Below are positions 1-64,000 of a stretch of DNA of 64,000 bases, in pieces. Source of the stretch: an uncultured Verrucomicrobiota bacterium. GTDB taxonomy: Bacteria; Verrucomicrobiota; Verrucomicrobiia; Palsa-1439. Position numbers and translations under genes: made by a program. The notes under the pieces are model-generated. The model made no database searches, had not been told where the DNA came from, and saw only the letters and a program-made list of their open reading frames with translations. Location of the stretch: assembly GCA_964533295.1 (NCBI GenBank), contig CAZHLM010000001.1, positions 180,633 to 244,632 on the forward strand. The letters are read 5' to 3'. The number at the start of each line of letters is the position of its first letter. Position 1 is the first letter of the stretch.

Positions 1-246
1 GTGAAGGTCGGCCAGCCGGTCACGGTCCGGCTGACCAGCCTGGACAACGAGCACCACACGGACGGCGGCGGCAAGCACCAGTGGGCCGTGGACGAACTGG
101 GCCTCAACGTGGTCGCGCCCCCGGAAGGCTCCAACGCGGTGACCTTCACGCCCGATAAGCCGGGCACCTACACCTACTACTGCGACATCTGCTGCGGGGG
201 CCGGGCCAACCCGACCATGCAGGGCACCCTGATCGTGGAAGGCTAG
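1..246 (+). CDS. cupredoxin-like copper-binding domain protein, C-terminal fragment (5' end outside window)
   Basis: The ORF track peptide has a beta-rich cupredoxin-like C-terminus with a Cys cluster YYCDICCGG...PTM resembling a divergent CuA/type-1 Cu site. It ends at TAG 244-246 and is truncated by the window edge. Confidence 0.45.
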   Translation: MKVGQPVTVRLTSLDNEHHTDGGGKHQWAVDELGLNVVAPPEGSNAVTFTPDKPGTYTYYCDICCGGRANPTMQGTLIVEG

Positions 247-248
247 CC

Positions 249-1070
249 GTGACGACCTCGCCCATCCGCCGCCTGCTGGTCCTCTCGCTGCTGGCCATCG
301 TCGCCCTGGGCGCCGTGGCCCTGACCGGCTTCTGGCACCCGAATGCGCCCTCGGAGGCCATGCGCGCCTACCTGCCGCAAATTACCCTGCCGGCGGTGGT
401 GATCGCCGGGATCGTCGACGGCATCAACCCGTGCGCCTTCACCGTGTTGCTGCTGTTCATCACGGCGATGCTCACCACGCTGCAAGCCGGGGAGCAGGAC
501 CTGCGCGCGGTCCGCGCCCGCCTGCTCGGCATGGGCAGCATTTACATCCTCGCCATCCTGCTCACCTACCTGGCCCTGGGGGTCGGGCTGCTCACGACCC
601 TGGATGCCTTCACGCGCGAGCACCTGCCGGCGCGGCTGGGCGCGCTGCTGGCCATCCTGTTCGGGCTGTGGATGCTCAAGGACTACTTCCTGCCGGACCT
701 GGGCTGGCGTCTCCAGGCCCCGGGCAAGGTCGGCCTGATCGCGCGCCAGTCCGCCAAGAAGGCCACGGTCCCGGCGCTGATCGTGGGTGGCTTCCTGATC
801 GGTCTGTGCACGGTGCCGTGCAGCGGCGCCGTGTACCTGGGCGTGCTCAGCCTGCTGGCCCTGCAGCCCACCGCCCTCCTGGGCTACGCCTACCTGGTCC
901 TGTACAACGTGATCTTCATCCTGCCCTTGGTCGTGATCCTGGTGGCCGCCTCAGCACGGCCGACCCTCAACCGCCTGGCGCACTGGAACCTGCACCACAA
1001 GGAGGGCGTCCGCCTGATCCTGGGCGCCGGCGTCGTCGCCATGGGCCTGGTGATCCTGGCGACGGTGTGA
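249..1070 (+). CDS. CcdA/DsbD-family thiol:disulfide transmembrane protein
   Basis: 273-aa polytopic membrane protein with a GINPCAF motif in the first TM and a second Cys pair CTVPC, typical of the DsbD/CcdA transmembrane core. GTG start, TGA stop. Confidence 0.6.
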   Translation: MTTSPIRRLLVLSLLAIVALGAVALTGFWHPNAPSEAMRAYLPQITLPAVVIAGIVDGINPCAFTVLLLFITAMLTTLQAGEQDLRAVRARLLGMGSIYILAILLTYLALGVGLLTTLDAFTREHLPARLGALLAILFGLWMLKDYFLPDLGWRLQAPGKVGLIARQSAKKATVPALIVGGFLIGLCTVPCSGAVYLGVLSLLALQPTALLGYAYLVLYNVIFILPLVVILVAASARPTLNRLAHWNLHHKEGVRLILGAGVVAMGLVILATV

Positions 1071-1077
1071 GGCGGCG

Positions 1078-3327
1078 TTGGCCACCCAGATAGGGAGAGT
1101 AAGCACGAACGCCCAGCGGCAGCTCGGTCGCTGGACGTTCGTGCTTGTCCTGGCGGTGAGCGCGTGTGCTCCGCCGGAGGCCACCCCAGACAGCCTGACG
1201 CCGACCTTACCACCCCCACGGATCACGACCGCGTTGCCCGATCCGCCAGAAGTCGTCGCCCAGCGTTTTCTCAAGGCCTGGGAGGCCGGCGACACCCTCA
1301 CGATGTATGGTCAGCTCTCGCCGGCCGGACAAGGCGCCATGAACCTGGAGGCCTTTCGAGACCGTTACCGCACGGTCTCAGACGCGCTCGGTGCCACCCG
1401 CGTGCAAGCGGTGCTGCTGGACACCACCACCGAAGGACGTCGCAGCCAGGTCGCTTTTCGAGTCACCTTCACGACGGCCCTGCACGGGGGGCTGACCCGG
1501 GAGTCATCACTCACCCTGAGTTTCAGAGACGGTCGTTGGTCCGTGGATTGGAGCCAGGCTGCCATCCTGCCTGAACTAGAGGGTGGCAACACGCTGTATG
1601 TCGATCACCAGTTGCCCGAGCGAGGCAGCCTCTATGACCGGAGCGGCCGGGCGCTGGTGGCCGTGTCTGACTGGGTGGCGGTCGGGGTCGTGCCCGGGCA
1701 GATGACGGAGGGCTCCGCGCTCGTGGACCGCCTCGCTCCGCTTCTCGGTCTGAAGCCTGAGGTGATCGAGGCCCGAATCGCATCTGCCCAGAGCGACTGG
1801 TACGTGCCCCTGGGCGAGTTCCCCGTGGGTGAAGCCCAACCGAACCTGGACGGACTCTCGGATCTGGCAGGGGTGGTGGCCACACCCCTGCGCACGCGCT
1901 ACTACTTCGGCGGATTGGCGCCCCAGGCGCTGGGCTACCTGGCCCCCCTCTCGCCCGAGACTCTGGCCGCTTACACGGTCCGGGGCTATCCGGGGGATGC
2001 GCGGGTTGGAGCCGCCGGGCTGGAGCAAACCCAGGAGGCGCGGCTGTCTGGACGGCCGGGAGGCGCGGTGTACTTGGTTTCCCCCGGTGGCGAAATCATC
2101 ACCAGGCTGGTGGAGGCCCCGGTGACATCGGCTGAGGACGTGTATACCACCCTCGACTTCGAGTTGCAGCAGGCCGCTCAAGCGGCGCTGGGCGACCTGG
2201 TCGGCGCCATCGTGGTGCTCCAGCCCGAGACGGGTGAAGTCCTGGCGCTGGCCAGCACACCGGGATACGACAGCAACCTCTTTGATCCCGCCAACCCGAA
2301 CTCGGTGATGCTACCCGCCGTGCTGGGCGACGCGCGCCGCCCGCTCTTCAATCGCGTGACCCAGGGCCAATACCCGCTGGGTTCGGTGTTCAAGATCGTC
2401 ACCATGGCCGCCGCGCTCGAGACGGGCGGGTACACGCCGGAGTCGCAACTGGACTGTACTTACGAATGGACAGGGCTTGGGCCAGACTACCCGAAATATG
2501 ACTGGAAAGAAGCCGGGCACGGAGTCCTCACCCTGGTCGAAGGCTTGATCGAGTCCTGCGACACCTGGTTCTACGACCTCGGGCTGGCCCTGGACGGGCG
2601 CGACCCGGCCCTACTGCCGCAGTTTGCGCGAGCCTTCGGACTGGGCGCGCCGGCTGGCCTGGTGGATCTCCCGGATGCGCCCGGGCTGGTGCCTGACCCG
2701 GACTGGAAACTGAAGGCGACCGGCGTGCCGTGGTGGCCGGGCGATGCCGTCAACCTGGCCATCGGCCAGGGCGACCTGCTGGTGACGCCACTGCAAGTGG
2801 CCAGGCTCGTGGCAGCGGTGGCCAACGGCGGGACCTTATACCGGCCGCAGCTCGTCCACCACGTTGCCCCACCCGATGGGCCTCCATCATTTGAATTTAG
2901 CCCAGAAGCCGACGGGCAGCTCCCCATCTCCGGTGAGACCCTGGCCGCCCTTCAAACGGCGCTGCTGGGGGTGACGCAACACCCGAAGGGCACGGCCTTC
3001 CAGCGGTTTCGTGGTCTGGGCATCCCGGTGGCAGGGAAGACCGGGACGGCGCAAGCCCCGGGGGCCACCAGCCTGCCGCACAGCTGGTTCGCAGGCTACA
3101 CACTCGCCGATCGACGGGATCGGCCCGACATCGCCATCGCCGTCCTGGTCGAAAACGCCGGGGAAGGCTCAGCGGTGGCCGCCCCCATCTTCCGACGCCT
3201 AGTGGAAACTTACTTTGAAGGTCGGCCCCGCACCCGCTTTCCATGGGAAAGCGCCATTGGTGTCCCGGCTGAGCCCAAGAGTACACCCACGCCAGACTTT
3301 GCCGCGTCCGAGACTCCTCCCCCCTAA
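1078..3327 (+). CDS. penicillin-binding protein 2-type peptidoglycan transpeptidase
   Basis: 749 aa. N-terminal lipoprotein-like signal (LAVSAC), NTF2-like N-domain, PBP dimerisation region and a transpeptidase domain with SVFK (SxxK) active-site motif. Pro-rich C-tail. Confidence 0.8.
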   Translation: MATQIGRVSTNAQRQLGRWTFVLVLAVSACAPPEATPDSLTPTLPPPRITTALPDPPEVVAQRFLKAWEAGDTLTMYGQLSPAGQGAMNLEAFRDRYRTVSDALGATRVQAVLLDTTTEGRRSQVAFRVTFTTALHGGLTRESSLTLSFRDGRWSVDWSQAAILPELEGGNTLYVDHQLPERGSLYDRSGRALVAVSDWVAVGVVPGQMTEGSALVDRLAPLLGLKPEVIEARIASAQSDWYVPLGEFPVGEAQPNLDGLSDLAGVVATPLRTRYYFGGLAPQALGYLAPLSPETLAAYTVRGYPGDARVGAAGLEQTQEARLSGRPGGAVYLVSPGGEIITRLVEAPVTSAEDVYTTLDFELQQAAQAALGDLVGAIVVLQPETGEVLALASTPGYDSNLFDPANPNSVMLPAVLGDARRPLFNRVTQGQYPLGSVFKIVTMAAALETGGYTPESQLDCTYEWTGLGPDYPKYDWKEAGHGVLTLVEGLIESCDTWFYDLGLALDGRDPALLPQFARAFGLGAPAGLVDLPDAPGLVPDPDWKLKATGVPWWPGDAVNLAIGQGDLLVTPLQVARLVAAVANGGTLYRPQLVHHVAPPDGPPSFEFSPEADGQLPISGETLAALQTALLGVTQHPKGTAFQRFRGLGIPVAGKTGTAQAPGATSLPHSWFAGYTLADRRDRPDIAIAVLVENAGEGSAVAAPIFRRLVETYFEGRPRTRFPWESAIGVPAEPKSTPTPDFAASETPPP

Positions 3328-3510
3328 GCCCCACCTGGCTCTCCTCGGTGACACTGCCGTGCCGGCCTGAGACAGCGATGCCGAAACTGTTAAGGATAAG
3401 GGTGATACCTGTCACAGACTTTGGCGAATGAACGTCAGTTCTCCAGCCCTGCCATTTGTTTCAATATCAGGAGGACCTGTGAATTCCGTTCCGGGAGACC
3501 CTGAAAAAAG

Positions 3511-4182
3511 ATGAAGAACCACCCCTACAGCGAAAGTGTCGAGATGTACCTCAAGACGCTGGCCGTCCTAGGTGGGGCCTGCGAGCCCGTGCCAGTCGCG
3601 CAGGTCGCCGAGCGCCTGGAGGTCACGCCGGTCTCCGCCAACGAGATGATGCAGCGCCTGGCGCGCGAAGGCCTGGTCACTCACCAGCCCTACAAGGGCG
3701 TGCAGCTCACCGAGGCCGGCCGTCAATTAGCCCATAACGTCATCCGCCGCGAGCGGCTGTGGGAGAGGTTCCTCGCAGATCACCTGAAACTGGACTGGGC
3801 GCTCGTCCATGATTGGGCCTGCCAGTTGGAGCACGCCACCGCGCCGGAGGTCATCGAGGCCCTGGACGCGTTCCTCCAGTATCCGGCCGCCTGCCCGCAG
3901 GGCAACCCCATCCCGCGCGCCAACGGCGAGATCGAGCCCGCCACGAGTGTCCTCCTGGACCAGTTATCGGTCGGCCAGTCAGCGCGCCTCCTGGCCTTCG
4001 AGGATGAGAGCGCCGAGGTGCTGGGCTATGTTCAAAAGCGCGGCCTGCGACCCGGCCTCGCGGTGACCGTGACCGAGATCGCGCCCAAGCACGGCCCGCT
4101 CACGTTGCGGGCTGGCGATCAAGAGGTCGTCCTGGGCGTGGCCCTCGCGGCCACCGTGCGCGTGGAACCCATTTCCCTTTAA
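3511..4182 (+). CDS. DtxR/IdeR-family metal-dependent transcriptional repressor with C-terminal FeoA-like SH3 domain
   Basis: 223 aa. N-terminal winged-helix plus metal-binding and dimerisation region typical of DtxR/MntR (MKNHPYSESVEMYLKTL...). AAGGAGG-less but clean ATG at 3511. Sits directly upstream of the feo genes. Confidence 0.8.
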   Translation: MKNHPYSESVEMYLKTLAVLGGACEPVPVAQVAERLEVTPVSANEMMQRLAREGLVTHQPYKGVQLTEAGRQLAHNVIRRERLWERFLADHLKLDWALVHDWACQLEHATAPEVIEALDAFLQYPAACPQGNPIPRANGEIEPATSVLLDQLSVGQSARLLAFEDESAEVLGYVQKRGLRPGLAVTVTEIAPKHGPLTLRAGDQEVVLGVALAATVRVEPISL

Positions 4183-4192
4183 GGAGGCTGGT

Positions 4193-4379
4193 ATGTCCGA
4201 GACAACGTCCCTCAGCCGATTACGGCCTGGCCAGACGGGCGTCATCCTGCGCGTCGGCGGACGTGGCCCCGCTCGGGGACCCGGTGGAGTATCGCGTCAA
4301 GGATTACTACCTCTCCTTACGGCAGGAGGACGCCTCCAGGATCGAAGTGAGCACCGAGACCAGAGGTGTCCATGGCTGA
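4193..4379 (+). pseudogene. feoA: feoA, disrupted (internal deletion plus frameshift)
   Basis: Strong RBS AAGGAGG precedes ATG 4193. Frame 1 encodes the FeoA N-terminus MSETTSLSRLRPGQTGVILRVGG. The FeoA C-terminus APLGDPVEYRVKDYYLSLRQEDASRIEVS is encoded in a different frame ending at TGA 4377-4379. The central RRLLELGLxPG segment is missing. Confidence 0.55.
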
Positions 4380-5019
4380 TAAACGGGCCACTTACCGGTC
4401 CCTCGGTGCGCAGGGGCTTCTGGGCGCGGGCAGTTGTCATGACGTGCCGCGCCCGGCGCAGACTGTCTCTGGGTCGGCTTCGGGGCTCAAGGACCGCGGC
4501 TGCGATCTGGTGCTGGCTCTGGCCGGCAACCCCAACGCCGGAAAGACCACCCTCTTCAACACCCTGACCGGGCTGCGCCAACACGTAGGCAACTGGCCCG
4601 GCAAGACGATCGAAAAGAAAGAAGGCTCCTGCCGATTTGAGCGACTGACCTTGGGAGTGGTGGATCTGCCCGGCACGTACAGCCTGACCGCGTATTCGCC
4701 GGAGGAGGTCATCGCCCGCGACTTCGTCCTTGAGGCCTGGCCGGACGTCATCATCGACGTCGTGGATGCGACCAACCTGGAGCGCAACCTGTACCTGACG
4801 GTCCAGCTTCTGGAGCTGGGGGTCCCGCTGGTGCTGGCACTCAATATGGCCGACGAGCTCCGCCGGCAGAAAGGCGCCATCGATCTGTGCGCCCTTTCAA
4901 TTGCGCTCGGCGGCATCCCGGTGGTTCCGACGGCCGCCAGCCGGGGCGAGGGCATTGACGAGTTGCTGGCGCAGGCCGTCCGCGTCGCGAGAACATCCGC
5001 CCAGAGGCACGGGACATGA
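4366..5019 (+). CDS. feoB: FeoB N-terminal part: G-protein domain plus start of GDI helical domain (true start may be the GTG near 4507)
   Basis: G1 motif AGNPNAGKTTLFNTLTG, with G2-G4 motifs following. TGA stop overlaps the next ATG (ATGA at 5016-5019). Confidence 0.8.
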   Translation: MSMADKRATYRSLGAQGLLGAGSCHDVPRPAQTVSGSASGLKDRGCDLVLALAGNPNAGKTTLFNTLTGLRQHVGNWPGKTIEKKEGSCRFERLTLGVVDLPGTYSLTAYSPEEVIARDFVLEAWPDVIIDVVDATNLERNLYLTVQLLELGVPLVLALNMADELRRQKGAIDLCALSIALGGIPVVPTAASRGEGIDELLAQAVRVARTSAQRHGT

Positions 5020-6710
5020 GCGCCCCGACCGCGGCCCTGGCCGCTTTTCGCGTGGACTACGGCCACGACGTTGAAGAAGCGATCCAATGCCTCACGGCTG
5101 CCCTGGCGGAAGCGGACCTGGGGGGCGGCCGTTATCCGCCTCGCTGGCTGGCTCTCAAACTCCTGGAGGGCGAGACCGATATCGTGGCCCGGGTGCAGCA
5201 ACTCCCGGACAGCCGTCCGATCCTGACCCTGGCCCATGAACTGTCCACCGGCCTGCGCGAGCGGCACCATGACGATCCGGACCTGATCCTGGCCGATCGG
5301 CGGTACAGCTTTATCAACGGCCTGGTCCGGCAGGTGGTCCGCCGCCCGCTGGGGGATCGCCTGGCACTGACGCGGCGCATCGACAACGTCGTTACCCACC
5401 GCTGGCTGGGCCTGCCTATCTTCTTCGCCGTCATGTACCTGGTCTTCTACCTGGTCATGAACGTCTCCGCACCCTACCTGAATTGGGTGGACGGCGTGAT
5501 CAACGGTCCGATCGCCCGTTGGCTGGCCGCGATCCTGGGAGTGTTGCGAGCCCCAGAGTGGCTGCGCTCGCTAGTCGTTGACGGCGTGGTGGCGGGCGTG
5601 GGCAGCGTGCTGGTCTTCGTGCCAGGCTTGCTGATCCTGTATTTCTTCTTGGCGCTGCTGGAGGACTCCGGATACCTGGCGCGTGCTGCCTTCGTCATGG
5701 ACCGCTTCATGCGCGTGGTCGGCCTGCACGGCAAATCCTTCATCCCCATGATCCTGGGCCTGGGCTGCGCCGTGCCCGCGATTTACGCCACCCGGACCAT
5801 CGCCGGCCGCCGGGACCGTCTCGTGACCGCCCTGCTGGTGCCCTTGATGTCGTGCTCGGCGCGCCTGCCCGTCTACGTCGTCTTCGGCCTGGCCTTCTTC
5901 GGGGACCGCGCCGACGTGGTTGTTTGGACGTTGTACGCGCTGGGCATCCTGACCGCTATCCTGGCCGGGCTGGTATTCACGCGCACCCTGCTCAAGCCAG
6001 ACCTGACCTCGGCTTTTGTCCTGGAACTGCCGCCGTATCGCTGGCCGTCCCTCAAAGGCGTCCTGATCCATACCTGGGACCGGACCAGCGGGATGCTCCA
6101 CAAGGCCGGCACCACCATCCTGGCGGTCTCGATCTTGATGTGGCTGCTGCTCAATCTACCCTGGGGCGTGACCGCGCCTCGCGACTCGTATTTCGGGCGT
6201 GTCAGCGCCGCGATTGCGCCGGCCTTTGAGCCGCTCGGCTTCGGCCGCTGGGACACGGCCGGCGCCCTGGTCAGCGGCTTCGTGGCCAAGGAGGTGGTGG
6301 TCAGCACCCTGAGCCAGATGTACGTCGGCAGTCAAGGCGACCTGGACAGCGCCGTGCCCCCGACCTTGGGCGAAGACTTGCTCGGCATTGTCACCGGCTT
6401 CGCGACGGCCACGTTCGAGTCGGGCAAGACGCTGGTTAGCGTGCTCCCGGGCGTCAACCTGGTGACGGCCGACGCCCAAGCCGAGGATACGGCCCTCAGC
6501 CAGGCGCTGCGCGCTCGCTTCACGCCGCTGACCGCCTTTGCGTTGCTGGTGTTTGTCCTGTTGTATGTGCCGTGCGCCGCCACGCTCGGCGCCCTCACCC
6601 ACGAGTTCGGCCGGCGCTGGGCCGTATTTTCGGCCGTGTACCAGACCCTGGTGGCCTGGCTGGCGGCCTTCCTGGTCTACCAGGGGGGCCGGCTGCTGGG
6701 GCTGGGGTAA
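5016..6710 (+). CDS. feoB: FeoB C-terminal part: rest of helical domain plus polytopic Fe2+ permease domain
   Basis: 564 aa. Gate-motif-containing membrane domain homologous to the FeoB nucleoside-transporter-like core. Translationally coupled to the upstream G-domain ORF. Confidence 0.8.
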   Translation: MSAPTAALAAFRVDYGHDVEEAIQCLTAALAEADLGGGRYPPRWLALKLLEGETDIVARVQQLPDSRPILTLAHELSTGLRERHHDDPDLILADRRYSFINGLVRQVVRRPLGDRLALTRRIDNVVTHRWLGLPIFFAVMYLVFYLVMNVSAPYLNWVDGVINGPIARWLAAILGVLRAPEWLRSLVVDGVVAGVGSVLVFVPGLLILYFFLALLEDSGYLARAAFVMDRFMRVVGLHGKSFIPMILGLGCAVPAIYATRTIAGRRDRLVTALLVPLMSCSARLPVYVVFGLAFFGDRADVVVWTLYALGILTAILAGLVFTRTLLKPDLTSAFVLELPPYRWPSLKGVLIHTWDRTSGMLHKAGTTILAVSILMWLLLNLPWGVTAPRDSYFGRVSAAIAPAFEPLGFGRWDTAGALVSGFVAKEVVVSTLSQMYVGSQGDLDSAVPPTLGEDLLGIVTGFATATFESGKTLVSVLPGVNLVTADAQAEDTALSQALRARFTPLTAFALLVFVLLYVPCAATLGALTHEFGRRWAVFSAVYQTLVAWLAAFLVYQGGRLLGLG

Positions 6711-6771
6711 GGGCGGCCGGGTCAATCAAACCCGGCCCGGCCAGGGGCAGCAGCCAGCTCGAGAGCGGACG

Positions 6772-7065
6772 ATGTTGACCCAGGTCCTGACGCTGTTGGC
6801 TGAACACCGCGGCGGGCTCAACCTCCAGGAGATGAGCCGCCGCCTGGACGTTCAACCGGGCGCACTGGAAGGCATGCTGGAACTGCTCGTCTCTAAGAGA
6901 CGGCTGGTCAAGCTGGACCCGCGCGACCAACCCTGCGGCCAATGCCCGCTGCACGCTGATTGCAACCTGGTCACCGGCAGCCAACCCCGCTACATGCTCG
7001 TTCGCCGGTGCGGGCTCGGGGACCAGGCCCTCCGGCCGAGGGGTCTTCTCCCACCGGGGTTGTAG
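6772..7065 (+). CDS. feoC: FeoC-like small winged-helix protein
   Basis: An internal ATG at 6772 gives a 97-aa peptide MLTQVLTLLAEHRGGLNLQEMSRRLDVQPGALEGMLELLVSKRRL...CGQCPLHADC. This is a winged-helix region followed by a Cys cluster as in FeoC/YhgG, immediately downstream of feoB. Confidence 0.45.
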   Translation: MLTQVLTLLAEHRGGLNLQEMSRRLDVQPGALEGMLELLVSKRRLVKLDPRDQPCGQCPLHADCNLVTGSQPRYMLVRRCGLGDQALRPRGLLPPGL

Positions 7066-7161
7066 CGCGGACCGCCGCTCAGGCGACTCGTCCAAATCAG
7101 GATCAAATCCCGGTCGAATTCAGCAGCTTGCCAGGCTGGCTGCGGGGTGGCGAGTTGTTTC

Positions 7162-7368
7162 TCATTCCTGCGTCTCCCGACGGCGCGGCCATCCGTAGAG
7201 CATCAAGGCCAGCGCGCCATCCAGCGCTGCCAAGGCCCAATTTCCGCGCACGCCTGACCGCACGCCATAGGGCGTGAAAGGGGAGCCCTTCACGGCAAGA
7301 AAGACGTGGTCGAGCGCGCCGCCAAAAAAGAGTCCCGACAGGAACAGCGAGATCTTTGACCAGCTCAT
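7162..7368 (-). CDS. hypothetical small membrane protein
   Basis: 68-aa ORF with two hydrophobic helices and a basic C-terminus. No recognisable family. Confidence 0.25.
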   Translation of the reverse strand: MSWSKISLFLSGLFFGGALDHVFLAVKGSPFTPYGVRSGVRGNWALAALDGALALMLYGWPRRRETQE

Positions 7369-8055
7369 GGTGTCACACTTTCAACCGGGCCTGAGCCCTG
7401 TGTAGCCAGAATCCTCTAAGGTGGGCCACGAGTCCGTTCTTTCCTCATGGAGAGAGTTCCGCACGGGGCGTCCGCGATTGTACTCGTGCCGGCCTCATTT
7501 TCTCATGATCGTCATTCTCCGACCGAGACACAGTGCTTGATCTTCTCAGGCGCGGGGCGCTGCCCGCCGGTTCGATCCTGCGGGTCACGGGCCATTTGGC
7601 CTATACCAAAGCGGGCGCAATGGCGCTCTCGCGCAAGGCGTTATATTGTTACCCTTTACGAAGGAAGAGTCCCTGGCAAAACCGATGTCCGCGTGCCGAA
7701 CACGCACTGCTGGATGTTCTGCTCCTAACCGGGCCGGCTTACATTCCGGTGCCGCGCTTTGGCTCGGGCGCGCCGCCGGGCGGTCCACAGGTCTCCTTTG
7801 GTCCGCAGCGCGTGACCGGCGCCACCCACTTCGGAAGCTCTGCGCTGGCGAGAGCCGCCCGCTGTGCATCGGCCGCCATCGACCTGCTGCCGGCCGTGCT
7901 GTCCTGGCTCGGCCTGGCCGCGCTGCGGCGGTCCTGACGAACCTGGGTGGACGCGCCCTCACGGCTTAGGTCGTCTTGAGGGCACCTGGCATGAACAGGT
8001 GGGCGCGGATCAGGTAGAGGCGCGAAGTTGCGCCCAACGCAAATTGGAGGACGAC

Positions 8056-8724
8056 ATGTCGACGACACTGGCAACCCCGATCCACACCTCGACGAACGAG
8101 GTGGACAAGCAGGCCACGGCGCTGGCCCGGGACCGCTACGACCGGCAGGCCCCCGTTTACGACCGCCGCCAGGGCCTGCTGGAGGCCTTCCAGCGCCCAT
8201 GGCGCCAGCGGCTGTGGCGCCTGGCGACCGGCCCACGCGTACTGGAAGTCGGCGTCGGCACGGGCCTGAACATGCCCTTCTGGCCGGGCCACCTGCAGAT
8301 TGTGGCGACCGACTTTGCGCCACGGATGCTGGAGCGCGCCCGCCACCGCGCCGCGAAGTTGGGACTGGCCGCCGACCTGCGTCTCGCCGATGTCCAGGCG
8401 CTAGAGTTCGCGGACAGCGCCTTCGACACGGCGGTGGCCACCTGCGTGTTCTGCTCAGTGCCGGACCCGGTCCTGGGCCTGCGGGAGCTGGGTCGCGTCG
8501 TGCGGCCGGGCGGCCAGATCCTGCTGCTGGAGCACATGCGGCCCGAGAGCGCTATCATGGGGGCGATGACCGATGTGATCTCCCCGCTGTTTGTGCGCTT
8601 GACGGGTGCTAACATGAACCGGCGCACCCTGGACAATATCCGTGCGGCTGGGCTCGAAATTGAGTCGGTCGATGACCTGGCGATGGCCGGCATGTTCAAG
8701 TTCGTCGTGGCGCGACCCGGGTGA
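8056..8724 (+). CDS. class I SAM-dependent methyltransferase (Methyltransf_11-like)
   Basis: RBS GGAGG at 8046-8050, ATG 8056. Motif I VLEVGVGTG, motif post-I LRLADVQAL, motif II VVRPGGQILLLE. Confidence 0.75.
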   Translation: MSTTLATPIHTSTNEVDKQATALARDRYDRQAPVYDRRQGLLEAFQRPWRQRLWRLATGPRVLEVGVGTGLNMPFWPGHLQIVATDFAPRMLERARHRAAKLGLAADLRLADVQALEFADSAFDTAVATCVFCSVPDPVLGLRELGRVVRPGGQILLLEHMRPESAIMGAMTDVISPLFVRLTGANMNRRTLDNIRAAGLEIESVDDLAMAGMFKFVVARPG

Positions 8725-8805
8725 CGGCGCCTGGAGATTCTTTAGGACGTCATTGACGTGGAAGACACTCAATCCGCTCCCCGGCTTCAATAGAGGACCA
8801 TTCCC

Positions 8806-9926
8806 GTGAACAGGCCGTCTGGCTTCGCGCTGATCGCGTTGCTGGGTACGCTGCTGGGCAGTTGTGCCAATTTGCCCCCTAATGGCGTGTCAACGCCGGC
8901 TGCGGCGCCTTCGGCAATTTCGAGCGCGTCGGCGGTTACAACCCAGCGTCCATCACCTGCGCCCGGCTGGCCCACGGACGGCTGGCCCACTTCGCGCCCC
9001 GAGGACCAGGGCCTGGATCCGCAAACGTTGGCCGAGATGCTGGCCACGATCCAGGCCCGGCGCCTGAATCTACACAGCCTGCTGGTCATTCGAAACGGCA
9101 CTCTGGTCAGCGAAACGTACTTCGGGCCCTATCAAGCGGATACACCACACGAATCCTATTCAGTCACCAAGAGCTTCATCGCCACGCTTATCGGCATCGC
9201 ATCAGACCGCGGCGCCATCGACCAGCTCGACCGGCCGATCCTCGACTTCTTCCCTGAGCAGGCCGCCCGCCGGGATCCCCAGAAGCAGGCCATCACGTTG
9301 GAGGACCTGTTGACGATGCGGGCCGGCCTGGAATGGGAAGAAGGGGACGCCGCCTACCGGGCCCTGTATCAGAGCCCGGATTGGGTGGAATTTATGCTTG
9401 AGCGGCCGATGGCTGGCCCACGTGGGAAGGTGTTCAACTACTGCTCGGGATGCTCTCATCTGTTGTCGGCTCTGCTGGAGTCCGCCACAGGCATGAATCC
9501 ACGAGCCTTCGCGGAGGAAACGCTCTTCGGGCCACTCGGCATACGGTCGGCGCGGTGGGCCACCGACTCAGCCGGAATACCCATCGGCGGCTGGGGCCTG
9601 CAGCTCACGCCGCGCGACATGGCCAAACTCGGTTACCTGTATCTCCAGCGGGGCGAATGGGCTGGACAACGCATCGTGTCGGCCCAATGGGTAGAGGCCG
9701 CCATCCAGACGCATACACCCACGGAGGACGACTTAGGCTACGGGTATCAGTGGTGGACCTACCCTGCTCTTGGGGCTTATGCGGCTCTCGGGCGGGGGGA
9801 CAGATGATCTTCGTGGTCCCAGGCGACCACTTGGTCATCGTGACCACTGCGGAAATGGACGGTCACGAAGAAATCTTTGAGTTAATCGAGCGATACCTTC
9901 TTTCCGCCGTGCAGACACCGCCCTAA
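8806..9926 (+). CDS. serine hydrolase of the beta-lactamase/PBP4* family, lipoprotein, interrupted by a frameshift near 9795-9805
   Basis: Lipobox-like LLGSC. SVTK (SxxK) active-site motif. The frame breaks at a G6 homopolymer near 9792-9797 (ggcgggggga). The downstream frame (ORF 9450..9926) encodes the conserved C-terminus GQMIFVVPGDHLVIVTTAEMDG. Confidence 0.6.
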
Positions 9927-9969
9927 GGTGAGCTGTTGCCGAAGGCGGCGACGCTGCGACGAGTAGGGT

Positions 9970-10965
9970 GTGTCCCCGGGCATCCAGCGGGTGGGCCAGG
10001 CGCAACTGGAACGACTGGCCCAGCGAGATTTCGGGGTACCATTGGGCATGCACCCCGAGACGAGAACTTCGCTCCCACCCCTTGGAGGCGCCCGCGGTGA
10101 CTGGCGTTATCGCCTGCTTCGGTTCCATCTGCCCCTGGCGCTTGCGAGTGCCGGGGTCATTCTCCTCTGGCTGAGTGTTCCCCTCTTCCAGGCAGCCGGC
10201 CACCAGTCCCCGCCAGAGTCAGCCAGCCACACCGGCGCTCACCCGGCCTCGTCGGGAGCGGATCACGCCGGTGATCACCGATCGCCGCGGACAGGCTCCC
10301 AGACCGCCGGCCACCAAGGTCCAGGGCAGGCAGGCGGCGAGAACCCCGCAACGACCCATCCTGCGACGCAACCGGCCATTGTGGACGACCGCGTCTTCAT
10401 CGCGCGGTTCACCACCGCCAGCGGCTACGTCGCGCTGGGATGGCTGGCGCTCACGCTCCTCATCGGACCGGCCAACCTCCTGCTGGACAGGCGGAACCCT
10501 GTCTCAAGCTATCTGCGTCGCGACATAGGCGCATGGACGGCCATCGTCAGCCTGATCCACGTCATTGCCGGGTTCTTTGTGCACGGGCCCGCAGCGCCCT
10601 TCGGCGAACGGGTGCGCTTCTATTTCTCGACGCCCGACGGCAGGCTCTTGACCAACAGCTTTGGCCTGGGGAACTGGTCCGGGCTGGCCGCCACCCTGAT
10701 CGCGGTGGGATTGCTCGCGATTTCCAGCAACTTCGCCCTCGCGAAGCTCAAAGCGGGACCGTGGAAGTGGCTGCAGCGCCTGAACTACGCCTTGTTCCTG
10801 CTCGTCATTCTGCATGCGATTTATTACGGTGCACTGTCGCGGGTCACCACCCCCACGACGATCCTGCTGGGCCTCTTCGCCGGCGCGGTCTTCGCCGGAC
10901 AGATGCTGGGAGTTTGGCTGTGGCGGCGGAAGCGGGCGCGCACAACGGCCAGGCCGCCGGCGTGA
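9970..10965 (+). CDS. ferric-reductase-like transmembrane domain protein (MsrQ/YedZ family) with His-rich N-terminal segment; start uncertain
   Basis: Six-TM core with conserved His in TM helices and a WKWLQRLNYALFLLVILHAIYY motif resembling MsrQ. No msrP partner in the window. Confidence 0.45.
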   Translation: MSPGIQRVGQAQLERLAQRDFGVPLGMHPETRTSLPPLGGARGDWRYRLLRFHLPLALASAGVILLWLSVPLFQAAGHQSPPESASHTGAHPASSGADHAGDHRSPRTGSQTAGHQGPGQAGGENPATTHPATQPAIVDDRVFIARFTTASGYVALGWLALTLLIGPANLLLDRRNPVSSYLRRDIGAWTAIVSLIHVIAGFFVHGPAAPFGERVRFYFSTPDGRLLTNSFGLGNWSGLAATLIAVGLLAISSNFALAKLKAGPWKWLQRLNYALFLLVILHAIYYGALSRVTTPTTILLGLFAGAVFAGQMLGVWLWRRKRARTTARPPA

Positions 10966-12566
10966 GCGGCGTCGGCGCGAGCGACACGCCGTCCAGACCG
11001 GCGGCCTCGTGGTTGAATGAGCGGGGCGCAGCTCGCGAATCATCAAGAGCTTGATGGCCACACGGTTACCTGAAGCCGCGAAAGCCGTCCAGGCAACTCG
11101 AAAGCGTCGCGCCAGTTGATCGTGACTCTCGCCGGGTGGAAGAAGCGCTTGACAACCGGCTTGCTTGAGCAGACTCCTGCAGTATCCAGCACCCGTCTGG
11201 GATTAACTTGGACAGCGTGTGCTTAGCACGTCCTGGTGGTCTGGAGCAGAACGGCTTGCTGACCGGGCGCGGTAGTGGCATAAAGGGCGGCGAGGTCGCC
11301 AACGCCATTAAGGCGCATGAAGCCCCCCAGCGAACCCGTCAGTTGGGCGATCCCACAGGCAGCCATGAAGATGGCCCGGATCGGCGTGTGGCGGCGCAGG
11401 ACACCTGCCAGTGTCAGCAGACTGCCGCCTATCATCAGCCAGGCCACTGCGTCGAGGGTCATCGCCACGCGATACAGAGTGGGGTTGCGGACGGCCGGCA
11501 AGAGTTCTACACAGTCTGCTCCCAGAGCATTGTCCGATGCCTGCTGGCCGATGCTGCCGAAAATCACCATTGGGAGCGCAAGTGCCGTCAGCGCGGTTCC
11601 AGTGACCGGCGCGACAGGAAGCGCAGCCAGAGGGTGGAGTCAGCGCGGGTTTGTTCGAGGGACATTGGCTGCATAATGTTCTCCATCAGCGATTGTCAAA
11701 CTCTTTGGGCAGCATGAAATGGATGAATACCCAAATGGCTATCTGTTGGAGCGGTCAGATGACCATCCTGAGCAGCCGCCTCTATCATTTCAACATTACG
11801 CCATTGATTCTTGGTGATCTGGCTTCTGGCAGTGCTGACATTTTTATCACGGGCCGCGGCCGTTAAGGGATCAGGCACCCCCTGGGGCCTGCGTCTCTAT
11901 CCGCCGATATACCTCCTAGTGCTCAACGCCCTAACGATCCAACTATCCAAGGTGGTTTGCTATTCTTTTCGCCTTCGTCGTGCGACTAGGGATCGTGGGC
12001 GGGCGCCGGCGGCTCAGTGGTTGCGAATGTCGCGTCTGGGGCGCCCCGCTCGGCCGCCCGATGGGACGACCATTGGCTTCTTGCGTGACCGCGAGGATAA
12101 ACTCGACGTTTACCTGATGTAATCCAGATGGGACGGTGTCAAGCGGCTTATGGATGACCCTTCCCAAGATGTTTCTGCCTAGCAAATTGGTCGGGCCAAT
12201 ACAAGAACCGTCACTTCGGCCCTTTCTCCACCTCAGTAAACACAATAAGATTGTGTTTCCTTGCGTTATCATAAGAACGAGGCGAGTCCTGCGAACACAA
12301 GCTAACCAGTTGGCCCATGACTTTCACTTGACGGGTGCTTTTTGCGAGCCTACACTCTCCGCTACGGGAACGCGCCTAAACATCCCGCCACCGTCGTCTC
12401 GGGAAGCAAGCTACTGAGTTTTGAGAAAATAACTTGACACCCCGGCCGCAAAAAAAGGCCCAGACTAGGGCGTTTTGCGCATACCAGGTGTCAAATCATC
12501 GATTGAAATTCAGTAGCACCGCCGATCAAATCTCTCCTATCGGTCCTGAACACTGGAGGTGTTCCC

Positions 12567-13679
12567 ATGCATCACGAACCTGCGCCGAGGCCCGCGTTCG
12601 ACCCCCCTTACCGGTCGGAAGAGTTGGCGTCGCTACCGCCACTTCTTGCCACCGAACCACCGCCTGCAACGTCCGAAATTACAGTGGCCAGCGTCATGGT
12701 CTCCGGTGCTCACGGTGAGCCACACATCTCACACCGCATCACGCCGATTCACTCCGAGACAGGCGTGTACCGGGTTGACACCGTTCTCACCGGCGGCAAC
12801 TTCCACTCGCACCCGCGCGCCCTGAAGATACCCGGCCGTCGCTTCGACCCGACCCGAGTTTCTGTACCCGGCTGGTCGTCCGAGCCTTACCGACCCCGCT
12901 TCCGCGATCTGCGTTACGTACCGGCTGCCGCGGCCGCTCCCATGCCCCGGCAGGTCCGGACCCGGAAAGGGGTGGAACTGGAACCCTATATCATCTATCC
13001 ACCTGATCGCCGCTACGTGTTCGATGACACGTCGTATCCTTGGTGTACCGTTGGGGCGGTGTACTCAGTGAGTCTGGCCAGTGGCGTCTTGGTCGGACCG
13101 CGCCATATGCTGACCGCCAGCCATGCCATCGACTGGCAGCCCGATGGCAGTTTCGGACAGGTACGATTCGTGCCGGCCTCGTTCGACGCACAGGCGCGGT
13201 TTGGCACTGCGTATGCAACAGCCATCTACTACTATCGCCGGCTCGCCGGCGGCCCGCAGAACTCCGACGATGTGGCTGAGGATTATGTGGTGTGTGTGCT
13301 GGATACCCCGATGGGCGATCTGCTGGGCTGGATGGGTTCTCGGGTGTACGACGATGATTGGAACGACCAACCCTATTGGTCACACATTGGATACTCGATT
13401 GACATCGGCAATGGCGGGCTGCGACCGTCCTATCAGGATCAAGCTACTTTCGACGATGCCGACGGTCCGGGCTTCTTGGGGACCGGCGATGGCTTGGACA
13501 TGCGGACTCGGACAGGCGATGTCACCTATGGCGATTCGGGTGGCCCATTTTTCGAGTTCTGGCCCGATGGACCGTATGTCGTGGGTGTCACCAGCGCGGG
13601 CAGTCCAGTTGGTAACTGGTGCGGTGGCGGGGAGCCAATGGTGAACATGATCCGCCAGGCACGCCGCGACGATCCTTGA
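12567..13679 (+). CDS. trypsin-like (S1 family) serine protease with about 150-aa N-terminal pro-region, no signal peptide
   Basis: Catalytic triad context: His in LTASHAI, Asp in DYVVCVL, Ser in GDSGGPFF. No N-terminal hydrophobic signal. Preceded by an unusually low-GC intergenic region. Confidence 0.75.
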   Translation: MHHEPAPRPAFDPPYRSEELASLPPLLATEPPPATSEITVASVMVSGAHGEPHISHRITPIHSETGVYRVDTVLTGGNFHSHPRALKIPGRRFDPTRVSVPGWSSEPYRPRFRDLRYVPAAAAAPMPRQVRTRKGVELEPYIIYPPDRRYVFDDTSYPWCTVGAVYSVSLASGVLVGPRHMLTASHAIDWQPDGSFGQVRFVPASFDAQARFGTAYATAIYYYRRLAGGPQNSDDVAEDYVVCVLDTPMGDLLGWMGSRVYDDDWNDQPYWSHIGYSIDIGNGGLRPSYQDQATFDDADGPGFLGTGDGLDMRTRTGDVTYGDSGGPFFEFWPDGPYVVGVTSAGSPVGNWCGGGEPMVNMIRQARRDDP

Positions 13680-13913
13680 AGGCTTCTCTCGTTAGGAGGT
13701 GTAGCAATTTCAAAACTTCTTTGGTGCCTGTTTCGTGTCAGCCGGGATGGGACAGGTTGAGGGCTTGAGTAGAGGTCTTCCACATTTTCGTGTTCGAGCC
13801 ACATGCAGTAACCGAGCGGAGTAGATCCAGCTTGGCCCTGCCCGCGCGGCACATTTAGCGCTTTAGAAGCTTGAGTTTGTTGACCTGGCCTTCGGTTTGG
13901 CCGTTGCTCCAAG

Positions 13914-13952
13914 GTCAAGATCAGGCCGCCCGGACGGCGGCCTGATCTTGAC
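13914..13952. terminator. strong GC-rich stem-loop (17-bp perfect stem, 4-nt loop) between the convergent protease genes
   Basis: GTCAAGATCAGGCCGCC cgga CGGCGGCCTGATCTTGAC seen directly in sequence. No flanking T-run, so an intrinsic terminator is only one possibility. Confidence 0.35.
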
Positions 13953-14161
13953 GCAAACTAATCGCGATAGTCTTGAACTCCCGTACGTAAGGGTTCGGTA
14001 AGCTTTTGGGGTCCATCCTGTCGTACCCACAGCAGCTTGTGCTGCCATTCGGCACGCCAGGCCCTCCGCCGCCTCAGGGACCGGATCCTGGCGATCCCCT
14101 GGCCGCTGGTCGCCAGCTATATCCGCCGCCTGACTCGTTAAAGTCATCCGGCGCCTGGAGC

Positions 14162-15307
14162 TCAGGCCCAGTTGGCGTAGCCGTACTTCACTAGGTCCAC
14201 CATATGCTGGCCGCCGGCAAAAACCGAGTGGTCTTCGGTCACATGGAACCACCCCAGTGAGAACTCTTCCTCGTTCCCACTGGCGATGCCAACGACGCGC
14301 GGGTCCCGTCCAAACCAGCCGAAGAGCGGCCCGCCGGACCAGCCGCCCGGCAGGAACTCGGCCGTCTCGAGTTCCCGCCCATCCCCATCTGAGTCGACGT
14401 CCTCGATCCGCAGGTCGGGCGCAAGCATCGGCCGGTTATTATTGCTGCCCGGGTAACCGATCGACTGCCAGCCCGAGCGCCGGTAGCTGTCGTCATCAAA
14501 GTAATACCAAGTGCCCATCCAGCCCGCCTGGCGCCCGATCGGCTGGTACAGGCTGGCAATCACATAGTCGCGGCCGTGCACGTCGTCCTTTTCGGTCCGG
14601 ATGCCGCGCGCGTGCTGTACAAATGCGCTGCCAAAGGGCCGGGGGTTAGGATCGCCGTTCCGGAAGCCGGGGATGAATTCCATCGACCACTGTGTGGCCC
14701 CCCAGGGCACGGCGTGGCTGGCGGTCAGGATCAGGTTGGGCCCGACCAAAACCGCGCTCCCAATCTGGTCCAGCTGGCCTGGGACCCGCGCGATGACGCG
14801 CCCGACCGTGCACCACGGCCAGTTGCGCTCCGCCAGTTCTGCCGCCACCAGCCCGCCGTTGATCAGCTCCCGCTCGTGAGGCCCGGCCTGAATACCGCCC
14901 ACTACCACCGGGACCATTAGCACGCGCTGCGGGCGCGGGATGATCCGGGGGAGATAGCGCACGCCGAGCGAGCCAGGCCGGTAACTCTCCGGCAGGGGGA
15001 GGCGGCGGGCCTTCCGGATCAGGTCTCCCGGCTCGAGCCGGTCGGCCGAGGTCACAGGCTGGCCCAAGAAGAAAGAGTCGGTGCCCGGGCGAAGGCAGAC
15101 CTGCCAGCGGTTTTCGCCCAGCGCCTCCACGGCCGCCTGCGGCGTGCGGCCGCCCAGCACTGTCAGGCAGACCTCAGGTTTAGGCGTCGGCGGCCGGTCC
15201 TCGGTCGCTTCCTCCGGCTCGATCCAGGCGAGGTCATCCAGGGTCAGGAGCGGCGGTGCCTCGCCTTCGGACTTCGGCGAACGGCGGGCGGCCGCCAGCC
15301 AGACCAT
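14162..15307 (-). CDS. trypsin-like serine protease, paralog of 12567..13679 (conservative start at internal ATG 15307; frame is open to 15427)
   Basis: Same architecture as its paralog: WPWCTVGRV, LTASHAV, DYVIASL, and GGWSGGPLF in place of GDSGGP. The pro-region is also homologous (PPLLT...EPE...). No signal peptide. Confidence 0.7.
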   Translation of the reverse strand: MVWLAAARRSPKSEGEAPPLLTLDDLAWIEPEEATEDRPPTPKPEVCLTVLGGRTPQAAVEALGENRWQVCLRPGTDSFFLGQPVTSADRLEPGDLIRKARRLPLPESYRPGSLGVRYLPRIIPRPQRVLMVPVVVGGIQAGPHERELINGGLVAAELAERNWPWCTVGRVIARVPGQLDQIGSAVLVGPNLILTASHAVPWGATQWSMEFIPGFRNGDPNPRPFGSAFVQHARGIRTEKDDVHGRDYVIASLYQPIGRQAGWMGTWYYFDDDSYRRSGWQSIGYPGSNNNRPMLAPDLRIEDVDSDGDGRELETAEFLPGGWSGGPLFGWFGRDPRVVGIASGNEEEFSLGWFHVTEDHSVFAGGQHMVDLVKYGYANWA

Positions 15308-15356
15308 CTGCTTGGCCCGCTCGGGGCTATAGACGCTCGTGGTCAACTCCCAGCGC

Positions 15357-15706
15357 TCATCCAGGGGGAAAAAGCCCCCGCCCGCATGCCGCACAGTGGT
15401 AATACGCCCGTTCGACTTCGATCTCACCCGCCTCGGTCACGATCCGCCGCCGGCGTTTGCCCTTGGACTTCATCTTCCGGCCACACGCCGGGCAACTCGG
15501 CCAGACCGGCAACTCGGCGGCGCTCTCTTGGGCCAACGCGCTGGCAATCGCCTGCTCAATCGCCTGCCCCGCGCCCCGGGCCACCCGTTCAATATCAGCC
15601 AGGCTGGCTTCCCCGGGGGCCTTTCGCTCGGCCAGCGCCTGGGCCAGGGCGGCTTCTACCGCCGCCCGCAACCGGGCTTCCAATTCGGCTTTGCCCTCTC
15701 CCATCG
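15357..15706 (-). mobile_element. 5' remnant of an IS transposase gene (ISKra4-family-like zinc-ribbon N-terminus), no catalytic domain
   Basis: RBS AAGGAGG plus ATG 15706. The peptide CPACGRKMKSKGKRRRRIVTEAGEIEVERAYYHCAACGRGLF is followed, after a 1-nt slip in a T5C5 run at about 15363-15380, by PLDERWELTTSVYSPERAKQ. This Cys4 ribbon plus PLD...LGL...SP pattern is as remembered for ISKra4-type transposase N-termini. It then runs directly into the protease paralog. Confidence 0.45.
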
Positions 15707-15735
15707 GCGGCCTCCTTCGGCGTGAAGGCCGCAGT

Positions 15736-17850
15736 CTACTCCCGACCGGCCAAAATCTGCGAATGCACCCGCAGCAGCCGCGACGAATTCGCCAGGATGC
15801 CCAAATCCGGCAGAGATTGCGCGGCGGCGGCAAAGATGGGCGGCAGGAAGCCAAAGGCGGCCAGCGTCAGCCCCGCCACATTGTAAATGGCGGTGAAGAC
15901 CAGGTTCATTTTGACCACCTGCATCGTCCGCCGCGCGATGCGAAAGACCTCTGGAACAAGCGCCCAGTCGTCGCGCATCAGCGCGATGTGGGCGGCCTCG
16001 ATGGCGATGTCGGTTCCCGCCGCGCCCATTGCGATGCCCACATCTGCCTGCGCCAATGCCGGTGCATCGTTCACTCCGTCGCCCACCATCACCACAGTGC
16101 GGCCTTGCGCCTGATACGCTTTCACCACCGCAATCTTGTCTTCGGGGAGAAGATTGGCGCGATACCTTACGCTGAGCTTGTCAGCGAGCGCGGCAGCTGT
16201 GCGCTCGTTGTCACCGGTGAGCAGCTCAACTTGCGGCACACCTAAAGCGCGCACAGCGTTCAGTGCCGCAGGCACCTCGGGGCGCAGAGTATCGGCGGCA
16301 GCTAACACCCCCGCGAGTTCATCATTGCGCGCCACAAACAAGAGTGTCTTGCCCTGCGCTTCGAAAGCGTGGGCTATAGATAGCGACTCAGCCATGGGGA
16401 TGAGACGGCGGTTGCCCACCGTCACGATGCTTCCATCCACCTTCGCGCGCAGACCCATGCCGGGGATGGCTTCAAAATCTTGGGGTTCGGCCAACGGTAG
16501 ATTCCGGGCACGAGCCGCCACGCGCACCGCTTCGGCCAGCGGATGCTCCGAGTAGCGTTCGGCAGACCCGGCCAGCGCGAGCACCTCCGAGGTGGATAGT
16601 CCGTTCAATGGAATCACGTCGGTGATTTGCGGCTGGCCGAGGGTGAGCGTGCCGGTCTTGTCAATCAGGAGTACGTCGGCGTGCGCCAACGTCTCGATGT
16701 ATTTGCCGCCCTTGATGAGCAGGCCGCGCTTCGCGCCGGCCCCGATCGAGGCCAGCATCGCAATCGGCGTGGCCAGTGCGATGGAGCAGGAACACGCCAC
16801 GACCAGCACGGCGGCGGTGGACAACGGGTTGCGGCTGATGAGGAAAGTGATTGCGGCCAGGCCCGCGACCATCGGCAGATAATAGGCCGTGAACTTGTCG
16901 GCGAAGCGCTGCACATCGGCCCGGTGCGCTTCGGCCTCTTCTACCATCTTGATAACGCGACCAAAAGTGGTATCGGCCCCAACATGGGTGGCCCGGACTC
17001 GCAAACTGCCCAGCCTGGCAATGGTCGCGGCAAACACTCTCGCACCGGGGCCGGCCTCGACTGGCATGGACTCGCCCGTGATGGTTGCCTGATCCACGGT
17101 GGCCTGTCCCGACGTGACTTCGCCATCCACCGGGATTTTCTCACCAGGCCGGACGATGACGGTATCGCCGACGCTCACTTCGGTAATCGGAACTTCGATT
17201 TCTACACCATCCCGCTCGACGCGGGCCGTTTGCGGGGCCATCGCCGTCAGGTCTTTCACCGCGCGGCGGGCGCGTTCGGTGGTGAAGCTTTCGGCGTAAT
17301 CGCCGACGCGCATAAAGAAGACGACAACAGCGGCCGTCGCCCACTGCCCGATGGCCAGCGCGGCCAGCACGCCGAGTGTCATCAGCGTGTGTGAGGTGAC
17401 CTGCCGCTTGAGGGCGGCGCGCAGGACGTTGCGGAAGATGGGCCATCCGCCGAGGATGACCAACAGCACCCCGATGGGGAAAGGCACCAGTTCGGTGATG
17501 CGCTCGAACAGGCCCAGCCACTCGCCGACGACGATGACGAACAACACTGCACCGAACACGACGGCTAAGAGTGTGACCACCCGGCGAGTGAAATCGTTCA
17601 ACCCAGGCGGGGCAGCCGGCGTTGCGACTGACTCCGGCACCGAATAGTTTCCGGCGCTGGCGACGGCCTTGCGGAGGGCGGGCAAACTCACCCGCGCCGG
17701 GTCGAGCCGAATAACGGCTTTCTCGGAAGACAAAAAGACGTTGACGGACTCAACGCCCGGCACAGCGGCAATAGCGTGCTGGACATGCTGAGTGCATTCG
17801 GCGCAGTCCATACCAGCGATTGGAATCGTGAGGGTTTGAAGTTTATCCAT
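15736..17850 (-). CDS. P1B-type heavy-metal-translocating ATPase with CSC transmembrane metal motif and N-terminal HMA (GMDCAEC) domain
   Basis: HMA domain, DKTGTLT phosphorylation site, [10 protein letters not shown] hinge. The TM6 motif is [13 protein letters not shown] (CSC instead of CPC). Confidence 0.85.
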
Positions 17851-18196
17851 GCGTGGGCTCCTGTGGGGAATTGTAGCGCGCGCATTCGGACACGCCCTTT
17901 GCCACGTCTACCAATAATTCATCGATGAGACGCAGGAATTGCCCGATGCGCCTGTCACTCAACTCATAGTAACCGGAGCGTCCCTGCGGTATCTCGATCA
18001 CGAGGCCGCAGTCGCGCAAACAGGCGATATGAGCAGAGACATCCGATTGTGCAAGGCCGGTTGCCTCTGCGATTTCGCTCACCGTCAATGGTCCGGCTCG
18101 GAGGGGCTCCAGGATTAAGAGCCGGGGCGGGTCGGCGAAGCCCCGTAACAGTTTGGTGCGCAGGTCTATGACTTCTCTGCTGGCGATAAGTCGCAT
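17843..18196 (-). CDS. ArsR/SmtB-family metalloregulator
   Basis: w[45 protein letters not shown]-terminal ECARYN. Translationally coupled (8-nt overlap) to the downstream ATPase. Confidence 0.75.
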
Positions 18197-18230
18197 ACGC
18201 TCCTCAATCCCGTTGATATACTCTTCCTCC

Positions 18231-20357
18231 TCAGGCCCGCAGCATCCGCAAGCCACTACCGATGACGACGAACTCGCTGATCTCGTGGCCCAGTACGGCG
18301 ATAGGCAGGGAGAAGACGCCGGCGACCGCGCCAACGACTAACGCGCCGATCACCAGGGCCGACAGCCCCAGGTTCTGGTTCACGACCGACTGGTTGCGCT
18401 TCGCCAACCGGAGCGCGTAAGCCAGCTTCTCCAGATCGTCTGCCATCAGGGCCACGTCGGCGGTTTCCAGCGCCACGTCCGTGCCCGCCGCGCCCATCGC
18501 CACGCCCACGGTCGCTTCGGCCAGCGCCGGAGCATCGTTCACCCCGTCGCCCACCATCGCGACGTGGCCATGTCGCTGAGACAGCTCGCGCACTTTCACC
18601 AGTTTGTCTTCCGGCTTCAAGTCGGCATATACCTCGTCAATGCCCAACTCTCGGGCGATGGCCTGTGCGGTGCGTTCGTTGTCGCCGGTGAGCATCACAA
18701 CCTTCTGAACGCCCGCCGCGTGCAGCGCGTCAATCGCTTTGCGCGCATTCGGGCGGATGTTGTCGCGGATGGCGATCAGGCCCCACGGCGCCTGCTCGTC
18801 GCCGACGACCACCACGGTCTTGCCTTCGCCCTGAAGCTGTTGAATGTCGTCCCACGCGCCATGCAAAGAGACGCCCAGGCGGGCGTGAAACAGGTCCGGG
18901 CTGCCGACGTATACGGTATGCCCGTCCAGGCGCGCCGACGCCCCCGCCCCGGTCAGCGACCGGAAGCTGTCCAGTTCCGCTGGAGCAACTGTCTGCTGCT
19001 CAGCATGGCGGACGATAGCCCGCGCCAGGGGATGACCGCTGCGCCGCTCGATGCCAGCCGCTACCGCCAGCACTTCTTGGGCAGAAGTCGTAGGTTGATC
19101 CGGGTCGGTGCGGCAGAGCACCACATCGGTTACTTCCGGTTCGCCTCTCGTCAGCGTGCCGGTCTTATCCAGCGCCACCACCTTTACTTTCGCCAGTTCT
19201 TCGACGTAGACGCCGCCCTTGATGAGCACGCCCTGGCGCGCGCCCGTGCCGAGTGAAGCCACCAGGGTGATGGGGATCGAGATGACCAGGGCACACGGGG
19301 CGGCGGCCACGATGAAGACCGTGGCGCGGGTGATCCAGGTCGTCCAATCGGCGCTGAAGAACAGCGGCGGAATCGCGGCGATGAGAATTCCGATAAGCAG
19401 CACCGCCGGGCTGTAGCGCGCGCCGAAGCGTTCGATGAAGCGCTGGCTCCTGCCTTTCTTCTCCTGGGCCTCTTCGACCATGTGGATGATGCGCGCGATG
19501 GTGTTCTCGGCGAAGGTCTTGGTCGCCCGGACTTCCAGCGCACCCTCGCCGTTGATGCTGCCCGCGAACACTGTGTCGCCGGGCTGCTTCTCCACCGGCA
19601 CGCTCTCGCCCGTGACCGGGGCCTGGTTCATGCTGGAAGCGCCGACGAGCACCACGCCGTCCGTGGCGACGGACTGTCCCGGCTTGACGATGAACACGTC
19701 GCCCACTTCCAGTTCTTCGACCGGGATCTCACGCTCGACCCCATCGCGCCGGACCAGCGCGACCTTCGGCGCCAGGTTCATCAGCGCCTTGATCGCCGCA
19801 CGGGTTTTCTCTTCCGTGTAACCTTCAGCCGCTTCGCTGATGGAATACAGGAAGACCAGCATGGCGCCTTCGGCGGCCTGGCCCATGATCATCGCCACGA
19901 CAGCAGCCACGCTCATAAGCAGCTCAATGCCGATCTCGCGCTCGAAGATCAACTCTTCGATGGCTTCCCGGCCAAAGAAATATCCGCCGATGAGGATGGC
20001 GGCAACATAAATGACGGTTGAGACAATCTCTGGTGCGCCAGCCAGCCCGATGAGCCAGCCGGCGAGCAACAGCACACCCGACGCAGCCGACGTGAGCACC
20101 TTGGGGTTGCGCCAGGGTTTAGGCTGCTCGGCCATCTCCATGCCCTTTTGCGGTGGAAAGCCGAGCGCTTCCAGCTTTTCTTTCAAGGCTTCGGGCCGGG
20201 TCAGCGCCGGATCGTAGGTCAATGTGACTTTGGCGGATTTCGGATAGACCTTTAGCCCAGTCAGCCCCGCGAAGCTTTGCAGGCCACGCTCAATGTTGGC
20301 TGCATCATGTTCGCAATCGAGGTTGGCAACACGAAGTTCGAGTTGTTTGGTGTTCAT
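18231..20357 (-). CDS. P1B-type heavy-metal-translocating ATPase with APC transmembrane motif and degenerate HMA domain
   Basis: [17 protein letters not shown]. The TM6 motif is AAAPCALVISIP. The N-terminal ferredoxin-like domain has a single Cys (NLDCEHD) instead of CxxC. Confidence 0.85.
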   Translation of the reverse strand: MNTKQLELRVANLDCEHDAANIERGLQSFAGLTGLKVYPKSAKVTLTYDPALTRPEALKEKLEALGFPPQKGMEMAEQPKPWRNPKVLTSAASGVLLLAGWLIGLAGAPEIVSTVIYVAAILIGGYFFGREAIEELIFEREIGIELLMSVAAVVAMIMGQAAEGAMLVFLYSISEAAEGYTEEKTRAAIKALMNLAPKVALVRRDGVEREIPVEELEVGDVFIVKPGQSVATDGVVLVGASSMNQAPVTGESVPVEKQPGDTVFAGSINGEGALEVRATKTFAENTIARIIHMVEEAQEKKGRSQRFIERFGARYSPAVLLIGILIAAIPPLFFSADWTTWITRATVFIVAAAPCALVISIPITLVASLGTGARQGVLIKGGVYVEELAKVKVVALDKTGTLTRGEPEVTDVVLCRTDPDQPTTSAQEVLAVAAGIERRSGHPLARAIVRHAEQQTVAPAELDSFRSLTGAGASARLDGHTVYVGSPDLFHARLGVSLHGAWDDIQQLQGEGKTVVVVGDEQAPWGLIAIRDNIRPNARKAIDALHAAGVQKVVMLTGDNERTAQAIARELGIDEVYADLKPEDKLVKVRELSQRHGHVAMVGDGVNDAPALAEATVGVAMGAAGTDVALETADVALMADDLEKLAYALRLAKRNQSVVNQNLGLSALVIGALVVGAVAGVFSLPIAVLGHEISEFVVIGSGLRMLRA

Positions 20358-20362
20358 CTTTC

Positions 20363-20665
20363 TTATTCCATCGGGATGATCTCGCGGTACTTGCCGCCAA
20401 GGGACTGCTCCGGTAATTCCTCAGCGTACTCGACCGTGACGTGGTCGAGCTTGTACCTGGCGAGCAGGCGCGTGAGTTCGGTATGCACTGCCTTCCAGAC
20501 GCGGCCCGGGTCAGAGCCGTGCGCGAAACGCAGGCACACACGCAGGTTCGTCGGCTTGGTCTGCACGGCCTGGAATTGCTCGATCCCCGGTAGCCGCCAC
20601 CGAGTATTCTGGCTTAATGTCGTACCTTCTGACTTATTTCCACTTCGAGTAATAACTGTAGACAT
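20363..20665 (-). CDS. small protein resembling a cation-diffusion-facilitator cytoplasmic C-terminal domain (stand-alone)
   Basis: About 100 aa: PGIEQFQAVQTKPTNLRVCLRFAHGSD...LLARYKLDHVTVEYAE. This follows the beta-alpha-beta-beta-alpha pattern and spacing of CDF C-terminal domains (compare E. coli YiiP CTD). Ends 5 nt before the ATPase start. Confidence 0.3.
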   Translation of the reverse strand: MSTVITRSGNKSEGTTLSQNTRWRLPGIEQFQAVQTKPTNLRVCLRFAHGSDPGRVWKAVHTELTRLLARYKLDHVTVEYAEELPEQSLGGKYREIIPME

Positions 20666-20691
20666 AGTTAGCGGTTGGGCATCGCCGCCTT

Positions 20692-21483
20692 TCAACGTAT
20701 CACCCGAGGCAAAAATCGTCCGGTGCGTTTCATATAGTCGCGATACGCGTCGCCGAATTTCCCGATCATCACGCGCTCTTCACGCTCGACGCGCAGGAGC
20801 ACGATCACACACAGGCCGACGAGCGGAACACCGCCGACGAGCCAGCTCCGCGTCAGCAGTAGAATCGCCGCCATGGACAGAAACAATGCCGTATACATCG
20901 GGTGGCGCATGTAGCGATAAGGCCCGCTGGTCACCAGCCTATGCTCCCGGCGCACATGGAGCGTCGGCGAAAAATTGCTCCCCAGGGCCTGCTGCGTCCA
21001 CGCGAGGAGGGGAAGACTGACTATGCCCAGCACAACGCCCAGCCACTGCAATCATTGCGGCAGCGGCAGTTCCGCCCACGCCAGGACCTGCGGGCGAACG
21101 ATGTAGAGTAAGACATCGAGGAAAAATATTGCGCCAATGAGGGCGCGCAAGGCGATATTCAGCTTACCTTCTTTGTATTCAACCTGCCCCTGCACTAGCC
21201 GGGCGCGCCACTGGAAATACACACGGATCGCGGCAAACAGCGTGAAGAAGACGACAAAGACGCTGTGGAAAAACGTTTGGCTCATTCTAAGACTCTGTGC
21301 CAACGAACCGGCTATGCTTTCACAAAGTTCGCCGAGAAAAAGTACCACGGCCCGGGCATGGCTTGTAGTCGAAAGCCCGTCGCCTCTGCCAATCGTTTCA
21401 CTGTCGCGCGGGATTGGTAGTGTGGGTCGGGAAAGATTTCCGTGATCGAAAGCTGGCCGCCAGATTTGAGCGCCGCATAACAC
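20692..21483 (-). pseudogene. isoprenylcysteine carboxyl methyltransferase (ICMT/CzcN-like) family membrane protein interrupted by an in-frame TGA at 21052-21054
   Basis: One continuous frame: ...AWAELPLPQ-TGA-LQWLGVVLG...RYMRHPMYTALFL (ICMT RHPxY region). The N- and C-halves are listed as ORFs 21052..21483 and 20692..21051 in the same frame. Probable start ATG 21285. Confidence 0.55.
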
Positions 21484-21938
21484 TGCCGCAACGCCGCTTC
21501 ACGGTTCGGGATTTCGCCCAGTACCGTGCAGAAATAAATCACGTCAAAACTATCTGGTGGAAAATGCGGTTGCGTCGCATCGCCCACACTCGTCGTCAGG
21601 TTCGACGCACCGGCCTGCGCCGCCCGCGCTTTGAGCCGTTCAATCATCCCCGGCTGGATATCCAGGCCGACGACTTCGCCGCCGGGTAGCACACGCCGGG
21701 CGGCCGGGATGAGCAGCCGACCGGGCCCCGGCCCTATTTCGAGCACCCGATAGCCAGGTCGCAGCCCAATGCGATCCAGGGTAGTCTGCGTGCCCAGGAC
21801 TCTATCCATCACAGGGCCATCCACAAACCCAGCCAGCCATGTGGGGCAGGGGAGCGAGCGGCGACGGCTCGCCCAGCGCCACCACAGATTGACGGCCACC
21901 AGTGCAAGCAGGAGCAGAACCATGCTTCTCAGGAACAT
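21312..21938 (-). CDS. class I SAM-dependent methyltransferase with N-terminal membrane anchor
   Basis: VLEIGPGPGRL motif I, DVIYFCTVL, ALKSGGQLSITE. Hydrophobic N-terminus. Confidence 0.7.
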   Translation of the reverse strand: MFLRSMVLLLLALVAVNLWWRWASRRRSLPCPTWLAGFVDGPVMDRVLGTQTTLDRIGLRPGYRVLEIGPGPGRLLIPAARRVLPGGEVVGLDIQPGMIERLKARAAQAGASNLTTSVGDATQPHFPPDSFDVIYFCTVLGEIPNREAALRQCYAALKSGGQLSITEIFPDPHYQSRATVKRLAEATGFRLQAMPGPWYFFSANFVKA

Positions 21939-21945
21939 GGTCTCT

Positions 21946-22401
21946 TCACCCCCCCTGTAACCCTCGGAGTGGCCTCAACATCCGATAGAACAGCAAGACT
22001 GCTCCCATCACCAGGGCCACGTCGGCCAGATTAAAGGGGACACCGGCACGCAGGTAATCGACCGGATGGCCGACTCGCCAGCCATCGGCCAGGTTGCCCA
22101 GCAGTCCCCCGAGAAAAACTGCCACTGCGGTACGATAGAGGGCGTCGGGGACAATGTGGCGCTTGTACCACCACAAGAAGGGCACACCGATAATCGTCAA
22201 CACAACAAAAAAGGAGGCGGTATCAAGCATCGCACTGCCAGGGCTGACGGGCCGTGTGATCCCCATCCGTCCGAGAATGAACAGGCGGGACGCGCCTTCC
22301 GGCAGGGCAAATTCCACGACCAGGTCAAAAGCCTGATCTAGCAGCAATAGAGCAAACGAGATCACGGTGAACCGGTGCGGTCGCCAATTCATTGCAGGCA
22401 T
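21946..22401 (-). CDS. lspA: lipoprotein signal peptidase II
   Basis: Conserved LspA boxes including FNLADVALV and VDY. Four TM helices. 151 aa. Confidence 0.8.
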   Translation of the reverse strand: MPAMNWRPHRFTVISFALLLLDQAFDLVVEFALPEGASRLFILGRMGITRPVSPGSAMLDTASFFVVLTIIGVPFLWWYKRHIVPDALYRTAVAVFLGGLLGNLADGWRVGHPVDYLRAGVPFNLADVALVMGAVLLFYRMLRPLRGLQGG

Positions 22402-22913
22402 TATTCGCTGTCTGGCGAAGCTTTCGGAATGCGTCCAGCTATGAGCAGAAGGATCAGACCCAGCACGATGAAACTGTCCGCCAGGTTGAAAGTCGGCCAG
22501 CGGGCCGTGCCGAGGCCCAGGTCGAGGAAATCGGTGACGCGGCCATCCGGCAGGCGGTCGGCGAAGTTGGCAATCGCCCCGCCGAGAATCAGCCCGATGG
22601 GCCAGGCCGCCGCACGAGTCTGTTCGCCGCTGCGGAGGGTGTTCACCAGCCAGACCGCCAGGCCAATGATGATGAGGCCGGTGATGACGAGCGGCCAGAT
22701 GCCGCCGTTGGCAAACAGCCCGAATGCCACGCCGGTGTTATAGCTAAGCGTGAGACGGAACATGTCACCCAATATCGGCACAGGCCGATGAAGGCGAAGC
22801 GTTTGCTCCGCCCAGAGTTTGGACACGCTGTCCGCGACCAACGCCAGCAGCAGTCCCAGTAACACTCCTGAAACGGCTTTGAGTTTTCTATCCATTACCA
22901 TGCCTGCCAACAT
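22401..22913 (-). CDS. lspA: lipoprotein signal peptidase II, second tandem copy
   Basis: NTGVAFG, FNLADSFIV. Overlaps the downstream lspA by 1 nt. Confidence 0.8.
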   Translation of the reverse strand: MLAGMVMDRKLKAVSGVLLGLLLALVADSVSKLWAEQTLRLHRPVPILGDMFRLTLSYNTGVAFGLFANGGIWPLVITGLIIIGLAVWLVNTLRSGEQTRAAAWPIGLILGGAIANFADRLPDGRVTDFLDLGLGTARWPTFNLADSFIVLGLILLLIAGRIPKASPDSE

Positions 22914-22976
22914 CGAGTTATCACATTATCAAATGATGATATAACGCACCAAAATAAAAAGGCCTACGCACGATCC

Positions 22977-23732
22977 TCAACGCACGCCTGCCATCCGCAA
23001 CTTCATGTCGATCCGGGCCGCCGCTTCAGCAAAGAAGATTTCGGCTTGAGGGTAGGCCAGCCAGACCAGGCCAAGGCCGAACAGGAAGCCGGTCAGCAAC
23101 CGCATCCACCAATTGAACGAGCCGATGACGTCGGTAGCATAAAACCAAAGCGGAAAGGCATTCGCCGTCAGCGCCGCCAGCCAGACGTTCGTTTCGCGGA
23201 ACCCAACTCCAAGTCCCATCAGGTCACTAATAAAGTGGGTGCCGCCGTCTATGGCAATGGGGAAGGTGAGCAGGGCAAAAGCCCACAGCGGCAGCGGGCG
23301 CAGCCGTTTGCTCAAAGGCCGCCAGACGAGTATCAGGAGCCAAATCGCGCCATACATCGCAGTCGTCCGGTCACACCACGCCACCTTGTAACCTAACTGC
23401 TGATTGCCGATGAACTGGCGCAGGAGGAGGGGATTATTGGTTGGCTGCCAGGCTGCCTGAATCTCGGCCAGCGAGTACATGGATTTCATGCCGAATAAGT
23501 AGTAGGCTCGCTCAGGCAGTTGGTGACACTCGAAGGAATAAATGAAGTAGATCGCGCGCGCCAGGCCGGTTGCGCCCACCTTCATGAATACCGGCGCCAG
23601 CCACGGGAGGGTGATAAATATCCCGAAGAACGTGATAAAGGTTGCCACCCAATTGCGGCTGAGCCCTAACACCAGCCGGTTGGCGACAATGGCGTTGCGG
23701 CGGGACGGTGACATCTCAAGCGGAGTGCTCAT
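22977..23732 (-). CDS. DUF2085-like membrane protein (CHQLPER motif)
   Basis: Internal ATG 23732 (MSTPLEM...). Polytopic, with a conserved YSFECHQLPERAYYLFG box characteristic of DUF2085. Confidence 0.5.
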   Translation of the reverse strand: MSTPLEMSPSRRNAIVANRLVLGLSRNWVATFITFFGIFITLPWLAPVFMKVGATGLARAIYFIYSFECHQLPERAYYLFGMKSMYSLAEIQAAWQPTNNPLLLRQFIGNQQLGYKVAWCDRTTAMYGAIWLLILVWRPLSKRLRPLPLWAFALLTFPIAIDGGTHFISDLMGLGVGFRETNVWLAALTANAFPLWFYATDVIGSFNWWMRLLTGFLFGLGLVWLAYPQAEIFFAEAAARIDMKLRMAGVR

Positions 23733-23754
23733 GCAGTTCGTAACCGTGCGCGCG

Positions 23755-24177
23755 TCAGGCGCGTGCCCGTCCGCGAAGTGCCCGGCGCGGGATCCGCCGA
23801 CCCGTATGAACTCTGGATGCCTGGGTCGGCTGAGATTCCGCAGCCCGGATGTTGTAGCGGGTGCATTCGTAGACACCGCGCGCCACATCCGCCAGGAGCG
23901 ACTCGGTCAGAGCCAATAGTTCACCCACGCGGTCATCGCTCAGATGGTAAGTGACGTAGCGGCCCTCTTGTTCAGCTATCACCAGCCCACAGTCGCGCAG
24001 ACAGCCCAGGTGATTAGAGACATTGGATTGGGAGAGGCCGGTGGCCTCGACGATCTCGCTCACGGTCAGCGGCCCGCTGCGCAGGGCATCCAGGATGCCC
24101 AGGCGCGAGGGATCTCCGAACCCCCGAAAGAGTTTGGCCTTGACTTCCAGACCCGTCTTATCTGCCGTCAACAACAT
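23755..24177 (-). CDS. ArsR/SmtB-family metalloregulator (paralog of 17843..18196)
   Basis: w[45 protein letters not shown]-terminal YECTRYN. Confidence 0.75.
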   Translation of the reverse strand: MLLTADKTGLEVKAKLFRGFGDPSRLGILDALRSGPLTVSEIVEATGLSQSNVSNHLGCLRDCGLVIAEQEGRYVTYHLSDDRVGELLALTESLLADVARGVYECTRYNIRAAESQPTQASRVHTGRRIPRRALRGRARA

Positions 24178-24190
24178 CTGGCGCTCCTTA

Positions 24191-24220
24191 TATCATTGCA
24201 TCAGAGATTGATGATATATT
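24191..24220. promoter_or_regulatory. AT-rich nested palindrome TATATCATTGCATCAGAGATTGATGATATA, candidate ArsR operator/promoter
   Basis: Perfect 8-bp arms TATATCAT/ATGATATA plus inner CATCA/TGATG. Located 14-43 nt upstream of the arsR start at 24177. AT-rich in a GC-rich genome. Confidence 0.35.
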
Positions 24221-24325
24221 AGCATGGCTGACGAGTATTGTACAGAGGCCACCCACGCCAATCAGCCGTTAAACACTATCGGCGCCATGTGGCGCCGATA
24301 AAGATGACCAGATGCCGATCAAGAG

Positions 24326-25498
24326 TCACGGCCCGTCGTGCGGCTCGGTCGCGCCGGGCATGTGCTCCGGGGGATGCTCTGGGGAGTGGACAGACATCTG
24401 CGTGGCTGAAGGCAAAAGCTTATGCTCGGGATCGTGGTCCGGGGTGTGCTCTGGCATTTGCGTTGCCCAGGGTGTGTGCTCGGGGGTGTGGGCTGGCGGC
24501 ATGTACTCCGGTGTATGGGTCGAGATGGGTGTTGCCCAGGGTGTATGCTCCGGCGTATGGCCCGGCATTTGCGTGTGCTCGGCTGTCGGTTGCGCCCTGT
24601 GCTGCGGCGTATGGCTCATCTCGGGTGTCGGCCACGGTGTGTCGTCAGTCGGCGCGTTCCCATGATTGGCCGGGCTGGACGCGCCGCGCGGCGTGGAAGA
24701 GCGCTCCGGCACTGGGACAATCGGCGCGCCCGTATGGGTCATCACCTTCAACCGCAGGGCCAGCAGCCCGCCATTGCCCTGCACGCGGACATGCGCTTGG
24801 ACAATCAGCCCCACAGTCGGTGTGCCTTCGACCACCGTCTGGTCGTTCACCTGCAGGGCCAGTCCGCTCACGATCCACCGCCCTGGCTCCAGCGCTTCCA
24901 GGCGTCCCTCCAACTCAAGGGCCACTTCACGGCCGAGGCCCACAAGCGTGCGAATCTCTTCCTGCCGTTCCGCCGCGTACTGGCGCTCGATAGCGCTGCG
25001 AGCCTGTGGATCAAGTGTCAGACCCAGGCGCACCTCCTCCCAGGTACGCTTGACGCCATACAGGGCGTCGCCCGGCAGGCTATTGGCTGAGGCGGTGATG
25101 GTCAGAACGCTTGTGACGACGATGACTACCATCAAGTTAAGCGCCACGCGCAATACGAGTTTCATTCCTCTGGTCTCCTTTCCGATCAACAGATCGCGCA
25201 GTGCGGTGACAATCCGCACTGAATAACGGGAAAGGAGCTCGGATGATACGGGACGAACCACCCCTGCTTCAGGGGGCTGGTAAACGCGCGCAGCCGCCAG
25301 CAGGCGTTCCCGCCCGGCGATGAGCGCCTCCGGGCTGGAGCGAGGGGCGGGCAAGCGCCGCACCCAGGTAGCCGTGGAAAGGAGCGGGCGCAGTCGTCCC
25401 GCCTCGGCGGGGTGATGGGCCAGGCAGGCCTCGCCGCTTTCCCCGGCGCGCAGCCGGCCCAGGCACTCGTCCAGAACCAGATCGAAGTCAGGGCTCAT
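24326..25498 (-). CDS. membrane-spanning anti-sigma factor with extracytoplasmic domain and C-terminal His/Pro-rich HTPEHTPW repeat tail
   Basis: Overlaps the upstream ECF sigma gene by 11 nt. N-terminal cytoplasmic Cys/His region, one TM (LVLRVALNLMVVIVVTSVLTI), then an about 170-aa domain, then repeats such as HTPEHTPWATP, HTPEYMPPAHTPEHTPWATQMPEHTPDHDPEH. Confidence 0.55.
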   Translation of the reverse strand: MSPDFDLVLDECLGRLRAGESGEACLAHHPAEAGRLRPLLSTATWVRRLPAPRSSPEALIAGRERLLAAARVYQPPEAGVVRPVSSELLSRYSVRIVTALRDLLIGKETRGMKLVLRVALNLMVVIVVTSVLTITASANSLPGDALYGVKRTWEEVRLGLTLDPQARSAIERQYAAERQEEIRTLVGLGREVALELEGRLEALEPGRWIVSGLALQVNDQTVVEGTPTVGLIVQAHVRVQGNGGLLALRLKVMTHTGAPIVPVPERSSTPRGASSPANHGNAPTDDTPWPTPEMSHTPQHRAQPTAEHTQMPGHTPEHTPWATPISTHTPEYMPPAHTPEHTPWATQMPEHTPDHDPEHKLLPSATQMSVHSPEHPPEHMPGATEPHDGP

Positions 25499-26042
25499 AG
25501 CAACCTTCCTTCACGACGGCGCGGTGGAGGGCGGCCAGTGCCCGATGTTGAAGGGAGCGAATGGCGCGCTCATTCTTCCCCATAATGGCGGCGACTTCCT
25601 CGACCTCACGGTCCTCGACGAAGCGGAGCATGATCAATTGACGCTGCTCCTCAGTCAGCCAGCGCAGCGCCTTCGCCAGGCACTCCTGCGCCAGGTGATA
25701 CTCGGCCACAATGGCGGGATGTCCGGTCTCGCCGGCGACCAGGGCTTCTTCTAGCGGCACGGGCGCAACCGCGTTCCGGACGCGGTAGTGGTCCGCGATC
25801 AGATTGCGGGCGATGGTATACAGCCAGGCCAGGATCGGACGGCCACAGTCGGTATAGTCCCCCACCTTCTTGACCATGCGTGCGAATACTTCAGCGGTCA
25901 GGTCCTCCGCTGCGACCTGATCGCCCACGCGGTAATAGACATAGGTGAACACCGATGGTTGATGGCGTTCGTAAAGCGCGACCAGTGCGTCCGGATCACC
26001 GTGCCGGGCGCGCTGAATGAGATCGGATTCGCAGGAATCCAA
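25488..26042 (-). CDS. ECF-type RNA polymerase sigma-70 factor
   Basis: Region 2 (VFTYVYYRVGD...AEDLTAEVF) and region 4 HTH (RQLIMLRFVEDREVEEVAAIMGKNERAIRSLQHRA). Confidence 0.85.
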   Translation of the reverse strand: MDSCESDLIQRARHGDPDALVALYERHQPSVFTYVYYRVGDQVAAEDLTAEVFARMVKKVGDYTDCGRPILAWLYTIARNLIADHYRVRNAVAPVPLEEALVAGETGHPAIVAEYHLAQECLAKALRWLTEEQRQLIMLRFVEDREVEEVAAIMGKNERAIRSLQHRALAALHRAVVKEGCYEP

Positions 26043-26107
26043 GTGGTTGACCTTTCTACCGCCGTGATTAACGGGGGAAACGCCGGTTTTGATACGGCCA
26101 GGCGGCT

Positions 26108-27592
26108 TCAGGCGCTCCGCCCAGCCGGCAGGCGCAGTGAGAAGCGTGCGCCGCGGGCTGGGCCGGTCGGGTGGGCCGTTGGGCTCTCCACCATTGCCTG
26201 GCCCCCGTGCGCCTCGGCAAGCTGCCGGACAATGGCGAGACCCAGGCCGGAGCCGCCCGTCGCCCGGTTTCGCGACTTCTCAGCCCGCCAGAATCGGTTG
26301 AAGACGTGGGGGAGATCCTCCGCCAGAAGGCCTGGTCCTTCGTCACGGACGGCCAGCTCGACGCCGCCGGGCGCAGGCCGGGCCTCGACAGCGACGCAGG
26401 TGCCCGCCCGCGTGTAGCGCAGCGCGTTGTCCACCAGGTTGCCCAGGGCCTGTGCCAGCCGCTCAGGATCGGCCTGGATTTCGGGTAGTCCCGGCGCTAC
26501 CTCGGTCGCCAGCGTGATGCCCTTCTCGCCGGCGCGCAGACGCAATCGATCTGTCACCTGCTGAACCAGCGCGCCCACATCCACCGGGCGCTTTTCCAAG
26601 CGCAGCTGCCTGGCCTCCGCCAGGGACAGCGTGCGCAGGTCGCCGATCAGCCGGTTGAGGAGCAAGGCTTCCTGGTGGAGGGAGGCCAACTCTTCTGAAC
26701 TGGCCGGCAGCACGCCGTCGAGCATCGCCTCCAGGTTGCTCTGCATCACCGACAGCGGGGTGCGCAGTTCGTGGGCAATGTCGGCGATCATGTTGCGGCG
26801 CTCGACGGCGTAGCCTTGCAGGGTCTCGGCCATCTGGTTGAAGGTGAGGGCGACCTGCCCGACCTCGTCTTTGTCGCCGACCCACGCGCGCCGACTCAGA
26901 TCACCCTGGGTAATGCCACGCGCGGCGGCGGACAGACTGCGCAAAGGTCGGATGATCTGAAAGAAGAGAATAGATCCCATTACCAGCGCGACACCGCCCG
27001 CCGCCAGGCCGGCCCACAATACGGAGCGATTGACTGCGCCAAGAAAATCACCGGCCGGTGTGGCGGGCGCGTCGAACGGCGTGACGATCAACGTGCCGAC
27101 GCGCCGTTGCTCGACCGTGATCGGCATCCCCCGCGCAACGTCGTCGGCCGGCAAACGGGTTCCGACCAGCGCCCCGGCCGTGTCCGCCACCACCAACGCC
27201 TCGGCGTCGGTAAGAATCAACCGGTTGCCGGAGGCGGCCCACATGTTATCGCTCATCATGCCGGGCTCATTCCACCATCCCCCCATGCCTTCCATCATGT
27301 CCATGCCGTCCCCCATCATGTCCCCCATCCAGCCCTCTCCGCCTGTGCCGCCAGCCGCCCACGGATTCTGCAAAACCGTTTCAACGCCACTCCACGAACC
27401 GGAACGCGCGTAGTAGCCGGCCAGCGCCGGGGCCAGCCAGGCCGCCCACTGACGTCCGCTCTGGGTCACGTACAACTCAAACTGCCCGGTCGTCGCCCGG
27501 CTGACCAGGAAGACGACCATGCCGGTACCGACGACGATGACCAGCGCAAACGCCCCCATCAGCTTGATCCACAAACTGCGCGTCATCCTCAC
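26108..27592 (-). CDS. two-component sensor histidine kinase with Met/Gly/Trp-rich periplasmic sensor domain
   Basis: Two TM helices, HAMP, H-box ADIAHELRTPL, N/G1/G2 boxes. The periplasmic loop contains GWMGDMMGDGMDMMEGMGGWWNEPGMMSDNMW. Confidence 0.85.
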   Translation of the reverse strand: MRMTRSLWIKLMGAFALVIVVGTGMVVFLVSRATTGQFELYVTQSGRQWAAWLAPALAGYYARSGSWSGVETVLQNPWAAGGTGGEGWMGDMMGDGMDMMEGMGGWWNEPGMMSDNMWAASGNRLILTDAEALVVADTAGALVGTRLPADDVARGMPITVEQRRVGTLIVTPFDAPATPAGDFLGAVNRSVLWAGLAAGGVALVMGSILFFQIIRPLRSLSAAARGITQGDLSRRAWVGDKDEVGQVALTFNQMAETLQGYAVERRNMIADIAHELRTPLSVMQSNLEAMLDGVLPASSEELASLHQEALLLNRLIGDLRTLSLAEARQLRLEKRPVDVGALVQQVTDRLRLRAGEKGITLATEVAPGLPEIQADPERLAQALGNLVDNALRYTRAGTCVAVEARPAPGGVELAVRDEGPGLLAEDLPHVFNRFWRAEKSRNRATGGSGLGLAIVRQLAEAHGGQAMVESPTAHPTGPARGARFSLRLPAGRSA

Positions 27593-28347
27593 GCCTCCGC
27601 AAACTTGTAGCCGACGCCATACACGGTAAGAAGGTAGCGCGGCTCGCGTGGATCGGGTTCGATCTTCTGCCGCAGATTCTTCACGTGCTGGTCAATGGTG
27701 CGCTCATAGCCTTCATACGTTGGCCCCTGCGCTTGTTCGAGCAGTTGGGCACGCGTATAGACTCGTCCCGGATAGCGCACGAAGGCCACCAGCAGATCGA
27801 ACTCGTTGGGGGTCAACTCGACCGGTTTGCCGGAAACGGTGACGGTGTGCCGTTGAAGGTCTAGGCGGATATCAGAGGCTTCGATGAACTCTGGGGGCGC
27901 CCCGGGTTGTTCGGCGCGGCGCAGAACGGCGCGCACCCGGGCCACGACTTCGCGCGGCGAGAACGGCTTGGGGATGTAGTCGTCGGCGCCCAGTTCGAGT
28001 CCAATGAGCCGGTCCACTTCTTCGCTCCGGGCGGTGAGCATGATGATGGGCACGTTGGAGTCGCGCCGAAGTGTCCGGCACACATCCAGACCATCCTGCT
28101 CACCCGGCAGGTTCAGGTCGAGCAATACCAGCGCCGGCTTCTCATGGCGGAAGGCGGCCAGCCCTTGTGCGCCATCGGTGGCCCACACGACGCTATATCC
28201 GGCCTGCTCCAGATAGAGCCGCACGGTACGCATGATCTTCGCTTCATCTTCGATGATCAGAATCTTCTTCGCCACGGCCGTATAACGCAACGCAGGGGCG
28301 TCGCACGCTGTGCGAACGCCCCACGTCTGAATGATCGGATCAGGCAA
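27589..28347 (-). CDS. OmpR-family response regulator (alternative GTG start at 28275)
   Basis: Receiver domain KILIIEDE...LLDLNLPG...PIIMLTA, winged-helix C-terminus. 4-nt overlap with the kinase gene. Confidence 0.85.
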   Translation of the reverse strand: MPDPIIQTWGVRTACDAPALRYTAVAKKILIIEDEAKIMRTVRLYLEQAGYSVVWATDGAQGLAAFRHEKPALVLLDLNLPGEQDGLDVCRTLRRDSNVPIIMLTARSEEVDRLIGLELGADDYIPKPFSPREVVARVRAVLRRAEQPGAPPEFIEASDIRLDLQRHTVTVSGKPVELTPNEFDLLVAFVRYPGRVYTRAQLLEQAQGPTYEGYERTIDQHVKNLRQKIEPDPREPRYLLTVYGVGYKFAEA

Positions 28348-28762
28348 GCTGCGCGCCGCAGTGCGGACAGTTGCGCCAATCCGTCTGGGCTGGCTGGCCG
28401 CAATTGGGACAGGCGCGTGACGGTCCGGCGGCGGTGAGCGGGACAGTGTTGCGCGTCAGAGCCTGCACCCGCCACACGCCGCCGGCGACGAGCACCACGA
28501 GCAGGCCCAGTGGGAACAGCCCCATGAGGATCATGCCGATCCAGCCAACGGGGTTGATGCCCATCATGCCAGGGCCGCCCCAGCCGCCCAGACCTGCTCC
28601 GGGCACCAGGGTCATCCCCAGGCCATTCCAGCCGCAGCCATTATAGCCCCAGCCGCCTGCTCGTCCCCAGAGCAGGGGGACCAGCAGATTCGCCCCGAGC
28701 GCGAGCGCCAGCAGGGTTATCCCACCAATCACCAGCCCACGCGTCCAGTTCATGTTTTTCAT
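28340..28762 (-). CDS. small membrane protein with Gly/Trp/Met-rich loop (GWGYNGCGWNG...GGPGMMGINPVGW) and C-terminal zinc ribbon (CPNCG...CPHCG)
   Basis: 140 aa. TM1, low-complexity G/W/M segment, TM2, then CxxC-x10-CxxC. Confidence 0.6.
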   Translation of the reverse strand: MKNMNWTRGLVIGGITLLALALGANLLVPLLWGRAGGWGYNGCGWNGLGMTLVPGAGLGGWGGPGMMGINPVGWIGMILMGLFPLGLLVVLVAGGVWRVQALTRNTVPLTAAGPSRACPNCGQPAQTDWRNCPHCGAQLA

Positions 28763-28794
28763 GATCTATTCTCCGAGGTAAGTTTTCGTTCGAC

Positions 28795-29757
28795 CTACGG
28801 TATAAGAATTAGCTGATCTATGTAGGGGCCGTATTGTTTGTGATACCAGACCTCGCCCGTTAGGCCGCTGACGCTGACCATCCCGATGATCTGATCGGCC
28901 TGCCAGACATCGAAAGTGTAGTAGCCGTAGAAGGTCAGCGGGTCGCCAGCCGTCGCGCCGGGCACATTGAGGTCGAGCGAAGCCTGGGCGATTTGTCTCG
29001 CCTGCTCAGCCGTAACGGTCATCTCCCTGGCTGCTCCCTGACCATAACGAGAGTTCCAACTGACGTTGGGGCCCGGCTCGGGCCAGACCTGTCCGGTGGC
29101 CGGGTCAACCATCAGGGCAAATGCGTGGCGGCCGGTGCTCTGCTCGCGAACGCGTGCATAGTATCCATCGCCAAACCGGATCACTTCGGCCAGCGACAGA
29201 TCGGGGTTGTTGAACGCGACCAGATAAGCCCGCACGGCTTGCGCGGCGGCGTCCAGAGAAGCGATGGGCTGAGCCGTGCTGGGAAGCGTCTGAGAGTGGT
29301 CACGATAGCTATTGTTCCCTCTATATCCGCCCATCCCCCAACCATCGTTCATCATGCCGCCCCGCATCCCCCAGTTCCCATTCATCGCACCGGGCATACT
29401 ATAACCGGGCGCAGCGTTGTACTGTGGGGACATGCCAGGCCTCATCTCCCAGTCGTCCCAACCCCTGTTTCCCATGCTGCCGGTCCAGCCGCCGTAGCCA
29501 CCCGGCCATCCGTCAGGTTGCGGCGGCGTCGCAGAGCTGGGGGCAATCGGGCCATTGTCCGCAGCCAGCGGCAACAGTGTGGTGGTTTGAGATGGCAAAT
29601 CGGCGCTGGTCAACGGTGAGGCTGTGGACAACGGCTCGACCACAATAGCCGCCCGCCTCGCTGGAGCTAACGCCATCCCCGACGCTAACCCGGCAGACGC
29701 CAGCACGACGCCGCCAACGACAAAGCCCAACACTCTGAAGATAGTGGTGCGGTTCAT
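28795..29757 (-). CDS. secreted/anchored protein with Met/Gly/Trp-rich region followed by two PepSY-like domains
   Basis: N-terminal hydrophobic anchor. Region GWPGGYGGWTGSMGNRGWDDWEMRPGMSP...GMRGGMMNDGWGMGGY. The C-terminal about 170 aa has PepSY-like alpha/beta pattern. Confidence 0.5.
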   Translation of the reverse strand: MNRTTIFRVLGFVVGGVVLASAGLASGMALAPARRAAIVVEPLSTASPLTSADLPSQTTTLLPLAADNGPIAPSSATPPQPDGWPGGYGGWTGSMGNRGWDDWEMRPGMSPQYNAAPGYSMPGAMNGNWGMRGGMMNDGWGMGGYRGNNSYRDHSQTLPSTAQPIASLDAAAQAVRAYLVAFNNPDLSLAEVIRFGDGYYARVREQSTGRHAFALMVDPATGQVWPEPGPNVSWNSRYGQGAAREMTVTAEQARQIAQASLDLNVPGATAGDPLTFYGYYTFDVWQADQIIGMVSVSGLTGEVWYHKQYGPYIDQLILIP

Positions 29758-29772
29758 CGCGCTTATTCCGTT

Positions 29773-30411
29773 TCAGTTGTTGGGCGCGCCGGCTGCCACC
29801 CAGTTCACGAGTGTCTGAATCTGCGCCTGGGTCAGCGACGGGCCGCCATAGGGCATATAGCCGCTGGCGACATACTGAATCAGGCGACTGCCAACCGGGT
29901 CACCCGGAAGGATGACCGGCCCATTCGTACTGCCACGCAGCACGCTGTCGTAGTCGGTCAGGTACAGGCCGCGCGCGCCGCCGTGACAGGCCACACACCG
30001 CGCCTCGAAGATCGGTTGAATGTCTTTCTGGAATGAAACCGATGTGGTAGTCGGTGCGGGAACTGTTGACGTGATGGCGGTCGAACGGCCCCAGTACCCA
30101 TGCATCGGCATCATGCCCATTCGCATCGAGCCCATCCCCCAACCGCCCCAATCTTCACGCCAGCTGCCATTGCCACAACAGCCGTTCATCATCCCCGGCC
30201 CGCCCCAGCGCATCCCTGATCTCGACCCCCAACCCCACGGATCACCCCCTGTGTTGCCGGGATTGGGGTTGATATACGCGCCGGGTGACATGGGGGTTGG
30301 GACTGCGACCGATCCACGCGATTGGGCCAGGGCCACCCCGGCAAAAAAGAACGCGCCAGTCAGCACGAGGGCCAACGCTGCCACAAGACCAACGGAAAGT
30401 ATTTTGCGCAT
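29773..30411 (-). CDS. secreted mono-heme c-type cytochrome with N-terminal Met/Gly/Trp/Cys-rich region
   Basis: Signal peptide. GPGMMNGCCGNGSWREDWGGWGMGSMRMGMMPMHGYWG. Heme site CVACHG plus distal MPYGG Met ligand. Confidence 0.65.
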   Translation of the reverse strand: MRKILSVGLVAALALVLTGAFFFAGVALAQSRGSVAVPTPMSPGAYINPNPGNTGGDPWGWGSRSGMRWGGPGMMNGCCGNGSWREDWGGWGMGSMRMGMMPMHGYWGRSTAITSTVPAPTTTSVSFQKDIQPIFEARCVACHGGARGLYLTDYDSVLRGSTNGPVILPGDPVGSRLIQYVASGYMPYGGPSLTQAQIQTLVNWVAAGAPNN

Positions 30412-30655
30412 GATCTACCTCCAGGGCTGTTCTCGAGTTTCTGGCGGCAGTCTAGCGGGAGATTGTGTAGAAGCTGTGAGACTGATTTGAGATTGGCGTA
30501 TACCGGACCCTTGACACCACTCAAGCACCAACCATCATTCCATCCACTAATATGAGTATCTTGGTCGGCCTTGTCCGCTCTAGCCGGTGACACTTATTCT
30601 GTTTTCAGGGTGACATTATCCACATGATGAGCAGGGTGCCTCTGCCTATCATCGC

Positions 30656-30669
30656 TAATGAGAATGACT
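30656..30669. promoter_or_regulatory. Fur-box-like sequence TAATGAGAATGACT upstream of fur (putative autoregulation)
   Basis: 11/14 match to a TAATGATAATCATT half-consensus. Lies 33-46 nt upstream of the probable fur start, in the divergent region shared with the Met-rich operon. Confidence 0.25.
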
Positions 30670-30701
30670 TGCAACAGCAACAACCCAACGGACGGTCTCC
30701 C

Positions 30702-31151
30702 ATGACCACTCACGCCGAAACGCTTGCCACCCTACGCGCCACCGGTCACCGCATCACGCCCCAGCGCCAGATCGTGCTGGAGGTGGTCGAAACCAGCGGC
30801 GAGCACCTGGACGCCGAGGCCATCTATCAGCGGGCGCGGCAGAACGACCCCAGCATCAGCCTGGCTACGGTCTATCGCACCCTCACGGTCCTCAAAGACA
30901 TGGGCTTGATCGAGCAGCGTTATCTGGCCCGAGATCATGCCCGCGAGCACTACGAACCCGTGGGCGCGCCCGAACACTATCACTTCACCTGCCTGGGCTG
31001 CCGCAAGGTCGTTGAATTCCAAAGCCCGCGCGTGAAACAGATGCGCGCTGAATTGCAGCAGGAATTGGGGTTAGAAGTCTCACACGCCTGTATCTGCCTG
31101 GAAGGATACTGTCAGACCTGCGCGGCGAAACGTCAAGCCGCAAAGGAATAG
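30702..31151 (+). CDS. Fur-family transcriptional regulator
   Basis: Internal ATG 30702 (MTTHAETLATL...). DNA-binding helix TPQRQIVLEVV, HxH/CxxC metal sites (HYHFTCLGC...CICLEGYCQTC). Confidence 0.8.
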   Translation: MTTHAETLATLRATGHRITPQRQIVLEVVETSGEHLDAEAIYQRARQNDPSISLATVYRTLTVLKDMGLIEQRYLARDHAREHYEPVGAPEHYHFTCLGCRKVVEFQSPRVKQMRAELQQELGLEVSHACICLEGYCQTCAAKRQAAKE

Positions 31152-31160
31152 GGGATCCTG

Positions 31161-32450
31161 ATGGAAGCCTTTGTCATCACCTTGCGCGAGGGAATGGAGG
31201 CCGCCCTCGTGGTCGGCCTCATCCTCACTTACCTCAGCCGTACCGGGCGGACCGGGTTGCGCCGCTGGGTGTATGCCGGGCTGGGCCTGGCGGCCGCCGC
31301 CAGCCTCCTGGGCGCGGCCGGTTTCAACCTGGCCGGGTTTGACCCGGAGAACGAAGTCCTGGAAGGCACGTTGCTGGCCGTCGCCGCCGTGCTCGTGTTC
31401 AGCCTGGTCGTGTGGATGTGGCGCGCTGCGCGGGGACTCAAACAGCACATCGAGGGGCGGCTGGACTCGCTCACGGCGCCAACCGGCCAGACCAGACGGC
31501 AAGGCTGGGGCCTGCTGGCCTTTGTCTTCTTCATGGTCTTCCGCGAGGGCGTGGAGATGATCCTCTTTCTGGCCGCGCTCTCGCTGGCAGAGACGCCTGA
31601 CCTGGTGGGCCTGATCGGCGGGCTGACCGGGTTGGGGCTGGCCGGGTTGTTTGGCGTCATGTTCGTGAAGGGCAGCCTGCGGATCAACCTGCGCCGCTTC
31701 TTCGCCGTTACCGGTTTTGTGCTGATGGTGCTCGTCGTGCGGCTGGCCGCCGGAAGCCTGCACGAATTCTTCGAGGTCGGGCTGCTGCCGAGCACGCCCG
31801 CGCTCCTGGCCGTGATCGGCTTCATCGTCAAAGACAGCACCTCCACGCTGATCCTCATCGCATTGGTGGCCTTGCCCGTGCTCACCATGCTGCCCGAGAT
31901 GCGCCTGCGCCCGGCGGCGCTGGCCGCGCTCCCGGATGAAACTGGACCGGAGCGGCGCAAGCGCCTGGCCACGCTCTATCGCTCGCGGAACTGGCAGGCG
32001 GCGCTCGTGAGCGTGACGCTGGCGACGGTGCTGCCGCTGGGCACGGCCGCCTATGCGATGGGCCGGGCCGCCTACCGGCCCGATCCTCAGGCCGTAGCGG
32101 TACGCGATGACGGGATGGTGCATATCCCCGTGGAGGCCCTCATCCCCGGCCAGCTCAACCTGTATTTCTATCAAGGCACCGAGGTGGATGTGACCTTCAT
32201 GGTCATCAAGCGCGACGAGGACGACATCGCGGTGGCGCTCAACGCCTGCGGCATCTGCCCCCCGCGCGGTTACCATCAGGAGGGTGGGACGCTGATCTGC
32301 GACAACTGCAATGCCCCGATCAATATGGAAACTGTGGGCATGCCGGGTGGGTGCAACCCGGTCCCACTGACGGCTTCTCTGGCCGGGGGCGAGGTGCTGA
32401 TTGCCGCCGCCGACCTCGAGGGCGCGCAGACCGTCTTCGCGGCGAGGTGA
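31161..32450 (+). CDS. FTR1/EfeU-family high-affinity iron permease fused to a C-terminal DUF2318-like Cys-rich domain
   Basis: Two REGxE motifs (TLREGMEAALVV, FREGVEMILFLAAL) in a 7-TM core. C-terminal about 160 aa with CGICPPRGY...CDNCNAPI. Confidence 0.75.
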   Translation: MEAFVITLREGMEAALVVGLILTYLSRTGRTGLRRWVYAGLGLAAAASLLGAAGFNLAGFDPENEVLEGTLLAVAAVLVFSLVVWMWRAARGLKQHIEGRLDSLTAPTGQTRRQGWGLLAFVFFMVFREGVEMILFLAALSLAETPDLVGLIGGLTGLGLAGLFGVMFVKGSLRINLRRFFAVTGFVLMVLVVRLAAGSLHEFFEVGLLPSTPALLAVIGFIVKDSTSTLILIALVALPVLTMLPEMRLRPAALAALPDETGPERRKRLATLYRSRNWQAALVSVTLATVLPLGTAAYAMGRAAYRPDPQAVAVRDDGMVHIPVEALIPGQLNLYFYQGTEVDVTFMVIKRDEDDIAVALNACGICPPRGYHQEGGTLICDNCNAPINMETVGMPGGCNPVPLTASLAGGEVLIAAADLEGAQTVFAAR

Positions 32451-32457
32451 GCGTCCT

Positions 32458-33792
32458 ATGCTGCTGCGCCTTCTCAAAGACACACTGCGCCGCCGAACCC
32501 GCCGCCTGCTTGTCGCCATGCTGGCCGTGACCACCGGCGCCTCGCTGGCCGCTGCGCTGCTGGGCATCTCGCTCGACATCACCGGCCAGATGGGCCGCGA
32601 ACTGCGCGCGTACGGGGCGAACATCCTCGCCTCGCCCGCCAATGGCGATCTGAGACTAGAGATCGGTGGGGTGCCGCTGCGGGTGTCGGGCGAGCGAGTG
32701 CTGCTGGACGAAAACGAATTGGTGAAGTTGAAGACCATCTTCTGGCGGCACAACATCGTGGGCTTTGCGCCGTACCTCACTGCCCTCGCCCAGGTGAACG
32801 GTCAGACCGTGGCCGTCACCGGGACGTGGTTCGACAAGCCCCTCACTCTGCCCAAAGGCGCCGCCATCCGCACTGGCTTTGCCAAGACAGAGGGCGCGTC
32901 TGACGAGGCCACCTTCCGCACGGGCGTCAAGACCATCGCGCCGTGGTGGCAGGTGCAGGGCGATTGGTTGCAGGACGACGATCAGGGATCGGCGATGGTT
33001 GGGGCGGGGCTGGCCCGGCGGATGGGCTGGCAGGTCGGAGACCAGATCGCGCTCACGGTCGAGGACCGGGCCGCCCGCTTCCGGATCATCGGCCTCGTCA
33101 GCACCGGTGGCTACGAGGAAGATCAGGTCTTCGTCGCCCTCCCGGCGGCGCAGGCGCTCCTGAACCTCTCGCAGGGCGCGGATCGCGTGCAGATCAGCGC
33201 GCTGGTCGAGCCGGACGCAAATCTGCGCCCTGACCTGCGCGGCCTCGATCCCGCCGAGATGACGCCCGAACAGTACGCGACGTGGTACTGCTCGCCGATC
33301 ATGGGCGCGGTGCTCACACAAATCAAGGAAGTTCTGCCAGACGCCGATGTGCGCCCGATCCGCCAGATCAGCCAGGCCGAGGTAGATTTCCTCGGCAAGA
33401 TCGGCCTGCTGATGACGCTGCTCGCGATCGCGGCGCTGAGCGGCTCGGCGCTGGCGGTGATGACGGTGATGACGGCTTCGGTGATGGAGCGCCGGGCCGA
33501 GATCGGGCTGATGAAAGCCCTCGGCGCGGACGACGGCCACATCGCCCTCATCTTCCTCAGCGAAGCGGCGCTGATCGGGTTGGCCGGCGGCGCGGCGGGC
33601 TACCTGCTCGGCCTGGGGCTGGCGCAGGGGCTGGTCCGCACGGTGTTTTCGGTCGGCGGGGACGCGCAAAGCGCGCCCGTCGTCCTGCCGATCACGCTGC
33701 TCCTGGCGCTGGCCGTGGCCTTATTGGGCAGCGCTCTGCCGGTGCGCCAAGCCGTGCGCTTCGATCCGGTGTTGTTGTTGCGAGGGAAATGA
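32458..33792 (+). CDS. ABC transporter permease, FtsX/MacB-like (first of two)
   Basis: ATG 32458 (MLLRLLKDTL...). N-terminal TM, large periplasmic domain, C-terminal 3-TM FtsX bundle. Confidence 0.75.
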   Translation: MLLRLLKDTLRRRTRRLLVAMLAVTTGASLAAALLGISLDITGQMGRELRAYGANILASPANGDLRLEIGGVPLRVSGERVLLDENELVKLKTIFWRHNIVGFAPYLTALAQVNGQTVAVTGTWFDKPLTLPKGAAIRTGFAKTEGASDEATFRTGVKTIAPWWQVQGDWLQDDDQGSAMVGAGLARRMGWQVGDQIALTVEDRAARFRIIGLVSTGGYEEDQVFVALPAAQALLNLSQGADRVQISALVEPDANLRPDLRGLDPAEMTPEQYATWYCSPIMGAVLTQIKEVLPDADVRPIRQISQAEVDFLGKIGLLMTLLAIAALSGSALAVMTVMTASVMERRAEIGLMKALGADDGHIALIFLSEAALIGLAGGAAGYLLGLGLAQGLVRTVFSVGGDAQSAPVVLPITLLLALAVALLGSALPVRQAVRFDPVLLLRGK

Positions 33793-34946
33793 GTATGCAC
33801 TTTGCATGGCGAATTCTTTCCGGCTCGCTTCGGCATCAACGCGCGCGCCTGAGCATCGCGGCGCTGGCGATGGCGCTGGGCAGTGCGCTCGTCTCAGGGC
33901 TGCTGAACCTGTCCGGCGACATCGGCGGGCAGGTCGGGCGCGAGCTGCGCGCCTACGGAGCGAATCTCGTCATTCGCCCACGCGGGCCGTCGTTGCGCGT
34001 CGGCAGCGGTGAGCTGGACTTTGGGGCGGTTTCAGCCCCGGCGACGATCCGCGAATCGGATCTCGAATCGGTCAAACGAGTCGAAGGCGTGGTCGGCCTG
34101 GTTCCATACCTGCACGCGGTGGTGGAGGTCGAGGGGCGTCCGGCCGTCCTTGCGGGTGTTGACCTGATGGCCGCTCGCGCGCTCAACGCGTGGTGGCAGG
34201 TGCAGGGGCGGTGGCCTGAAGTAAAGGATGAGGTTCTCATCGGCGGGCGAGCCGCGGCCGCGATGGGTCTCGAGCCGGGCGGAGTGATCACGGTCGGCTA
34301 TGGACGTGAAGCGCGAACGATGCGCCTCGTGGGTCTGCTCGAAACGGGCGGCGCGGAGGACGATCAATTCGTCGCCGATCTTCCCATGGTCCAATCGCTC
34401 ACCGATCAGTCTGGACAGGTTGGGCTGGTCATGGTCAGCGCACTGACCTCCGGCCGGCCGCTGGAGGCCGTGGCACAGGAAATCCAGACCCTCCTGCCCG
34501 ACGCGGAAGTGCGGACCCTGGCGCAGTTCGCCCAGGCCGAGGCGACGGTGCTGGATAAGGTGCGCCTGCTCATCGGTCTGGTAGCGGCGTTGGTGCTGAT
34601 CGCCGGCGCGCTGACCGTGGCCGGGACGCTCAACACGCTGGTGATCGAACGGCGAACGGAGATTGGCTTGATGAAGGCGCTGGGCGCCGCCGACCGGCGG
34701 GTGGCCGGCTTGTTCCTGGCTGAAGCGTTGTGCGTCGGCGCGATCGGAGGAGCCGTGGGATATCTGGCCGGCGTGGGTCTGGCCCTCCTCATCGGGCAAC
34801 AGGTCTTCGAGGCGATCATCATGCCCACGGCCTGGGCATTTCCGGGCACGCTGCTCGTGGGGCTGATCGTCACGCTGGTGGCCGGGCTTCTCCCGGTGAA
34901 GCGCGCATTGCAGATTGATCCCGTCAGGACATTGCGAGGCGAATAA
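33789..34946 (+). CDS. ABC transporter permease, FtsX/MacB-like (second)
   Basis: ATGA overlap with the upstream gene at 33789-33792. Same architecture: MSMHFAWRILSGSLRHQRARLSIAAL... Annotated ORF 33282..34946 is an out-of-context N-terminal extension. Confidence 0.75.
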   Translation: MSMHFAWRILSGSLRHQRARLSIAALAMALGSALVSGLLNLSGDIGGQVGRELRAYGANLVIRPRGPSLRVGSGELDFGAVSAPATIRESDLESVKRVEGVVGLVPYLHAVVEVEGRPAVLAGVDLMAARALNAWWQVQGRWPEVKDEVLIGGRAAAAMGLEPGGVITVGYGREARTMRLVGLLETGGAEDDQFVADLPMVQSLTDQSGQVGLVMVSALTSGRPLEAVAQEIQTLLPDAEVRTLAQFAQAEATVLDKVRLLIGLVAALVLIAGALTVAGTLNTLVIERRTEIGLMKALGAADRRVAGLFLAEALCVGAIGGAVGYLAGVGLALLIGQQVFEAIIMPTAWAFPGTLLVGLIVTLVAGLLPVKRALQIDPVRTLRGE

Positions 34947-35704
34947 TGACTGATAGCGTTGTGCAGGCAATCAAACTTGCGCGGGTCTACGGCGAGGTGA
35001 AGGCCCTGGATGGGGTGGACCTGGAAGTGGCCCGCGGCGAGTGGGTCAGCGTGATGGGGCCATCCGGTTCGGGCAAGACGACCCTGTTGAACATCCTGGG
35101 CGGCCTCGACCGGCCGACTGCCGGGCAGTTGCGCGTGGACGGGGTAGAGGTCACGACGCTGCTGTCCAAGGCGCTCACCCACTTCCGGCGCGAGATGATC
35201 GGGTTAGTTTTCCAGCAGTTCTACCTGATCCCGTACCTCACGGCGCTGGAGAACGTGATGCTGGCACAATACTTTCATAGCCTGGCCGACGAGGCCGAGG
35301 CGCGCGCCGCGCTCGAGGCGGTGGGGCTGGGCCAGCGTCTGCATCATTTGCCCGCGCAACTTTCCGGTGGGGAGCAGCAGCGCGTGTGCATTGCCCGTGC
35401 GCTCATCAACCAGCCCAAGATTATCCTGGCCGATGAGCCGACCGGCAATCTCGACGCGGCTAACGAGGAGATCGTCTTGGACATTTTTCGCCGCTTGCAT
35501 GCGCAGGGGCATACGCTGGTCATCGTCACCCACGACGCCCGCGTGGGTCGCCTGGCGGATCGGCTGATCACGCTCGAACATGGGCGGGTCGTGCGCGCCG
35601 AATCGAATGGGCACGACCGGCCCAAGACGGCGCAACTGATGCAGCCTGTGCCTCTCGGCGCATCGGGCAACAGGCCCGGCGTGGAAGGCAACAGCAAGGG
35701 CTGA
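34946..35704 (+). CDS. ABC transporter ATP-binding protein (MacB/LolD-like)
   Basis: Walker A GPSGSGKTT, signature LSGGEQQR, Walker B ILADEPTGNLD, H-loop. Confidence 0.9.
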   Translation: MTDSVVQAIKLARVYGEVKALDGVDLEVARGEWVSVMGPSGSGKTTLLNILGGLDRPTAGQLRVDGVEVTTLLSKALTHFRREMIGLVFQQFYLIPYLTALENVMLAQYFHSLADEAEARAALEAVGLGQRLHHLPAQLSGGEQQRVCIARALINQPKIILADEPTGNLDAANEEIVLDIFRRLHAQGHTLVIVTHDARVGRLADRLITLEHGRVVRAESNGHDRPKTAQLMQPVPLGASGNRPGVEGNSKG

Positions 35705-35762
35705 AGGTTGACAGGCAGGGCTGACTGCCAGGGCCGATCCACACCCTGGGCCGCACGTCAGA

Positions 35763-36467
35763 TTAGCGTTCGAGGGCCGCGACGATAGCGCGTTTCAGAA
35801 TCTCATAGTTGGACCCGCCCGCGATCAGTTGATCGTTCAGGAACAGGGAGGGGGTCCCGCGCACGTCGGCCTGCTGGCCCTGCCGCGTCTCTTGCTGCAC
35901 CTTCTCAGTATACCGGCCGGAGTCCAGGCACTCGTTGAATGGGCCGGCCTCCAACCCCAGCTCGGTGGCAAAGCGCTTGAGGTTCTCCCGGCTAAAGGCG
36001 CCAGCGTTCTCTCCAGCCCAGTTCGCAATCAGCGCGTCGAAATACTCCCAAAAACGTCCCTGCTCGTTGGCGCACTCGGAGGCTTCCGCCGCCCACTGCG
36101 ACTCGGGCCCCAGAAAAGCAAAATGGCGGTAGACGAAACGCACCTTGCCCGTGCTGACAAACTCTTGCTTCAACGTGCGCGCCGTGGTCATGGCAAACTG
36201 CCGGCAGGCCGGACATTGGAAGTCGCCATACTCGACCAGGGTTACCGCGGCCTCCGCCGCGCCTAGGCTCTTGTCCTGGCTGGTGGCCGCCGGCGGCGGC
36301 GCCGGCAGAAGCCTGGGCAGCAGGGTGAACGCCAGACCGCCGACGACGGCCAGGGCCAGCAGCGCCCACAATGCCCTCGTCAGCGACCGGCGCCGCTGCT
36401 CGCGCTGCCGCCGTTCTCGCTGCGTGATGGACTTCGAAAGTGATACTTGCTTTGCTTTGGATGACAC
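35763..36467 (-). CDS. DsbA-like thioredoxin-fold thiol:disulfide oxidoreductase, membrane-anchored
   Basis: N-terminal TM. Catalytic FQCPACRQF (CPxC). C-terminal cis-Pro region (GTPSLFL). Confidence 0.8.
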   Translation of the reverse strand: MSSKAKQVSLSKSITQRERRQREQRRRSLTRALWALLALAVVGGLAFTLLPRLLPAPPPAATSQDKSLGAAEAAVTLVEYGDFQCPACRQFAMTTARTLKQEFVSTGKVRFVYRHFAFLGPESQWAAEASECANEQGRFWEYFDALIANWAGENAGAFSRENLKRFATELGLEAGPFNECLDSGRYTEKVQQETRQGQQADVRGTPSLFLNDQLIAGGSNYEILKRAIVAALER

Positions 36468-36486
36468 GAAGCCGCCTCCGTATTGA

Positions 36487-37704
36487 TCAGAGCACCCAGA
36501 TCAGCAGCCCGAGCCCGAGCGCCGCCATCAGCCCGCCTGTCACGGTTCGCACCATCCGTGACGAACTGCGCTCCCAAACCTGCATCTTCTTGGCCACCAG
36601 CGGGTTGAGCGATAAGGCCAAGATCAGAATCAGGGGCGCGACGAACATCAGGTTGTAGAGGGCCAGGTACACTGCCCCTTGCCAGAAATCAGCCTGGCTG
36701 CCCAGCAAGCCCAGAATGGCGACATACGGGCCGCCCGAGCAAGGAAAGCTCTCCAGCCCCATCAGGCTGCCCAGGACCAGCGTCGCGGGCAACGTGGCGC
36801 GGTAGATCCACTTCTTCAGACCCTCCTTGCCTATTTCCGGTAATTCCAGTCGCAGAGGAAACTTCGGGAACAGGCCATTCAGGACGTTCACCAGGCCAAA
36901 AAGCATGAGCAGGGCCGCCCCCATCTGGCCCAGCCAGTGGCCCTGCACCAGGTTGGAGGCCTGCAGCAGACCCAGGCCCACCAGGAAATAGACCGCGTAA
37001 ACGGCGCCGATGTAGACGGCCCCCATCTTCACGATCGAGCCTGTATTCTTCCGGATGGAAAACAGGAATGTGATGAAGAACAGCAGGATCGCCATGGCGC
37101 ACGGGTTGATCCCGTCGACCAGGCCGGTGAGCAGCACCGCCGAGAGCAGCAGGGTATGATCGGCGCTCGGGCTGCTGGCCGCCGTAAATGTGGTGCGGTT
37201 GGCCTCGAACCAACTCAGGTAAGTTCCCACAGCGGTGCCTGGAGGATAGGTCTGGACCGGGCCGGCAAACGCCCAGGCCCGATACCCTCCGTCACCGCCT
37301 TCCTCGCTGTAAATGAGGAGGCGTTCCGGGGACTCGGCCTCATGGGCCAACAGCGCCCGCACCACGGCCTCGGGCGGCTCACCCATCAAGATGATCCGGC
37401 CGCCGTCGATATACGTCGCCAGGTGACTTTGAAGTTCCAGGGGCACGCCTAGGCGCTCGTTCAGGTCGTTCAGCTCGACCCGGTGCTCGGGCTGGTTGAT
37501 ATAGTCCTTTTGAGTGACCTGGACCTCGAATTCCGTCAGGAGCGCCACCAACTCCCCGTCGACGTACCGCAGGCACTCGTCACAGGCTTCGTTGTAGTAG
37601 ATCACTGCCTGGCGGTTGACCACGCCGGCCGCGGGCGTCGCGGCTTCGCTCCAGAGCGAGACGATCACAATGGACAAGAGCACAGAGTAACGCATAGAAC
37701 CCAT
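36487..37704 (-). CDS. DsbD/CcdA-like transmembrane thiol:disulfide transporter with N-terminal periplasmic domain
   Basis: Periplasmic domain with CDEC. TM core with DGINPCAM and ESFPCSGGP Cys motifs, like the gene at 249..1070. Confidence 0.65.
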   Translation of the reverse strand: MGSMRYSVLLSIVIVSLWSEAATPAAGVVNRQAVIYYNEACDECLRYVDGELVALLTEFEVQVTQKDYINQPEHRVELNDLNERLGVPLELQSHLATYIDGGRIILMGEPPEAVVRALLAHEAESPERLLIYSEEGGDGGYRAWAFAGPVQTYPPGTAVGTYLSWFEANRTTFTAASSPSADHTLLLSAVLLTGLVDGINPCAMAILLFFITFLFSIRKNTGSIVKMGAVYIGAVYAVYFLVGLGLLQASNLVQGHWLGQMGAALLMLFGLVNVLNGLFPKFPLRLELPEIGKEGLKKWIYRATLPATLVLGSLMGLESFPCSGGPYVAILGLLGSQADFWQGAVYLALYNLMFVAPLILILALSLNPLVAKKMQVWERSSSRMVRTVTGGLMAALGLGLLIWVL

Positions 37705-37708
37705 CTCC

Positions 37709-38062
37709 TCAGCAGCACGTCAGCGTCTTGGGAATATCCCCAGCCTTGAGCGGTCCAAAGGGATTGCCATACTGGCGGATGTTGGCGATCATCGCCCGGT
37801 TGGCCTCGGTCTCGACGCCCTGAGACACCTGCCGGGCGCGGATGCGCTCGCCGTCGGGATCATGCCCCACCGGGCACACAATCCGGCAGGCCCGGCACAA
37901 AGTGCACTGGAAAACAAGCACCGAAGCGATTTCGTTCGCGGCCAGGATCGCGCGCCCCCTCGGGCTGATCTGCTCCTGGCGGAGGACCTCAAAGACTGGG
38001 CAGGCTTCGCGGCACAGCCCGCAGGCAATGCAGTCGGGATTGTCGAGCAATTCGGTCAGCAT
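37709..38062 (-). CDS. 4Fe-4S dicluster ferredoxin-domain protein (GlcF N-terminal-half-like)
   Basis: Two CxxCxxCxxxCP motifs (CIACGLCREACP, CTLCRACRIVCP). Confidence 0.7.
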   Translation of the reverse strand: MLTELLDNPDCIACGLCREACPVFEVLRQEQISPRGRAILAANEIASVLVFQCTLCRACRIVCPVGHDPDGERIRARQVSQGVETEANRAMIANIRQYGNPFGPLKAGDIPKTLTCC

Positions 38063-39228
38063 AACTTCCCCCGGTTGAACACGCCGTGCGGGTCGTAGCC
38101 CTGTTTCAGTGGACCGAGTTCGCAGCGCAGGGCCTCCCCCACCCAGGCTTTCTTCTTGAGGCCGATGCCGTGCTCGCCACTCACCTGCCCGCCCCAGGCC
38201 GCGACCCGGCGATAGAGCTCGACCAAGCGGGTATCACCTGGGGCGAAGCAGGGATGGAGGAGGCCCAGCCCCAGATGGCCGAACACCGGAATCCCCTCAC
38301 CATCCAGCCAGTCCAGCAGTTCGGGCAGGCCCGTCTCCCCCAGGCGCGGGTCCTCAATGACGGGATAGCCACGCCGCGCCAGCAGCGGATAGAGACCGTC
38401 ACGGGCGCGCCACAGCGCAGCCGCCCGATCCCCCTGCAGCTCGCCGCCTCCGCCCTCGAATTCGGCGAACAAGTGCGGGTACGCGGCCCAGCCGATGGCG
38501 GCAGCCGCATGCCGGTTCAGGTACTCGAGCGCCGTCAGGCACGGGTCCGCCAGCCACGCGGCGCGCTGGTCCAGCAGGGCAGCCGTGGTCTCAAAGGGTT
38601 GCAGCGTGATCGAGCGCTGCTCGGGCAGGGGCGCCAGACGCAGCGTGAGTTCGACGAGAATACCGGTCGTCCCCTCTCGGCCAGCAACGGCGACCAATTG
38701 GTCATGGGGTAACACCTGGACCACTCCCTGGCCGTCCACCAGCCAGGCCACGTCTACCCAGTTGCTCATCACGCCGTAGCGCACGGCGTGCAGCCCGGCG
38801 GCGTTGGTCGCCAGCATTCCGCCCAGGGTGGCCGTTCGGTGGCTGCCGGGCACGACGGGCAGGAACAACCGGTGAGGTCGCAGAAATCGGTTCAGCACGC
38901 CCACGGCGACGCCGGCCCCGACACGCACGCGCGCCTGTGCCGGATCAGGGAAGTCGATGGCAGTCAGGCGCGAGACGTCCACGACAACGGAGGCCTGGGG
39001 CACCGCGCCGCCACACAGGCCGGTGCCGGCCCCGCGCGGCGTCAAATCCACCCCTTCGGCGACGGCCCACTGCACCAGGGCCGATATCTGCCCCGCCGTT
39101 TCGGGCCAGACGACGGCCAGGCAATCGCCCTGCAGACGCGAGGCGTCCTGCCGATACACACAGCGTTCCGCGGCCTCCGTCGATAGTCTTTCGGGTCCAA
39201 CGATATTCTGAAGCGGCTTCAAGTTCAT
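38056..39228 (-). CDS. FAD-linked oxidase (GlcD/D-lactate dehydrogenase family)
   Basis: FAD-binding PCMH domain (TPRGAGTGLCGGAVP) and C-terminal FAD-oxidase_C domain. Confidence 0.8.
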   Translation of the reverse strand: MNLKPLQNIVGPERLSTEAAERCVYRQDASRLQGDCLAVVWPETAGQISALVQWAVAEGVDLTPRGAGTGLCGGAVPQASVVVDVSRLTAIDFPDPAQARVRVGAGVAVGVLNRFLRPHRLFLPVVPGSHRTATLGGMLATNAAGLHAVRYGVMSNWVDVAWLVDGQGVVQVLPHDQLVAVAGREGTTGILVELTLRLAPLPEQRSITLQPFETTAALLDQRAAWLADPCLTALEYLNRHAAAAIGWAAYPHLFAEFEGGGGELQGDRAAALWRARDGLYPLLARRGYPVIEDPRLGETGLPELLDWLDGEGIPVFGHLGLGLLHPCFAPGDTRLVELYRRVAAWGGQVSGEHGIGLKKKAWVGEALRCELGPLKQGYDPHGVFNRGKLC

Positions 39229-39926
39229 GAGCGACCGTCAGCTTCCCGACCTATCAAGGCCTCGCTCAACTCCAGCACCTGGACGTCACCGGCGTTTTGC
39301 TTGAAGTGGGCATAGCACAAGGGGCAGGCCGTGCATACGCGCTTGTTCGCCACCTGCGCCAGGCGTCGGCGCGCAATCGCGTCAGCCAGTTCGGGAAAGT
39401 TGGACTTCACCCCGCCGCCGCCTCCGCAGCACAGGCTGTGTTCGCGGTTATCCGGAAGTTCGCCCACCTGCCATCCCGCTGCCGCCAGCAGACGCCGCGG
39501 TTCCTCGTAGATGCCTGACCAGCGCCCCAGATGGCAGGGGTCGTGGTAAGTAAGCGGGGCGGCCTCCGCTCGGTGGGTCCGGGCCGGGCGGAGGACTTGC
39601 GTGACGTGCCAGGCCTCCAGCCCGTAATCCACCTTGAGAGTGTGGTAGCAGCCCGGGCAGTTGGTGATGATCTTGCGGATGCCATACCGCGCCAGCGTCT
39701 CCAGATTCTTGCGCCTGAGGTCCTCAAAATCCTTCAGATAGCCCGCGCGCTTGGCGGGACTGCCGCAGCACAGCACCTCGCCCGGCAGGACGACGAAATC
39801 GATCCGCGCCTGACGCAGCAAGCGTTCGTAGCGCTCGGCCACCTCAGGCAGCGCATACTGCGTGACGCAACCGGGATAGTAGAGCGTGTTTCCGCCGGAC
39901 AATCTCTCCAGGAAACTTTTGAACAT
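39225..39926 (-). CDS. Fe-S oxidoreductase with two CCG cysteine-rich domains (GlcF C-terminal-half/LutA-like)
   Basis: CCG motifs LCCGSP...NCPGCY and LCCGGGGG...ACPLCY. Confidence 0.75.
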   Translation of the reverse strand: MFKSFLERLSGGNTLYYPGCVTQYALPEVAERYERLLRQARIDFVVLPGEVLCCGSPAKRAGYLKDFEDLRRKNLETLARYGIRKIITNCPGCYHTLKVDYGLEAWHVTQVLRPARTHRAEAAPLTYHDPCHLGRWSGIYEEPRRLLAAAGWQVGELPDNREHSLCCGGGGGVKSNFPELADAIARRRLAQVANKRVCTACPLCYAHFKQNAGDVQVLELSEALIGREADGRS

Positions 39927-39932
39927 GGCGAC

Positions 39933-40331
39933 CTACGGCCCCTGGATCAGGGCGTGAAACTTGGCCTGCGCCTCGGGCTGCTCGGGATCGTTGCTGCGGA
40001 TGTACACCACGCGCGTGATGCTGCCATACAGGTGATCTTCCAGCGGATCGAGCGAGACCCTGAGCTCCGCCGTTCCGCCGGCCGGGATCTCGTCCAGGCT
40101 GATCTCCGCCTTGGTGCAGTCGCAGGAGGTGCTGATCTTCTGGATGGTGAGCGGGCTGCCGCCCTCGTTGCGGACCGTAAACGTGAGCTCGATGAGTTGT
40201 TGAGGCACCTCGCCCAGCTCCTGTCTGGCGGGCTCGATGACGATGCGCGGCGGCGCCGCGCCGCAACCCGCCCACAGCGTGGCAGCGGCAAGCCAAAAGG
40301 CGACGAGCAGGGATTGTCGGAAGTGGTTCAT
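39933..40331 (-). CDS. DUF1573-like lipoprotein
   Basis: Internal ATG 40331. Lipobox LWAGCG. Conserved FTVRNEGGSPLTI and CDCT pattern of DUF1573. Confidence 0.5.
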   Translation of the reverse strand: MNHFRQSLLVAFWLAAATLWAGCGAAPPRIVIEPARQELGEVPQQLIELTFTVRNEGGSPLTIQKISTSCDCTKAEISLDEIPAGGTAELRVSLDPLEDHLYGSITRVVYIRSNDPEQPEAQAKFHALIQGP

Positions 40332-41255
40332 CAGTTGACCTCGGACCATGCACCTCCCGGAGACGTGAGTCACAGCGGTGGATTTCGGGAGACCCGTTCA
40401 CTCCGGCGGTATCAGGCTGCAATTCTCAAACTCACCCGCTGGGTGCGACCACACGCAGGACCGTGGTGTACGCCCCGGCCATTCCCAGAGGGTGAGCCCG
40501 ATCAGGTTCGCGGGGTTATGCGGAGATGGGCGGACGATCGAGGTGAGACGCGTGGAAAGCGCGCGCGGTCGGAGGCGGAAAGACCACCGTGATCTTCGGT
40601 GCCACGGGCAGGACAAACGCCAGGCAGACGGGCAGCCGGTCGGCGCAATAGGTGCATGTGCCGGCCTGATCGCCGGTCTGGGGGCTAGTCACCGCCGGCG
40701 CACAGCCGCGGGCCTCCGGCTGCGAGCGCAGACAATCTGCGTCCGTAGTCGTGATAAGGGCCAGGCTGAGCGTCAACAGGATGGCCAGGGACCCGCGCAG
40801 ACGGGAGGCGCCGGGCCAATACTCACCGAACCGGGATAGGCCAATCATCCCCTCTAAATTACAAGAACCTCGGATGAGAAGAATGTGTAGAATGTCACAT
40901 AATATGCCTGCTATCCCGCCCGCATGAGCAGCTCGCTGGCCACTATCGTCTTTATTGGCACGGCGTGGCGCCAACACACCATGCCGGCGGCCCGGACGAG
41001 GATTTCCGGGCGTGCTGCTGGTGGGCAGGTCCGTCACTCTCCTGGCCGGGCTCGTCCCAGCGAAGTGCGCGTCGAAGGCGCTCACCCACTGCTGGCGCGA
41101 GACGGTCGGGCCAAGGTTAGTCACGTAGATAGGCAGCCTGGCTGACCGCCTCGAAGAGCGCAGGGATTGCGTTTGCAGGTTTCACGCTGGAATTCCCAGT
41201 TCGGGTGAAGACCGGGATTAGCTTCCGCTCTTTGGGGCTCCATCCTGAAGTGCTG

Positions 41256-42254
41256 TCAAAACACGACAACGCGTGTGCCTTCAGGAGCCCGCACGTAATC
41301 CTCTCCAGGTGGGACGACGGGCAGCGTCCAGCGATACAGCCACTTGGCGTCTGCCGGCGTCAGGTTGATGCAACCGCGGCTGCGCGGCGTGCCGTAATCG
41401 TTGTGCCAGTACGTGCCGTGCAGCGCCACGCCCGTCCAGTAGATATAGGACACCCACGGCACACCCGGCAAATCAAAGCCGTTGCCATCGCTTGCCGCCA
41501 TGTGGCGCGACGGCCGCTTCTGCTCTACTTTGAATTCTCCGCTGGGCGTTGCCGCTCCCCGGCGCCCGGTCGAGACGCGAGCAGTCAAGGCGATCGCGCC
41601 ATTCTCATACGCGGTCAGGCTCTGCTGTTTCAAATCCACTTCGATGCGCTTGTCGGTCACGTTTGATGAGATCGGCGTCAGCTCGTCGTCATCCACACGG
41701 CGCAGGCTCTCAGCCAACACAAAGTAGTAGACCTTGTACCGGTCATCCAGCACGCGATACCACACGCGGCCCTTCTTATCCGTGACCGATTGGTCTACCC
41801 AGTGCGTGCTGGCGTAGTAAAAGCGATAGACCTTCTTCGGGTTGCCATCGTCATTGCGCCAGGCCTCGGTGAAGGGCACTGTCACTTCAGCCAGAAACCC
41901 TTCTTTGGGTACGTCCACAATTGGCTGGTTCAGGTCATTGCGTACCGGCTGGATCAGCGACGAATGTACCCAGCCCTCGTCCGTGCGCCACCAGACCGGG
42001 TTCTGCGATTGGCCGGGGTCGCCACCCTTCTTCTCTTCATAGATGTTGACAAGGGTGTCGGCCCAATACACCTTCGATTGCGCCTTGCCCGTGAACGCCG
42101 GCCGGTCGTAGGCCCGCAGCGAGGAGTTCGTGACGCGGCCCAGGGCGATAGGCGCCTCGGCGGGCTGCGCCCGCTGTGGCAAGTCCAATACGAGGCCCAG
42201 TGCAGCCATGGCTGTAACTTTGAGAAAATCACGGCGAGGGATAAGGCGCGCCAT
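41256..42254 (-). CDS. L,D-transpeptidase (YkuD family) with twin-arginine signal peptide
   Basis: Tat motif RRDFLKVTAMAALG. Catalytic HGTYWHND...SRGCINL (His/Cys). Confidence 0.8.
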   Translation of the reverse strand: MARLIPRRDFLKVTAMAALGLVLDLPQRAQPAEAPIALGRVTNSSLRAYDRPAFTGKAQSKVYWADTLVNIYEEKKGGDPGQSQNPVWWRTDEGWVHSSLIQPVRNDLNQPIVDVPKEGFLAEVTVPFTEAWRNDDGNPKKVYRFYYASTHWVDQSVTDKKGRVWYRVLDDRYKVYYFVLAESLRRVDDDELTPISSNVTDKRIEVDLKQQSLTAYENGAIALTARVSTGRRGAATPSGEFKVEQKRPSRHMAASDGNGFDLPGVPWVSYIYWTGVALHGTYWHNDYGTPRSRGCINLTPADAKWLYRWTLPVVPPGEDYVRAPEGTRVVVF

Positions 42255-44556
42255 CTTCTGGAGCTCCCAGGGGTGCCACGGGTGTTGGCAGTGTCTTGAA
42301 GTAGTCTAGCAGCACAGTTTCGTAAACCACTACGTTCGCTTGTTTGAACAGATCGTCGGTGAGCTGCGCCAACCTCTCCTCGTGCTTCTGCTGAGTGAGA
42401 ATTTCCTCGATATAGGGCCTGGCCTGCTCGAAGGCCAATCGTTCCGGCTCAGTGCGCTCAATAACCTGTACGATGTACAGGCTGTCTCCAAATTGAAAAG
42501 GCCGGCTGATCTCGTCTGGCTGTAACGGCAGAATCGCCTCGTGGAATGGATGCAGTTGCGCCTCGGCCAGGATATCTTCACTCTCCCCGATCCAGCCGTC
42601 GAGTTCGCCGCCGTTAGCGGCAGTCTCCGGGTCTTCGGAGTATTCCTGTGCGACGGCGGCAAAGTCTGCGCCCTGCTGGAAGAGGCCCGGCACGAGTTTT
42701 TTGTAGGCTTCGTCGGCGCGGGCGCGCGCGGCGTTCTGTTCGTCTTCGGTGGAACCCAGCCCGATGCGGATATAGCGGATGCGCGACCTGGGCGGCAGGG
42801 CCATCAGGTCAATGTTCTCATCGTAGAACTTTCGCAGCTCCTCGTCGGTCACCTGGATCTTGTCGTCAATCTCTTCCTGGTGCAGCATTTGCTTGAGCAC
42901 CTGCAGGCGCGCCTCGTCCACCAGCGGCTTGTTCTGCACGTCCAGCAGTTGGTCGTAGGTGTCTTCCACGAGCAGGAGACGCTCGATCAACAATTCCGCC
43001 AGTTGCTGCATGCCTTCCGGACCGCCGTACTGCGCCTGGGTGGAAATATCCAGCTCTTTGTACTCCGTGTAAAACTGCCTCAACGTATACTGCCGTCCCT
43101 TGAGCGTGAAGAGCGTTTTGCCGGCGTTAGCGTTGAACCATTCCTCAGTTTTCTGTTGCTGAACGGCCGCCATCACCACGGGTCGCACTTCATCCAGCGT
43201 CTGCGTGCGTGCGGGCTGAAGTTCGTTGAGCCGGACGATGTAGAAAAAGTCGCCCGCGCGAAAGACATCGCTCAATTCGTTCGCCGTCAGCGCGAACACC
43301 GCAGCATCCCAGGCCGGGTCGCGGGTGCCCTCGCTAAAAGTCGTGCCGGTGAAGGCCAGTGTGCCGGTGATCGCGCCAGCGACCTCGCCAAACGTTGCAC
43401 CTGAGCGCAGTTTGAGCAGCGCATCGTCGGCGTTCTGGCGAGCGGCAGCCTCATCGGCGCCCGCGGGGAATTGCAGTTCATCCACCACGGCGCGGCGCGA
43501 GAGTTTGAACAGGTCGAGGTTGGCGTCGTAATAGCGGCGCAAGTCGTCCTCGGCCGGGGCCGGTACGTCCAGCAGTTCGAAATTGCGGGTGATCGAGGCG
43601 TTGTCCTTCAGGCGCTTGATATACCCTTCGATATATCCCTGCTCGCGTTGCGACACGAGCGTCTGCCGGATTTGATCGCGCACTTGGTCAAGGGTTTGGT
43701 CCCCGAACTGCGCTTTGTTGGCGTTGTAGTAATCCTGGATTTCGCTCTCCGTCACCTGGATTTCGCCCTCGTGTCGCTGGAGGTCGAGCGACTCCAGGTT
43801 GAGGCTCTCGGTGATGTGCTGCATGGTGTGGCTGAAGTCTTCGTCGCGGTCTGGCTGGCGCGTGGCCGCCCAGCGCCGCACCAGTTCATCCATCACCATG
43901 TCCTCGACCACGGCCAGCAGCGTATCCGGCGTGCGGGCAACGACCTGATACTCTTCCGGCACGAGCAGTTTCAAGTGGGCTTCCACATCGGCGATGGTGA
44001 TCTGGCCGCCATCGAATGTGGCGATCACGTCGGAGGCAGGCGGCTTAGGCGCAGTCAGGCTCAGCCACCAGAGATAGGCTTGTGGCCACCAGCGATAGCC
44101 GCCTGCAAACCACAGACCGATGACGAACACCGCGGCCAGCCCGGCGTACAGCGCGCCCGTGCGCAGGCGCCCCAGCCAGATTTGTCGCGCCGTCGGCGCG
44201 GGTTCAGGCGCTGCCTGTTGGCTGGCTACCCCCTCCCCTTCAACCGGCAGGCCGGGTCCGGCGCCGGTCTCCCAAACCAGTGGCGCAGCCTCGCCAGTGG
44301 GTTCGACTGAGGGCGCGACTTCCGATGGGGGAGTCTCGACCACTGCCGCGGCGGGTTCTGCAGCCAGGGGAACCGCTGAAGCCTCGACCGACGATTCGGC
44401 GCTTATCGTCGGCGGCAAAGCTTCGACTTCGGGCGGCGCGACCTCAGGGGGCAGGGCCGGTTTCTCGACCGGCGGCGTCTGTGGTTCGGGCCTCGGTTCG
44501 CCACCGCGCAGGGCGTTGACGATGTCGTCCCAGACTTGCTTCCAGCCTTCAGCCAT
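42229..44556 (-). CDS. SurA/PpiD-like peptidyl-prolyl cis-trans isomerase with two parvulin domains and Pro-rich N-terminal region
   Basis: 775 aa. Pro/Ala/Glu-rich N-terminus, one TM, SurA-N-like helical regions, parvulin boxes (...ANGGELDGWIGE...FQFGDSLYIVQVIERTEP). Confidence 0.6.
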   Translation of the reverse strand: MAEGWKQVWDDIVNALRGGEPRPEPQTPPVEKPALPPEVAPPEVEALPPTISAESSVEASAVPLAAEPAAAVVETPPSEVAPSVEPTGEAAPLVWETGAGPGLPVEGEGVASQQAAPEPAPTARQIWLGRLRTGALYAGLAAVFVIGLWFAGGYRWWPQAYLWWLSLTAPKPPASDVIATFDGGQITIADVEAHLKLLVPEEYQVVARTPDTLLAVVEDMVMDELVRRWAATRQPDRDEDFSHTMQHITESLNLESLDLQRHEGEIQVTESEIQDYYNANKAQFGDQTLDQVRDQIRQTLVSQREQGYIEGYIKRLKDNASITRNFELLDVPAPAEDDLRRYYDANLDLFKLSRRAVVDELQFPAGADEAAARQNADDALLKLRSGATFGEVAGAITGTLAFTGTTFSEGTRDPAWDAAVFALTANELSDVFRAGDFFYIVRLNELQPARTQTLDEVRPVVMAAVQQQKTEEWFNANAGKTLFTLKGRQYTLRQFYTEYKELDISTQAQYGGPEGMQQLAELLIERLLLVEDTYDQLLDVQNKPLVDEARLQVLKQMLHQEEIDDKIQVTDEELRKFYDENIDLMALPPRSRIRYIRIGLGSTEDEQNAARARADEAYKKLVPGLFQQGADFAAVAQEYSEDPETAANGGELDGWIGESEDILAEAQLHPFHEAILPLQPDEISRPFQFGDSLYIVQVIERTEPERLAFEQARPYIEEILTQQKHEERLAQLTDDLFKQANVVVYETVLLDYFKTLPTPVAPLGAPEDGAPYPSP

Positions 44557-44568
44557 CGAACGTCACCT

Positions 44569-45684
44569 TCACGGGGCAGGTGTCGGTGCGGGAGCAGGGT
44601 TGCCCAACAGCCGCAAATTCACCTCGCCGCCGTTGCGCGTGTCCACCGTGTACACCTGCACGCGCGGCAGAATCTTCTCCAGTGTTTCCAGGTACAGCCG
44701 GTAGCGCGTCACGTCTTCGCCGTAAATTTCCGAGTTGGTTTGATACTCGGCCAGCACGGCCTCGAAAGCCTGCGCCGCGCCATTGGCCTGCGCCAGCGCG
44801 TCGGAGCGATAAGCCTGCGCCTGCGCCAGGATACCCTCGGCCTGGCCGCGCGCTTCGGGGAGGAGGCTGTTGGCGTAGCCGGTAGCTTCGTTGATGGCGC
44901 GGGCCTTGTCTTCTCGGGCGCTGTTGACGTCGGTGAAGGCGGCCGCCACCTCGTCGGGCGGGAAGGCTTTCTGCAGATTGAGCCCGACGACGACCAGGCC
45001 GCTGTTGTAGTCGTCCAGCCGCTTCTGCGTCTCAACACGGATGGCGTCTTGCAATGCCTGCCGTTCGGTGGTGAGGATGTCGTCCACCGGTAGTTGATTA
45101 ACGAGGCCCGTGACGGCCTGCCGCACCGCGTCGCGCACCAGGCGGTAGGGCGCGTATTGCACGTTGACGAGATAGGCAGCGGGGTCGCGCACCTGATACT
45201 GCACCACGATTTCCACGTCAATCACGTTGGTATCGCCGGAGAGCACCTGAAGTTTAGAAGGAGGCTCGGGATGCTCGTGGCCCTCTTCGGGTTCGGCCAC
45301 GCCGACGACTTCGCGGCGCACGTCGCCCACGTTGACAAGGTCCACGCGGTCAATGGGCCAGGGCAGGCGATAGTGCGCGCCCGGCTCTGCGCGCGGCTCG
45401 ACGATAGCCCCGAAGCGCCGCACGACCGCAGCCTCGCCCGGCGCAACGATGTACACGCCGGTGGCGAGATAGCCCGCGATGGCAAGACCGATGAGTCCCC
45501 ACAGGACCCGATTCCATTTGAGATGGCCGAAGGCGGCGCGCAGGTCAGCCAGCGGCGATTCGCCATCGCCGACCAGGCTACGAATGAATCGGGCGACAGC
45601 CTGTCCGATCTGGCGCAACAAGCCAGGCCAATCAAAGCGCGGGCGCTGTGGTGGAGGAGGTGGAGTGGGTGTGTCGGTCGTCAT
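44569..45684 (-). CDS. hflK: SPFH/band-7 protein, HflK-like
   Basis: N-terminal TM then YIVAPGEAAVVRRFGAIVEPRAEPGAHYRLPWPIDRV, followed by a coiled-coil. Confidence 0.7.
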   Translation of the reverse strand: MTTDTPTPPPPPQRPRFDWPGLLRQIGQAVARFIRSLVGDGESPLADLRAAFGHLKWNRVLWGLIGLAIAGYLATGVYIVAPGEAAVVRRFGAIVEPRAEPGAHYRLPWPIDRVDLVNVGDVRREVVGVAEPEEGHEHPEPPSKLQVLSGDTNVIDVEIVVQYQVRDPAAYLVNVQYAPYRLVRDAVRQAVTGLVNQLPVDDILTTERQALQDAIRVETQKRLDDYNSGLVVVGLNLQKAFPPDEVAAAFTDVNSAREDKARAINEATGYANSLLPEARGQAEGILAQAQAYRSDALAQANGAAQAFEAVLAEYQTNSEIYGEDVTRYRLYLETLEKILPRVQVYTVDTRNGGEVNLRLLGNPAPAPTPAP

Positions 45685-45693
45685 CCGGGCCTC

Positions 45694-46638
45694 CTACGGC
45701 GTGACCGTCGCCGTCGGTGTCGGGGTGGCGGTCACCTCGGAGTTGCTGTTGACGCTCGCGCTGGAATTTCCCGGGTTGAGGTATTGCAGCAGCTCCGAGT
45801 CAGATGGCAGGATGAGGGTCGTATTGCTGTCAATGAACGTCTCATAAGATTGCAGGGTGCGCAGGAAGCGATAGAACTCCGGGTCTTTGCCGAAGGCGGC
45901 GGCGTAGATGGCGATGGCCTCCGCGTCGGCCTGGCCGCGCGTCTCAGCCGCCTGCTGGTTGGCGTCGGCCAGGATTTGCGCTTTCTGCGCATCGGCGTCG
46001 GCGCGAATCTTGGCCGCCTGTTCAGTGCCCTCCGAGCGGAACTGGCGGGCGATGGCTTCGCGCTCGGCCTTCATGCGCTGGAAGACGCTGGTGAGGTTGG
46101 CCTGCGGGAATGTGAGCTGCTTGAGGCGCACGTCAGTGACGGCAAAGCCATATTGCGTCGTGCGGCCTGCCGCGCCCTGCGTCACAGCGTTCAGAGTATC
46201 GGGCAGTTTCAACTGCGCTGCGTCGGTGGTGACGAGTTGACTCAGTTCCACCTGGCCGAGCGCTACTCCGAGTTCAGAAGCCACAATGTCGGCCAGGCGC
46301 GTCTCCGCGCCCACCGGGTCGCGTACGGTTCGGAGGAAGGTCAGCGCGTCGGTCACTTCCCAGGTGGCGTAGGCTTCGAGGACGATGTTCTTTTTGTCTG
46401 CCGTCAGGAATTCAGTCTGCGGCAGGTTGTAGACGCGCAGCTGGTTGTTGATGCGCACCACGCTTTGTATGGGATCGGGCAGTTTGGCGTAGAGGCCCGG
46501 CTGGGTGATGACGTTCACCGGCTGGCCGAACTGCGTGACGATGGCGTACTCGGTGGCGTCCACTTGAAAGAAGACCAGGTAGGCGGCCAGAAACGCGAGG
46601 GCTATGAAGCCGAGGGCGAGGTTGCGGATGAGTTTCAT
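45694..46638 (-). CDS. hflC: SPFH/band-7 protein, HflC-like
   Basis: ATG 46638 (MKLIRNLALGFIALAF...). FQVDATEYAIVTQFGQP. Long Ala/Gln-rich coiled-coil. Thr/Pro C-tail. Confidence 0.7.
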   Translation of the reverse strand: MKLIRNLALGFIALAFLAAYLVFFQVDATEYAIVTQFGQPVNVITQPGLYAKLPDPIQSVVRINNQLRVYNLPQTEFLTADKKNIVLEAYATWEVTDALTFLRTVRDPVGAETRLADIVASELGVALGQVELSQLVTTDAAQLKLPDTLNAVTQGAAGRTTQYGFAVTDVRLKQLTFPQANLTSVFQRMKAEREAIARQFRSEGTEQAAKIRADADAQKAQILADANQQAAETRGQADAEAIAIYAAAFGKDPEFYRFLRTLQSYETFIDSNTTLILPSDSELLQYLNPGNSSASVNSNSEVTATPTPTATVTP

Positions 46639-46690
46639 AGAAGTTATTCCTTCTCCTCGTAGAGAGTCAGTAACGATGAGGCGATGGCCC

Positions 46691-46996
46691 TCAGTGGTTT
46701 CCGAACCAAGCGAACGCCTCAATAAACAGCCACTGAAAGGCGTGCCAGAGCCGTACCAGTGCCAGGTACACGTGCGTGAGTGAATGCAGCGATGGTTGCC
46801 ACAAAAGGAGGGACAATCCCACCATGACAGTGGCAAACGAGCAAAGTGCATAGTCAAGCCAGTTCAGGCGGAAACGGAGTGGGGCGGTGGCGCGAACGCG
46901 CGCCATCGTTCCCGGCAGCAGCGTAGCCGGCGCAGGTGGGATGGGATAAGTTCGCAATGCGTCGTCCACGGCCTGGAAATCTCGTTGTTGGGTCAT
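46691..46996 (-). CDS. hypothetical small membrane protein
   Basis: 101 aa with two hydrophobic helices, between hflC and the CDF::HflK gene. No family recognised. Confidence 0.3.
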   Translation of the reverse strand: MTQQRDFQAVDDALRTYPIPPAPATLLPGTMARVRATAPLRFRLNWLDYALCSFATVMVGLSLLLWQPSLHSLTHVYLALVRLWHAFQWLFIEAFAWFGNH

Positions 46997-47029
46997 CGGG
47001 ATGCCTTCAGAACCGGCTGTGTGCGTTCT

Positions 47030-48601
47030 TCACGGCTGGGGCGGAAAGGTCTGCGCGTTGCCCGAAGGGGCGCCGGGGAACCACAGGTCGGTGGTCTGCA
47101 GGCGCACGGCGGCGTCCAACACGAATTTGCGTGAACCGGGCAGGACTTTCTCGACGGCTTCGAGGTACAGGCGCAGGCGGGTGATTTCGGGCGCATCGGC
47201 ATACGCGCCCTGGCGGCTGGTGAACAACGCCGCGTCGCCCGCCGCCAGCGCCACCTTTTCGGCGCGGTAAGCGCTGGCGGCCTGGACGGTTTTTGCGGCG
47301 TCGCCGCGCGCCACGGGCAGGACCTCGTTCTGGTACGCCAGGGCTTCATTAATGAAGGTATTCTTGTCCTCGCGCGCGCTGGCCACGTCGCGGAACGCCT
47401 CGGCCACTTCCGGCGGGGGGCTGCTCTCCAGCAGTTGCACCCCGACGACTTGCAGGCCGGAGGCGTAACTGTCGAGAGCCGTTTGCGTCAGTGCGGCGGC
47501 GCGTTGCTGGATAGCGGATTTGTCCACGGTGAGCAGGGCATCCACGCCCTCGTTCGCCACCACCTGCCGCATCGCGGCGTCGGCGGCTTGCAGCACCGTG
47601 CCTTCAGGGTCTACCACGTTGAGCAAGAACGCGGCGGGATCGGTCACGGTGTAATGAATGCTCAGGCGCACATTGATGAGGTTCTCGTCGCCGGTGAGCA
47701 TGAGGCTGGCCGGAGCCTCGGCGCGGCGGATGCTGTTCACGGCCACGATGTCCACGCGGTCCACCGGCCACGGCAGGCGGTAATGCAGGCCAGGGCCGAC
47801 ATTCCCGGCAAGCACACTTCCGAAGCGGCGCACGACGGCGGCCTCGCCCGGCTGAACCGCGTAGAAACCGGAAAGCAGATACAGCGCCAGCAGTACGAGG
47901 GCGGCCGCCGGGACGAACACGCGCCACACGCCCGCCGCCACAAGCGGATGTCGGTGCACGTGGCCGGCGGTTTCGCCTTCGATGTCTAGCGTCTCCCGGT
48001 GGCGCAAGGCGTTGACCGCCGAGGACGCAATCTCGTAGCCGGAGAAGAGGATGAAGACCACCACCACGGCGGCGGCGGCCTTGTCCAGATTGGGCAGGCC
48101 GAGCGCCGCGCCTGCCAGCCCGGCCACCACCACGATGGAAGCATAGATGTCCATCTGCGAGTGATAGCCCCCGGCGATGAGGGCGGGCGAGTTAGTCTGC
48201 CGCCCGACGTAGAGTTTGTAACGCGCGATGAAGTAGGCCGCCGCGACTGTGACGAGCGAGGCCAGCGTGATGGGGCCGAGGTTCGCGAGTTCGGGCGGCT
48301 CGCCGCTCAATACCTCCAGCACGATGTCGAAACCGACGTAGAAGATGGCGGCGGCCACCGCCAGCGCCACCCAGTTTTCGATGGCGCTCACCTGGCCTTT
48401 GCGCTGGGCGCGCGCCTCGTTCCACCGGCTGAGGAGCAGGCCGACGAGCACGAAGCCGCCGATGGCGGCGTCGGCGATGGAGTGCAGGGCGCTGGCCCGC
48501 AAGGCCAGGCTGCCGGATGCGCCTGCGAGCCAGAATTTGAAGGCGATAAGCAGCAGGTTGATGACGATGGTGACGAGGACCGTGCGTTCTTTGCGGTTCA
48601 T
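47030..48601 (-). CDS. fusion protein: cation-diffusion-facilitator transmembrane domain (no CDF C-terminal domain) fused to an HflK-like SPFH domain
   Basis: ATG 48601 (MNRKERTV...). Six-TM CDF core with site-A motifs HSIAD (TM2) and HSQMD (TM5). Then one TM helix and YAVQPGEAAVVRRFGSVLAGNVGPGLHYRLPWPVDRV plus coiled-coil, in a single uninterrupted frame. Confidence 0.65.
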   Translation of the reverse strand: MNRKERTVLVTIVINLLLIAFKFWLAGASGSLALRASALHSIADAAIGGFVLVGLLLSRWNEARAQRKGQVSAIENWVALAVAAAIFYVGFDIVLEVLSGEPPELANLGPITLASLVTVAAAYFIARYKLYVGRQTNSPALIAGGYHSQMDIYASIVVVAGLAGAALGLPNLDKAAAAVVVVFILFSGYEIASSAVNALRHRETLDIEGETAGHVHRHPLVAAGVWRVFVPAAALVLLALYLLSGFYAVQPGEAAVVRRFGSVLAGNVGPGLHYRLPWPVDRVDIVAVNSIRRAEAPASLMLTGDENLINVRLSIHYTVTDPAAFLLNVVDPEGTVLQAADAAMRQVVANEGVDALLTVDKSAIQQRAAALTQTALDSYASGLQVVGVQLLESSPPPEVAEAFRDVASAREDKNTFINEALAYQNEVLPVARGDAAKTVQAASAYRAEKVALAAGDAALFTSRQGAYADAPEITRLRLYLEAVEKVLPGSRKFVLDAAVRLQTTDLWFPGAPSGNAQTFPPQP

Positions 48602-48775
48602 GCCATGGATTTCTCCGCCTGAAGGGACTCGACAAATATCTGGCCTCAGCCCGCACGCCGATTGGGCCAAGGCCAGTCGCTATGAAGCCGGACACCCGAG
48701 CATTCGGCGCAGCAGACTATAGCCGCGCCGGTTCAGAAAGTCCTGTACAAGTTCTGAAATTTGGATGAGAGCAGA

Positions 48776-50161
48776 CTATTGTGAGGCGTATTCGGGGAGC
48801 GTAATGCTCACCATTGTGCCACGCCCGGCGGCGCTTTCGACCGCCACCTCTCCGCCGTGTTCACGCACCGTCCAGTGGACGATGGCTAGGCCCAGGCCGA
48901 CGCCGGGAAGGCGTTCGCCGGAGGGTACGCGGAAGAACGGCTCGAAGATATGCGGCAGGGCGTCGGGGGGAATGCCGGGGCCGCAGTCTTCCACGCTCCC
49001 CTTCACCTGGCCCTCTTCGCGCCAGACGTTGAGGGTGACAACGCCTCCTGGCGGTGAGTGTTTCACCGCATTGTCAATCAGGTTGATGAACGCCTGCCGC
49101 AAGCGGTCAGGGTCGCCGCGCACGCAGGCCGGTTCGCACCGGTCTACTTTGAGCGTAACACTTCCCGTGGTCGATTGCGCTGCCTCGTAGGCTTCCATGA
49201 GCACATCATCCAGGGCGACCGGCTCAAGTGGGGACAAATGCCAGCCTGCTTCGGCCTGGGCGAGGAGCAGCAAATCGTCCAGCAGGCGGGCCACGTGCCG
49301 GCCGGTGCGCTGGAGCGCGGCGAGGGTTTCCTGCCGCCGCGCCGGGTCGTCGCCGAAGGCCGCCAGCAAGTCCACGTTGCCCAGCATGGAGGCGAGCGGC
49401 GTGCGGAGCTCGTGGGCGGCCTCCGCCAGGAAGCGCCGCTGGCTGTCGAACAGGATGTGCAGCCGGTCCAGCATTTCGTTGAAGGTGGTGGCCAGCGTGC
49501 CGACCTCATCGGCAGGGCCGGAATACGCCACGCGGCGCGAGAGGTCTTCGGCCCGGACAATGTCGCGTGCAGTCTGCGTGACGCGCGCCACAGGCCGCAA
49601 GCCCAGGCGGGCGAACACCCATCCGCCCGCCCATCCGAAAAGCAGTACCAGGGCCGTGCCGATGGCATAGATGAGCCGCAGACGACTGAGTGTGGTCTCC
49701 GACCCGGCGAGCGACTGCCCCACCTGCGCCGCACCCACAATCCGGCCGTCGCGTTGGATGGGGCGGTAAAACAACTGCACGGGTTGACCCGAAATTTCCG
49801 TCGCGGCGTAGAAGCTTTCGCCCGCTAACGCCCGGTTGAGGTCGGCGGCCGGCACGGGCAATTGCTGCGCGCCCAGGTTGAATGAGTGTGCGACGACCAC
49901 GCCTTCGGTGTTGAACAACTGAACGTAGATACCGGGCGAGCGGAACTCGTCGGTGGCTTCCTGGGAGATGCCCTCGATTGGGCGATTGGGCACCACGGCG
50001 ACCGCGTCGGCGACGTGGTTGGCGCGTTCGGCCAGGGTGTTGTTCACTTCGGCGCGCAACGAGTCGGACAGGACCCGGTACGAAATCAGGATGAAGCCCA
50101 ACAGGCCCAGGGCTGTCAGGCCCAGATGCCACAGGGTGAGTCGCCAGCGCAATGGGATCAT
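48776..50161 (-). CDS. two-component sensor histidine kinase
   Basis: Two TM, HAMP, H-box AAHELRTPLASM, HATPase boxes (DNAVKHS, GLGLAIV). Confidence 0.85.
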   Translation of the reverse strand: MIPLRWRLTLWHLGLTALGLLGFILISYRVLSDSLRAEVNNTLAERANHVADAVAVVPNRPIEGISQEATDEFRSPGIYVQLFNTEGVVVAHSFNLGAQQLPVPAADLNRALAGESFYAATEISGQPVQLFYRPIQRDGRIVGAAQVGQSLAGSETTLSRLRLIYAIGTALVLLFGWAGGWVFARLGLRPVARVTQTARDIVRAEDLSRRVAYSGPADEVGTLATTFNEMLDRLHILFDSQRRFLAEAAHELRTPLASMLGNVDLLAAFGDDPARRQETLAALQRTGRHVARLLDDLLLLAQAEAGWHLSPLEPVALDDVLMEAYEAAQSTTGSVTLKVDRCEPACVRGDPDRLRQAFINLIDNAVKHSPPGGVVTLNVWREEGQVKGSVEDCGPGIPPDALPHIFEPFFRVPSGERLPGVGLGLAIVHWTVREHGGEVAVESAAGRGTMVSITLPEYASQ

Positions 50162-50829
50162 GCCGCGTCATCCTGAAGCACATAGCCGACGCCGTGCAGG
50201 GTGTGAATCAACGGCGGGTCGCCGAGTTTGCGGCGCAGTCGAGAGATGTATACGTCCAGCACATTGGGGTCGTGCTCGTGATCCATGCCCCAGATGCAGG
50301 CGATGAGCGTCTCGCGTGAGAGCGCGTTCCGGGGATGTTCCAGGAAGAGGGCCAGCAGGTCGTATTCGGTGCGGGTCAGACGGATCACCTTGCCCCTGCG
50401 GCGCGCCACGCGGAGGTTGCCGTCCAACTCCAGATCGGCAAAGGTGATGAGATTGCTCATCCCACCCGTGCGGCGCAGCAACGCGCGCAGACGCGCCAGC
50501 AGTTCGTCAAACGCAAACGGCTTGACCAGATAATCGTCCGCCCCGGAGTCCAGCCCCATCACCCGGTCGGGCACAGCGTCGCGCGCGGTGAGCATGAGCA
50601 CCGGGCCGGTGAAGCCGGACTCGCGCAGCTGGCGGCAGGCCATCATGCCGTCCATGCCCGGCAGCATCACGTCGAGGAGGATGAGATCGGGGTGACTGCG
50701 GCGCAGTTGATCCAGCCCGGCCTCGGCGCTGGTGGCGACCCGTAGGCGGTAACCCGCGTACGTCAGCCCACGCCGCAGGTAGTCGGCAAACTCCAACTCA
50801 TCCTCAATAATGAGAAGATTGGCCTCCAT
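50158..50829 (-). CDS. OmpR-family response regulator
   Basis: LLIIEDE...ILLDVMLPGMDG...LMLTA receiver. Winged-helix output. ATGA overlap with the kinase. Confidence 0.85.
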   Translation of the reverse strand: MEANLLIIEDELEFADYLRRGLTYAGYRLRVATSAEAGLDQLRRSHPDLILLDVMLPGMDGMMACRQLRESGFTGPVLMLTARDAVPDRVMGLDSGADDYLVKPFAFDELLARLRALLRRTGGMSNLITFADLELDGNLRVARRRGKVIRLTRTEYDLLALFLEHPRNALSRETLIACIWGMDHEHDPNVLDVYISRLRRKLGDPPLIHTLHGVGYVLQDDAA

Positions 50830-50830
50830 G

Positions 50831-51208
50831 TCATCCCGATGCCCGATGGCGCACGAAGCCTCGCATGCCTAGCACAGCCGCCGTCGTACCCAGGGCCATG
50901 CCGGCCCCGAGCATGTGCGTATGTCCCAATGCACCCAAAATGAAAGAGGCGACCACTACCGCCAATCCGCCCAGGCAGATAATCACCGCCGGCCAGCGAG
51001 TCCTCCCAGGCTCGCCAAACTCCCATAGAGAAGCCGAGACAATGACCAGGCCGAAAAGAATGCCCAAGCGGACATCCGCCATGTGACTCGCGATCCCCAA
51101 AACGAAGGGGGAAAGGAAAAGCCCAAGCCCCGCCAGTAACGTCAACCAGTACATGCTCGCGGCTCGTATGACTCTGTCATCTTTGCCTGAGAAGACTCCT
51201 TTGACCAT
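50831..51208 (-). CDS. hypothetical membrane protein (SPW-repeat-like)
   Basis: 125 aa, four predicted TM helices, LSPFVLG-type motif. Confidence 0.35.
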   Translation of the reverse strand: MVKGVFSGKDDRVIRAASMYWLTLLAGLGLFLSPFVLGIASHMADVRLGILFGLVIVSASLWEFGEPGRTRWPAVIICLGGLAVVVASFILGALGHTHMLGAGMALGTTAAVLGMRGFVRHRASG

Positions 51209-51264
51209 CTATGTCTCTGCTGCATTGACTGCGTTCGTCTATCTGCACAGTGCGGCCGGACAGT

Positions 51265-51684
51265 CTAGCGGTCTTCATGCTCGCCCGCCGAACTCTGGCT
51301 GCGCAGCATGATCGCCAGACACGCAATCAGCGCTAATTCAACGAGCTTTGAGATGGAATCCACCAGGCCCACCGGTTCCACCTCGCCCGCCTCAGGCCCG
51401 AAGAACGGGAGGCCGAGAGTCCGGGTGACAGCCCAGAGCGCGATGATGGCGGCATTGCCGAGGATGCCTGTCCATAGCAGTTCGCGCTGTGGGGGCGTGT
51501 AGGCCAGCACAATCAGGGCGAACAGCCACTGGCAGGCCGAGGCAATCACAAAGAAAACCCCATAGCCAATCCACTCCTCAAAGTGATCGGGCGCAACCAG
51601 AATGTGGATGAAGCCGGCTAATGCCGAGAGCGCTGCGGCGGCGTATTGCCAGCGTTTGTCGAGGGCTGATAGTTGTGCAGACAC
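51265..51684 (-). CDS. hypothetical membrane protein
   Basis: 139 aa, four hydrophobic helices, acidic C-tail. No family recognised. Confidence 0.35.
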   Translation of the reverse strand: MSAQLSALDKRWQYAAAALSALAGFIHILVAPDHFEEWIGYGVFFVIASACQWLFALIVLAYTPPQRELLWTGILGNAAIIALWAVTRTLGLPFFGPEAGEVEPVGLVDSISKLVELALIACLAIMLRSQSSAGEHEDR

Positions 51685-51717
51685 TTGGCCTCCAGATCGT
51701 CGTGAAGAGATGTGGAA

Positions 51718-52152
51718 TCATTGGTCCTGGACCGTGATAGTAACGGGGACGTCACCGGCGTTGCGGAACCGCAGAGTCAGCGAATAAACATCGCCGGCCT
51801 TGAGATCTTGCTTCAGCTCGATGAGCATGACGTGCAGACCGCCGGGCTTGAACTCCACCGTGCCGCCCGCGGGGATGTCAACGGTCGCCTGTGGGTGCAT
51901 GGACATGACGTTATTGGCGTCCACCATGGTCATGTGCATCTCGGCCTGCCCGGCGCTATCGGTTGTTACGCCGAGGAGTGTATCGGCGTGGACTGTGCCG
52001 TTGCGAATGATGAAGTAGGCGGCGCCGTTGTTGCCCGCTGCAGCCGGGCGCGACCACCCGTCGCTGACGCTAAGCGCCGGGGAAGAACATGCGGACAATC
52101 CGAGCAGGATACCTAAGAGCGTGCGGACGAAGATGATGGTTTTGACTTTCAT
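51718..52152 (-). CDS. copper chaperone PCu(A)C (DUF461) lipoprotein
   Basis: Lipobox LSACS. H(M)x10M...HxM copper motif (AEMHMTMVDANNVMSMHPQ). Confidence 0.7.
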   Translation of the reverse strand: MKVKTIIFVRTLLGILLGLSACSSPALSVSDGWSRPAAAGNNGAAYFIIRNGTVHADTLLGVTTDSAGQAEMHMTMVDANNVMSMHPQATVDIPAGGTVEFKPGGLHVMLIELKQDLKAGDVYSLTLRFRNAGDVPVTITVQDQ

Positions 52153-52174
52153 CGGGTTCTTCCACCTTGCGGCC

Positions 52175-52861
52175 TCATGGCGACATGTTTTGATGGTTCA
52201 TCACCGGCTCATCGGGCACGGGCGGGAAACCTTTGCGCCGTAACAGGTCTTGCATATAGGCGATCTCGCTCGTCTGCGCGTCCACGATGGACTGAGCCAG
52301 CCGGCGGACCTGGGGCTGTTGCGCGCGTTCCAGCGCGCCCTGTCCCATGATCACGCCGCCGCGATGATGCGGGATCATCAACTGCAGGAACAGTCCGTCC
52401 GCCGCCACGCCTTTCAGGCCCGCCAGCTGGTTGATCTGTTCGCGCGTCGCCATGCCGGGCATTGAGTAGCCAGCCGGCATGCCCATCCACGCCATGGCCG
52501 GGTCGGTACTGGCGATGGGTAAATTCCACACCGTCAGCCAGCCCTGCATCTGGCCGATCTGCGCCTGCTGCGTCAGCATGATGTCGAGCGCGAGCTGGCG
52601 CATCTCAGGGTCGTCGGTGCGGTCGCGCAATAGCGTCGCCATATCCACCGCCTGCGCGTGGTGCCTCATCATATCGCGGGCGAAGCCCACGTCCGGGGAG
52701 CTCGCGCTGGGCGCGAGGTTTTGCCGCGCGCCCAGCCAGAAGGCGAGCACCGCCACAATCACCAGCAACGCGCCAAATGACGCGAGCACGCTCGCGTCAA
52801 ATGCGAGCACGGCGCGGGGCGAGGGCGACTCGGCGGGCATTTGTTCAGTCGTCATCCTCAT
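52175..52861 (-). CDS. DUF305-domain protein (membrane-anchored)
   Basis: Two DUF305 four-helix repeats with FARDMMRHHAQAV and MIPHHRGGVIM motifs. Confidence 0.7.
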   Translation of the reverse strand: MRMTTEQMPAESPSPRAVLAFDASVLASFGALLVIVAVLAFWLGARQNLAPSASSPDVGFARDMMRHHAQAVDMATLLRDRTDDPEMRQLALDIMLTQQAQIGQMQGWLTVWNLPIASTDPAMAWMGMPAGYSMPGMATREQINQLAGLKGVAADGLFLQLMIPHHRGGVIMGQGALERAQQPQVRRLAQSIVDAQTSEIAYMQDLLRRKGFPPVPDEPVMNHQNMSP

Positions 52862-52866
52862 GTCTC

Positions 52867-53517
52867 CTAGCCCGGCTGTCCAACACCACCGGTGCAGGGC
52901 GCGCCCGGCTCCGGCGCCAGCGGGCTCAGTTCATACTTCTGGATGAAGCGCATCAGCCGGGGATCGTCGGCCCGTTCCAATTTGAGTTGATAGCCCCACG
53001 CGGAGATCACAATTGGACTGGGCAAGTCTGGGTACGGGCTGAGCAGGCGATAGCCGCTCTGCCGAGCCAGATCCTGAAGTTGCTGGATTTCAGCGGCGGG
53101 GAGATCAGGCCGGTAGGTGATCCATACCGCGCCGTGTTCGAGCGAGTGAACGGCGTTCTCGTTCTGGAGGGGCTGAGTGTATGCGCCACAGTTCTGCCAC
53201 GCCGGCTCGTGCGGACCACCGACCGGGGGCGTCTGTGCGTAAGCGACGGCTCCCTGCACGTGACCGCGCTCGAGCGCGGGGAATTGTTCGACGCCCTCAA
53301 TCGGCTTTGAGGCTTCCGCCCGGGCCGCTAAGGTTTGGTAGACGGCGAGCGCCACGATACCGACCACGGCCAGCAGGATGACGCTAACGACAGTCGTTCC
53401 CGTGATCGTCCGGCGTCGGCGGACCTTGCGGCGCGCCCCGGCAGGCTTCTTTTTCTTTGTCGTCTGTTCCATCAACTCTTCTCCTTGTTTTAGAGCCACC
53501 GCCGCACGTTGCGCCAA
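52867..53517 (-). CDS. DUF3105-domain protein (membrane-anchored)
   Basis: Lys-rich N-terminus, one TM, HSLEHGAVWITY core typical of DUF3105. Confidence 0.6.
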   Translation of the reverse strand: MAQRAAVALKQGEELMEQTTKKKKPAGARRKVRRRRTITGTTVVSVILLAVVGIVALAVYQTLAARAEASKPIEGVEQFPALERGHVQGAVAYAQTPPVGGPHEPAWQNCGAYTQPLQNENAVHSLEHGAVWITYRPDLPAAEIQQLQDLARQSGYRLLSPYPDLPSPIVISAWGYQLKLERADDPRLMRFIQKYELSPLAPEPGAPCTGGVGQPG

Positions 53518-53590
53518 CAGGCGAGTCAGGTGTTCCTCTTCTCAGGACGCGTTGGTGCTCCTGCGCGCTCAACCGTGATTATGATCGCCT

Positions 53591-56344
53591 CTAAGGAGTA
53601 CCGATGGGCGTGGCCGTAGGCGCAAACAGTTCCGATGGCGGGGTGACGGTTGCGGGCAGATGATAGGTCGTGTATTCGGTCATCATGTGGTGATTCGGTC
53701 CATCCATTGTCCAGCGGACAATCCGCAGCGTGGCGGGGTCCACCTCCAAGACGTAGTCATAGCGCAAGTCGCCAGTCCCGACGGCAAATGTGACGGTCTG
53801 CCGGGCTTGGCTTTGACCACTCAACTCGCTCGTCGGCCCAAACTGCACGTCAATGGCCTCACGGCTGAAATTGAAATGGGGATATGCGATTATGGTAGCG
53901 GTCACGACGCCACTGTCATCGCGAAGTACTTCCACTGCCTCCATGGAGGCGAACTGATTCATCACTCCCTCGACTTGCTGCAAGAACAGCACAGCCTGCG
54001 AATCACTGACCCCTGGCGATGATGTGCCGGGCCCGGGTGGTTGGTATTCCTGTGCGCTCAACCGGCGGACGTAGTTGACTAAGTGCCAAATGTCTTCATC
54101 GTCGAACTGGTCTCCGAACGCTGGCATGGCGGTGTCCTTGATCCCTTCTTTGATCCAATAATACAGGTCGCCATCCGGGTGGCTCTCCGTATGCCCGGCG
54201 GTGAAGTCGGCGGGCGGCGGGGTGAGGCCAATGGCCCCTGGGCCATCGCCGCGCCCTTCCGGGCCGTGACACGTCACACAGTTGGCCTGGTAGAGTTCCT
54301 GCCCGCGCGTGATGGAGGCCGAGTCGGGCAAGATGGGATTGGTCACAAACTTCGCGGGCGTGAACTCGCGGACGAAGGTGAACAGCTGGACTCCCCCAAT
54401 CCAAAAAGCAAGCAGGCTCGGCAGGAATAGCAGCACCAACTGCCAGTCCTCCTTCGCGGCGCGGCCGGCGAGGAGTGACCAGGTGACGGCGAACAACACG
54501 AGAAAGACGCCCGTCGCCGCGCCGCCGCTGCGGGTCAGGAACTTGGTTAGTTGCTCAATCAGACCGGCCTGCCCACCTACCGGCTGAATCGCCCCGCTCA
54601 GACCGGCTTCCACGCGGTATGCGGCGAAAACGTCGAACGCCTCGGAACGGCGCACCGCGACTTCCACCTGCCACGGCCCTGCCAGACTCAGATAGCCGCC
54701 ATCCACGCGGTAATGTCCATCGCCGGATGATGGCGCGTTGGCTTCGGCCGTGCCGATGGATTGGCCCAAGAACGTGAAACGCAGCGATACTTCTTTGGCG
54801 TCCGCGACCGGCTGGCCGCTGGCATCCGTCACGTACACATCAAACGTGTTCTGCCCGACGAGCGCCGGTTCGAGGCTGAGCGAGATGTTCAAGTCTTCGG
54901 CGGGTTGCGCCAGCGTGACCTTCTCGGCCTGGCTGGACAGCAGGGGCGCATCTTGCCCGCGTTGCAGGTCGGTGAGTAGGCCGGCCGCGGCGAGGACCAG
55001 CAAGGCGAATACACCTTCCGCGCGCACCAGCCGCCCAAAGCGCTGTTGCAGCGTGAGCGCCGAAGCTGCTTCGGGATGGTCGAGGGCCGCGTCCAGCCTG
55101 GGCTTGATGATCAAGAGATTGACCGCCGCGATGCTGAAGGCGGGCACAGCCAGCGCTAGCTTGGCGAGCAAGGTCAGGCCATACGCTGTGCCGAAGAGCG
55201 CGGTCCAACTCCCGACGTGTTTCCAGGCCAGGTAGCTTCCGCTGACCAGCAGCGCGCCCACCGCGCCCGCCGCCAGCGCCGAGAAGTTGAGCGAGAGGCT
55301 CAAGTTGAGCCACGCCCGCGAGTTCGCCGGGAATGACCGTCCCATCCACAGCCCAAGCGCCAGTTGAAGCAGGCCCCCCACCCAGACCCCGGCAGCCAGG
55401 ACATGCACGACATCCACCGCGATGGCCTGTTGGGTATCCTGAGTAAGGGCGGCGCTGTGACTCACCAAGGCGGTTGTCAGCGCGAGGCCAATCAACGCCG
55501 CCAGTCCGGCCCACCATTCCCAGCCGCGTAAGCCTCGACGGCCTTCTCCCAACCCGACGTATAGATCTGCCATGGCAAAGCCCACCGTCGTCGTCACTAA
55601 AAAGCGAACCAACCACAGTGAGCCGAATTGCGTACCCAGCCAAGTTCTCAGGTTGTCGAAGCTCAACAGGTTTATCCTGGCGGCCTGCGCGATCAGGGTA
55701 AAAATCAAGCCCAATCCCACCAACGCTAACCCGGCGATGCCCACTTTCAGGCTCGCGCGTCCAAATGCCAAGTCAAGTCGCTCATCGGCTTCATTCAGCT
55801 CAACGCCCTTGAAGGCCGGGTTCCAGACCAACAGGCGGAAGGTGAGGAGGCCCAGTAGTAACGCGAGTCCGGTCAGGTTGAACCAGCGCGCGCCGGTGCT
55901 GAACGGGGTCGGCCGCTGCGCGGTGGATGAAACCGAGCCGGGCGCGGAGGTCAGTTGGGCAACTCCCACCCCGAACGGAAAACTGCCGCTGGTCGTGTGG
56001 CCGTCCACGGTGGAGAGCACTTCCCAACTGACGAGATACGTCCCACTGGAAAGCGGGGGCAGAGTCACGACGGGCGCCGTGCCATCGTCGCTGTCCGATT
56101 TCAAATCGCCGTTGTCCACTTGCCGGCCGGATTGGTCGAAGACGGCGATCCGGCTAAAGGCGGGCGCCACCGGCTCGGTCAGAAGAAGCCGAACTTGAGC
56201 CGGCGCGGTGTCGAGGAGGGTGTTGGGGGCCGGGTCAGCGGAGAGGAGCACGGCATGGGCGAAGGCTGGAATCGCCCTCGCCCAGAGCAGTGCCAATGCG
56301 CTGACCGCCACCCACACGATGAGAAAATGCCGGCGCGCCTTCAT
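53591..56344 (-). CDS. YcnJ-like multidomain copper protein: CopC domain plus CopD membrane domain plus YtkA-like Ig domain plus extra TM helices plus mono-heme cytochrome c domain plus C-terminal domain of unknown function
   Basis: ATG 56344 (MKARRHF...). Signal peptide then HAVLLSADPAPN (CopC with N-terminal His). Eight-TM CopD region. YtkA-like NISLSLEPALVGQNTFDVYVTDASGQPV. CVTCHGPEG...MPAFG heme site. Confidence 0.75.
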   Translation of the reverse strand: MKARRHFLIVWVAVSALALLWARAIPAFAHAVLLSADPAPNTLLDTAPAQVRLLLTEPVAPAFSRIAVFDQSGRQVDNGDLKSDSDDGTAPVVTLPPLSSGTYLVSWEVLSTVDGHTTSGSFPFGVGVAQLTSAPGSVSSTAQRPTPFSTGARWFNLTGLALLLGLLTFRLLVWNPAFKGVELNEADERLDLAFGRASLKVGIAGLALVGLGLIFTLIAQAARINLLSFDNLRTWLGTQFGSLWLVRFLVTTTVGFAMADLYVGLGEGRRGLRGWEWWAGLAALIGLALTTALVSHSAALTQDTQQAIAVDVVHVLAAGVWVGGLLQLALGLWMGRSFPANSRAWLNLSLSLNFSALAAGAVGALLVSGSYLAWKHVGSWTALFGTAYGLTLLAKLALAVPAFSIAAVNLLIIKPRLDAALDHPEAASALTLQQRFGRLVRAEGVFALLVLAAAGLLTDLQRGQDAPLLSSQAEKVTLAQPAEDLNISLSLEPALVGQNTFDVYVTDASGQPVADAKEVSLRFTFLGQSIGTAEANAPSSGDGHYRVDGGYLSLAGPWQVEVAVRRSEAFDVFAAYRVEAGLSGAIQPVGGQAGLIEQLTKFLTRSGGAATGVFLVLFAVTWSLLAGRAAKEDWQLVLLFLPSLLAFWIGGVQLFTFVREFTPAKFVTNPILPDSASITRGQELYQANCVTCHGPEGRGDGPGAIGLTPPPADFTAGHTESHPDGDLYYWIKEGIKDTAMPAFGDQFDDEDIWHLVNYVRRLSAQEYQPPGPGTSSPGVSDSQAVLFLQQVEGVMNQFASMEAVEVLRDDSGVVTATIIAYPHFNFSREAIDVQFGPTSELSGQSQARQTVTFAVGTGDLRYDYVLEVDPATLRIVRWTMDGPNHHMMTEYTTYHLPATVTPPSELFAPTATPIGTP

Positions 56345-56348
56345 CGCC

Positions 56349-56948
56349 TTATTTCCGGCGCAGGCTGACGACGCCCACCGCCAGCCCGGCCAGCCCGACG
56401 ATGATGCCTCCAATGGCTAGCCATTGGTTGAGCGTGGCGGAGGCCCGCAGCGCCTGGTTCTCGGCTTGCAGGGCGGTGAGTTGTTGGTTCATCTCAGGCA
56501 GAGAAGGCAAGACGATTGGGAATTGATAGTCTTCGGCCAGCCCGACTTCTTCGATTTCTTGCTCCAGGTCCACGTCCTGCTCTTCGATCTTGCCGGTGAG
56601 CTTCACCGTGTACGTGCCGCGCACGGTGGGGATGAAGTCGGCGGCATACTGGCCGGGCGCATCCTCGCCGAGCGGGTGCAGTTCCAGGTCGCGGGTTTGG
56701 CCGCCCGTGGCGACGGCGACTTGCAGGGTCGTGAGACTCTCGACGGGTTCTTTAGTTTCGGTGTTCCTGACACTCAGGAAGACGCCATTGGTTTCCCCCA
56801 GCAACACCGGCTCATTCACCCAGCCGATTTCGAGCGTGTAGTCGCCGACGGTGACTTCTTCGTGGGCCGAAGCCGGATGCGGGATAAGCAAGACGCCAAG
56901 CAGCAGCAGTGCGCTTAGAGCTGGGATGAGTTTGCGGAACATAGTCAA
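56349..56948 (-). CDS. YcnI-like (DUF1775-like) secreted protein with N-terminal His after signal peptide and C-terminal TM anchor
   Basis: Signal peptide ...HPASA|HEEVTV leaves His1 (histidine-brace-like). Beta-rich domain. C-terminal TM IGGIIVGLAGLAVGVV. Sits directly upstream of the YcnJ-like gene, as in the B. subtilis ycnI-ycnJ pairing. Confidence 0.4.
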   Translation of the reverse strand: MTMFRKLIPALSALLLLGVLLIPHPASAHEEVTVGDYTLEIGWVNEPVLLGETNGVFLSVRNTETKEPVESLTTLQVAVATGGQTRDLELHPLGEDAPGQYAADFIPTVRGTYTVKLTGKIEEQDVDLEQEIEEVGLAEDYQFPIVLPSLPEMNQQLTALQAENQALRASATLNQWLAIGGIIVGLAGLAVGVVSLRRK

Positions 56949-56993
56949 GCCTCCTGGCAGTTAGCGAAAACATGAAAGGGTAGACGATGAACT

Positions 56994-57419
56994 TCAGCAG
57001 GAGGCCGCGAGGCGTGGGGGCGGAGTGGGCGGGGGCGTCGCCCAGCCTTGCGCGGGCCAGGCCCGGTGGCTGAGGTGCCGCCACACACCGGCGCCGATCA
57101 GCGCCAGCATTAGATCGCCAATCGTTATCGGTGGCCCAGGCAAAGCTGCCACCGGTTGCGCATGGAACAACTCGAATAAGTAATCGTGCGTGTGGGGGCG
57201 GTCGGGCTGGCCGTCCGGGTGTGGATGATAGGTTCGCACGTCCGCGATGAGCCAGCACGGGCACAGGCCCGGCGGGGCAACCGCGATAAGGCCGGCCAAA
57301 AAGGCCAGCAGGATGACGATTCGTCGAAACCCGCACCGAGAATGGTAGCGGTTGGCGGGCGCGTCATTCGTTACGCGGGCGCTCCTCCCGTTCTCGATCG
57401 CACCGTGCCACCGGTCCAT
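56994..57419 (-). CDS. hypothetical membrane protein with CPC and His-rich segment
   Basis: Internal ATG 57419. One to two TM helices (IVILLAFLAGLIAVAPPGLCPCWLI) then HPHPDGQPDRPHTHDY. Weak support. Confidence 0.2.
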   Translation of the reverse strand: MDRWHGAIENGRSARVTNDAPANRYHSRCGFRRIVILLAFLAGLIAVAPPGLCPCWLIADVRTYHPHPDGQPDRPHTHDYLFELFHAQPVAALPGPPITIGDLMLALIGAGVWRHLSHRAWPAQGWATPPPTPPPRLAASC

Positions 57420-57432
57420 ATCTGCCAGGCGC

Positions 57433-58023
57433 CTACAGCCAGCGCCGCACGCGGCGGCAATAGGCGCGATAGGCTTCCCCATGTAATCGGGCCAGGTGCT
57501 CCTCTTCGAGCCGGATTTGAATGTGAATCAGCGCCGCGCCCAATACGCTGACCGCCAGGCTCGCGGCGCTAGGCAGGACGAGAAGCAGGCCAAGCAGCAT
57601 CACCAGCATCGAGAGGAAAATCGGGTTGCGCGAGACAGCGAACAGGCCGGTCTGCACGAGTTCTGTCCTTGTGTCAGCGTCAATACCGATGCGCCAGGCA
57701 TTCCCCATCTGTGCCTGCGCGATCAGCATCCAGACCAGCGCCAGCACGAGCAGTACCGTCCCAACCCACGTCAGCAACGGATGGCCCAGCCATGGGATTG
57801 GGGTCAACAACTCATAGGCGCTATCCGAAGCTGCATAGGTGATGACGATGACGGCAATCACAATCATGGTCAGCCTGAAAAGCCGGCCGACGAAGTCATG
57901 GGCGCTGTCGGTGTTCCCAAGTTGGTATGGGTTCACGCCTGTACGTTTCCAGACCAGGAAAGAGCGCCACACGAAAGCGGTGAGGAAGAAGGCGCTGAAA
58001 TAAAGTAGCAGAAACAGTTTCAT
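57433..58023 (-). CDS. isoprenylcysteine carboxyl methyltransferase (ICMT/PEMT) family membrane protein
   Basis: ATG 58023 (MKLFLLLYF...). Five TM. GLFAVSRNPIFLSMLV and C-terminal EEEHLARLHGEAYRAYCRRVRRW (the ICMT EE...Y motif). Confidence 0.65.
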   Translation of the reverse strand: MKLFLLLYFSAFFLTAFVWRSFLVWKRTGVNPYQLGNTDSAHDFVGRLFRLTMIVIAVIVITYAASDSAYELLTPIPWLGHPLLTWVGTVLLVLALVWMLIAQAQMGNAWRIGIDADTRTELVQTGLFAVSRNPIFLSMLVMLLGLLLVLPSAASLAVSVLGAALIHIQIRLEEEHLARLHGEAYRAYCRRVRRWL

Positions 58024-58096
58024 CAATCTCGTCTCCGGCGACTGTGAATGAACGATGCCGGTGCTGATAGAGAGGCGGCGCCGGTCGGGCGATAAT

Positions 58097-58579
58097 TTAC
58101 GGCTCCACTGGATAACCCGCTTCCGTCCAGGCGCGGAAGCCGCCGAGGATCGGTGTGACCTTAGTAAAGCCGTTGTCAAGGAGAATGCGCGCCGCACGGG
58201 CGCTGGACTCCTCGGCCGGTCAGGTGCAGTAGGTGATGATCCAATCCGAACGGCTGAGTTCGCCGAGGCGGCTCTCGAGTTCCGCTAACGGGAGAGACCG
58301 CGCGCCCGGGATGTGGCCGGCGGTATAAGGGTCGGGCTCGCGTACGTCCACGAACACGGCGGACTGGGCATCAAAGGCGGTCCGGGCGTCGGCGAGGCTG
58401 ACGCGGGGAATTTCTGGAAACGTGTCCTCGGCAGAATCTTGAAGGGGAGCCGTGGGTACCGTCGGGGTTGGGGAGAGCCCTAGGCTTATCAGGATTGCAC
58501 CGATCAGAAGCGTCAGGCCAACGCCGATCAGGACGAGCGGCCCGACAGGTCTGGTTTGGGGTCGAGTTGAGCGAGACAT
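58097..58579 (-). pseudogene. single-domain rhodanese/sulfurtransferase with in-frame TGA (58220-58222) two codons after the catalytic Cys; pseudogene or recoded
   Basis: RBS AAAAGGACGG plus ATG 58579. N-terminal TM. Rhodanese fold ...FVDVREPDPYTAGHIPGARSLP...SDWIITYCT-TGA-PAEESSARAARILLDNGFTKVTPILGGFRAWTEAGYPVEP-TAA. The C-terminal 40 codons are unmistakably the rhodanese C-terminus in the same frame. Confidence 0.6.
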
Positions 58580-58752
58580 TTGCCGTCCTTTTTATGCTAG
58601 AGGGTCAGTCTTCTCTATGGGGTCACCGGTTCGGTGTCGGTGGCCGGGCCGAACTGGCTGTAATAGCCGTCAACGTAGGCGCGGATCTCGGCCAGCGACT
58701 TGCCTTCCCGCATCAGTCGCATCGTGTCACGCACGATGTCCACGCAGATGCT

Positions 58753-59061
58753 TCAACCCAGCCCCATTTCGTCCCAGATCACCGTGCCGTCGGCGCGAAC
58801 GTCTTGAACGAAACAGTCCTTGACGCTGGTGTGCCCATCCACACCACAACCGCAATAGCAGGGGATCTTTTTCAGCACCGCCTGGTTGGCGAGCGCAAAT
58901 TGATAGGCCTCGCGAACCTGAGTGGGAGCATCCTGCATCTTCTGCGGCAAGGCCGATGCTGGTGCCATTTCCAGGTCATGGCCGGACGAGCCGGCGCCGC
59001 AGGCGCTGATCCACATCGCGGACAGCGCGACGAGAAGGGTGAACAGTGCGAGTCGTTTCAT
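58753..59061 (-). CDS. PCYCGC-motif lipoprotein (PF13798-like); frame remains open and protein-like past the TGA stop to 58615
   Basis: RBS GGAAAGGAGAGAGG plus ATG 59061. Lipobox ISACG. KKIPCYCGCGVDGHTSVKDCF. Stops at TGA 58753-58755; the next 45 in-frame codons encode SICVDIVRDTMRLMREGKSLAEIRAYVDGYY... Confidence 0.5.
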   Translation of the reverse strand: MKRLALFTLLVALSAMWISACGAGSSGHDLEMAPASALPQKMQDAPTQVREAYQFALANQAVLKKIPCYCGCGVDGHTSVKDCFVQDVRADGTVIWDEMGLG

Positions 59062-59096
59062 CGATCCTCTCTCCTTTCCCGGTTGACTGCTCATCC

Positions 59097-59720
59097 TCAA
59101 TACACCCAGGGGATGAGAAACTTTGTCCTTGCCTTGTAGCCCTGCCACTCTACGCCGAATGTCTCGGCTAGCACTTGCTCCTCGCGCCGTGCCCGCCTGT
59201 AGAACGAGGCCAGGCATATCACCAGGAGCAACAACGGCGTCCACGCGCGGTACACCAAGGTGATGCCCAACAGCAAAAGCCAGTAGCCCAGGTACATCGG
59301 GTGCCGGACGAACGCGTACGGCCCGTGCTGGATCAGCCGGTGTTGCGCTCGCAGCGGCGCGGCGAAACTGGTGCTGACTCCATACATCGCGCCGAGCGCC
59401 CAGCGCGCCCACAAGACCAGGAGCCACCCCGCGAGAAAAAGCACCAGCCCGGCAACCTGCAATATCCATGACACGAGGGGCGAAACAGTCAGCGGGAGCG
59501 GAAGCCACAACAGATAGCCCAGATAGGCAAAGAGCACGCAGGCACCAACTCCACCGACGATTTGCGCCCACGTGGGAAGCGTGAAGAACCAGTCACCCGA
59601 CCTAACCGGCCTGGCCTTTGGTCTGCGATAACTCGCCAGCCAGCTCGCGAGGATCACACCCAGCAGGATAATTGCTCCGGCGCTGACGATCCCGTTCGTG
59701 ATACTCTCAAAGATATCCAT
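59097..59720 (-). CDS. isoprenylcysteine carboxyl methyltransferase (ICMT/PEMT) family membrane protein
   Basis: Five TM. HGPYAFVRHPMYLGYWLL and EEQVLAETFGVEWQGYKARTKFLIPWV C-terminal motif. Confidence 0.7.
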   Translation of the reverse strand: MDIFESITNGIVSAGAIILLGVILASWLASYRRPKARPVRSGDWFFTLPTWAQIVGGVGACVLFAYLGYLLWLPLPLTVSPLVSWILQVAGLVLFLAGWLLVLWARWALGAMYGVSTSFAAPLRAQHRLIQHGPYAFVRHPMYLGYWLLLLGITLVYRAWTPLLLLVICLASFYRRARREEQVLAETFGVEWQGYKARTKFLIPWVY

Positions 59721-59729
59721 TCCGTCCGG

Positions 59730-60017
59730 CTACTGGAAAGCGCGCCGCATCACGCCAAAACCCCAGATAATCAAGACAAACCCCAGCCCAATGAGCATGC
59801 GATGAATCACTTCGTTGGCCTGGAAACTGAGGCGGGATAGGATGAACAATCCAGTTTCGGTGACAAATGCGACGCCTAACACCACGAAGCCAATGGTGAG
59901 GATCTGGATCCCCTGCCCCATGGCGCCGCCAACGCGTGGACGCGCCAGGAACATCGCCACCGTCAGGCCAACCGTGGCCAGATCGAGTATCAAGGACAGC
60001 GCCTGTAAGGGCTCCAT
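59730..60017 (-). CDS. hypothetical small membrane protein
   Basis: 95 aa, three hydrophobic helices, directly upstream of ICMT gene 59097..59720. Confidence 0.35.
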   Translation of the reverse strand: MEPLQALSLILDLATVGLTVAMFLARPRVGGAMGQGIQILTIGFVVLGVAFVTETGLFILSRLSFQANEVIHRMLIGLGFVLIIWGFGVMRRAFQ

Positions 60018-60127
60018 AAAGGCCTCCTGTTTGGTAGAGTTACAGAACCGGGCACGCCTTCACCTGTTGCGCGCGGTCAGTCTGCGTTATTCCAGCCGTT
60101 CATGCCCGTCCTGCCGCGGCCTGTCCC

Positions 60128-62470
60128 TCATGAGGCCCGATAGCCCAGAAGCCGGAGCGCGTTCAGCACTACCACAATCGTGCTGCCCTCATGAAACAGG
60201 ATGGCGATCCCGATGCCGGTCCAGCCGGTAAGCGAGGCGATCACCAGCAGTGCGATCACACCGAGCGAGATGAACAGGTTCTGCTGAATAATGGCCCGCG
60301 TGGCGCGGCCCAATCCAACCGCGAAAGGCAGCTTCGAGAGATCGTCGCCCATCAGGGCCACGTCGGCCGTCTCCAGCGCCACATCCGTGCCGGCGCCGCC
60401 CATCGCGATGCCGACGGTCGCGTTCGCCAGCGCGGGGGCATCGTTTACGCCGTCGCCCACCATCGCCGTCTGACCGAACTTCTCATTCAACTGGCGGACC
60501 GTGGTCACTTTGTCTTCCGGCAGGAGGTCGGCGCGGAAGGTGGTCAGGCCGACCTTCCCCGCAATCGCTTTCGCCACCCGGGCGTTGTCGCCCGTGAGCA
60601 TCACGGTTTCCTGCACGCCGAGGTGCCTCAGGGCCGCCATCGCCGACGCCGCCTCGAGGCGGAGCGTGTCGGCCACCGCGATCACGCCGGCCAGGGTCCC
60701 GTCAACCGCCACCAGCATGATGGTCTTGCCTTCGCCTTGCAGCGACTCCAGCCTGGCTTGCGCGTCGGCTGACACGGTCACATTCGACTCGTCCATCAAT
60801 TTAGGGTTGCCGATCAGCACCACTTGGCCGTTGACGGTTGAGCGCAGGCCGCGCCCGGTCAGCGACTCCACCTCGCCCGGGTCGGGAAGCGCCAGCCCTT
60901 TGCCTTGGGCCGCGCGCACGACGGCCTGCGCCAGCGGGTGGCCGGAGCGGTTTTCCACAGCGCCCGCGATCGACAGAAGCTGGGTGTCTTTCAGTTGCGC
61001 GCCGAACGCCACGACATCGGTCACTTCCGGCTGACCGTGGGTGATGGTGCCGGTCTTGTCGAAGGCGATGGCTTTGAGCCGGCCGAGATTCTCCAGATGG
61101 ACGCCGCCTTTGACCAGAACGCCGTTGCGCGCGGCCTGCGCGACCCCGGCCAGGATCGAGGCCGGCGTGCCGAGCGCCAGGGCGCACGGAGAGGCCGCGA
61201 CCAGAAGCGTCATCGCCCGCAGGAAAGACACCTGGAAGGGCACGCCAAACAAGGGCGGCACGGCGATCACGAGCAGGGTGATGACGAGCACCGCCGGCAC
61301 AAACACACGCTCGAAGCGCTCCACCGTCTGCTGCGTTGGGGACTTCTGGGTCTGGGCCTCCTCGACCATCTTCATGACCCGCGCCAGGGTGCTGTCCTGG
61401 GCCAGCCGGGTCACTTTTACCTCCAGCGCGCCCTCGCCGTTCACCGTCCCGGCGAAGACCCGGTCGCCGGGCGCCTTGTCCACGGGCGCGGACTCGCCCG
61501 TGACCGGCGCCTGGTTGACGGCCGACTGCCCGGCGAGCACGTCCCCGTCGACCGGGATCCGGGTGCCCGGCCTCACCACGACGATGTCGTCCAGGCGCAG
61601 CTCCTCGACCTGCAATTCCTGTTCGCGCTCGCCGCGTCTCACCAGGGCAGTCTTGGGTGCCAGGTCCGCCAGCGCCCGCACCGCCTGACGGGCGCGGTCA
61701 AGCGCCCGTTCTTCGAGCGCATGGCCCAGGCTGAAGAGGAAGAGCAGGAAGGCGCCCTCGGCGAACTCACCCAGGAACGCGGCGCCGAGGGCGGCCATGA
61801 CCATGAGCAGATCGGTATCGAAGTGGCGCTCCTTCACTGCATGCCAGGCGTGGCGGGACACGTCCCAGCCGCCAAAGACATAGGCGGCCAGGTAGAGCAC
61901 GGTGGCCACGAGGGCGGGCAGGCCGAGGAACGTCTCCCCCACCCAGCCGATGGCGACCAGGACGCCGGCGGTGACGCTGAACAGGATCTCGCGATTCTCC
62001 TGATACCAGCTTCGCCAGCCCTCGGCGGCGACGGTGTAGCCCAGCCCGCGCACGCGCTTCTCAATCGCCGCGCGGCTGGTGGCCTCCGTGTCGTACTCCA
62101 CCCGCAGCTTCTGCGACGGGTAATTCACACTCACAGCCAGGACGCCCGGCATTCGGCCCACGCCGTGCTCGATGACCTTGATGCAATCGGAGCAGTCCAT
62201 GCCCTCGATGGCGAGCAGGTCATGGTGAAAGCGGTTGGCGATTTGGGCGCCGGCACGCTGGGCGGCGCGTTTCACATCCGCGACGCTCATCAGGTTGGGG
62301 TCATAGTGCAGGCACAGGGTGACCGGCCGTTTCTCGCGCTCGAGGTGAACGCGCAGCAGGCCTCTCTGGTGGCGCAGGGCCGCCTCCAGCCGGTCCAGGC
62401 AACTGTCATCATCGGTCTCGACCCCGGGCAGGAGCACGGGGATCTCCAGTTCAATCGTTTTCTCGGACAT
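60128..62470 (-). CDS. P1B-type heavy-metal-translocating ATPase with SPC transmembrane motif and two N-terminal ferredoxin-like domains (second is HMA GMDCSDC)
   Basis: [21 protein letters not shown]6 VAASPCALALGTP. 780 aa. Confidence 0.85.
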   Translation of the reverse strand: MSEKTIELEIPVLLPGVETDDDSCLDRLEAALRHQRGLLRVHLEREKRPVTLCLHYDPNLMSVADVKRAAQRAGAQIANRFHHDLLAIEGMDCSDCIKVIEHGVGRMPGVLAVSVNYPSQKLRVEYDTEATSRAAIEKRVRGLGYTVAAEGWRSWYQENREILFSVTAGVLVAIGWVGETFLGLPALVATVLYLAAYVFGGWDVSRHAWHAVKERHFDTDLLMVMAALGAAFLGEFAEGAFLLFLFSLGHALEERALDRARQAVRALADLAPKTALVRRGEREQELQVEELRLDDIVVVRPGTRIPVDGDVLAGQSAVNQAPVTGESAPVDKAPGDRVFAGTVNGEGALEVKVTRLAQDSTLARVMKMVEEAQTQKSPTQQTVERFERVFVPAVLVITLLVIAVPPLFGVPFQVSFLRAMTLLVAASPCALALGTPASILAGVAQAARNGVLVKGGVHLENLGRLKAIAFDKTGTITHGQPEVTDVVAFGAQLKDTQLLSIAGAVENRSGHPLAQAVVRAAQGKGLALPDPGEVESLTGRGLRSTVNGQVVLIGNPKLMDESNVTVSADAQARLESLQGEGKTIMLVAVDGTLAGVIAVADTLRLEAASAMAALRHLGVQETVMLTGDNARVAKAIAGKVGLTTFRADLLPEDKVTTVRQLNEKFGQTAMVGDGVNDAPALANATVGIAMGGAGTDVALETADVALMGDDLSKLPFAVGLGRATRAIIQQNLFISLGVIALLVIASLTGWTGIGIAILFHEGSTIVVVLNALRLLGYRAS

Positions 62471-62559
62471 TCAGGCACTCCAAAGCAACACCAAGTTCCA
62501 GGCTCGCCCTGGCAGAAAGCGAGCCACAAGACATACAGACGCCGGCGGCAGGCGCGGCG

Positions 62560-62880
62560 CTAGGCTGAGAGGGCGACGGGGGGACGGAAGAAGGCGAAAC
62601 GCGGCGTCTCTGGATCGCGGGGGCGCGGCCAGACCAACGCCAACAGCACCAGGGCCAGTGGAAGGCTTAGCGGGATTGCCAGCGGCGCTTGAAATCCGGC
62701 GTGCAGGGCGCACGTCCCGGGGTCGAGTTCGCCCGCTGCCTGGGAAACATCCGGACATGCGGGGCGGGCCCGTTCCGGCGCCGGACAGGCCGCCGCCAGG
62801 AGCAGGTGGCCGATCAGTCCGGCGAGGACCAGGCCGATAATCACGGCCAGCGCCCAGCGTCTACTCTGGGGACTATCCAT
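62560..62880 (-). CDS. hypothetical small membrane protein with Cys-rich loop (CPAPERARPACPD...GTCALHAG)
   Basis: Internal ATG 62880. Two TM helices flank a Cys-containing loop. Lies between arsR and the SPC ATPase and overlaps arsR by 8 nt. Confidence 0.3.
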   Translation of the reverse strand: MDSPQSRRWALAVIIGLVLAGLIGHLLLAAACPAPERARPACPDVSQAAGELDPGTCALHAGFQAPLAIPLSLPLALVLLALVWPRPRDPETPRFAFFRPPVALSA

Positions 62881-63187
62881 GCCGGACGTGCTCCAGCCCC
62901 TGCCGGAATAGCGCCGCCACATGGTCGTCGTCCAGAGCGTAAAAGACCTGACGCCCTTCCTTGCGGGCCCGGACCAGGCGCATCTGTCGCAGGCCGCGCA
63001 TGTGGTGAGAAACCGCCGACTCGCTGACGTTGGCAGCCTGGGCCAGAGCGCTCACGTTCATTTCTCCATCGGCCAGGGCGGCGATGATGCGCACTCGGCT
63101 GGAGTCGCTGAACGCGCGGAACAGTTCCGCGACTTGCGCAGCGGTCCGTTCGTCGAGGAGGTGGGTCTTGGCTGTGGCGATCATCAT
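62873..63187 (-). CDS. ArsR/SmtB-family metalloregulator
   Basis: wHTH FRAFSDSSRVRIIAALADGEMNVSALAQAANVSESAVSHHMRGLRQMRLV. 104 aa. Confidence 0.75.
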   Translation of the reverse strand: MMIATAKTHLLDERTAAQVAELFRAFSDSSRVRIIAALADGEMNVSALAQAANVSESAVSHHMRGLRQMRLVRARKEGRQVFYALDDDHVAALFRQGLEHVRHG

Positions 63188-63194
63188 AGAAATA

Positions 63195-63229
63195 CCTGAA
63201 CGTATACTCAGATATGCATATCTTATTCA
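63195..63229. promoter_or_regulatory. AT-rich dyad CTGAACGTATACTCAGATATGCATATCTTATTCAG, candidate ArsR/SmtB operator
   Basis: Outer arms CTGAA/TTCAG, central perfect palindrome ATATGCATAT. Starts 8 nt upstream of the arsR start at 63187. Resembles 12-2-12 SmtB/CzrA-type operators (TGAAC...TTCAG). Confidence 0.35.
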
Positions 63230-63439
63230 GAACTGCCCTTTTGTCAATCCCCCGGACCGTGGAAGGTGATGCTCACCCGGGCCTGCCACAAGATCCCGCC
63301 TTTCCTGTCCGAGGCCCTTAGCTGCATGAGAACGCGTGGACGCTGAGGACGAGAAGGTTGGGTCCGCCATCTCAGAGACACTCCAGGATAAAATCGCCGC
63401 CTGGCAGGCTACCCCACACACATTGACTCACTCAAGGCT

Positions 63440-63810
63440 CTGTATTTCGCCGACGCCAGCCTAGCACGATCGTCGGCTTGGGGTTCGGCGGGTGACGGAC
63501 CTCTCGGGTGGCCTGTGGCAGCGGCCGGCGTTGGCGGGCTGCTCGACCACGACTCACCGCTCATCATCCTTGACAGGCTAACCGCCAGCCTGGACCCGCT
63601 CGGCAAGCGACCGATCTTCGACCTGCGGCCGTCTTCGTCACCCACCGCTCCGACACAATCCGCAAGGCCGAGAACATTATCGTGATGCTGGACGGCCGCC
63701 TGATCGAGATGGCAACCACGAGCAACTGGCCGCCAACACCCTTAAGTTCCGGTCGCTCTTCCTGGCGCAGGGCTCACACGTCAACCCATCCTCCAGGACA
63801 GCGGCCAGGG
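63440..63810 (+). pseudogene. decayed 3' remnant of an ABC exporter ATPase gene (signature to C-terminus) with multiple frameshifts
   Basis: Pieces in three frames: VTDLSGGLWQRPALA (LSGGQRQR-like), LLDHDSPLIILDRLTASLDPLGKRPIFDL (Walker B/D-loop region), IVMLDGRLIEM, GNHEQLAANTLKFRSLFLAQ (C-terminal helix). No Walker A upstream. Confidence 0.35.
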
Positions 63811-64000
63811 ATTTTAGCGGTAAGTGCCGGACGAGCGCGACACTTGATCCGGCCACGGGTTGCCCACATTTAGGGCTGGCCGTATTGTGGAGCAGCCTCG
63901 CCTTCACACTGCCGATTATCTGGGTGGGCGCTTCGGGGTGACTTCCCGAAGTGGGTTGGACCTCCTCCCATAGAAGCCCGGCGGCTGACCAGCCGCCGGG

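What the first reader, a model, noticed from the sequence alone, without database searches (positions are those of the whole stretch)
47030..48601. Novel fusion of a CDF metal-transporter membrane domain to an HflK-type SPFH domain, next to separate hflK and hflC genes
A single uninterrupted frame encodes a six-TM cation-diffusion-facilitator core with both site-A motifs (HSIAD, HSQMD) but no CDF cytoplasmic C-terminal domain. In its place, after one extra TM helix, comes a complete HflK-like band-7 domain and coiled-coil. Two stand-alone SPFH genes (hflC-like 45694..46638 and hflK-like 44569..45684) follow. This suggests a metal transporter physically built into an HflK/C-type membrane microdomain or protease-modulator complex. 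I do not recognise this architecture as described.
Basis: seen in the sequence. Interest (0 to 1): 0.55.

Follow-up and report, generated by a model that had tools for sequence, protein, structure and literature searches.

The report
Metal exporter fused to HflK scaffold
A real and widespread bacterial gene fuses a zinc-type metal export pump to HflK, a subunit of a membrane cage-forming scaffold, and always sits beside two more scaffold genes, which gives a testable clue to what these poorly understood cages do.

Summary
Window 47030..48601 (-) is one intact 523-aa ORF. It has a six-TM CDF membrane domain with site A intact (H40/D44/H147/D151) and no cytoplasmic C-terminal domain. A ~25-aa disordered His-rich linker follows, then a seventh TM helix and a full HflK-type SPFH plus coiled-coil region. 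It is not an assembly artefact. More than 120 clusters at 90% identity share the architecture, and full-length copies occur in about 10 phyla, several cultured Alphaproteobacteria and one conjugative plasmid. Both halves are under strong purifying selection.

New findings:
- Every fusion locus has the order fusion-HflC-HflK, a K*-C-K triad. A membrane-anchored double-parvulin PPIase usually accompanies it.
- In Acidobacteriota a P1B heavy-metal ATPase replaces the CDF on the same HflK paralogue, in the same triad.
- The stand-alone partner HflK carries a conserved acidic two-His loop on its extracytoplasmic side.
- Neighbours are enriched for two-component systems, ZntA-like ATPases, PCu(A)C and HtrA.

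The best reading is an SPFH-scaffolded metal-efflux and envelope-stress module. Assembly, the transported metal and any FtsH link are inferred, not shown. Databases name these proteins only "HflK", and I found no paper describing them. I rate it a new variant of a known kind.

The parts
47030..48601 (-). CDF::HflK fusion gene (523 aa plus stop), the first gene of the cassette
   Evidence: Intact ORF. Pfam Cation_efflux plus Band_7. NCBIfam hflK at 235.5 bits and CDF at 88.1 bits, both above cut-off. More than 120 homologous clusters share the architecture.
48002..48601 (-). CDF membrane domain, aa 1-200 (TM1-TM6). It carries an invariant cytoplasmic N-terminal RKERT motif. Site A codons are H40 (48482-48484), D44 (48470-48472), H147 (48161-48163) and D151 (48149-48151).
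   Evidence: Pfam profile covered 2-197 of 198. Matches FieF/YiiP 3h90 residues 10-207 and YiiP 8f6k_B at rmsd 3.2 A. Site A is HDHD in 40 of 49 informative fusions across phyla, with the variants HGHH, HDHN, QDHD and HDHE. dN/dS is 0.04-0.14.
47924..48001 (-). Cytoplasmic linker, aa 201-226 (ALRHRETLDIEGETAGHVHRHPLVAAGVWR region), acidic and His-rich. It occupies the place of the CDF C-terminal domain.
   Evidence: AF2 pLDDT is below 50 at 208-222. It is the least conserved segment (0.15 mean pairwise identity). It contains 2-5 His in most Chloroflexota, Alpha/Gammaproteobacteria and WWE3 members, a Cys-His motif in Thermodesulfobacteriota, and is 44-55 aa, Arg-rich and nearly His-free in Eisenbacteria-type members.
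47864..47923 (-). TM7, aa 227-246. It corresponds to the single TM helix of HflK and carries the chain from the cytoplasm to the outside.
   Evidence: Hydropathy peak at 228-246. AF2 helix at 223-243. Aligns with the E. coli HflK TM region from residue 77.
47114..47863 (-). HflK-type SPFH domain plus coiled-coil helices, aa 247-496 (extracytoplasmic)
   Evidence: TIGR01933 covers aa 246-496. E. coli HflK 7vhp matches at E 1e-49 over residues 77-343. Foldseek hits 7vhq_E, 9cz2 and 7wi3. It is 44% identical to the operon's stand-alone HflK.
46691..46996 (-). 101-aa ORF between the fusion and hflC. Its status as a gene is uncertain and it is specific to this organism.
   Evidence: No Pfam or NCBIfam hit. 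No homologue in any of 83 related loci. Close relatives have only ~50 nt here. GC3 is 0.66 against 0.75-0.85 in the neighbours. It was called as a gene on the Logan contig.
45694..46638 (-). hflC paralogue of the triad (314 aa)
   Evidence: TIGR01932 hflC at 192 bits, above the 134 cut-off. It immediately follows the fusion in every fusion locus.
44569..45684 (-). Stand-alone hflK paralogue of the triad (371 aa). It has a Pro-rich cytoplasmic N-tail and a conserved acidic two-His loop (AEPEEGHEHPEPP, aa 130-142, window 45259-45297).
   Evidence: TIGR01933 at 221 bits. It follows hflC in every fusion locus whose contig extends far enough. The two-His loop is present in 31 of 32 non-redundant loci outside the Eisenbacteria-type clade (L083 is the exception), and absent from the fused K and the Eisenbacteria-type clade.
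42229..44556 (-). Membrane-anchored PPIase (775 aa; one TM at ~134-152, extracytoplasmic parvulin-type domains), the last gene of the cassette
   Evidence: Pfam Rotamase_2 (127 bits, 2 stretches), Rotamase_3 and Rotamase. TM. It follows hflK, or precedes the fusion, in all non-Eisenbacteria-type loci with enough sequence. Weak PrsA, PpiD and SurA-type NCBIfam hits.
48776..50829 (-). OmpR-family response regulator (50158..50829) and HAMP/HisKA sensor kinase (48776..50161), directly upstream on the same strand. A candidate regulator of the cassette.
   Evidence: Pfam. The best NCBIfam hits are heavy-metal sensor kinase TIGR01386 (193 bits, full length) and heavy-metal response regulator TIGR01387 (215 bits), both below the curated cut-offs. 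A two-component system is the most enriched neighbour across phyla.

Best explanation
The gene encodes a functional divalent-metal exporter of the CDF family, most likely Zn2+/Co2+/Cd2+ type. It has lost its cytoplasmic regulatory and dimerisation domain and is instead covalently joined, through a short flexible cytoplasmic linker, to the N-terminus of an HflK paralogue.

The six-TM exporter ends in the cytoplasm. The seventh helix is HflK's own membrane anchor, and it places the SPFH and coiled-coil part outside the membrane, as in E. coli HflK.

Together with the co-transcribed HflC and a second HflK paralogue that bears a His loop, it is inferred to form an HflK/C-type alternating ring or cage. 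In that ring some K positions would carry an exporter. This would be an SPFH-scaffolded metal-efflux platform.

The scaffold would take over the oligomerising and stabilising role of the lost CTD. It would hold the pump in a defined membrane patch, next to a membrane-anchored parvulin chaperone that repairs envelope proteins under metal stress. The acidic two-His loops of the partner HflK are candidates for receiving or buffering the exported metal on the outer face.

The module is accessory and horizontally mobile, and it is usually placed under a two-component system.

Shown here: the architecture, topology logic, conservation, triad synteny, the second exporter class and the metal-related context. 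Inferred: the hetero-oligomeric assembly, transport activity and substrate, the role of the His loop, and the regulation. A connection to FtsH is possible but unsupported.
For: Architecture and intact transport site:
- Domain assignments are above curated cut-offs and the CTD is absent.
- The AF2 model and fold matches agree with both halves, as do sequence matches to solved structures.
- Site A is HDHD in 40 of 49 informative fusions, with conservative variants, and E75 and D173 are invariant.
- The CDF half is at least as conserved as the SPFH half (0.46 vs 0.42 mean pairwise identity), and dN/dS is 0.04-0.14.

Topology: positive-inside loops and six TM helices plus one.

Recurrence:
- 486 homologues at E<=1e-10, with nearly all of the top 120 carrying both domains at full length.
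- 76 of the 150 best representatives at 50% identity for the CDF moiety carry the HflK part.
- Full-length copies are found in about 10 phyla, including cultured Tianweitania, Chelativorans, Allosediminivita and Kouleothrix.

Synteny: the invariant order fusion-HflC-HflK occurs in every locus long enough to show it, while ordinary hflK-hflC loci have no second K. The PPIase is attached in most clades.

Independent support from a second exporter: a P1B heavy-metal ATPase is fused to the same K paralogue in the same triad, with at least 120 clusters in Acidobacteriota. The K domains of both fusion types and of the triad K fall in one derived clade in a rough NJ tree.

Partner subunit: the stand-alone K has a conserved two-His acidic loop.

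Context:
- Flanks are enriched for two-component systems, HMA/P-type ATPases, PCu(A)C and HtrA.
- ZntA-like ATPases lie next to the cassette in L016 and L035.
- A copper-handling cluster lies upstream in the window's organism.
- The cassette sits on a conjugative plasmid inside a metal, Dsb and SCO island.

Precedents: PacL/CtpC metal-efflux platforms (PMC9374683), and stomatin cages that enclose AQP1 and UT-B (PMC12407830; PDB 9zd2 appears).
Against: - No experiment or multimer model shows that the fusion assembles with HflC or the second HflK, or on which side of the TM ring the exporter would sit.
- CDFs normally act as dimers stabilised by the CTD. In an alternating K/C ring, neighbouring K subunits are separated by a C subunit, so dimer formation is not obviously possible.
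- Metal specificity is inferred only from the HDHD quartet and from ZntA-like neighbours. The window's own neighbours are copper-related (CopCD, PCu(A)C, DUF305).
- The two-component system hits fall below curated cut-offs.
- The Eisenbacteria-type clade lacks the PPIase within the sequenced flanks, the His-rich linker and the His loop, so these are not universal features of the system.
- ftsH is not linked to the cassette: it is near only 1 of 83 loci.
Confidence: 0.6

Rival explanations
1. Regulated-proteolysis device. Fusing the exporter to HflK tethers it inside an FtsH-HflK/C holoenzyme, so that FtsH can degrade or spare the pump quickly according to metal status. In this view the SPFH part is chiefly a protease adaptor rather than a scaffold for transport.
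For: The HflK moiety scores as an HflK equivalog and aligns with E. coli HflK over TM, SPFH and coiled coil. E. coli HflK/C encloses FtsH and changes the levels of membrane-protein substrates (PMC12048511). The flexible cytoplasmic linker could serve as a site for FtsH to engage.
Against: ftsH shows no genomic linkage. A constitutively tethered substrate would destroy a structural cage subunit with each turnover. The extra, conserved second HflK with an extracytoplasmic His loop and the PPIase are not explained. I could not map the published HflK-FtsH contact onto the sequences.
Confidence: 0.15
2. Sensor rather than pump. The CTD-less CDF domain binds metal at site A but mainly acts as a metal-sensing module, a transceptor, that switches the conformation or opening of the HflK/C assembly. 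Bulk efflux would be done by the neighbouring ZntA-like ATPase.
For: The CTD is lost. A separate heavy-metal P-type ATPase lies in the same gene string in Alphaproteobacteria, Spirochaetales and Marinimicrobia loci. The cytoplasmic linker is His-rich.
Against: The whole TMD, not just the binding quartet, is under strong constraint. In the Acidobacteriota variant the fused partner is a complete P-type ATPase with DKTGT, GDGINDAP and CPC motifs, that is, an energised pump. CTD-less CDFs are reported to bind Zn and Cd (Russell & Soulimane 2012, cited in PMC4995437).
Confidence: 0.12
3. Metallation or sequestration chamber. The exporters pump metal into the extracytoplasmic volume enclosed by the K*-C-K cage. 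There the ring of His loops captures it, either to load newly exported proteins being folded by the PPIase or to sequester toxic metal.
For: SPFH cages enclose a membrane patch and a lumen. The partner K has a conserved extracytoplasmic two-His acidic loop. Triad HflC is almost devoid of His and Cys. The module co-occurs with the PPIase, PCu(A)C, SCO and DsbB.
Against: The orientation of the His loop, towards the lumen or the outside, is unknown. The Eisenbacteria-type clade lacks both loop and PPIase. There is no evidence that the exporter lies inside the ring. Native E. coli cages can be open.
Confidence: 0.1
4. Assembly or annotation artefact, or a decaying pseudogene formed by accidental read-through between a CDF gene and hflK.
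Against: The identical protein is on 4 independent contigs. Hundreds of full-length homologues reach down to ~31-35% identity in many phyla. The junction is conserved. dN/dS is far below 1 in both halves. It is present in complete genomes and in a finished plasmid.
Confidence: 0.01

Closest known systems
E. coli HflK/HflC (SPFH) complex with FtsH (PDB 7vhp, 7wi3, 9cz2)
   Same: The C-terminal 300 aa align with HflK residues 77-343 (E 1e-49), covering TM, SPFH and coiled coil, and score above the HflK equivalog cut-off. An HflC gene is adjacent. The SPFH part is predicted to be extracytoplasmic.
   Different: The ~78-aa disordered cytoplasmic N-tail of HflK is replaced by a six-TM metal exporter. 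The locus has two K paralogues and one C, in the order K*-C-K, whereas ordinary loci have K-C. The triad K domains fall in a derived clade apart from canonical HflKs in a rough NJ tree. No link to ftsH was found. The module is accessory and plasmid-borne in one case.
Cation diffusion facilitators such as YiiP/FieF, CzcD and ZitB (TC 2.A.4), and CTD-less CDFs such as MmCDF3 of Maricaulis maris
   Same: A six-TM Cation_efflux fold with an H-D/H-D site A on TM2 and TM5. Like MmCDF3 it lacks the cytoplasmic CTD; that protein's Zn and Cd binding is reported by Russell & Soulimane 2012, cited in PMC4995437.
   Different: The C-terminus continues into a seventh TM helix and an HflK ectodomain. The usual CTD-mediated dimerisation and allosteric metal sensing cannot apply. 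I could not read the MmCDF3 paper, which is not held, so I do not know whether MmCDF3 is related to this family.
PacL1/CtpC 'metal efflux platforms' or 'effluxosomes' of Mycobacterium tuberculosis
   Same: A heavy-metal exporter is organised and stabilised in membrane foci by a dedicated single-TM scaffold encoded in the same operon. That scaffold carries a His-rich metal-binding motif (PMC9374683; PMC13043812).
   Different: PacL proteins are small DUF1490 proteins facing the cytoplasm, not SPFH proteins, and the platforms were shown to be independent of flotillin. Here the scaffold is a genuine SPFH/HflK protein, faces outward, and is covalently fused to the pump.
Stomatin cages enclosing AQP1 and UT-B; stomatin regulation of channels and transporters
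   Same: An SPFH oligomeric dome associates with specific membrane transport proteins (PMC12407830; PDB 9zd2 is among the fold hits).
   Different: That association is non-covalent, eukaryotic, homo-oligomeric and on the cytoplasmic face. Here the client is genetically fused, so its identity is fixed and can be read from the sequence.
P1B-ATPase::HflK fusions of Acidobacteriota (found here, L083 and P0121-P0240)
   Same: The same HflK paralogue, the same K*-C-K triad, and the same logic: a metal exporter that ends in the cytoplasm, then a linker, the HflK TM helix and the SPFH domain.
   Different: The exporter is an ATP-driven CPC-type P1B pump rather than a proton-coupled CDF. There is no PPIase within the sequenced flanks and no His loop in the partner K.

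Membership tests
Cation diffusion facilitator (CDF, Pfam PF01545 / TIGR01297) | Six-TM Cation_efflux membrane domain recognised by the family HMMs | tested here: met
   PF01545 scores 92.3 bits (cut-off 26.6) over profile 2-197 of 198. TIGR01297 scores 88.1 bits (cut-off 82.35). The YiiP TMD superposes at rmsd 3.2 A.
Cation diffusion facilitator (CDF, Pfam PF01545 / TIGR01297) | Transport site A: four coordinating residues, two on TM2 (H/D-x3-D) and two on TM5 (H-x3-D) | tested here: met
   H40, D44, H147 and D151 are present. The quartet is HDHD in 40 of 49 informative fusions, and the variants keep coordinating residues.
Cation diffusion facilitator (CDF, Pfam PF01545 / TIGR01297) | Cytoplasmic C-terminal domain (ZT_dimer fold) that mediates dimerisation and metal sensing | tested here: not met
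   No ZT_dimer hit. The TIGR01297 match stops at profile position 198 of 285. Only a ~25-aa disordered linker follows TM6.
Cation diffusion facilitator (CDF, Pfam PF01545 / TIGR01297) | Metal/H+ antiport activity as a homodimer | not testable with these tools
   This needs transport assays and oligomer analysis.
HflK (TIGR01933 equivalog; SPFH superfamily) | Family HMM score above the curated cut-off, with an SPFH domain plus long coiled-coil helices | tested here: met
   TIGR01933 scores 235.5 bits against a cut-off of 159.4. E. coli HflK matches at E 1e-49. Foldseek hits HflK chains at E 1e-19.
HflK (TIGR01933 equivalog; SPFH superfamily) | Type-II topology: cytoplasmic N-terminus, one TM helix, extracytoplasmic SPFH domain | tested here: met
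   The six-TM exporter is predicted to end in the cytoplasm and TM7 leads outward. Loop charges follow the positive-inside rule. This is a prediction only.
HflK (TIGR01933 equivalog; SPFH superfamily) | Paired with an adjacent hflC gene as the hetero-oligomer partner | tested here: met
   hflC (TIGR01932, 192 bits) is 390 nt downstream, and it is adjacent in every related locus. Physical pairing was not tested.
HflK (TIGR01933 equivalog; SPFH superfamily) | Binds FtsH and modulates its proteolysis | not testable with these tools
   No ftsH in the window and ftsH is near only 1 of 83 loci. E. coli hflKC is, to my knowledge, not linked to ftsH either, so this is uninformative. The published contact residue could not be mapped.
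HflK (TIGR01933 equivalog; SPFH superfamily) | Canonical two-gene hflK-hflC locus with one K | tested here: not met
   All fusion loci are K*-C-K triads. Canonical loci L055-L082 are K-C only.
PacL/P1B-ATPase metal efflux platform | A DUF1490 (PacL) scaffold encoded next to a P1B-ATPase | tested here: inconclusive
   No DUF1490 appears among the 25 commonest Pfam families in 124 flanking proteins, but that list is truncated. The scaffold here is SPFH, so this is a functional analogy, not membership.

The most novel reading that the evidence does not exclude
The K*-C-K triad builds a dedicated metal-handling compartment on the outer face of the cytoplasmic membrane. Exporters fused to cage subunits, a CDF or a P1B-ATPase, would pump metal into the space enclosed by the SPFH cage. 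A ring of conserved two-His acidic loops on the partner HflK would capture it there. The captured metal would either be sequestered or be loaded onto newly exported proteins being folded by the co-encoded membrane-anchored PPIase. This would be the first SPFH cage with a defined small-molecule cargo and a client that is hard-wired in the gene.
Probability: 0.12. Interest if true: 0.88.

Novelty: new variant of a known kind. Interest (0 to 1): 0.68.

Why it matters
The clients and the function of bacterial SPFH cages such as HflK/C are still debated. Here evolution has written the client into the scaffold gene, and it has done so for two unrelated classes of heavy-metal exporter. It has also kept a fixed three-subunit stoichiometric cassette across about 10 phyla.

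This turns a vague question, what HflK/C-type microdomains organise, into a concrete system that can be tested genetically in cultured hosts and on a conjugative plasmid. It links SPFH scaffolds to metal homeostasis, whereas the mycobacterial efflux platforms were reported to be independent of flotillin. It also offers a natural example of how a CDF can work without its C-terminal domain.

There is a practical point too. Hundreds of these proteins are annotated only as 'FtsH protease activity modulator HflK', which hides a transporter.

Tried and rejected
- FtsH linkage. I scanned the window and 83 loci for FtsH Walker A, SRH and HEXGH motifs. Only L029 has an ftsH nearby, so there is no conserved linkage.
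- FtsH-contact residue. PMC12048511 cites HflK Arg191 contacting FtsH residues 62-64. By the numbering of the alignment, residue 191 is not an Arg. Qiao et al. 2022 is not held, and two other structural papers do not mention the residue. I dropped this test.
- Promoter and terminator scan of 42000-51300. Counts were not above shuffles (3 vs 1.3; 10 vs 7.0), so it was uninformative. The operon inference rests on spacing (33, 52, 9 and 12 nt) and on conserved order.
- Crude hydropathy TM count for the ATPase fusion. It undercounts and mis-places helices. The topology argument for that protein rests on the established P1B topology, with a cytoplasmic C-terminus. That is my own knowledge, not a test.
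- MmCDF3 paper (Russell & Soulimane 2012). It is not held, so I could not check whether that CTD-less CDF is related.
- First Biopython tree attempts failed or timed out. They were replaced by a numpy NJ tree. That tree is rough, and bootstrap support was obtained only for ATPase-K monophyly and for all-K against HflC.
- Literature searches for CDF+SPFH, HflK+'cation efflux', SPFH+P-type ATPase+fusion, and surveys of prokaryotic SPFH proteins found no description of the architecture. The library lacks most subscription journals, so absence is not proof.
- The artefact or pseudogene explanation is rejected (see rival explanations).
Full report
**1. Observation**

The minus-strand ORF 47030..48670 is uninterrupted. 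All homologues begin at M-[ND]-RKERT, so the ATG at 48601 is the start.

Pfam finds Cation_efflux at aa 9-199 (92 bits, covering the whole 198-position profile) and Band_7 at aa 249-420 (70 bits). It finds nothing else, and in particular no ZT_dimer domain. NCBIfam places aa 246-496 in the HflK equivalog TIGR01933 at 235.5 bits (cut-off 159.4). It places aa 5-199 in the CDF superfamily model at 88.1 bits (cut-off 82.35), but only over profile positions 2-198 of 285. The cytoplasmic C-terminal domain is therefore missing.

The motifs HSIAD (H40..D44) and HSQMD (H147..D151) are present. Hydropathy gives six TM helices plus a seventh at 228-246. K/R-rich loops fall on one side and acidic loops on the other. 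This fits an N-in, C-in exporter followed by a helix that takes the chain outside.

An AlphaFold2 model built on 96 family members has mean pLDDT 80. It shows six helices, a disordered stretch at 208-222, a helix at 223-243, an alpha/beta SPFH domain and a 73-residue helix. Foldseek against the PDB returns E. coli HflK chains first (7vhq_E at E 1e-19; also 9cz2 and 7wi3) and the YiiP membrane domain (8f6k_B, rmsd 3.2 A over 208 columns). By sequence, E. coli HflK residues 77-343 align at E 1e-49 and FieF residues 10-207 at E 6e-5.

The exporter thus replaces the ~78-residue cytoplasmic N-tail of HflK, and TM7 is HflK's own anchor. The fused HflK part is 44% identical to the stand-alone one, so the two are diverged paralogues rather than a recent duplicate.

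**2. Not an artefact, and not rare**

The identical protein is carried by four independent contigs. A search of 5.8 billion proteins gave 486 hits at E<=1e-10. Nearly all of the best 120 are 511-539 aa long and carry both PF01545 and PF01145, at identities from 100% down to 59%.

A profile-free scan of 1.84 billion representatives at 50% identity, using the CDF moiety alone, found that 76 of the 150 closest representatives carry the HflK part.

A scan of one genome per species found full-length copies in:
- Chloroflexota (the best match is 82% identical, so the window is from an Anaerolineales-like organism);
- cultured Alphaproteobacteria (Tianweitania sediminis Z8, Allosediminivita pacifica DSM 29329, Chelativorans multitrophicus DSM 9103 and a Nitratireductor);
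- Gammaproteobacteria MAGs and a complete WWE3 genome;
- Actinomycetota, Rokubacteria/Methylomirabilota, Thermodesulfobacteriota and Spirochaetales;
- Marinimicrobia, Gemmatimonadota and many Eisenbacteria.

Across 53 non-redundant fusions, site A is HDHD in 40 of 49 informative sequences. The variants are HGHH (Thermodesulfobacteriota), HDHN, QDHD and HDHE. E75 and D173 are invariant.

Mean pairwise identity across phyla is 0.46 for the CDF membrane domain, 0.42 for the SPFH domain, 0.53 for the coiled coil and 0.15 for the linker. Pairwise dN/dS against relatives is 0.04-0.14 for the CDF half and 0.08-0.13 for the HflK half, with dS near saturation. The CDF half is therefore not a decayed membrane anchor.

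**3. The locus is a conserved cassette**

In Kouleothrix and in an alphaproteobacterial genome the flanks differ completely, but the string fusion-Band_7-Band_7-double-Rotamase is kept.

I searched all 83 loci with the window's proteins. Every fusion locus whose contig extends far enough has the order fusion, then HflC, then HflK, on one strand with short gaps. The ordinary hflK-hflC loci recovered by the same scan (L055-L082) have no second K.

A 650-800-aa membrane-anchored PPIase with parvulin-type domains follows the second K. In four loci (L027, L029, L049, L066) it instead precedes the fusion. This holds in all clades except the Eisenbacteria/Gemmatimonadota type.

In the window the gaps are 33, 52, 9 and 12 nt. 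The promoter and terminator scan was no better than shuffles. The window contains no other SPFH or CDF gene.

**4. A second exporter class on the same scaffold**

Locus L083 (Bryobacteraceae) has a 972-aa ORF in place of the CDF fusion. Pfam finds E1-E2_ATPase (184 bits), Hydrolase (103 bits) and Band_7 (76 bits). NCBIfam finds heavy-metal P1B ATPase (548 bits) and hflK (210 bits). The CPC, DKTGT and GDGINDAP motifs are present. HflC and HflK follow it.

This architecture also forms a large family. The best 120 clusters are all 954-1018 aa with the same three Pfam domains, mostly Acidobacteriota. Sources name them variously 'HflK', 'Cu+-exporting ATPase' or 'cadmium-translocating P-type ATPase'.

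In a rough NJ tree of K-type domains rooted on HflC, canonical HflKs are basal. All fused Ks and triad stand-alone Ks lie in one derived clade. The ATPase-fused Ks are monophyletic (40/40 bootstraps) and lie next to the Eisenbacteria-type CDF-fused Ks.

So two mechanistically unrelated metal exporters share the same partner and the same triad. Both are known to end in the cytoplasm; for the P1B pumps this is established knowledge and was not tested here. This is the strongest argument that the link between metal export and this SPFH system is functional.

**5. Partner subunits carry matching signatures**

The stand-alone triad HflK has a ~15-aa insertion in its SPFH domain, relative to the fused K and to E. 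coli HflK. The insertion has two conserved His in an acidic, proline-rich frame:
- PEE-x-H-x-HPEPP in Chloroflexota and Alphaproteobacteria (window aa 130-142);
- PEPEHP-x-H in Gammaproteobacteria, WWE3 and Spirochaetes;
- PEH-x4-H in four further phyla;
- a longer GHGGHxGHG-type insert in Thermodesulfobacteriota.

The Eisenbacteria-type clade has no His there. That is the same clade whose fusion linker is nearly His-free.

Triad HflC outside that clade is almost free of His and Cys, at 0.2 and 0.0 per protein against 1.8 and 0.4 in canonical HflC. I read the His loop as a candidate extracytoplasmic metal site. Whether it faces the cage lumen cannot be decided with these tools.

**6. Context**

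In the window's organism the cassette lies directly downstream, on the same strand, of:
- a 917-aa CopC-CopD-YtkA-cytochrome c fusion;
- DUF3105, DUF305, PCu(A)C and an SPW protein;
- an OmpR-type response regulator with its HAMP sensor kinase.

The best NCBIfam matches for that two-component system are the heavy-metal models TIGR01387 and TIGR01386. The matches cover the full length but fall below the curated cut-offs.

Among 124 flanking proteins from 36 non-redundant loci, the commonest families are histidine kinase and response-regulator domains (9-14 members). They are followed by E1-E2_ATPase/Hydrolase/HMA (3-4), Trypsin_2+PDZ, that is HtrA (4), and PCu(A)C (3).

In Tianweitania and Chelativorans the order is RR-HK, fusion, HflC, HflK, PPIase, a ZntA-like ATPase (840 bits to PRK11033) and then PCu(A)C.

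On the conjugative plasmid of Aquibium oceanicum B7 the same string continues into SCO, DsbB and a thioredoxin-domain protein. CopC, CopD, Nramp and more PCu(A)C genes lie nearby, and an IS3 transposase sits between the two-component system and the fusion.

The 64-65% identity between Chloroflexota and Rhizobiales copies, together with the plasmid copy, points to horizontal spread of an accessory module.

**7. Mechanism**

Shown here:
- an intact, constrained CDF transport domain without a CTD;
- covalent linkage to an HflK paralogue, with a topology that puts the SPFH part outside;
- obligatory co-occurrence with HflC and a second HflK;
- frequent co-occurrence with an extracytoplasmic PPIase, two-component systems and metal-homeostasis genes;
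- an analogous fusion with a P1B pump.

Inferred:
- The three SPFH proteins form an HflK/C-like alternating ring in which some K positions carry an exporter.
- The ring substitutes for the CTD in oligomerising and stabilising the pump, and fixes it in a membrane patch.
- The substrate is a divalent metal of the Zn/Co/Cd type, judged from the HDHD quartet and the ZntA-like neighbours. The window's copper-related neighbours leave Cu open.
- The module serves envelope defence under metal stress.

I give this 0.6. The rivals are listed with their tests: a regulated-proteolysis tether to FtsH, a metal-sensing transceptor, and a metallation or sequestration chamber. The artefact explanation is excluded.

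**8. Comparison and novelty**

By HMM criteria the protein is both a CDF and an HflK. It fails one defining feature of each family: the CTD, and the two-gene K-C locus.

In how it works, the closest systems are the mycobacterial PacL/CtpC metal-efflux platforms. Their scaffold is not SPFH, and they were shown to be independent of flotillin (PMC9374683; PMC13043812). Also close are the stomatin cages that enclose AQP1 and UT-B (PMC12407830).

The 2009 survey of prokaryotic SPFH proteins mentions no transporter fusion (PMC2636767). Four targeted full-text searches found no description either. Databases hold hundreds of members named only 'FtsH protease activity modulator HflK'.

I rate it a new variant of a known kind, with interest 0.68. 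It would surprise specialists moderately. More importantly, it gives the open question of SPFH-cage function a client encoded in the scaffold gene itself, in organisms that can be cultured.

Noticed in passing
window 45259-45297 (-), aa 130-142 of the stand-alone HflK: There is a conserved acidic two-His insertion (AEPEEGHEHPEPP) in the extracytoplasmic SPFH domain of the triad's stand-alone HflK. It is present, with exactly two or more His, in 31 of 32 non-redundant loci outside the Eisenbacteria-type clade, and is absent from the fused K, E. coli HflK and the Eisenbacteria-type clade. It is a candidate metal-binding loop.
   Followed up: partly
L083:6060-8978 (+) and proteins P0121-P0240: A large Acidobacteriota family in which a CPC-type P1B heavy-metal ATPase, instead of a CDF, is fused to the same HflK paralogue and followed by HflC and HflK. 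Its TM6 motif reads HQLSS, which fits neither the CopA nor the ZntA signature that I remember.
   Followed up: partly
window 45694-46638 (-) and the HflC genes of loci L001-L035: Triad HflC proteins outside the Eisenbacteria-type clade contain almost no His or Cys (0.2 and 0.0 per protein), against 1.8 and 0.4 in canonical HflC. This may reflect avoidance of stray metal binding.
   Followed up: no
window 46691-46996 (-): A 101-aa ORF with one hydrophobic segment is inserted between the fusion and hflC. It has no family hit and no homologue in any related locus, close relatives have only ~50 nt there, and its GC3 is lower than its neighbours' (0.66 vs 0.75-0.85). It may be a lineage-specific small membrane protein or a non-coding spacer.
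   Followed up: partly
window ~51718-56344 (-), mapped from L084:2258-6884: A copper-handling cluster lies directly upstream on the same strand. It comprises a 917-aa CopC-CopD-YtkA-cytochrome c fusion protein, DUF3105, DUF305 and PCu(A)C (51718..52152), plus a 139-aa membrane protein and an SPW-repeat protein. Kouleothrix also has DUF3105 and DUF305 immediately before its fusion gene.
   Followed up: partly
proteins P0263, P0270, P0273 and others: The nearest non-fused relatives of the CDF moiety are ~400-aa CDFs. They keep the CTD and add a further C-terminal domain with a conserved HFGEAPYF motif, which I recognise as resembling NifX/NifB-type domains; this was not tested.
   Followed up: no
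L030-L034, L041 (Thermodesulfobacteriota): This sub-clade has site A changed to H-G-H-H, a Cys-His motif (DYSCH) in the cytoplasmic linker, and a much longer His-rich insert of 65-68 aa (GHGGH-type in some members) in the partner HflK. It may have a different metal specificity.
   Followed up: no
L085 (Aquibium oceanicum B7 plasmid NZ_CP018172.1), locus 10299-25012: The whole cassette sits on a conjugative MOBP/MPF_T plasmid within a metal, SCO, DsbB and thioredoxin island. An IS3-type transposase is inserted between the two-component system and the fusion gene.
   Followed up: yes
L005 (CAZGUM010000003.1): A contig labelled 'uncultured Methylomonas sp.' carries a cassette 82% identical to the window's and essentially the same as Anaerolineales loci. 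The MAG label is probably a binning error.
   Followed up: no
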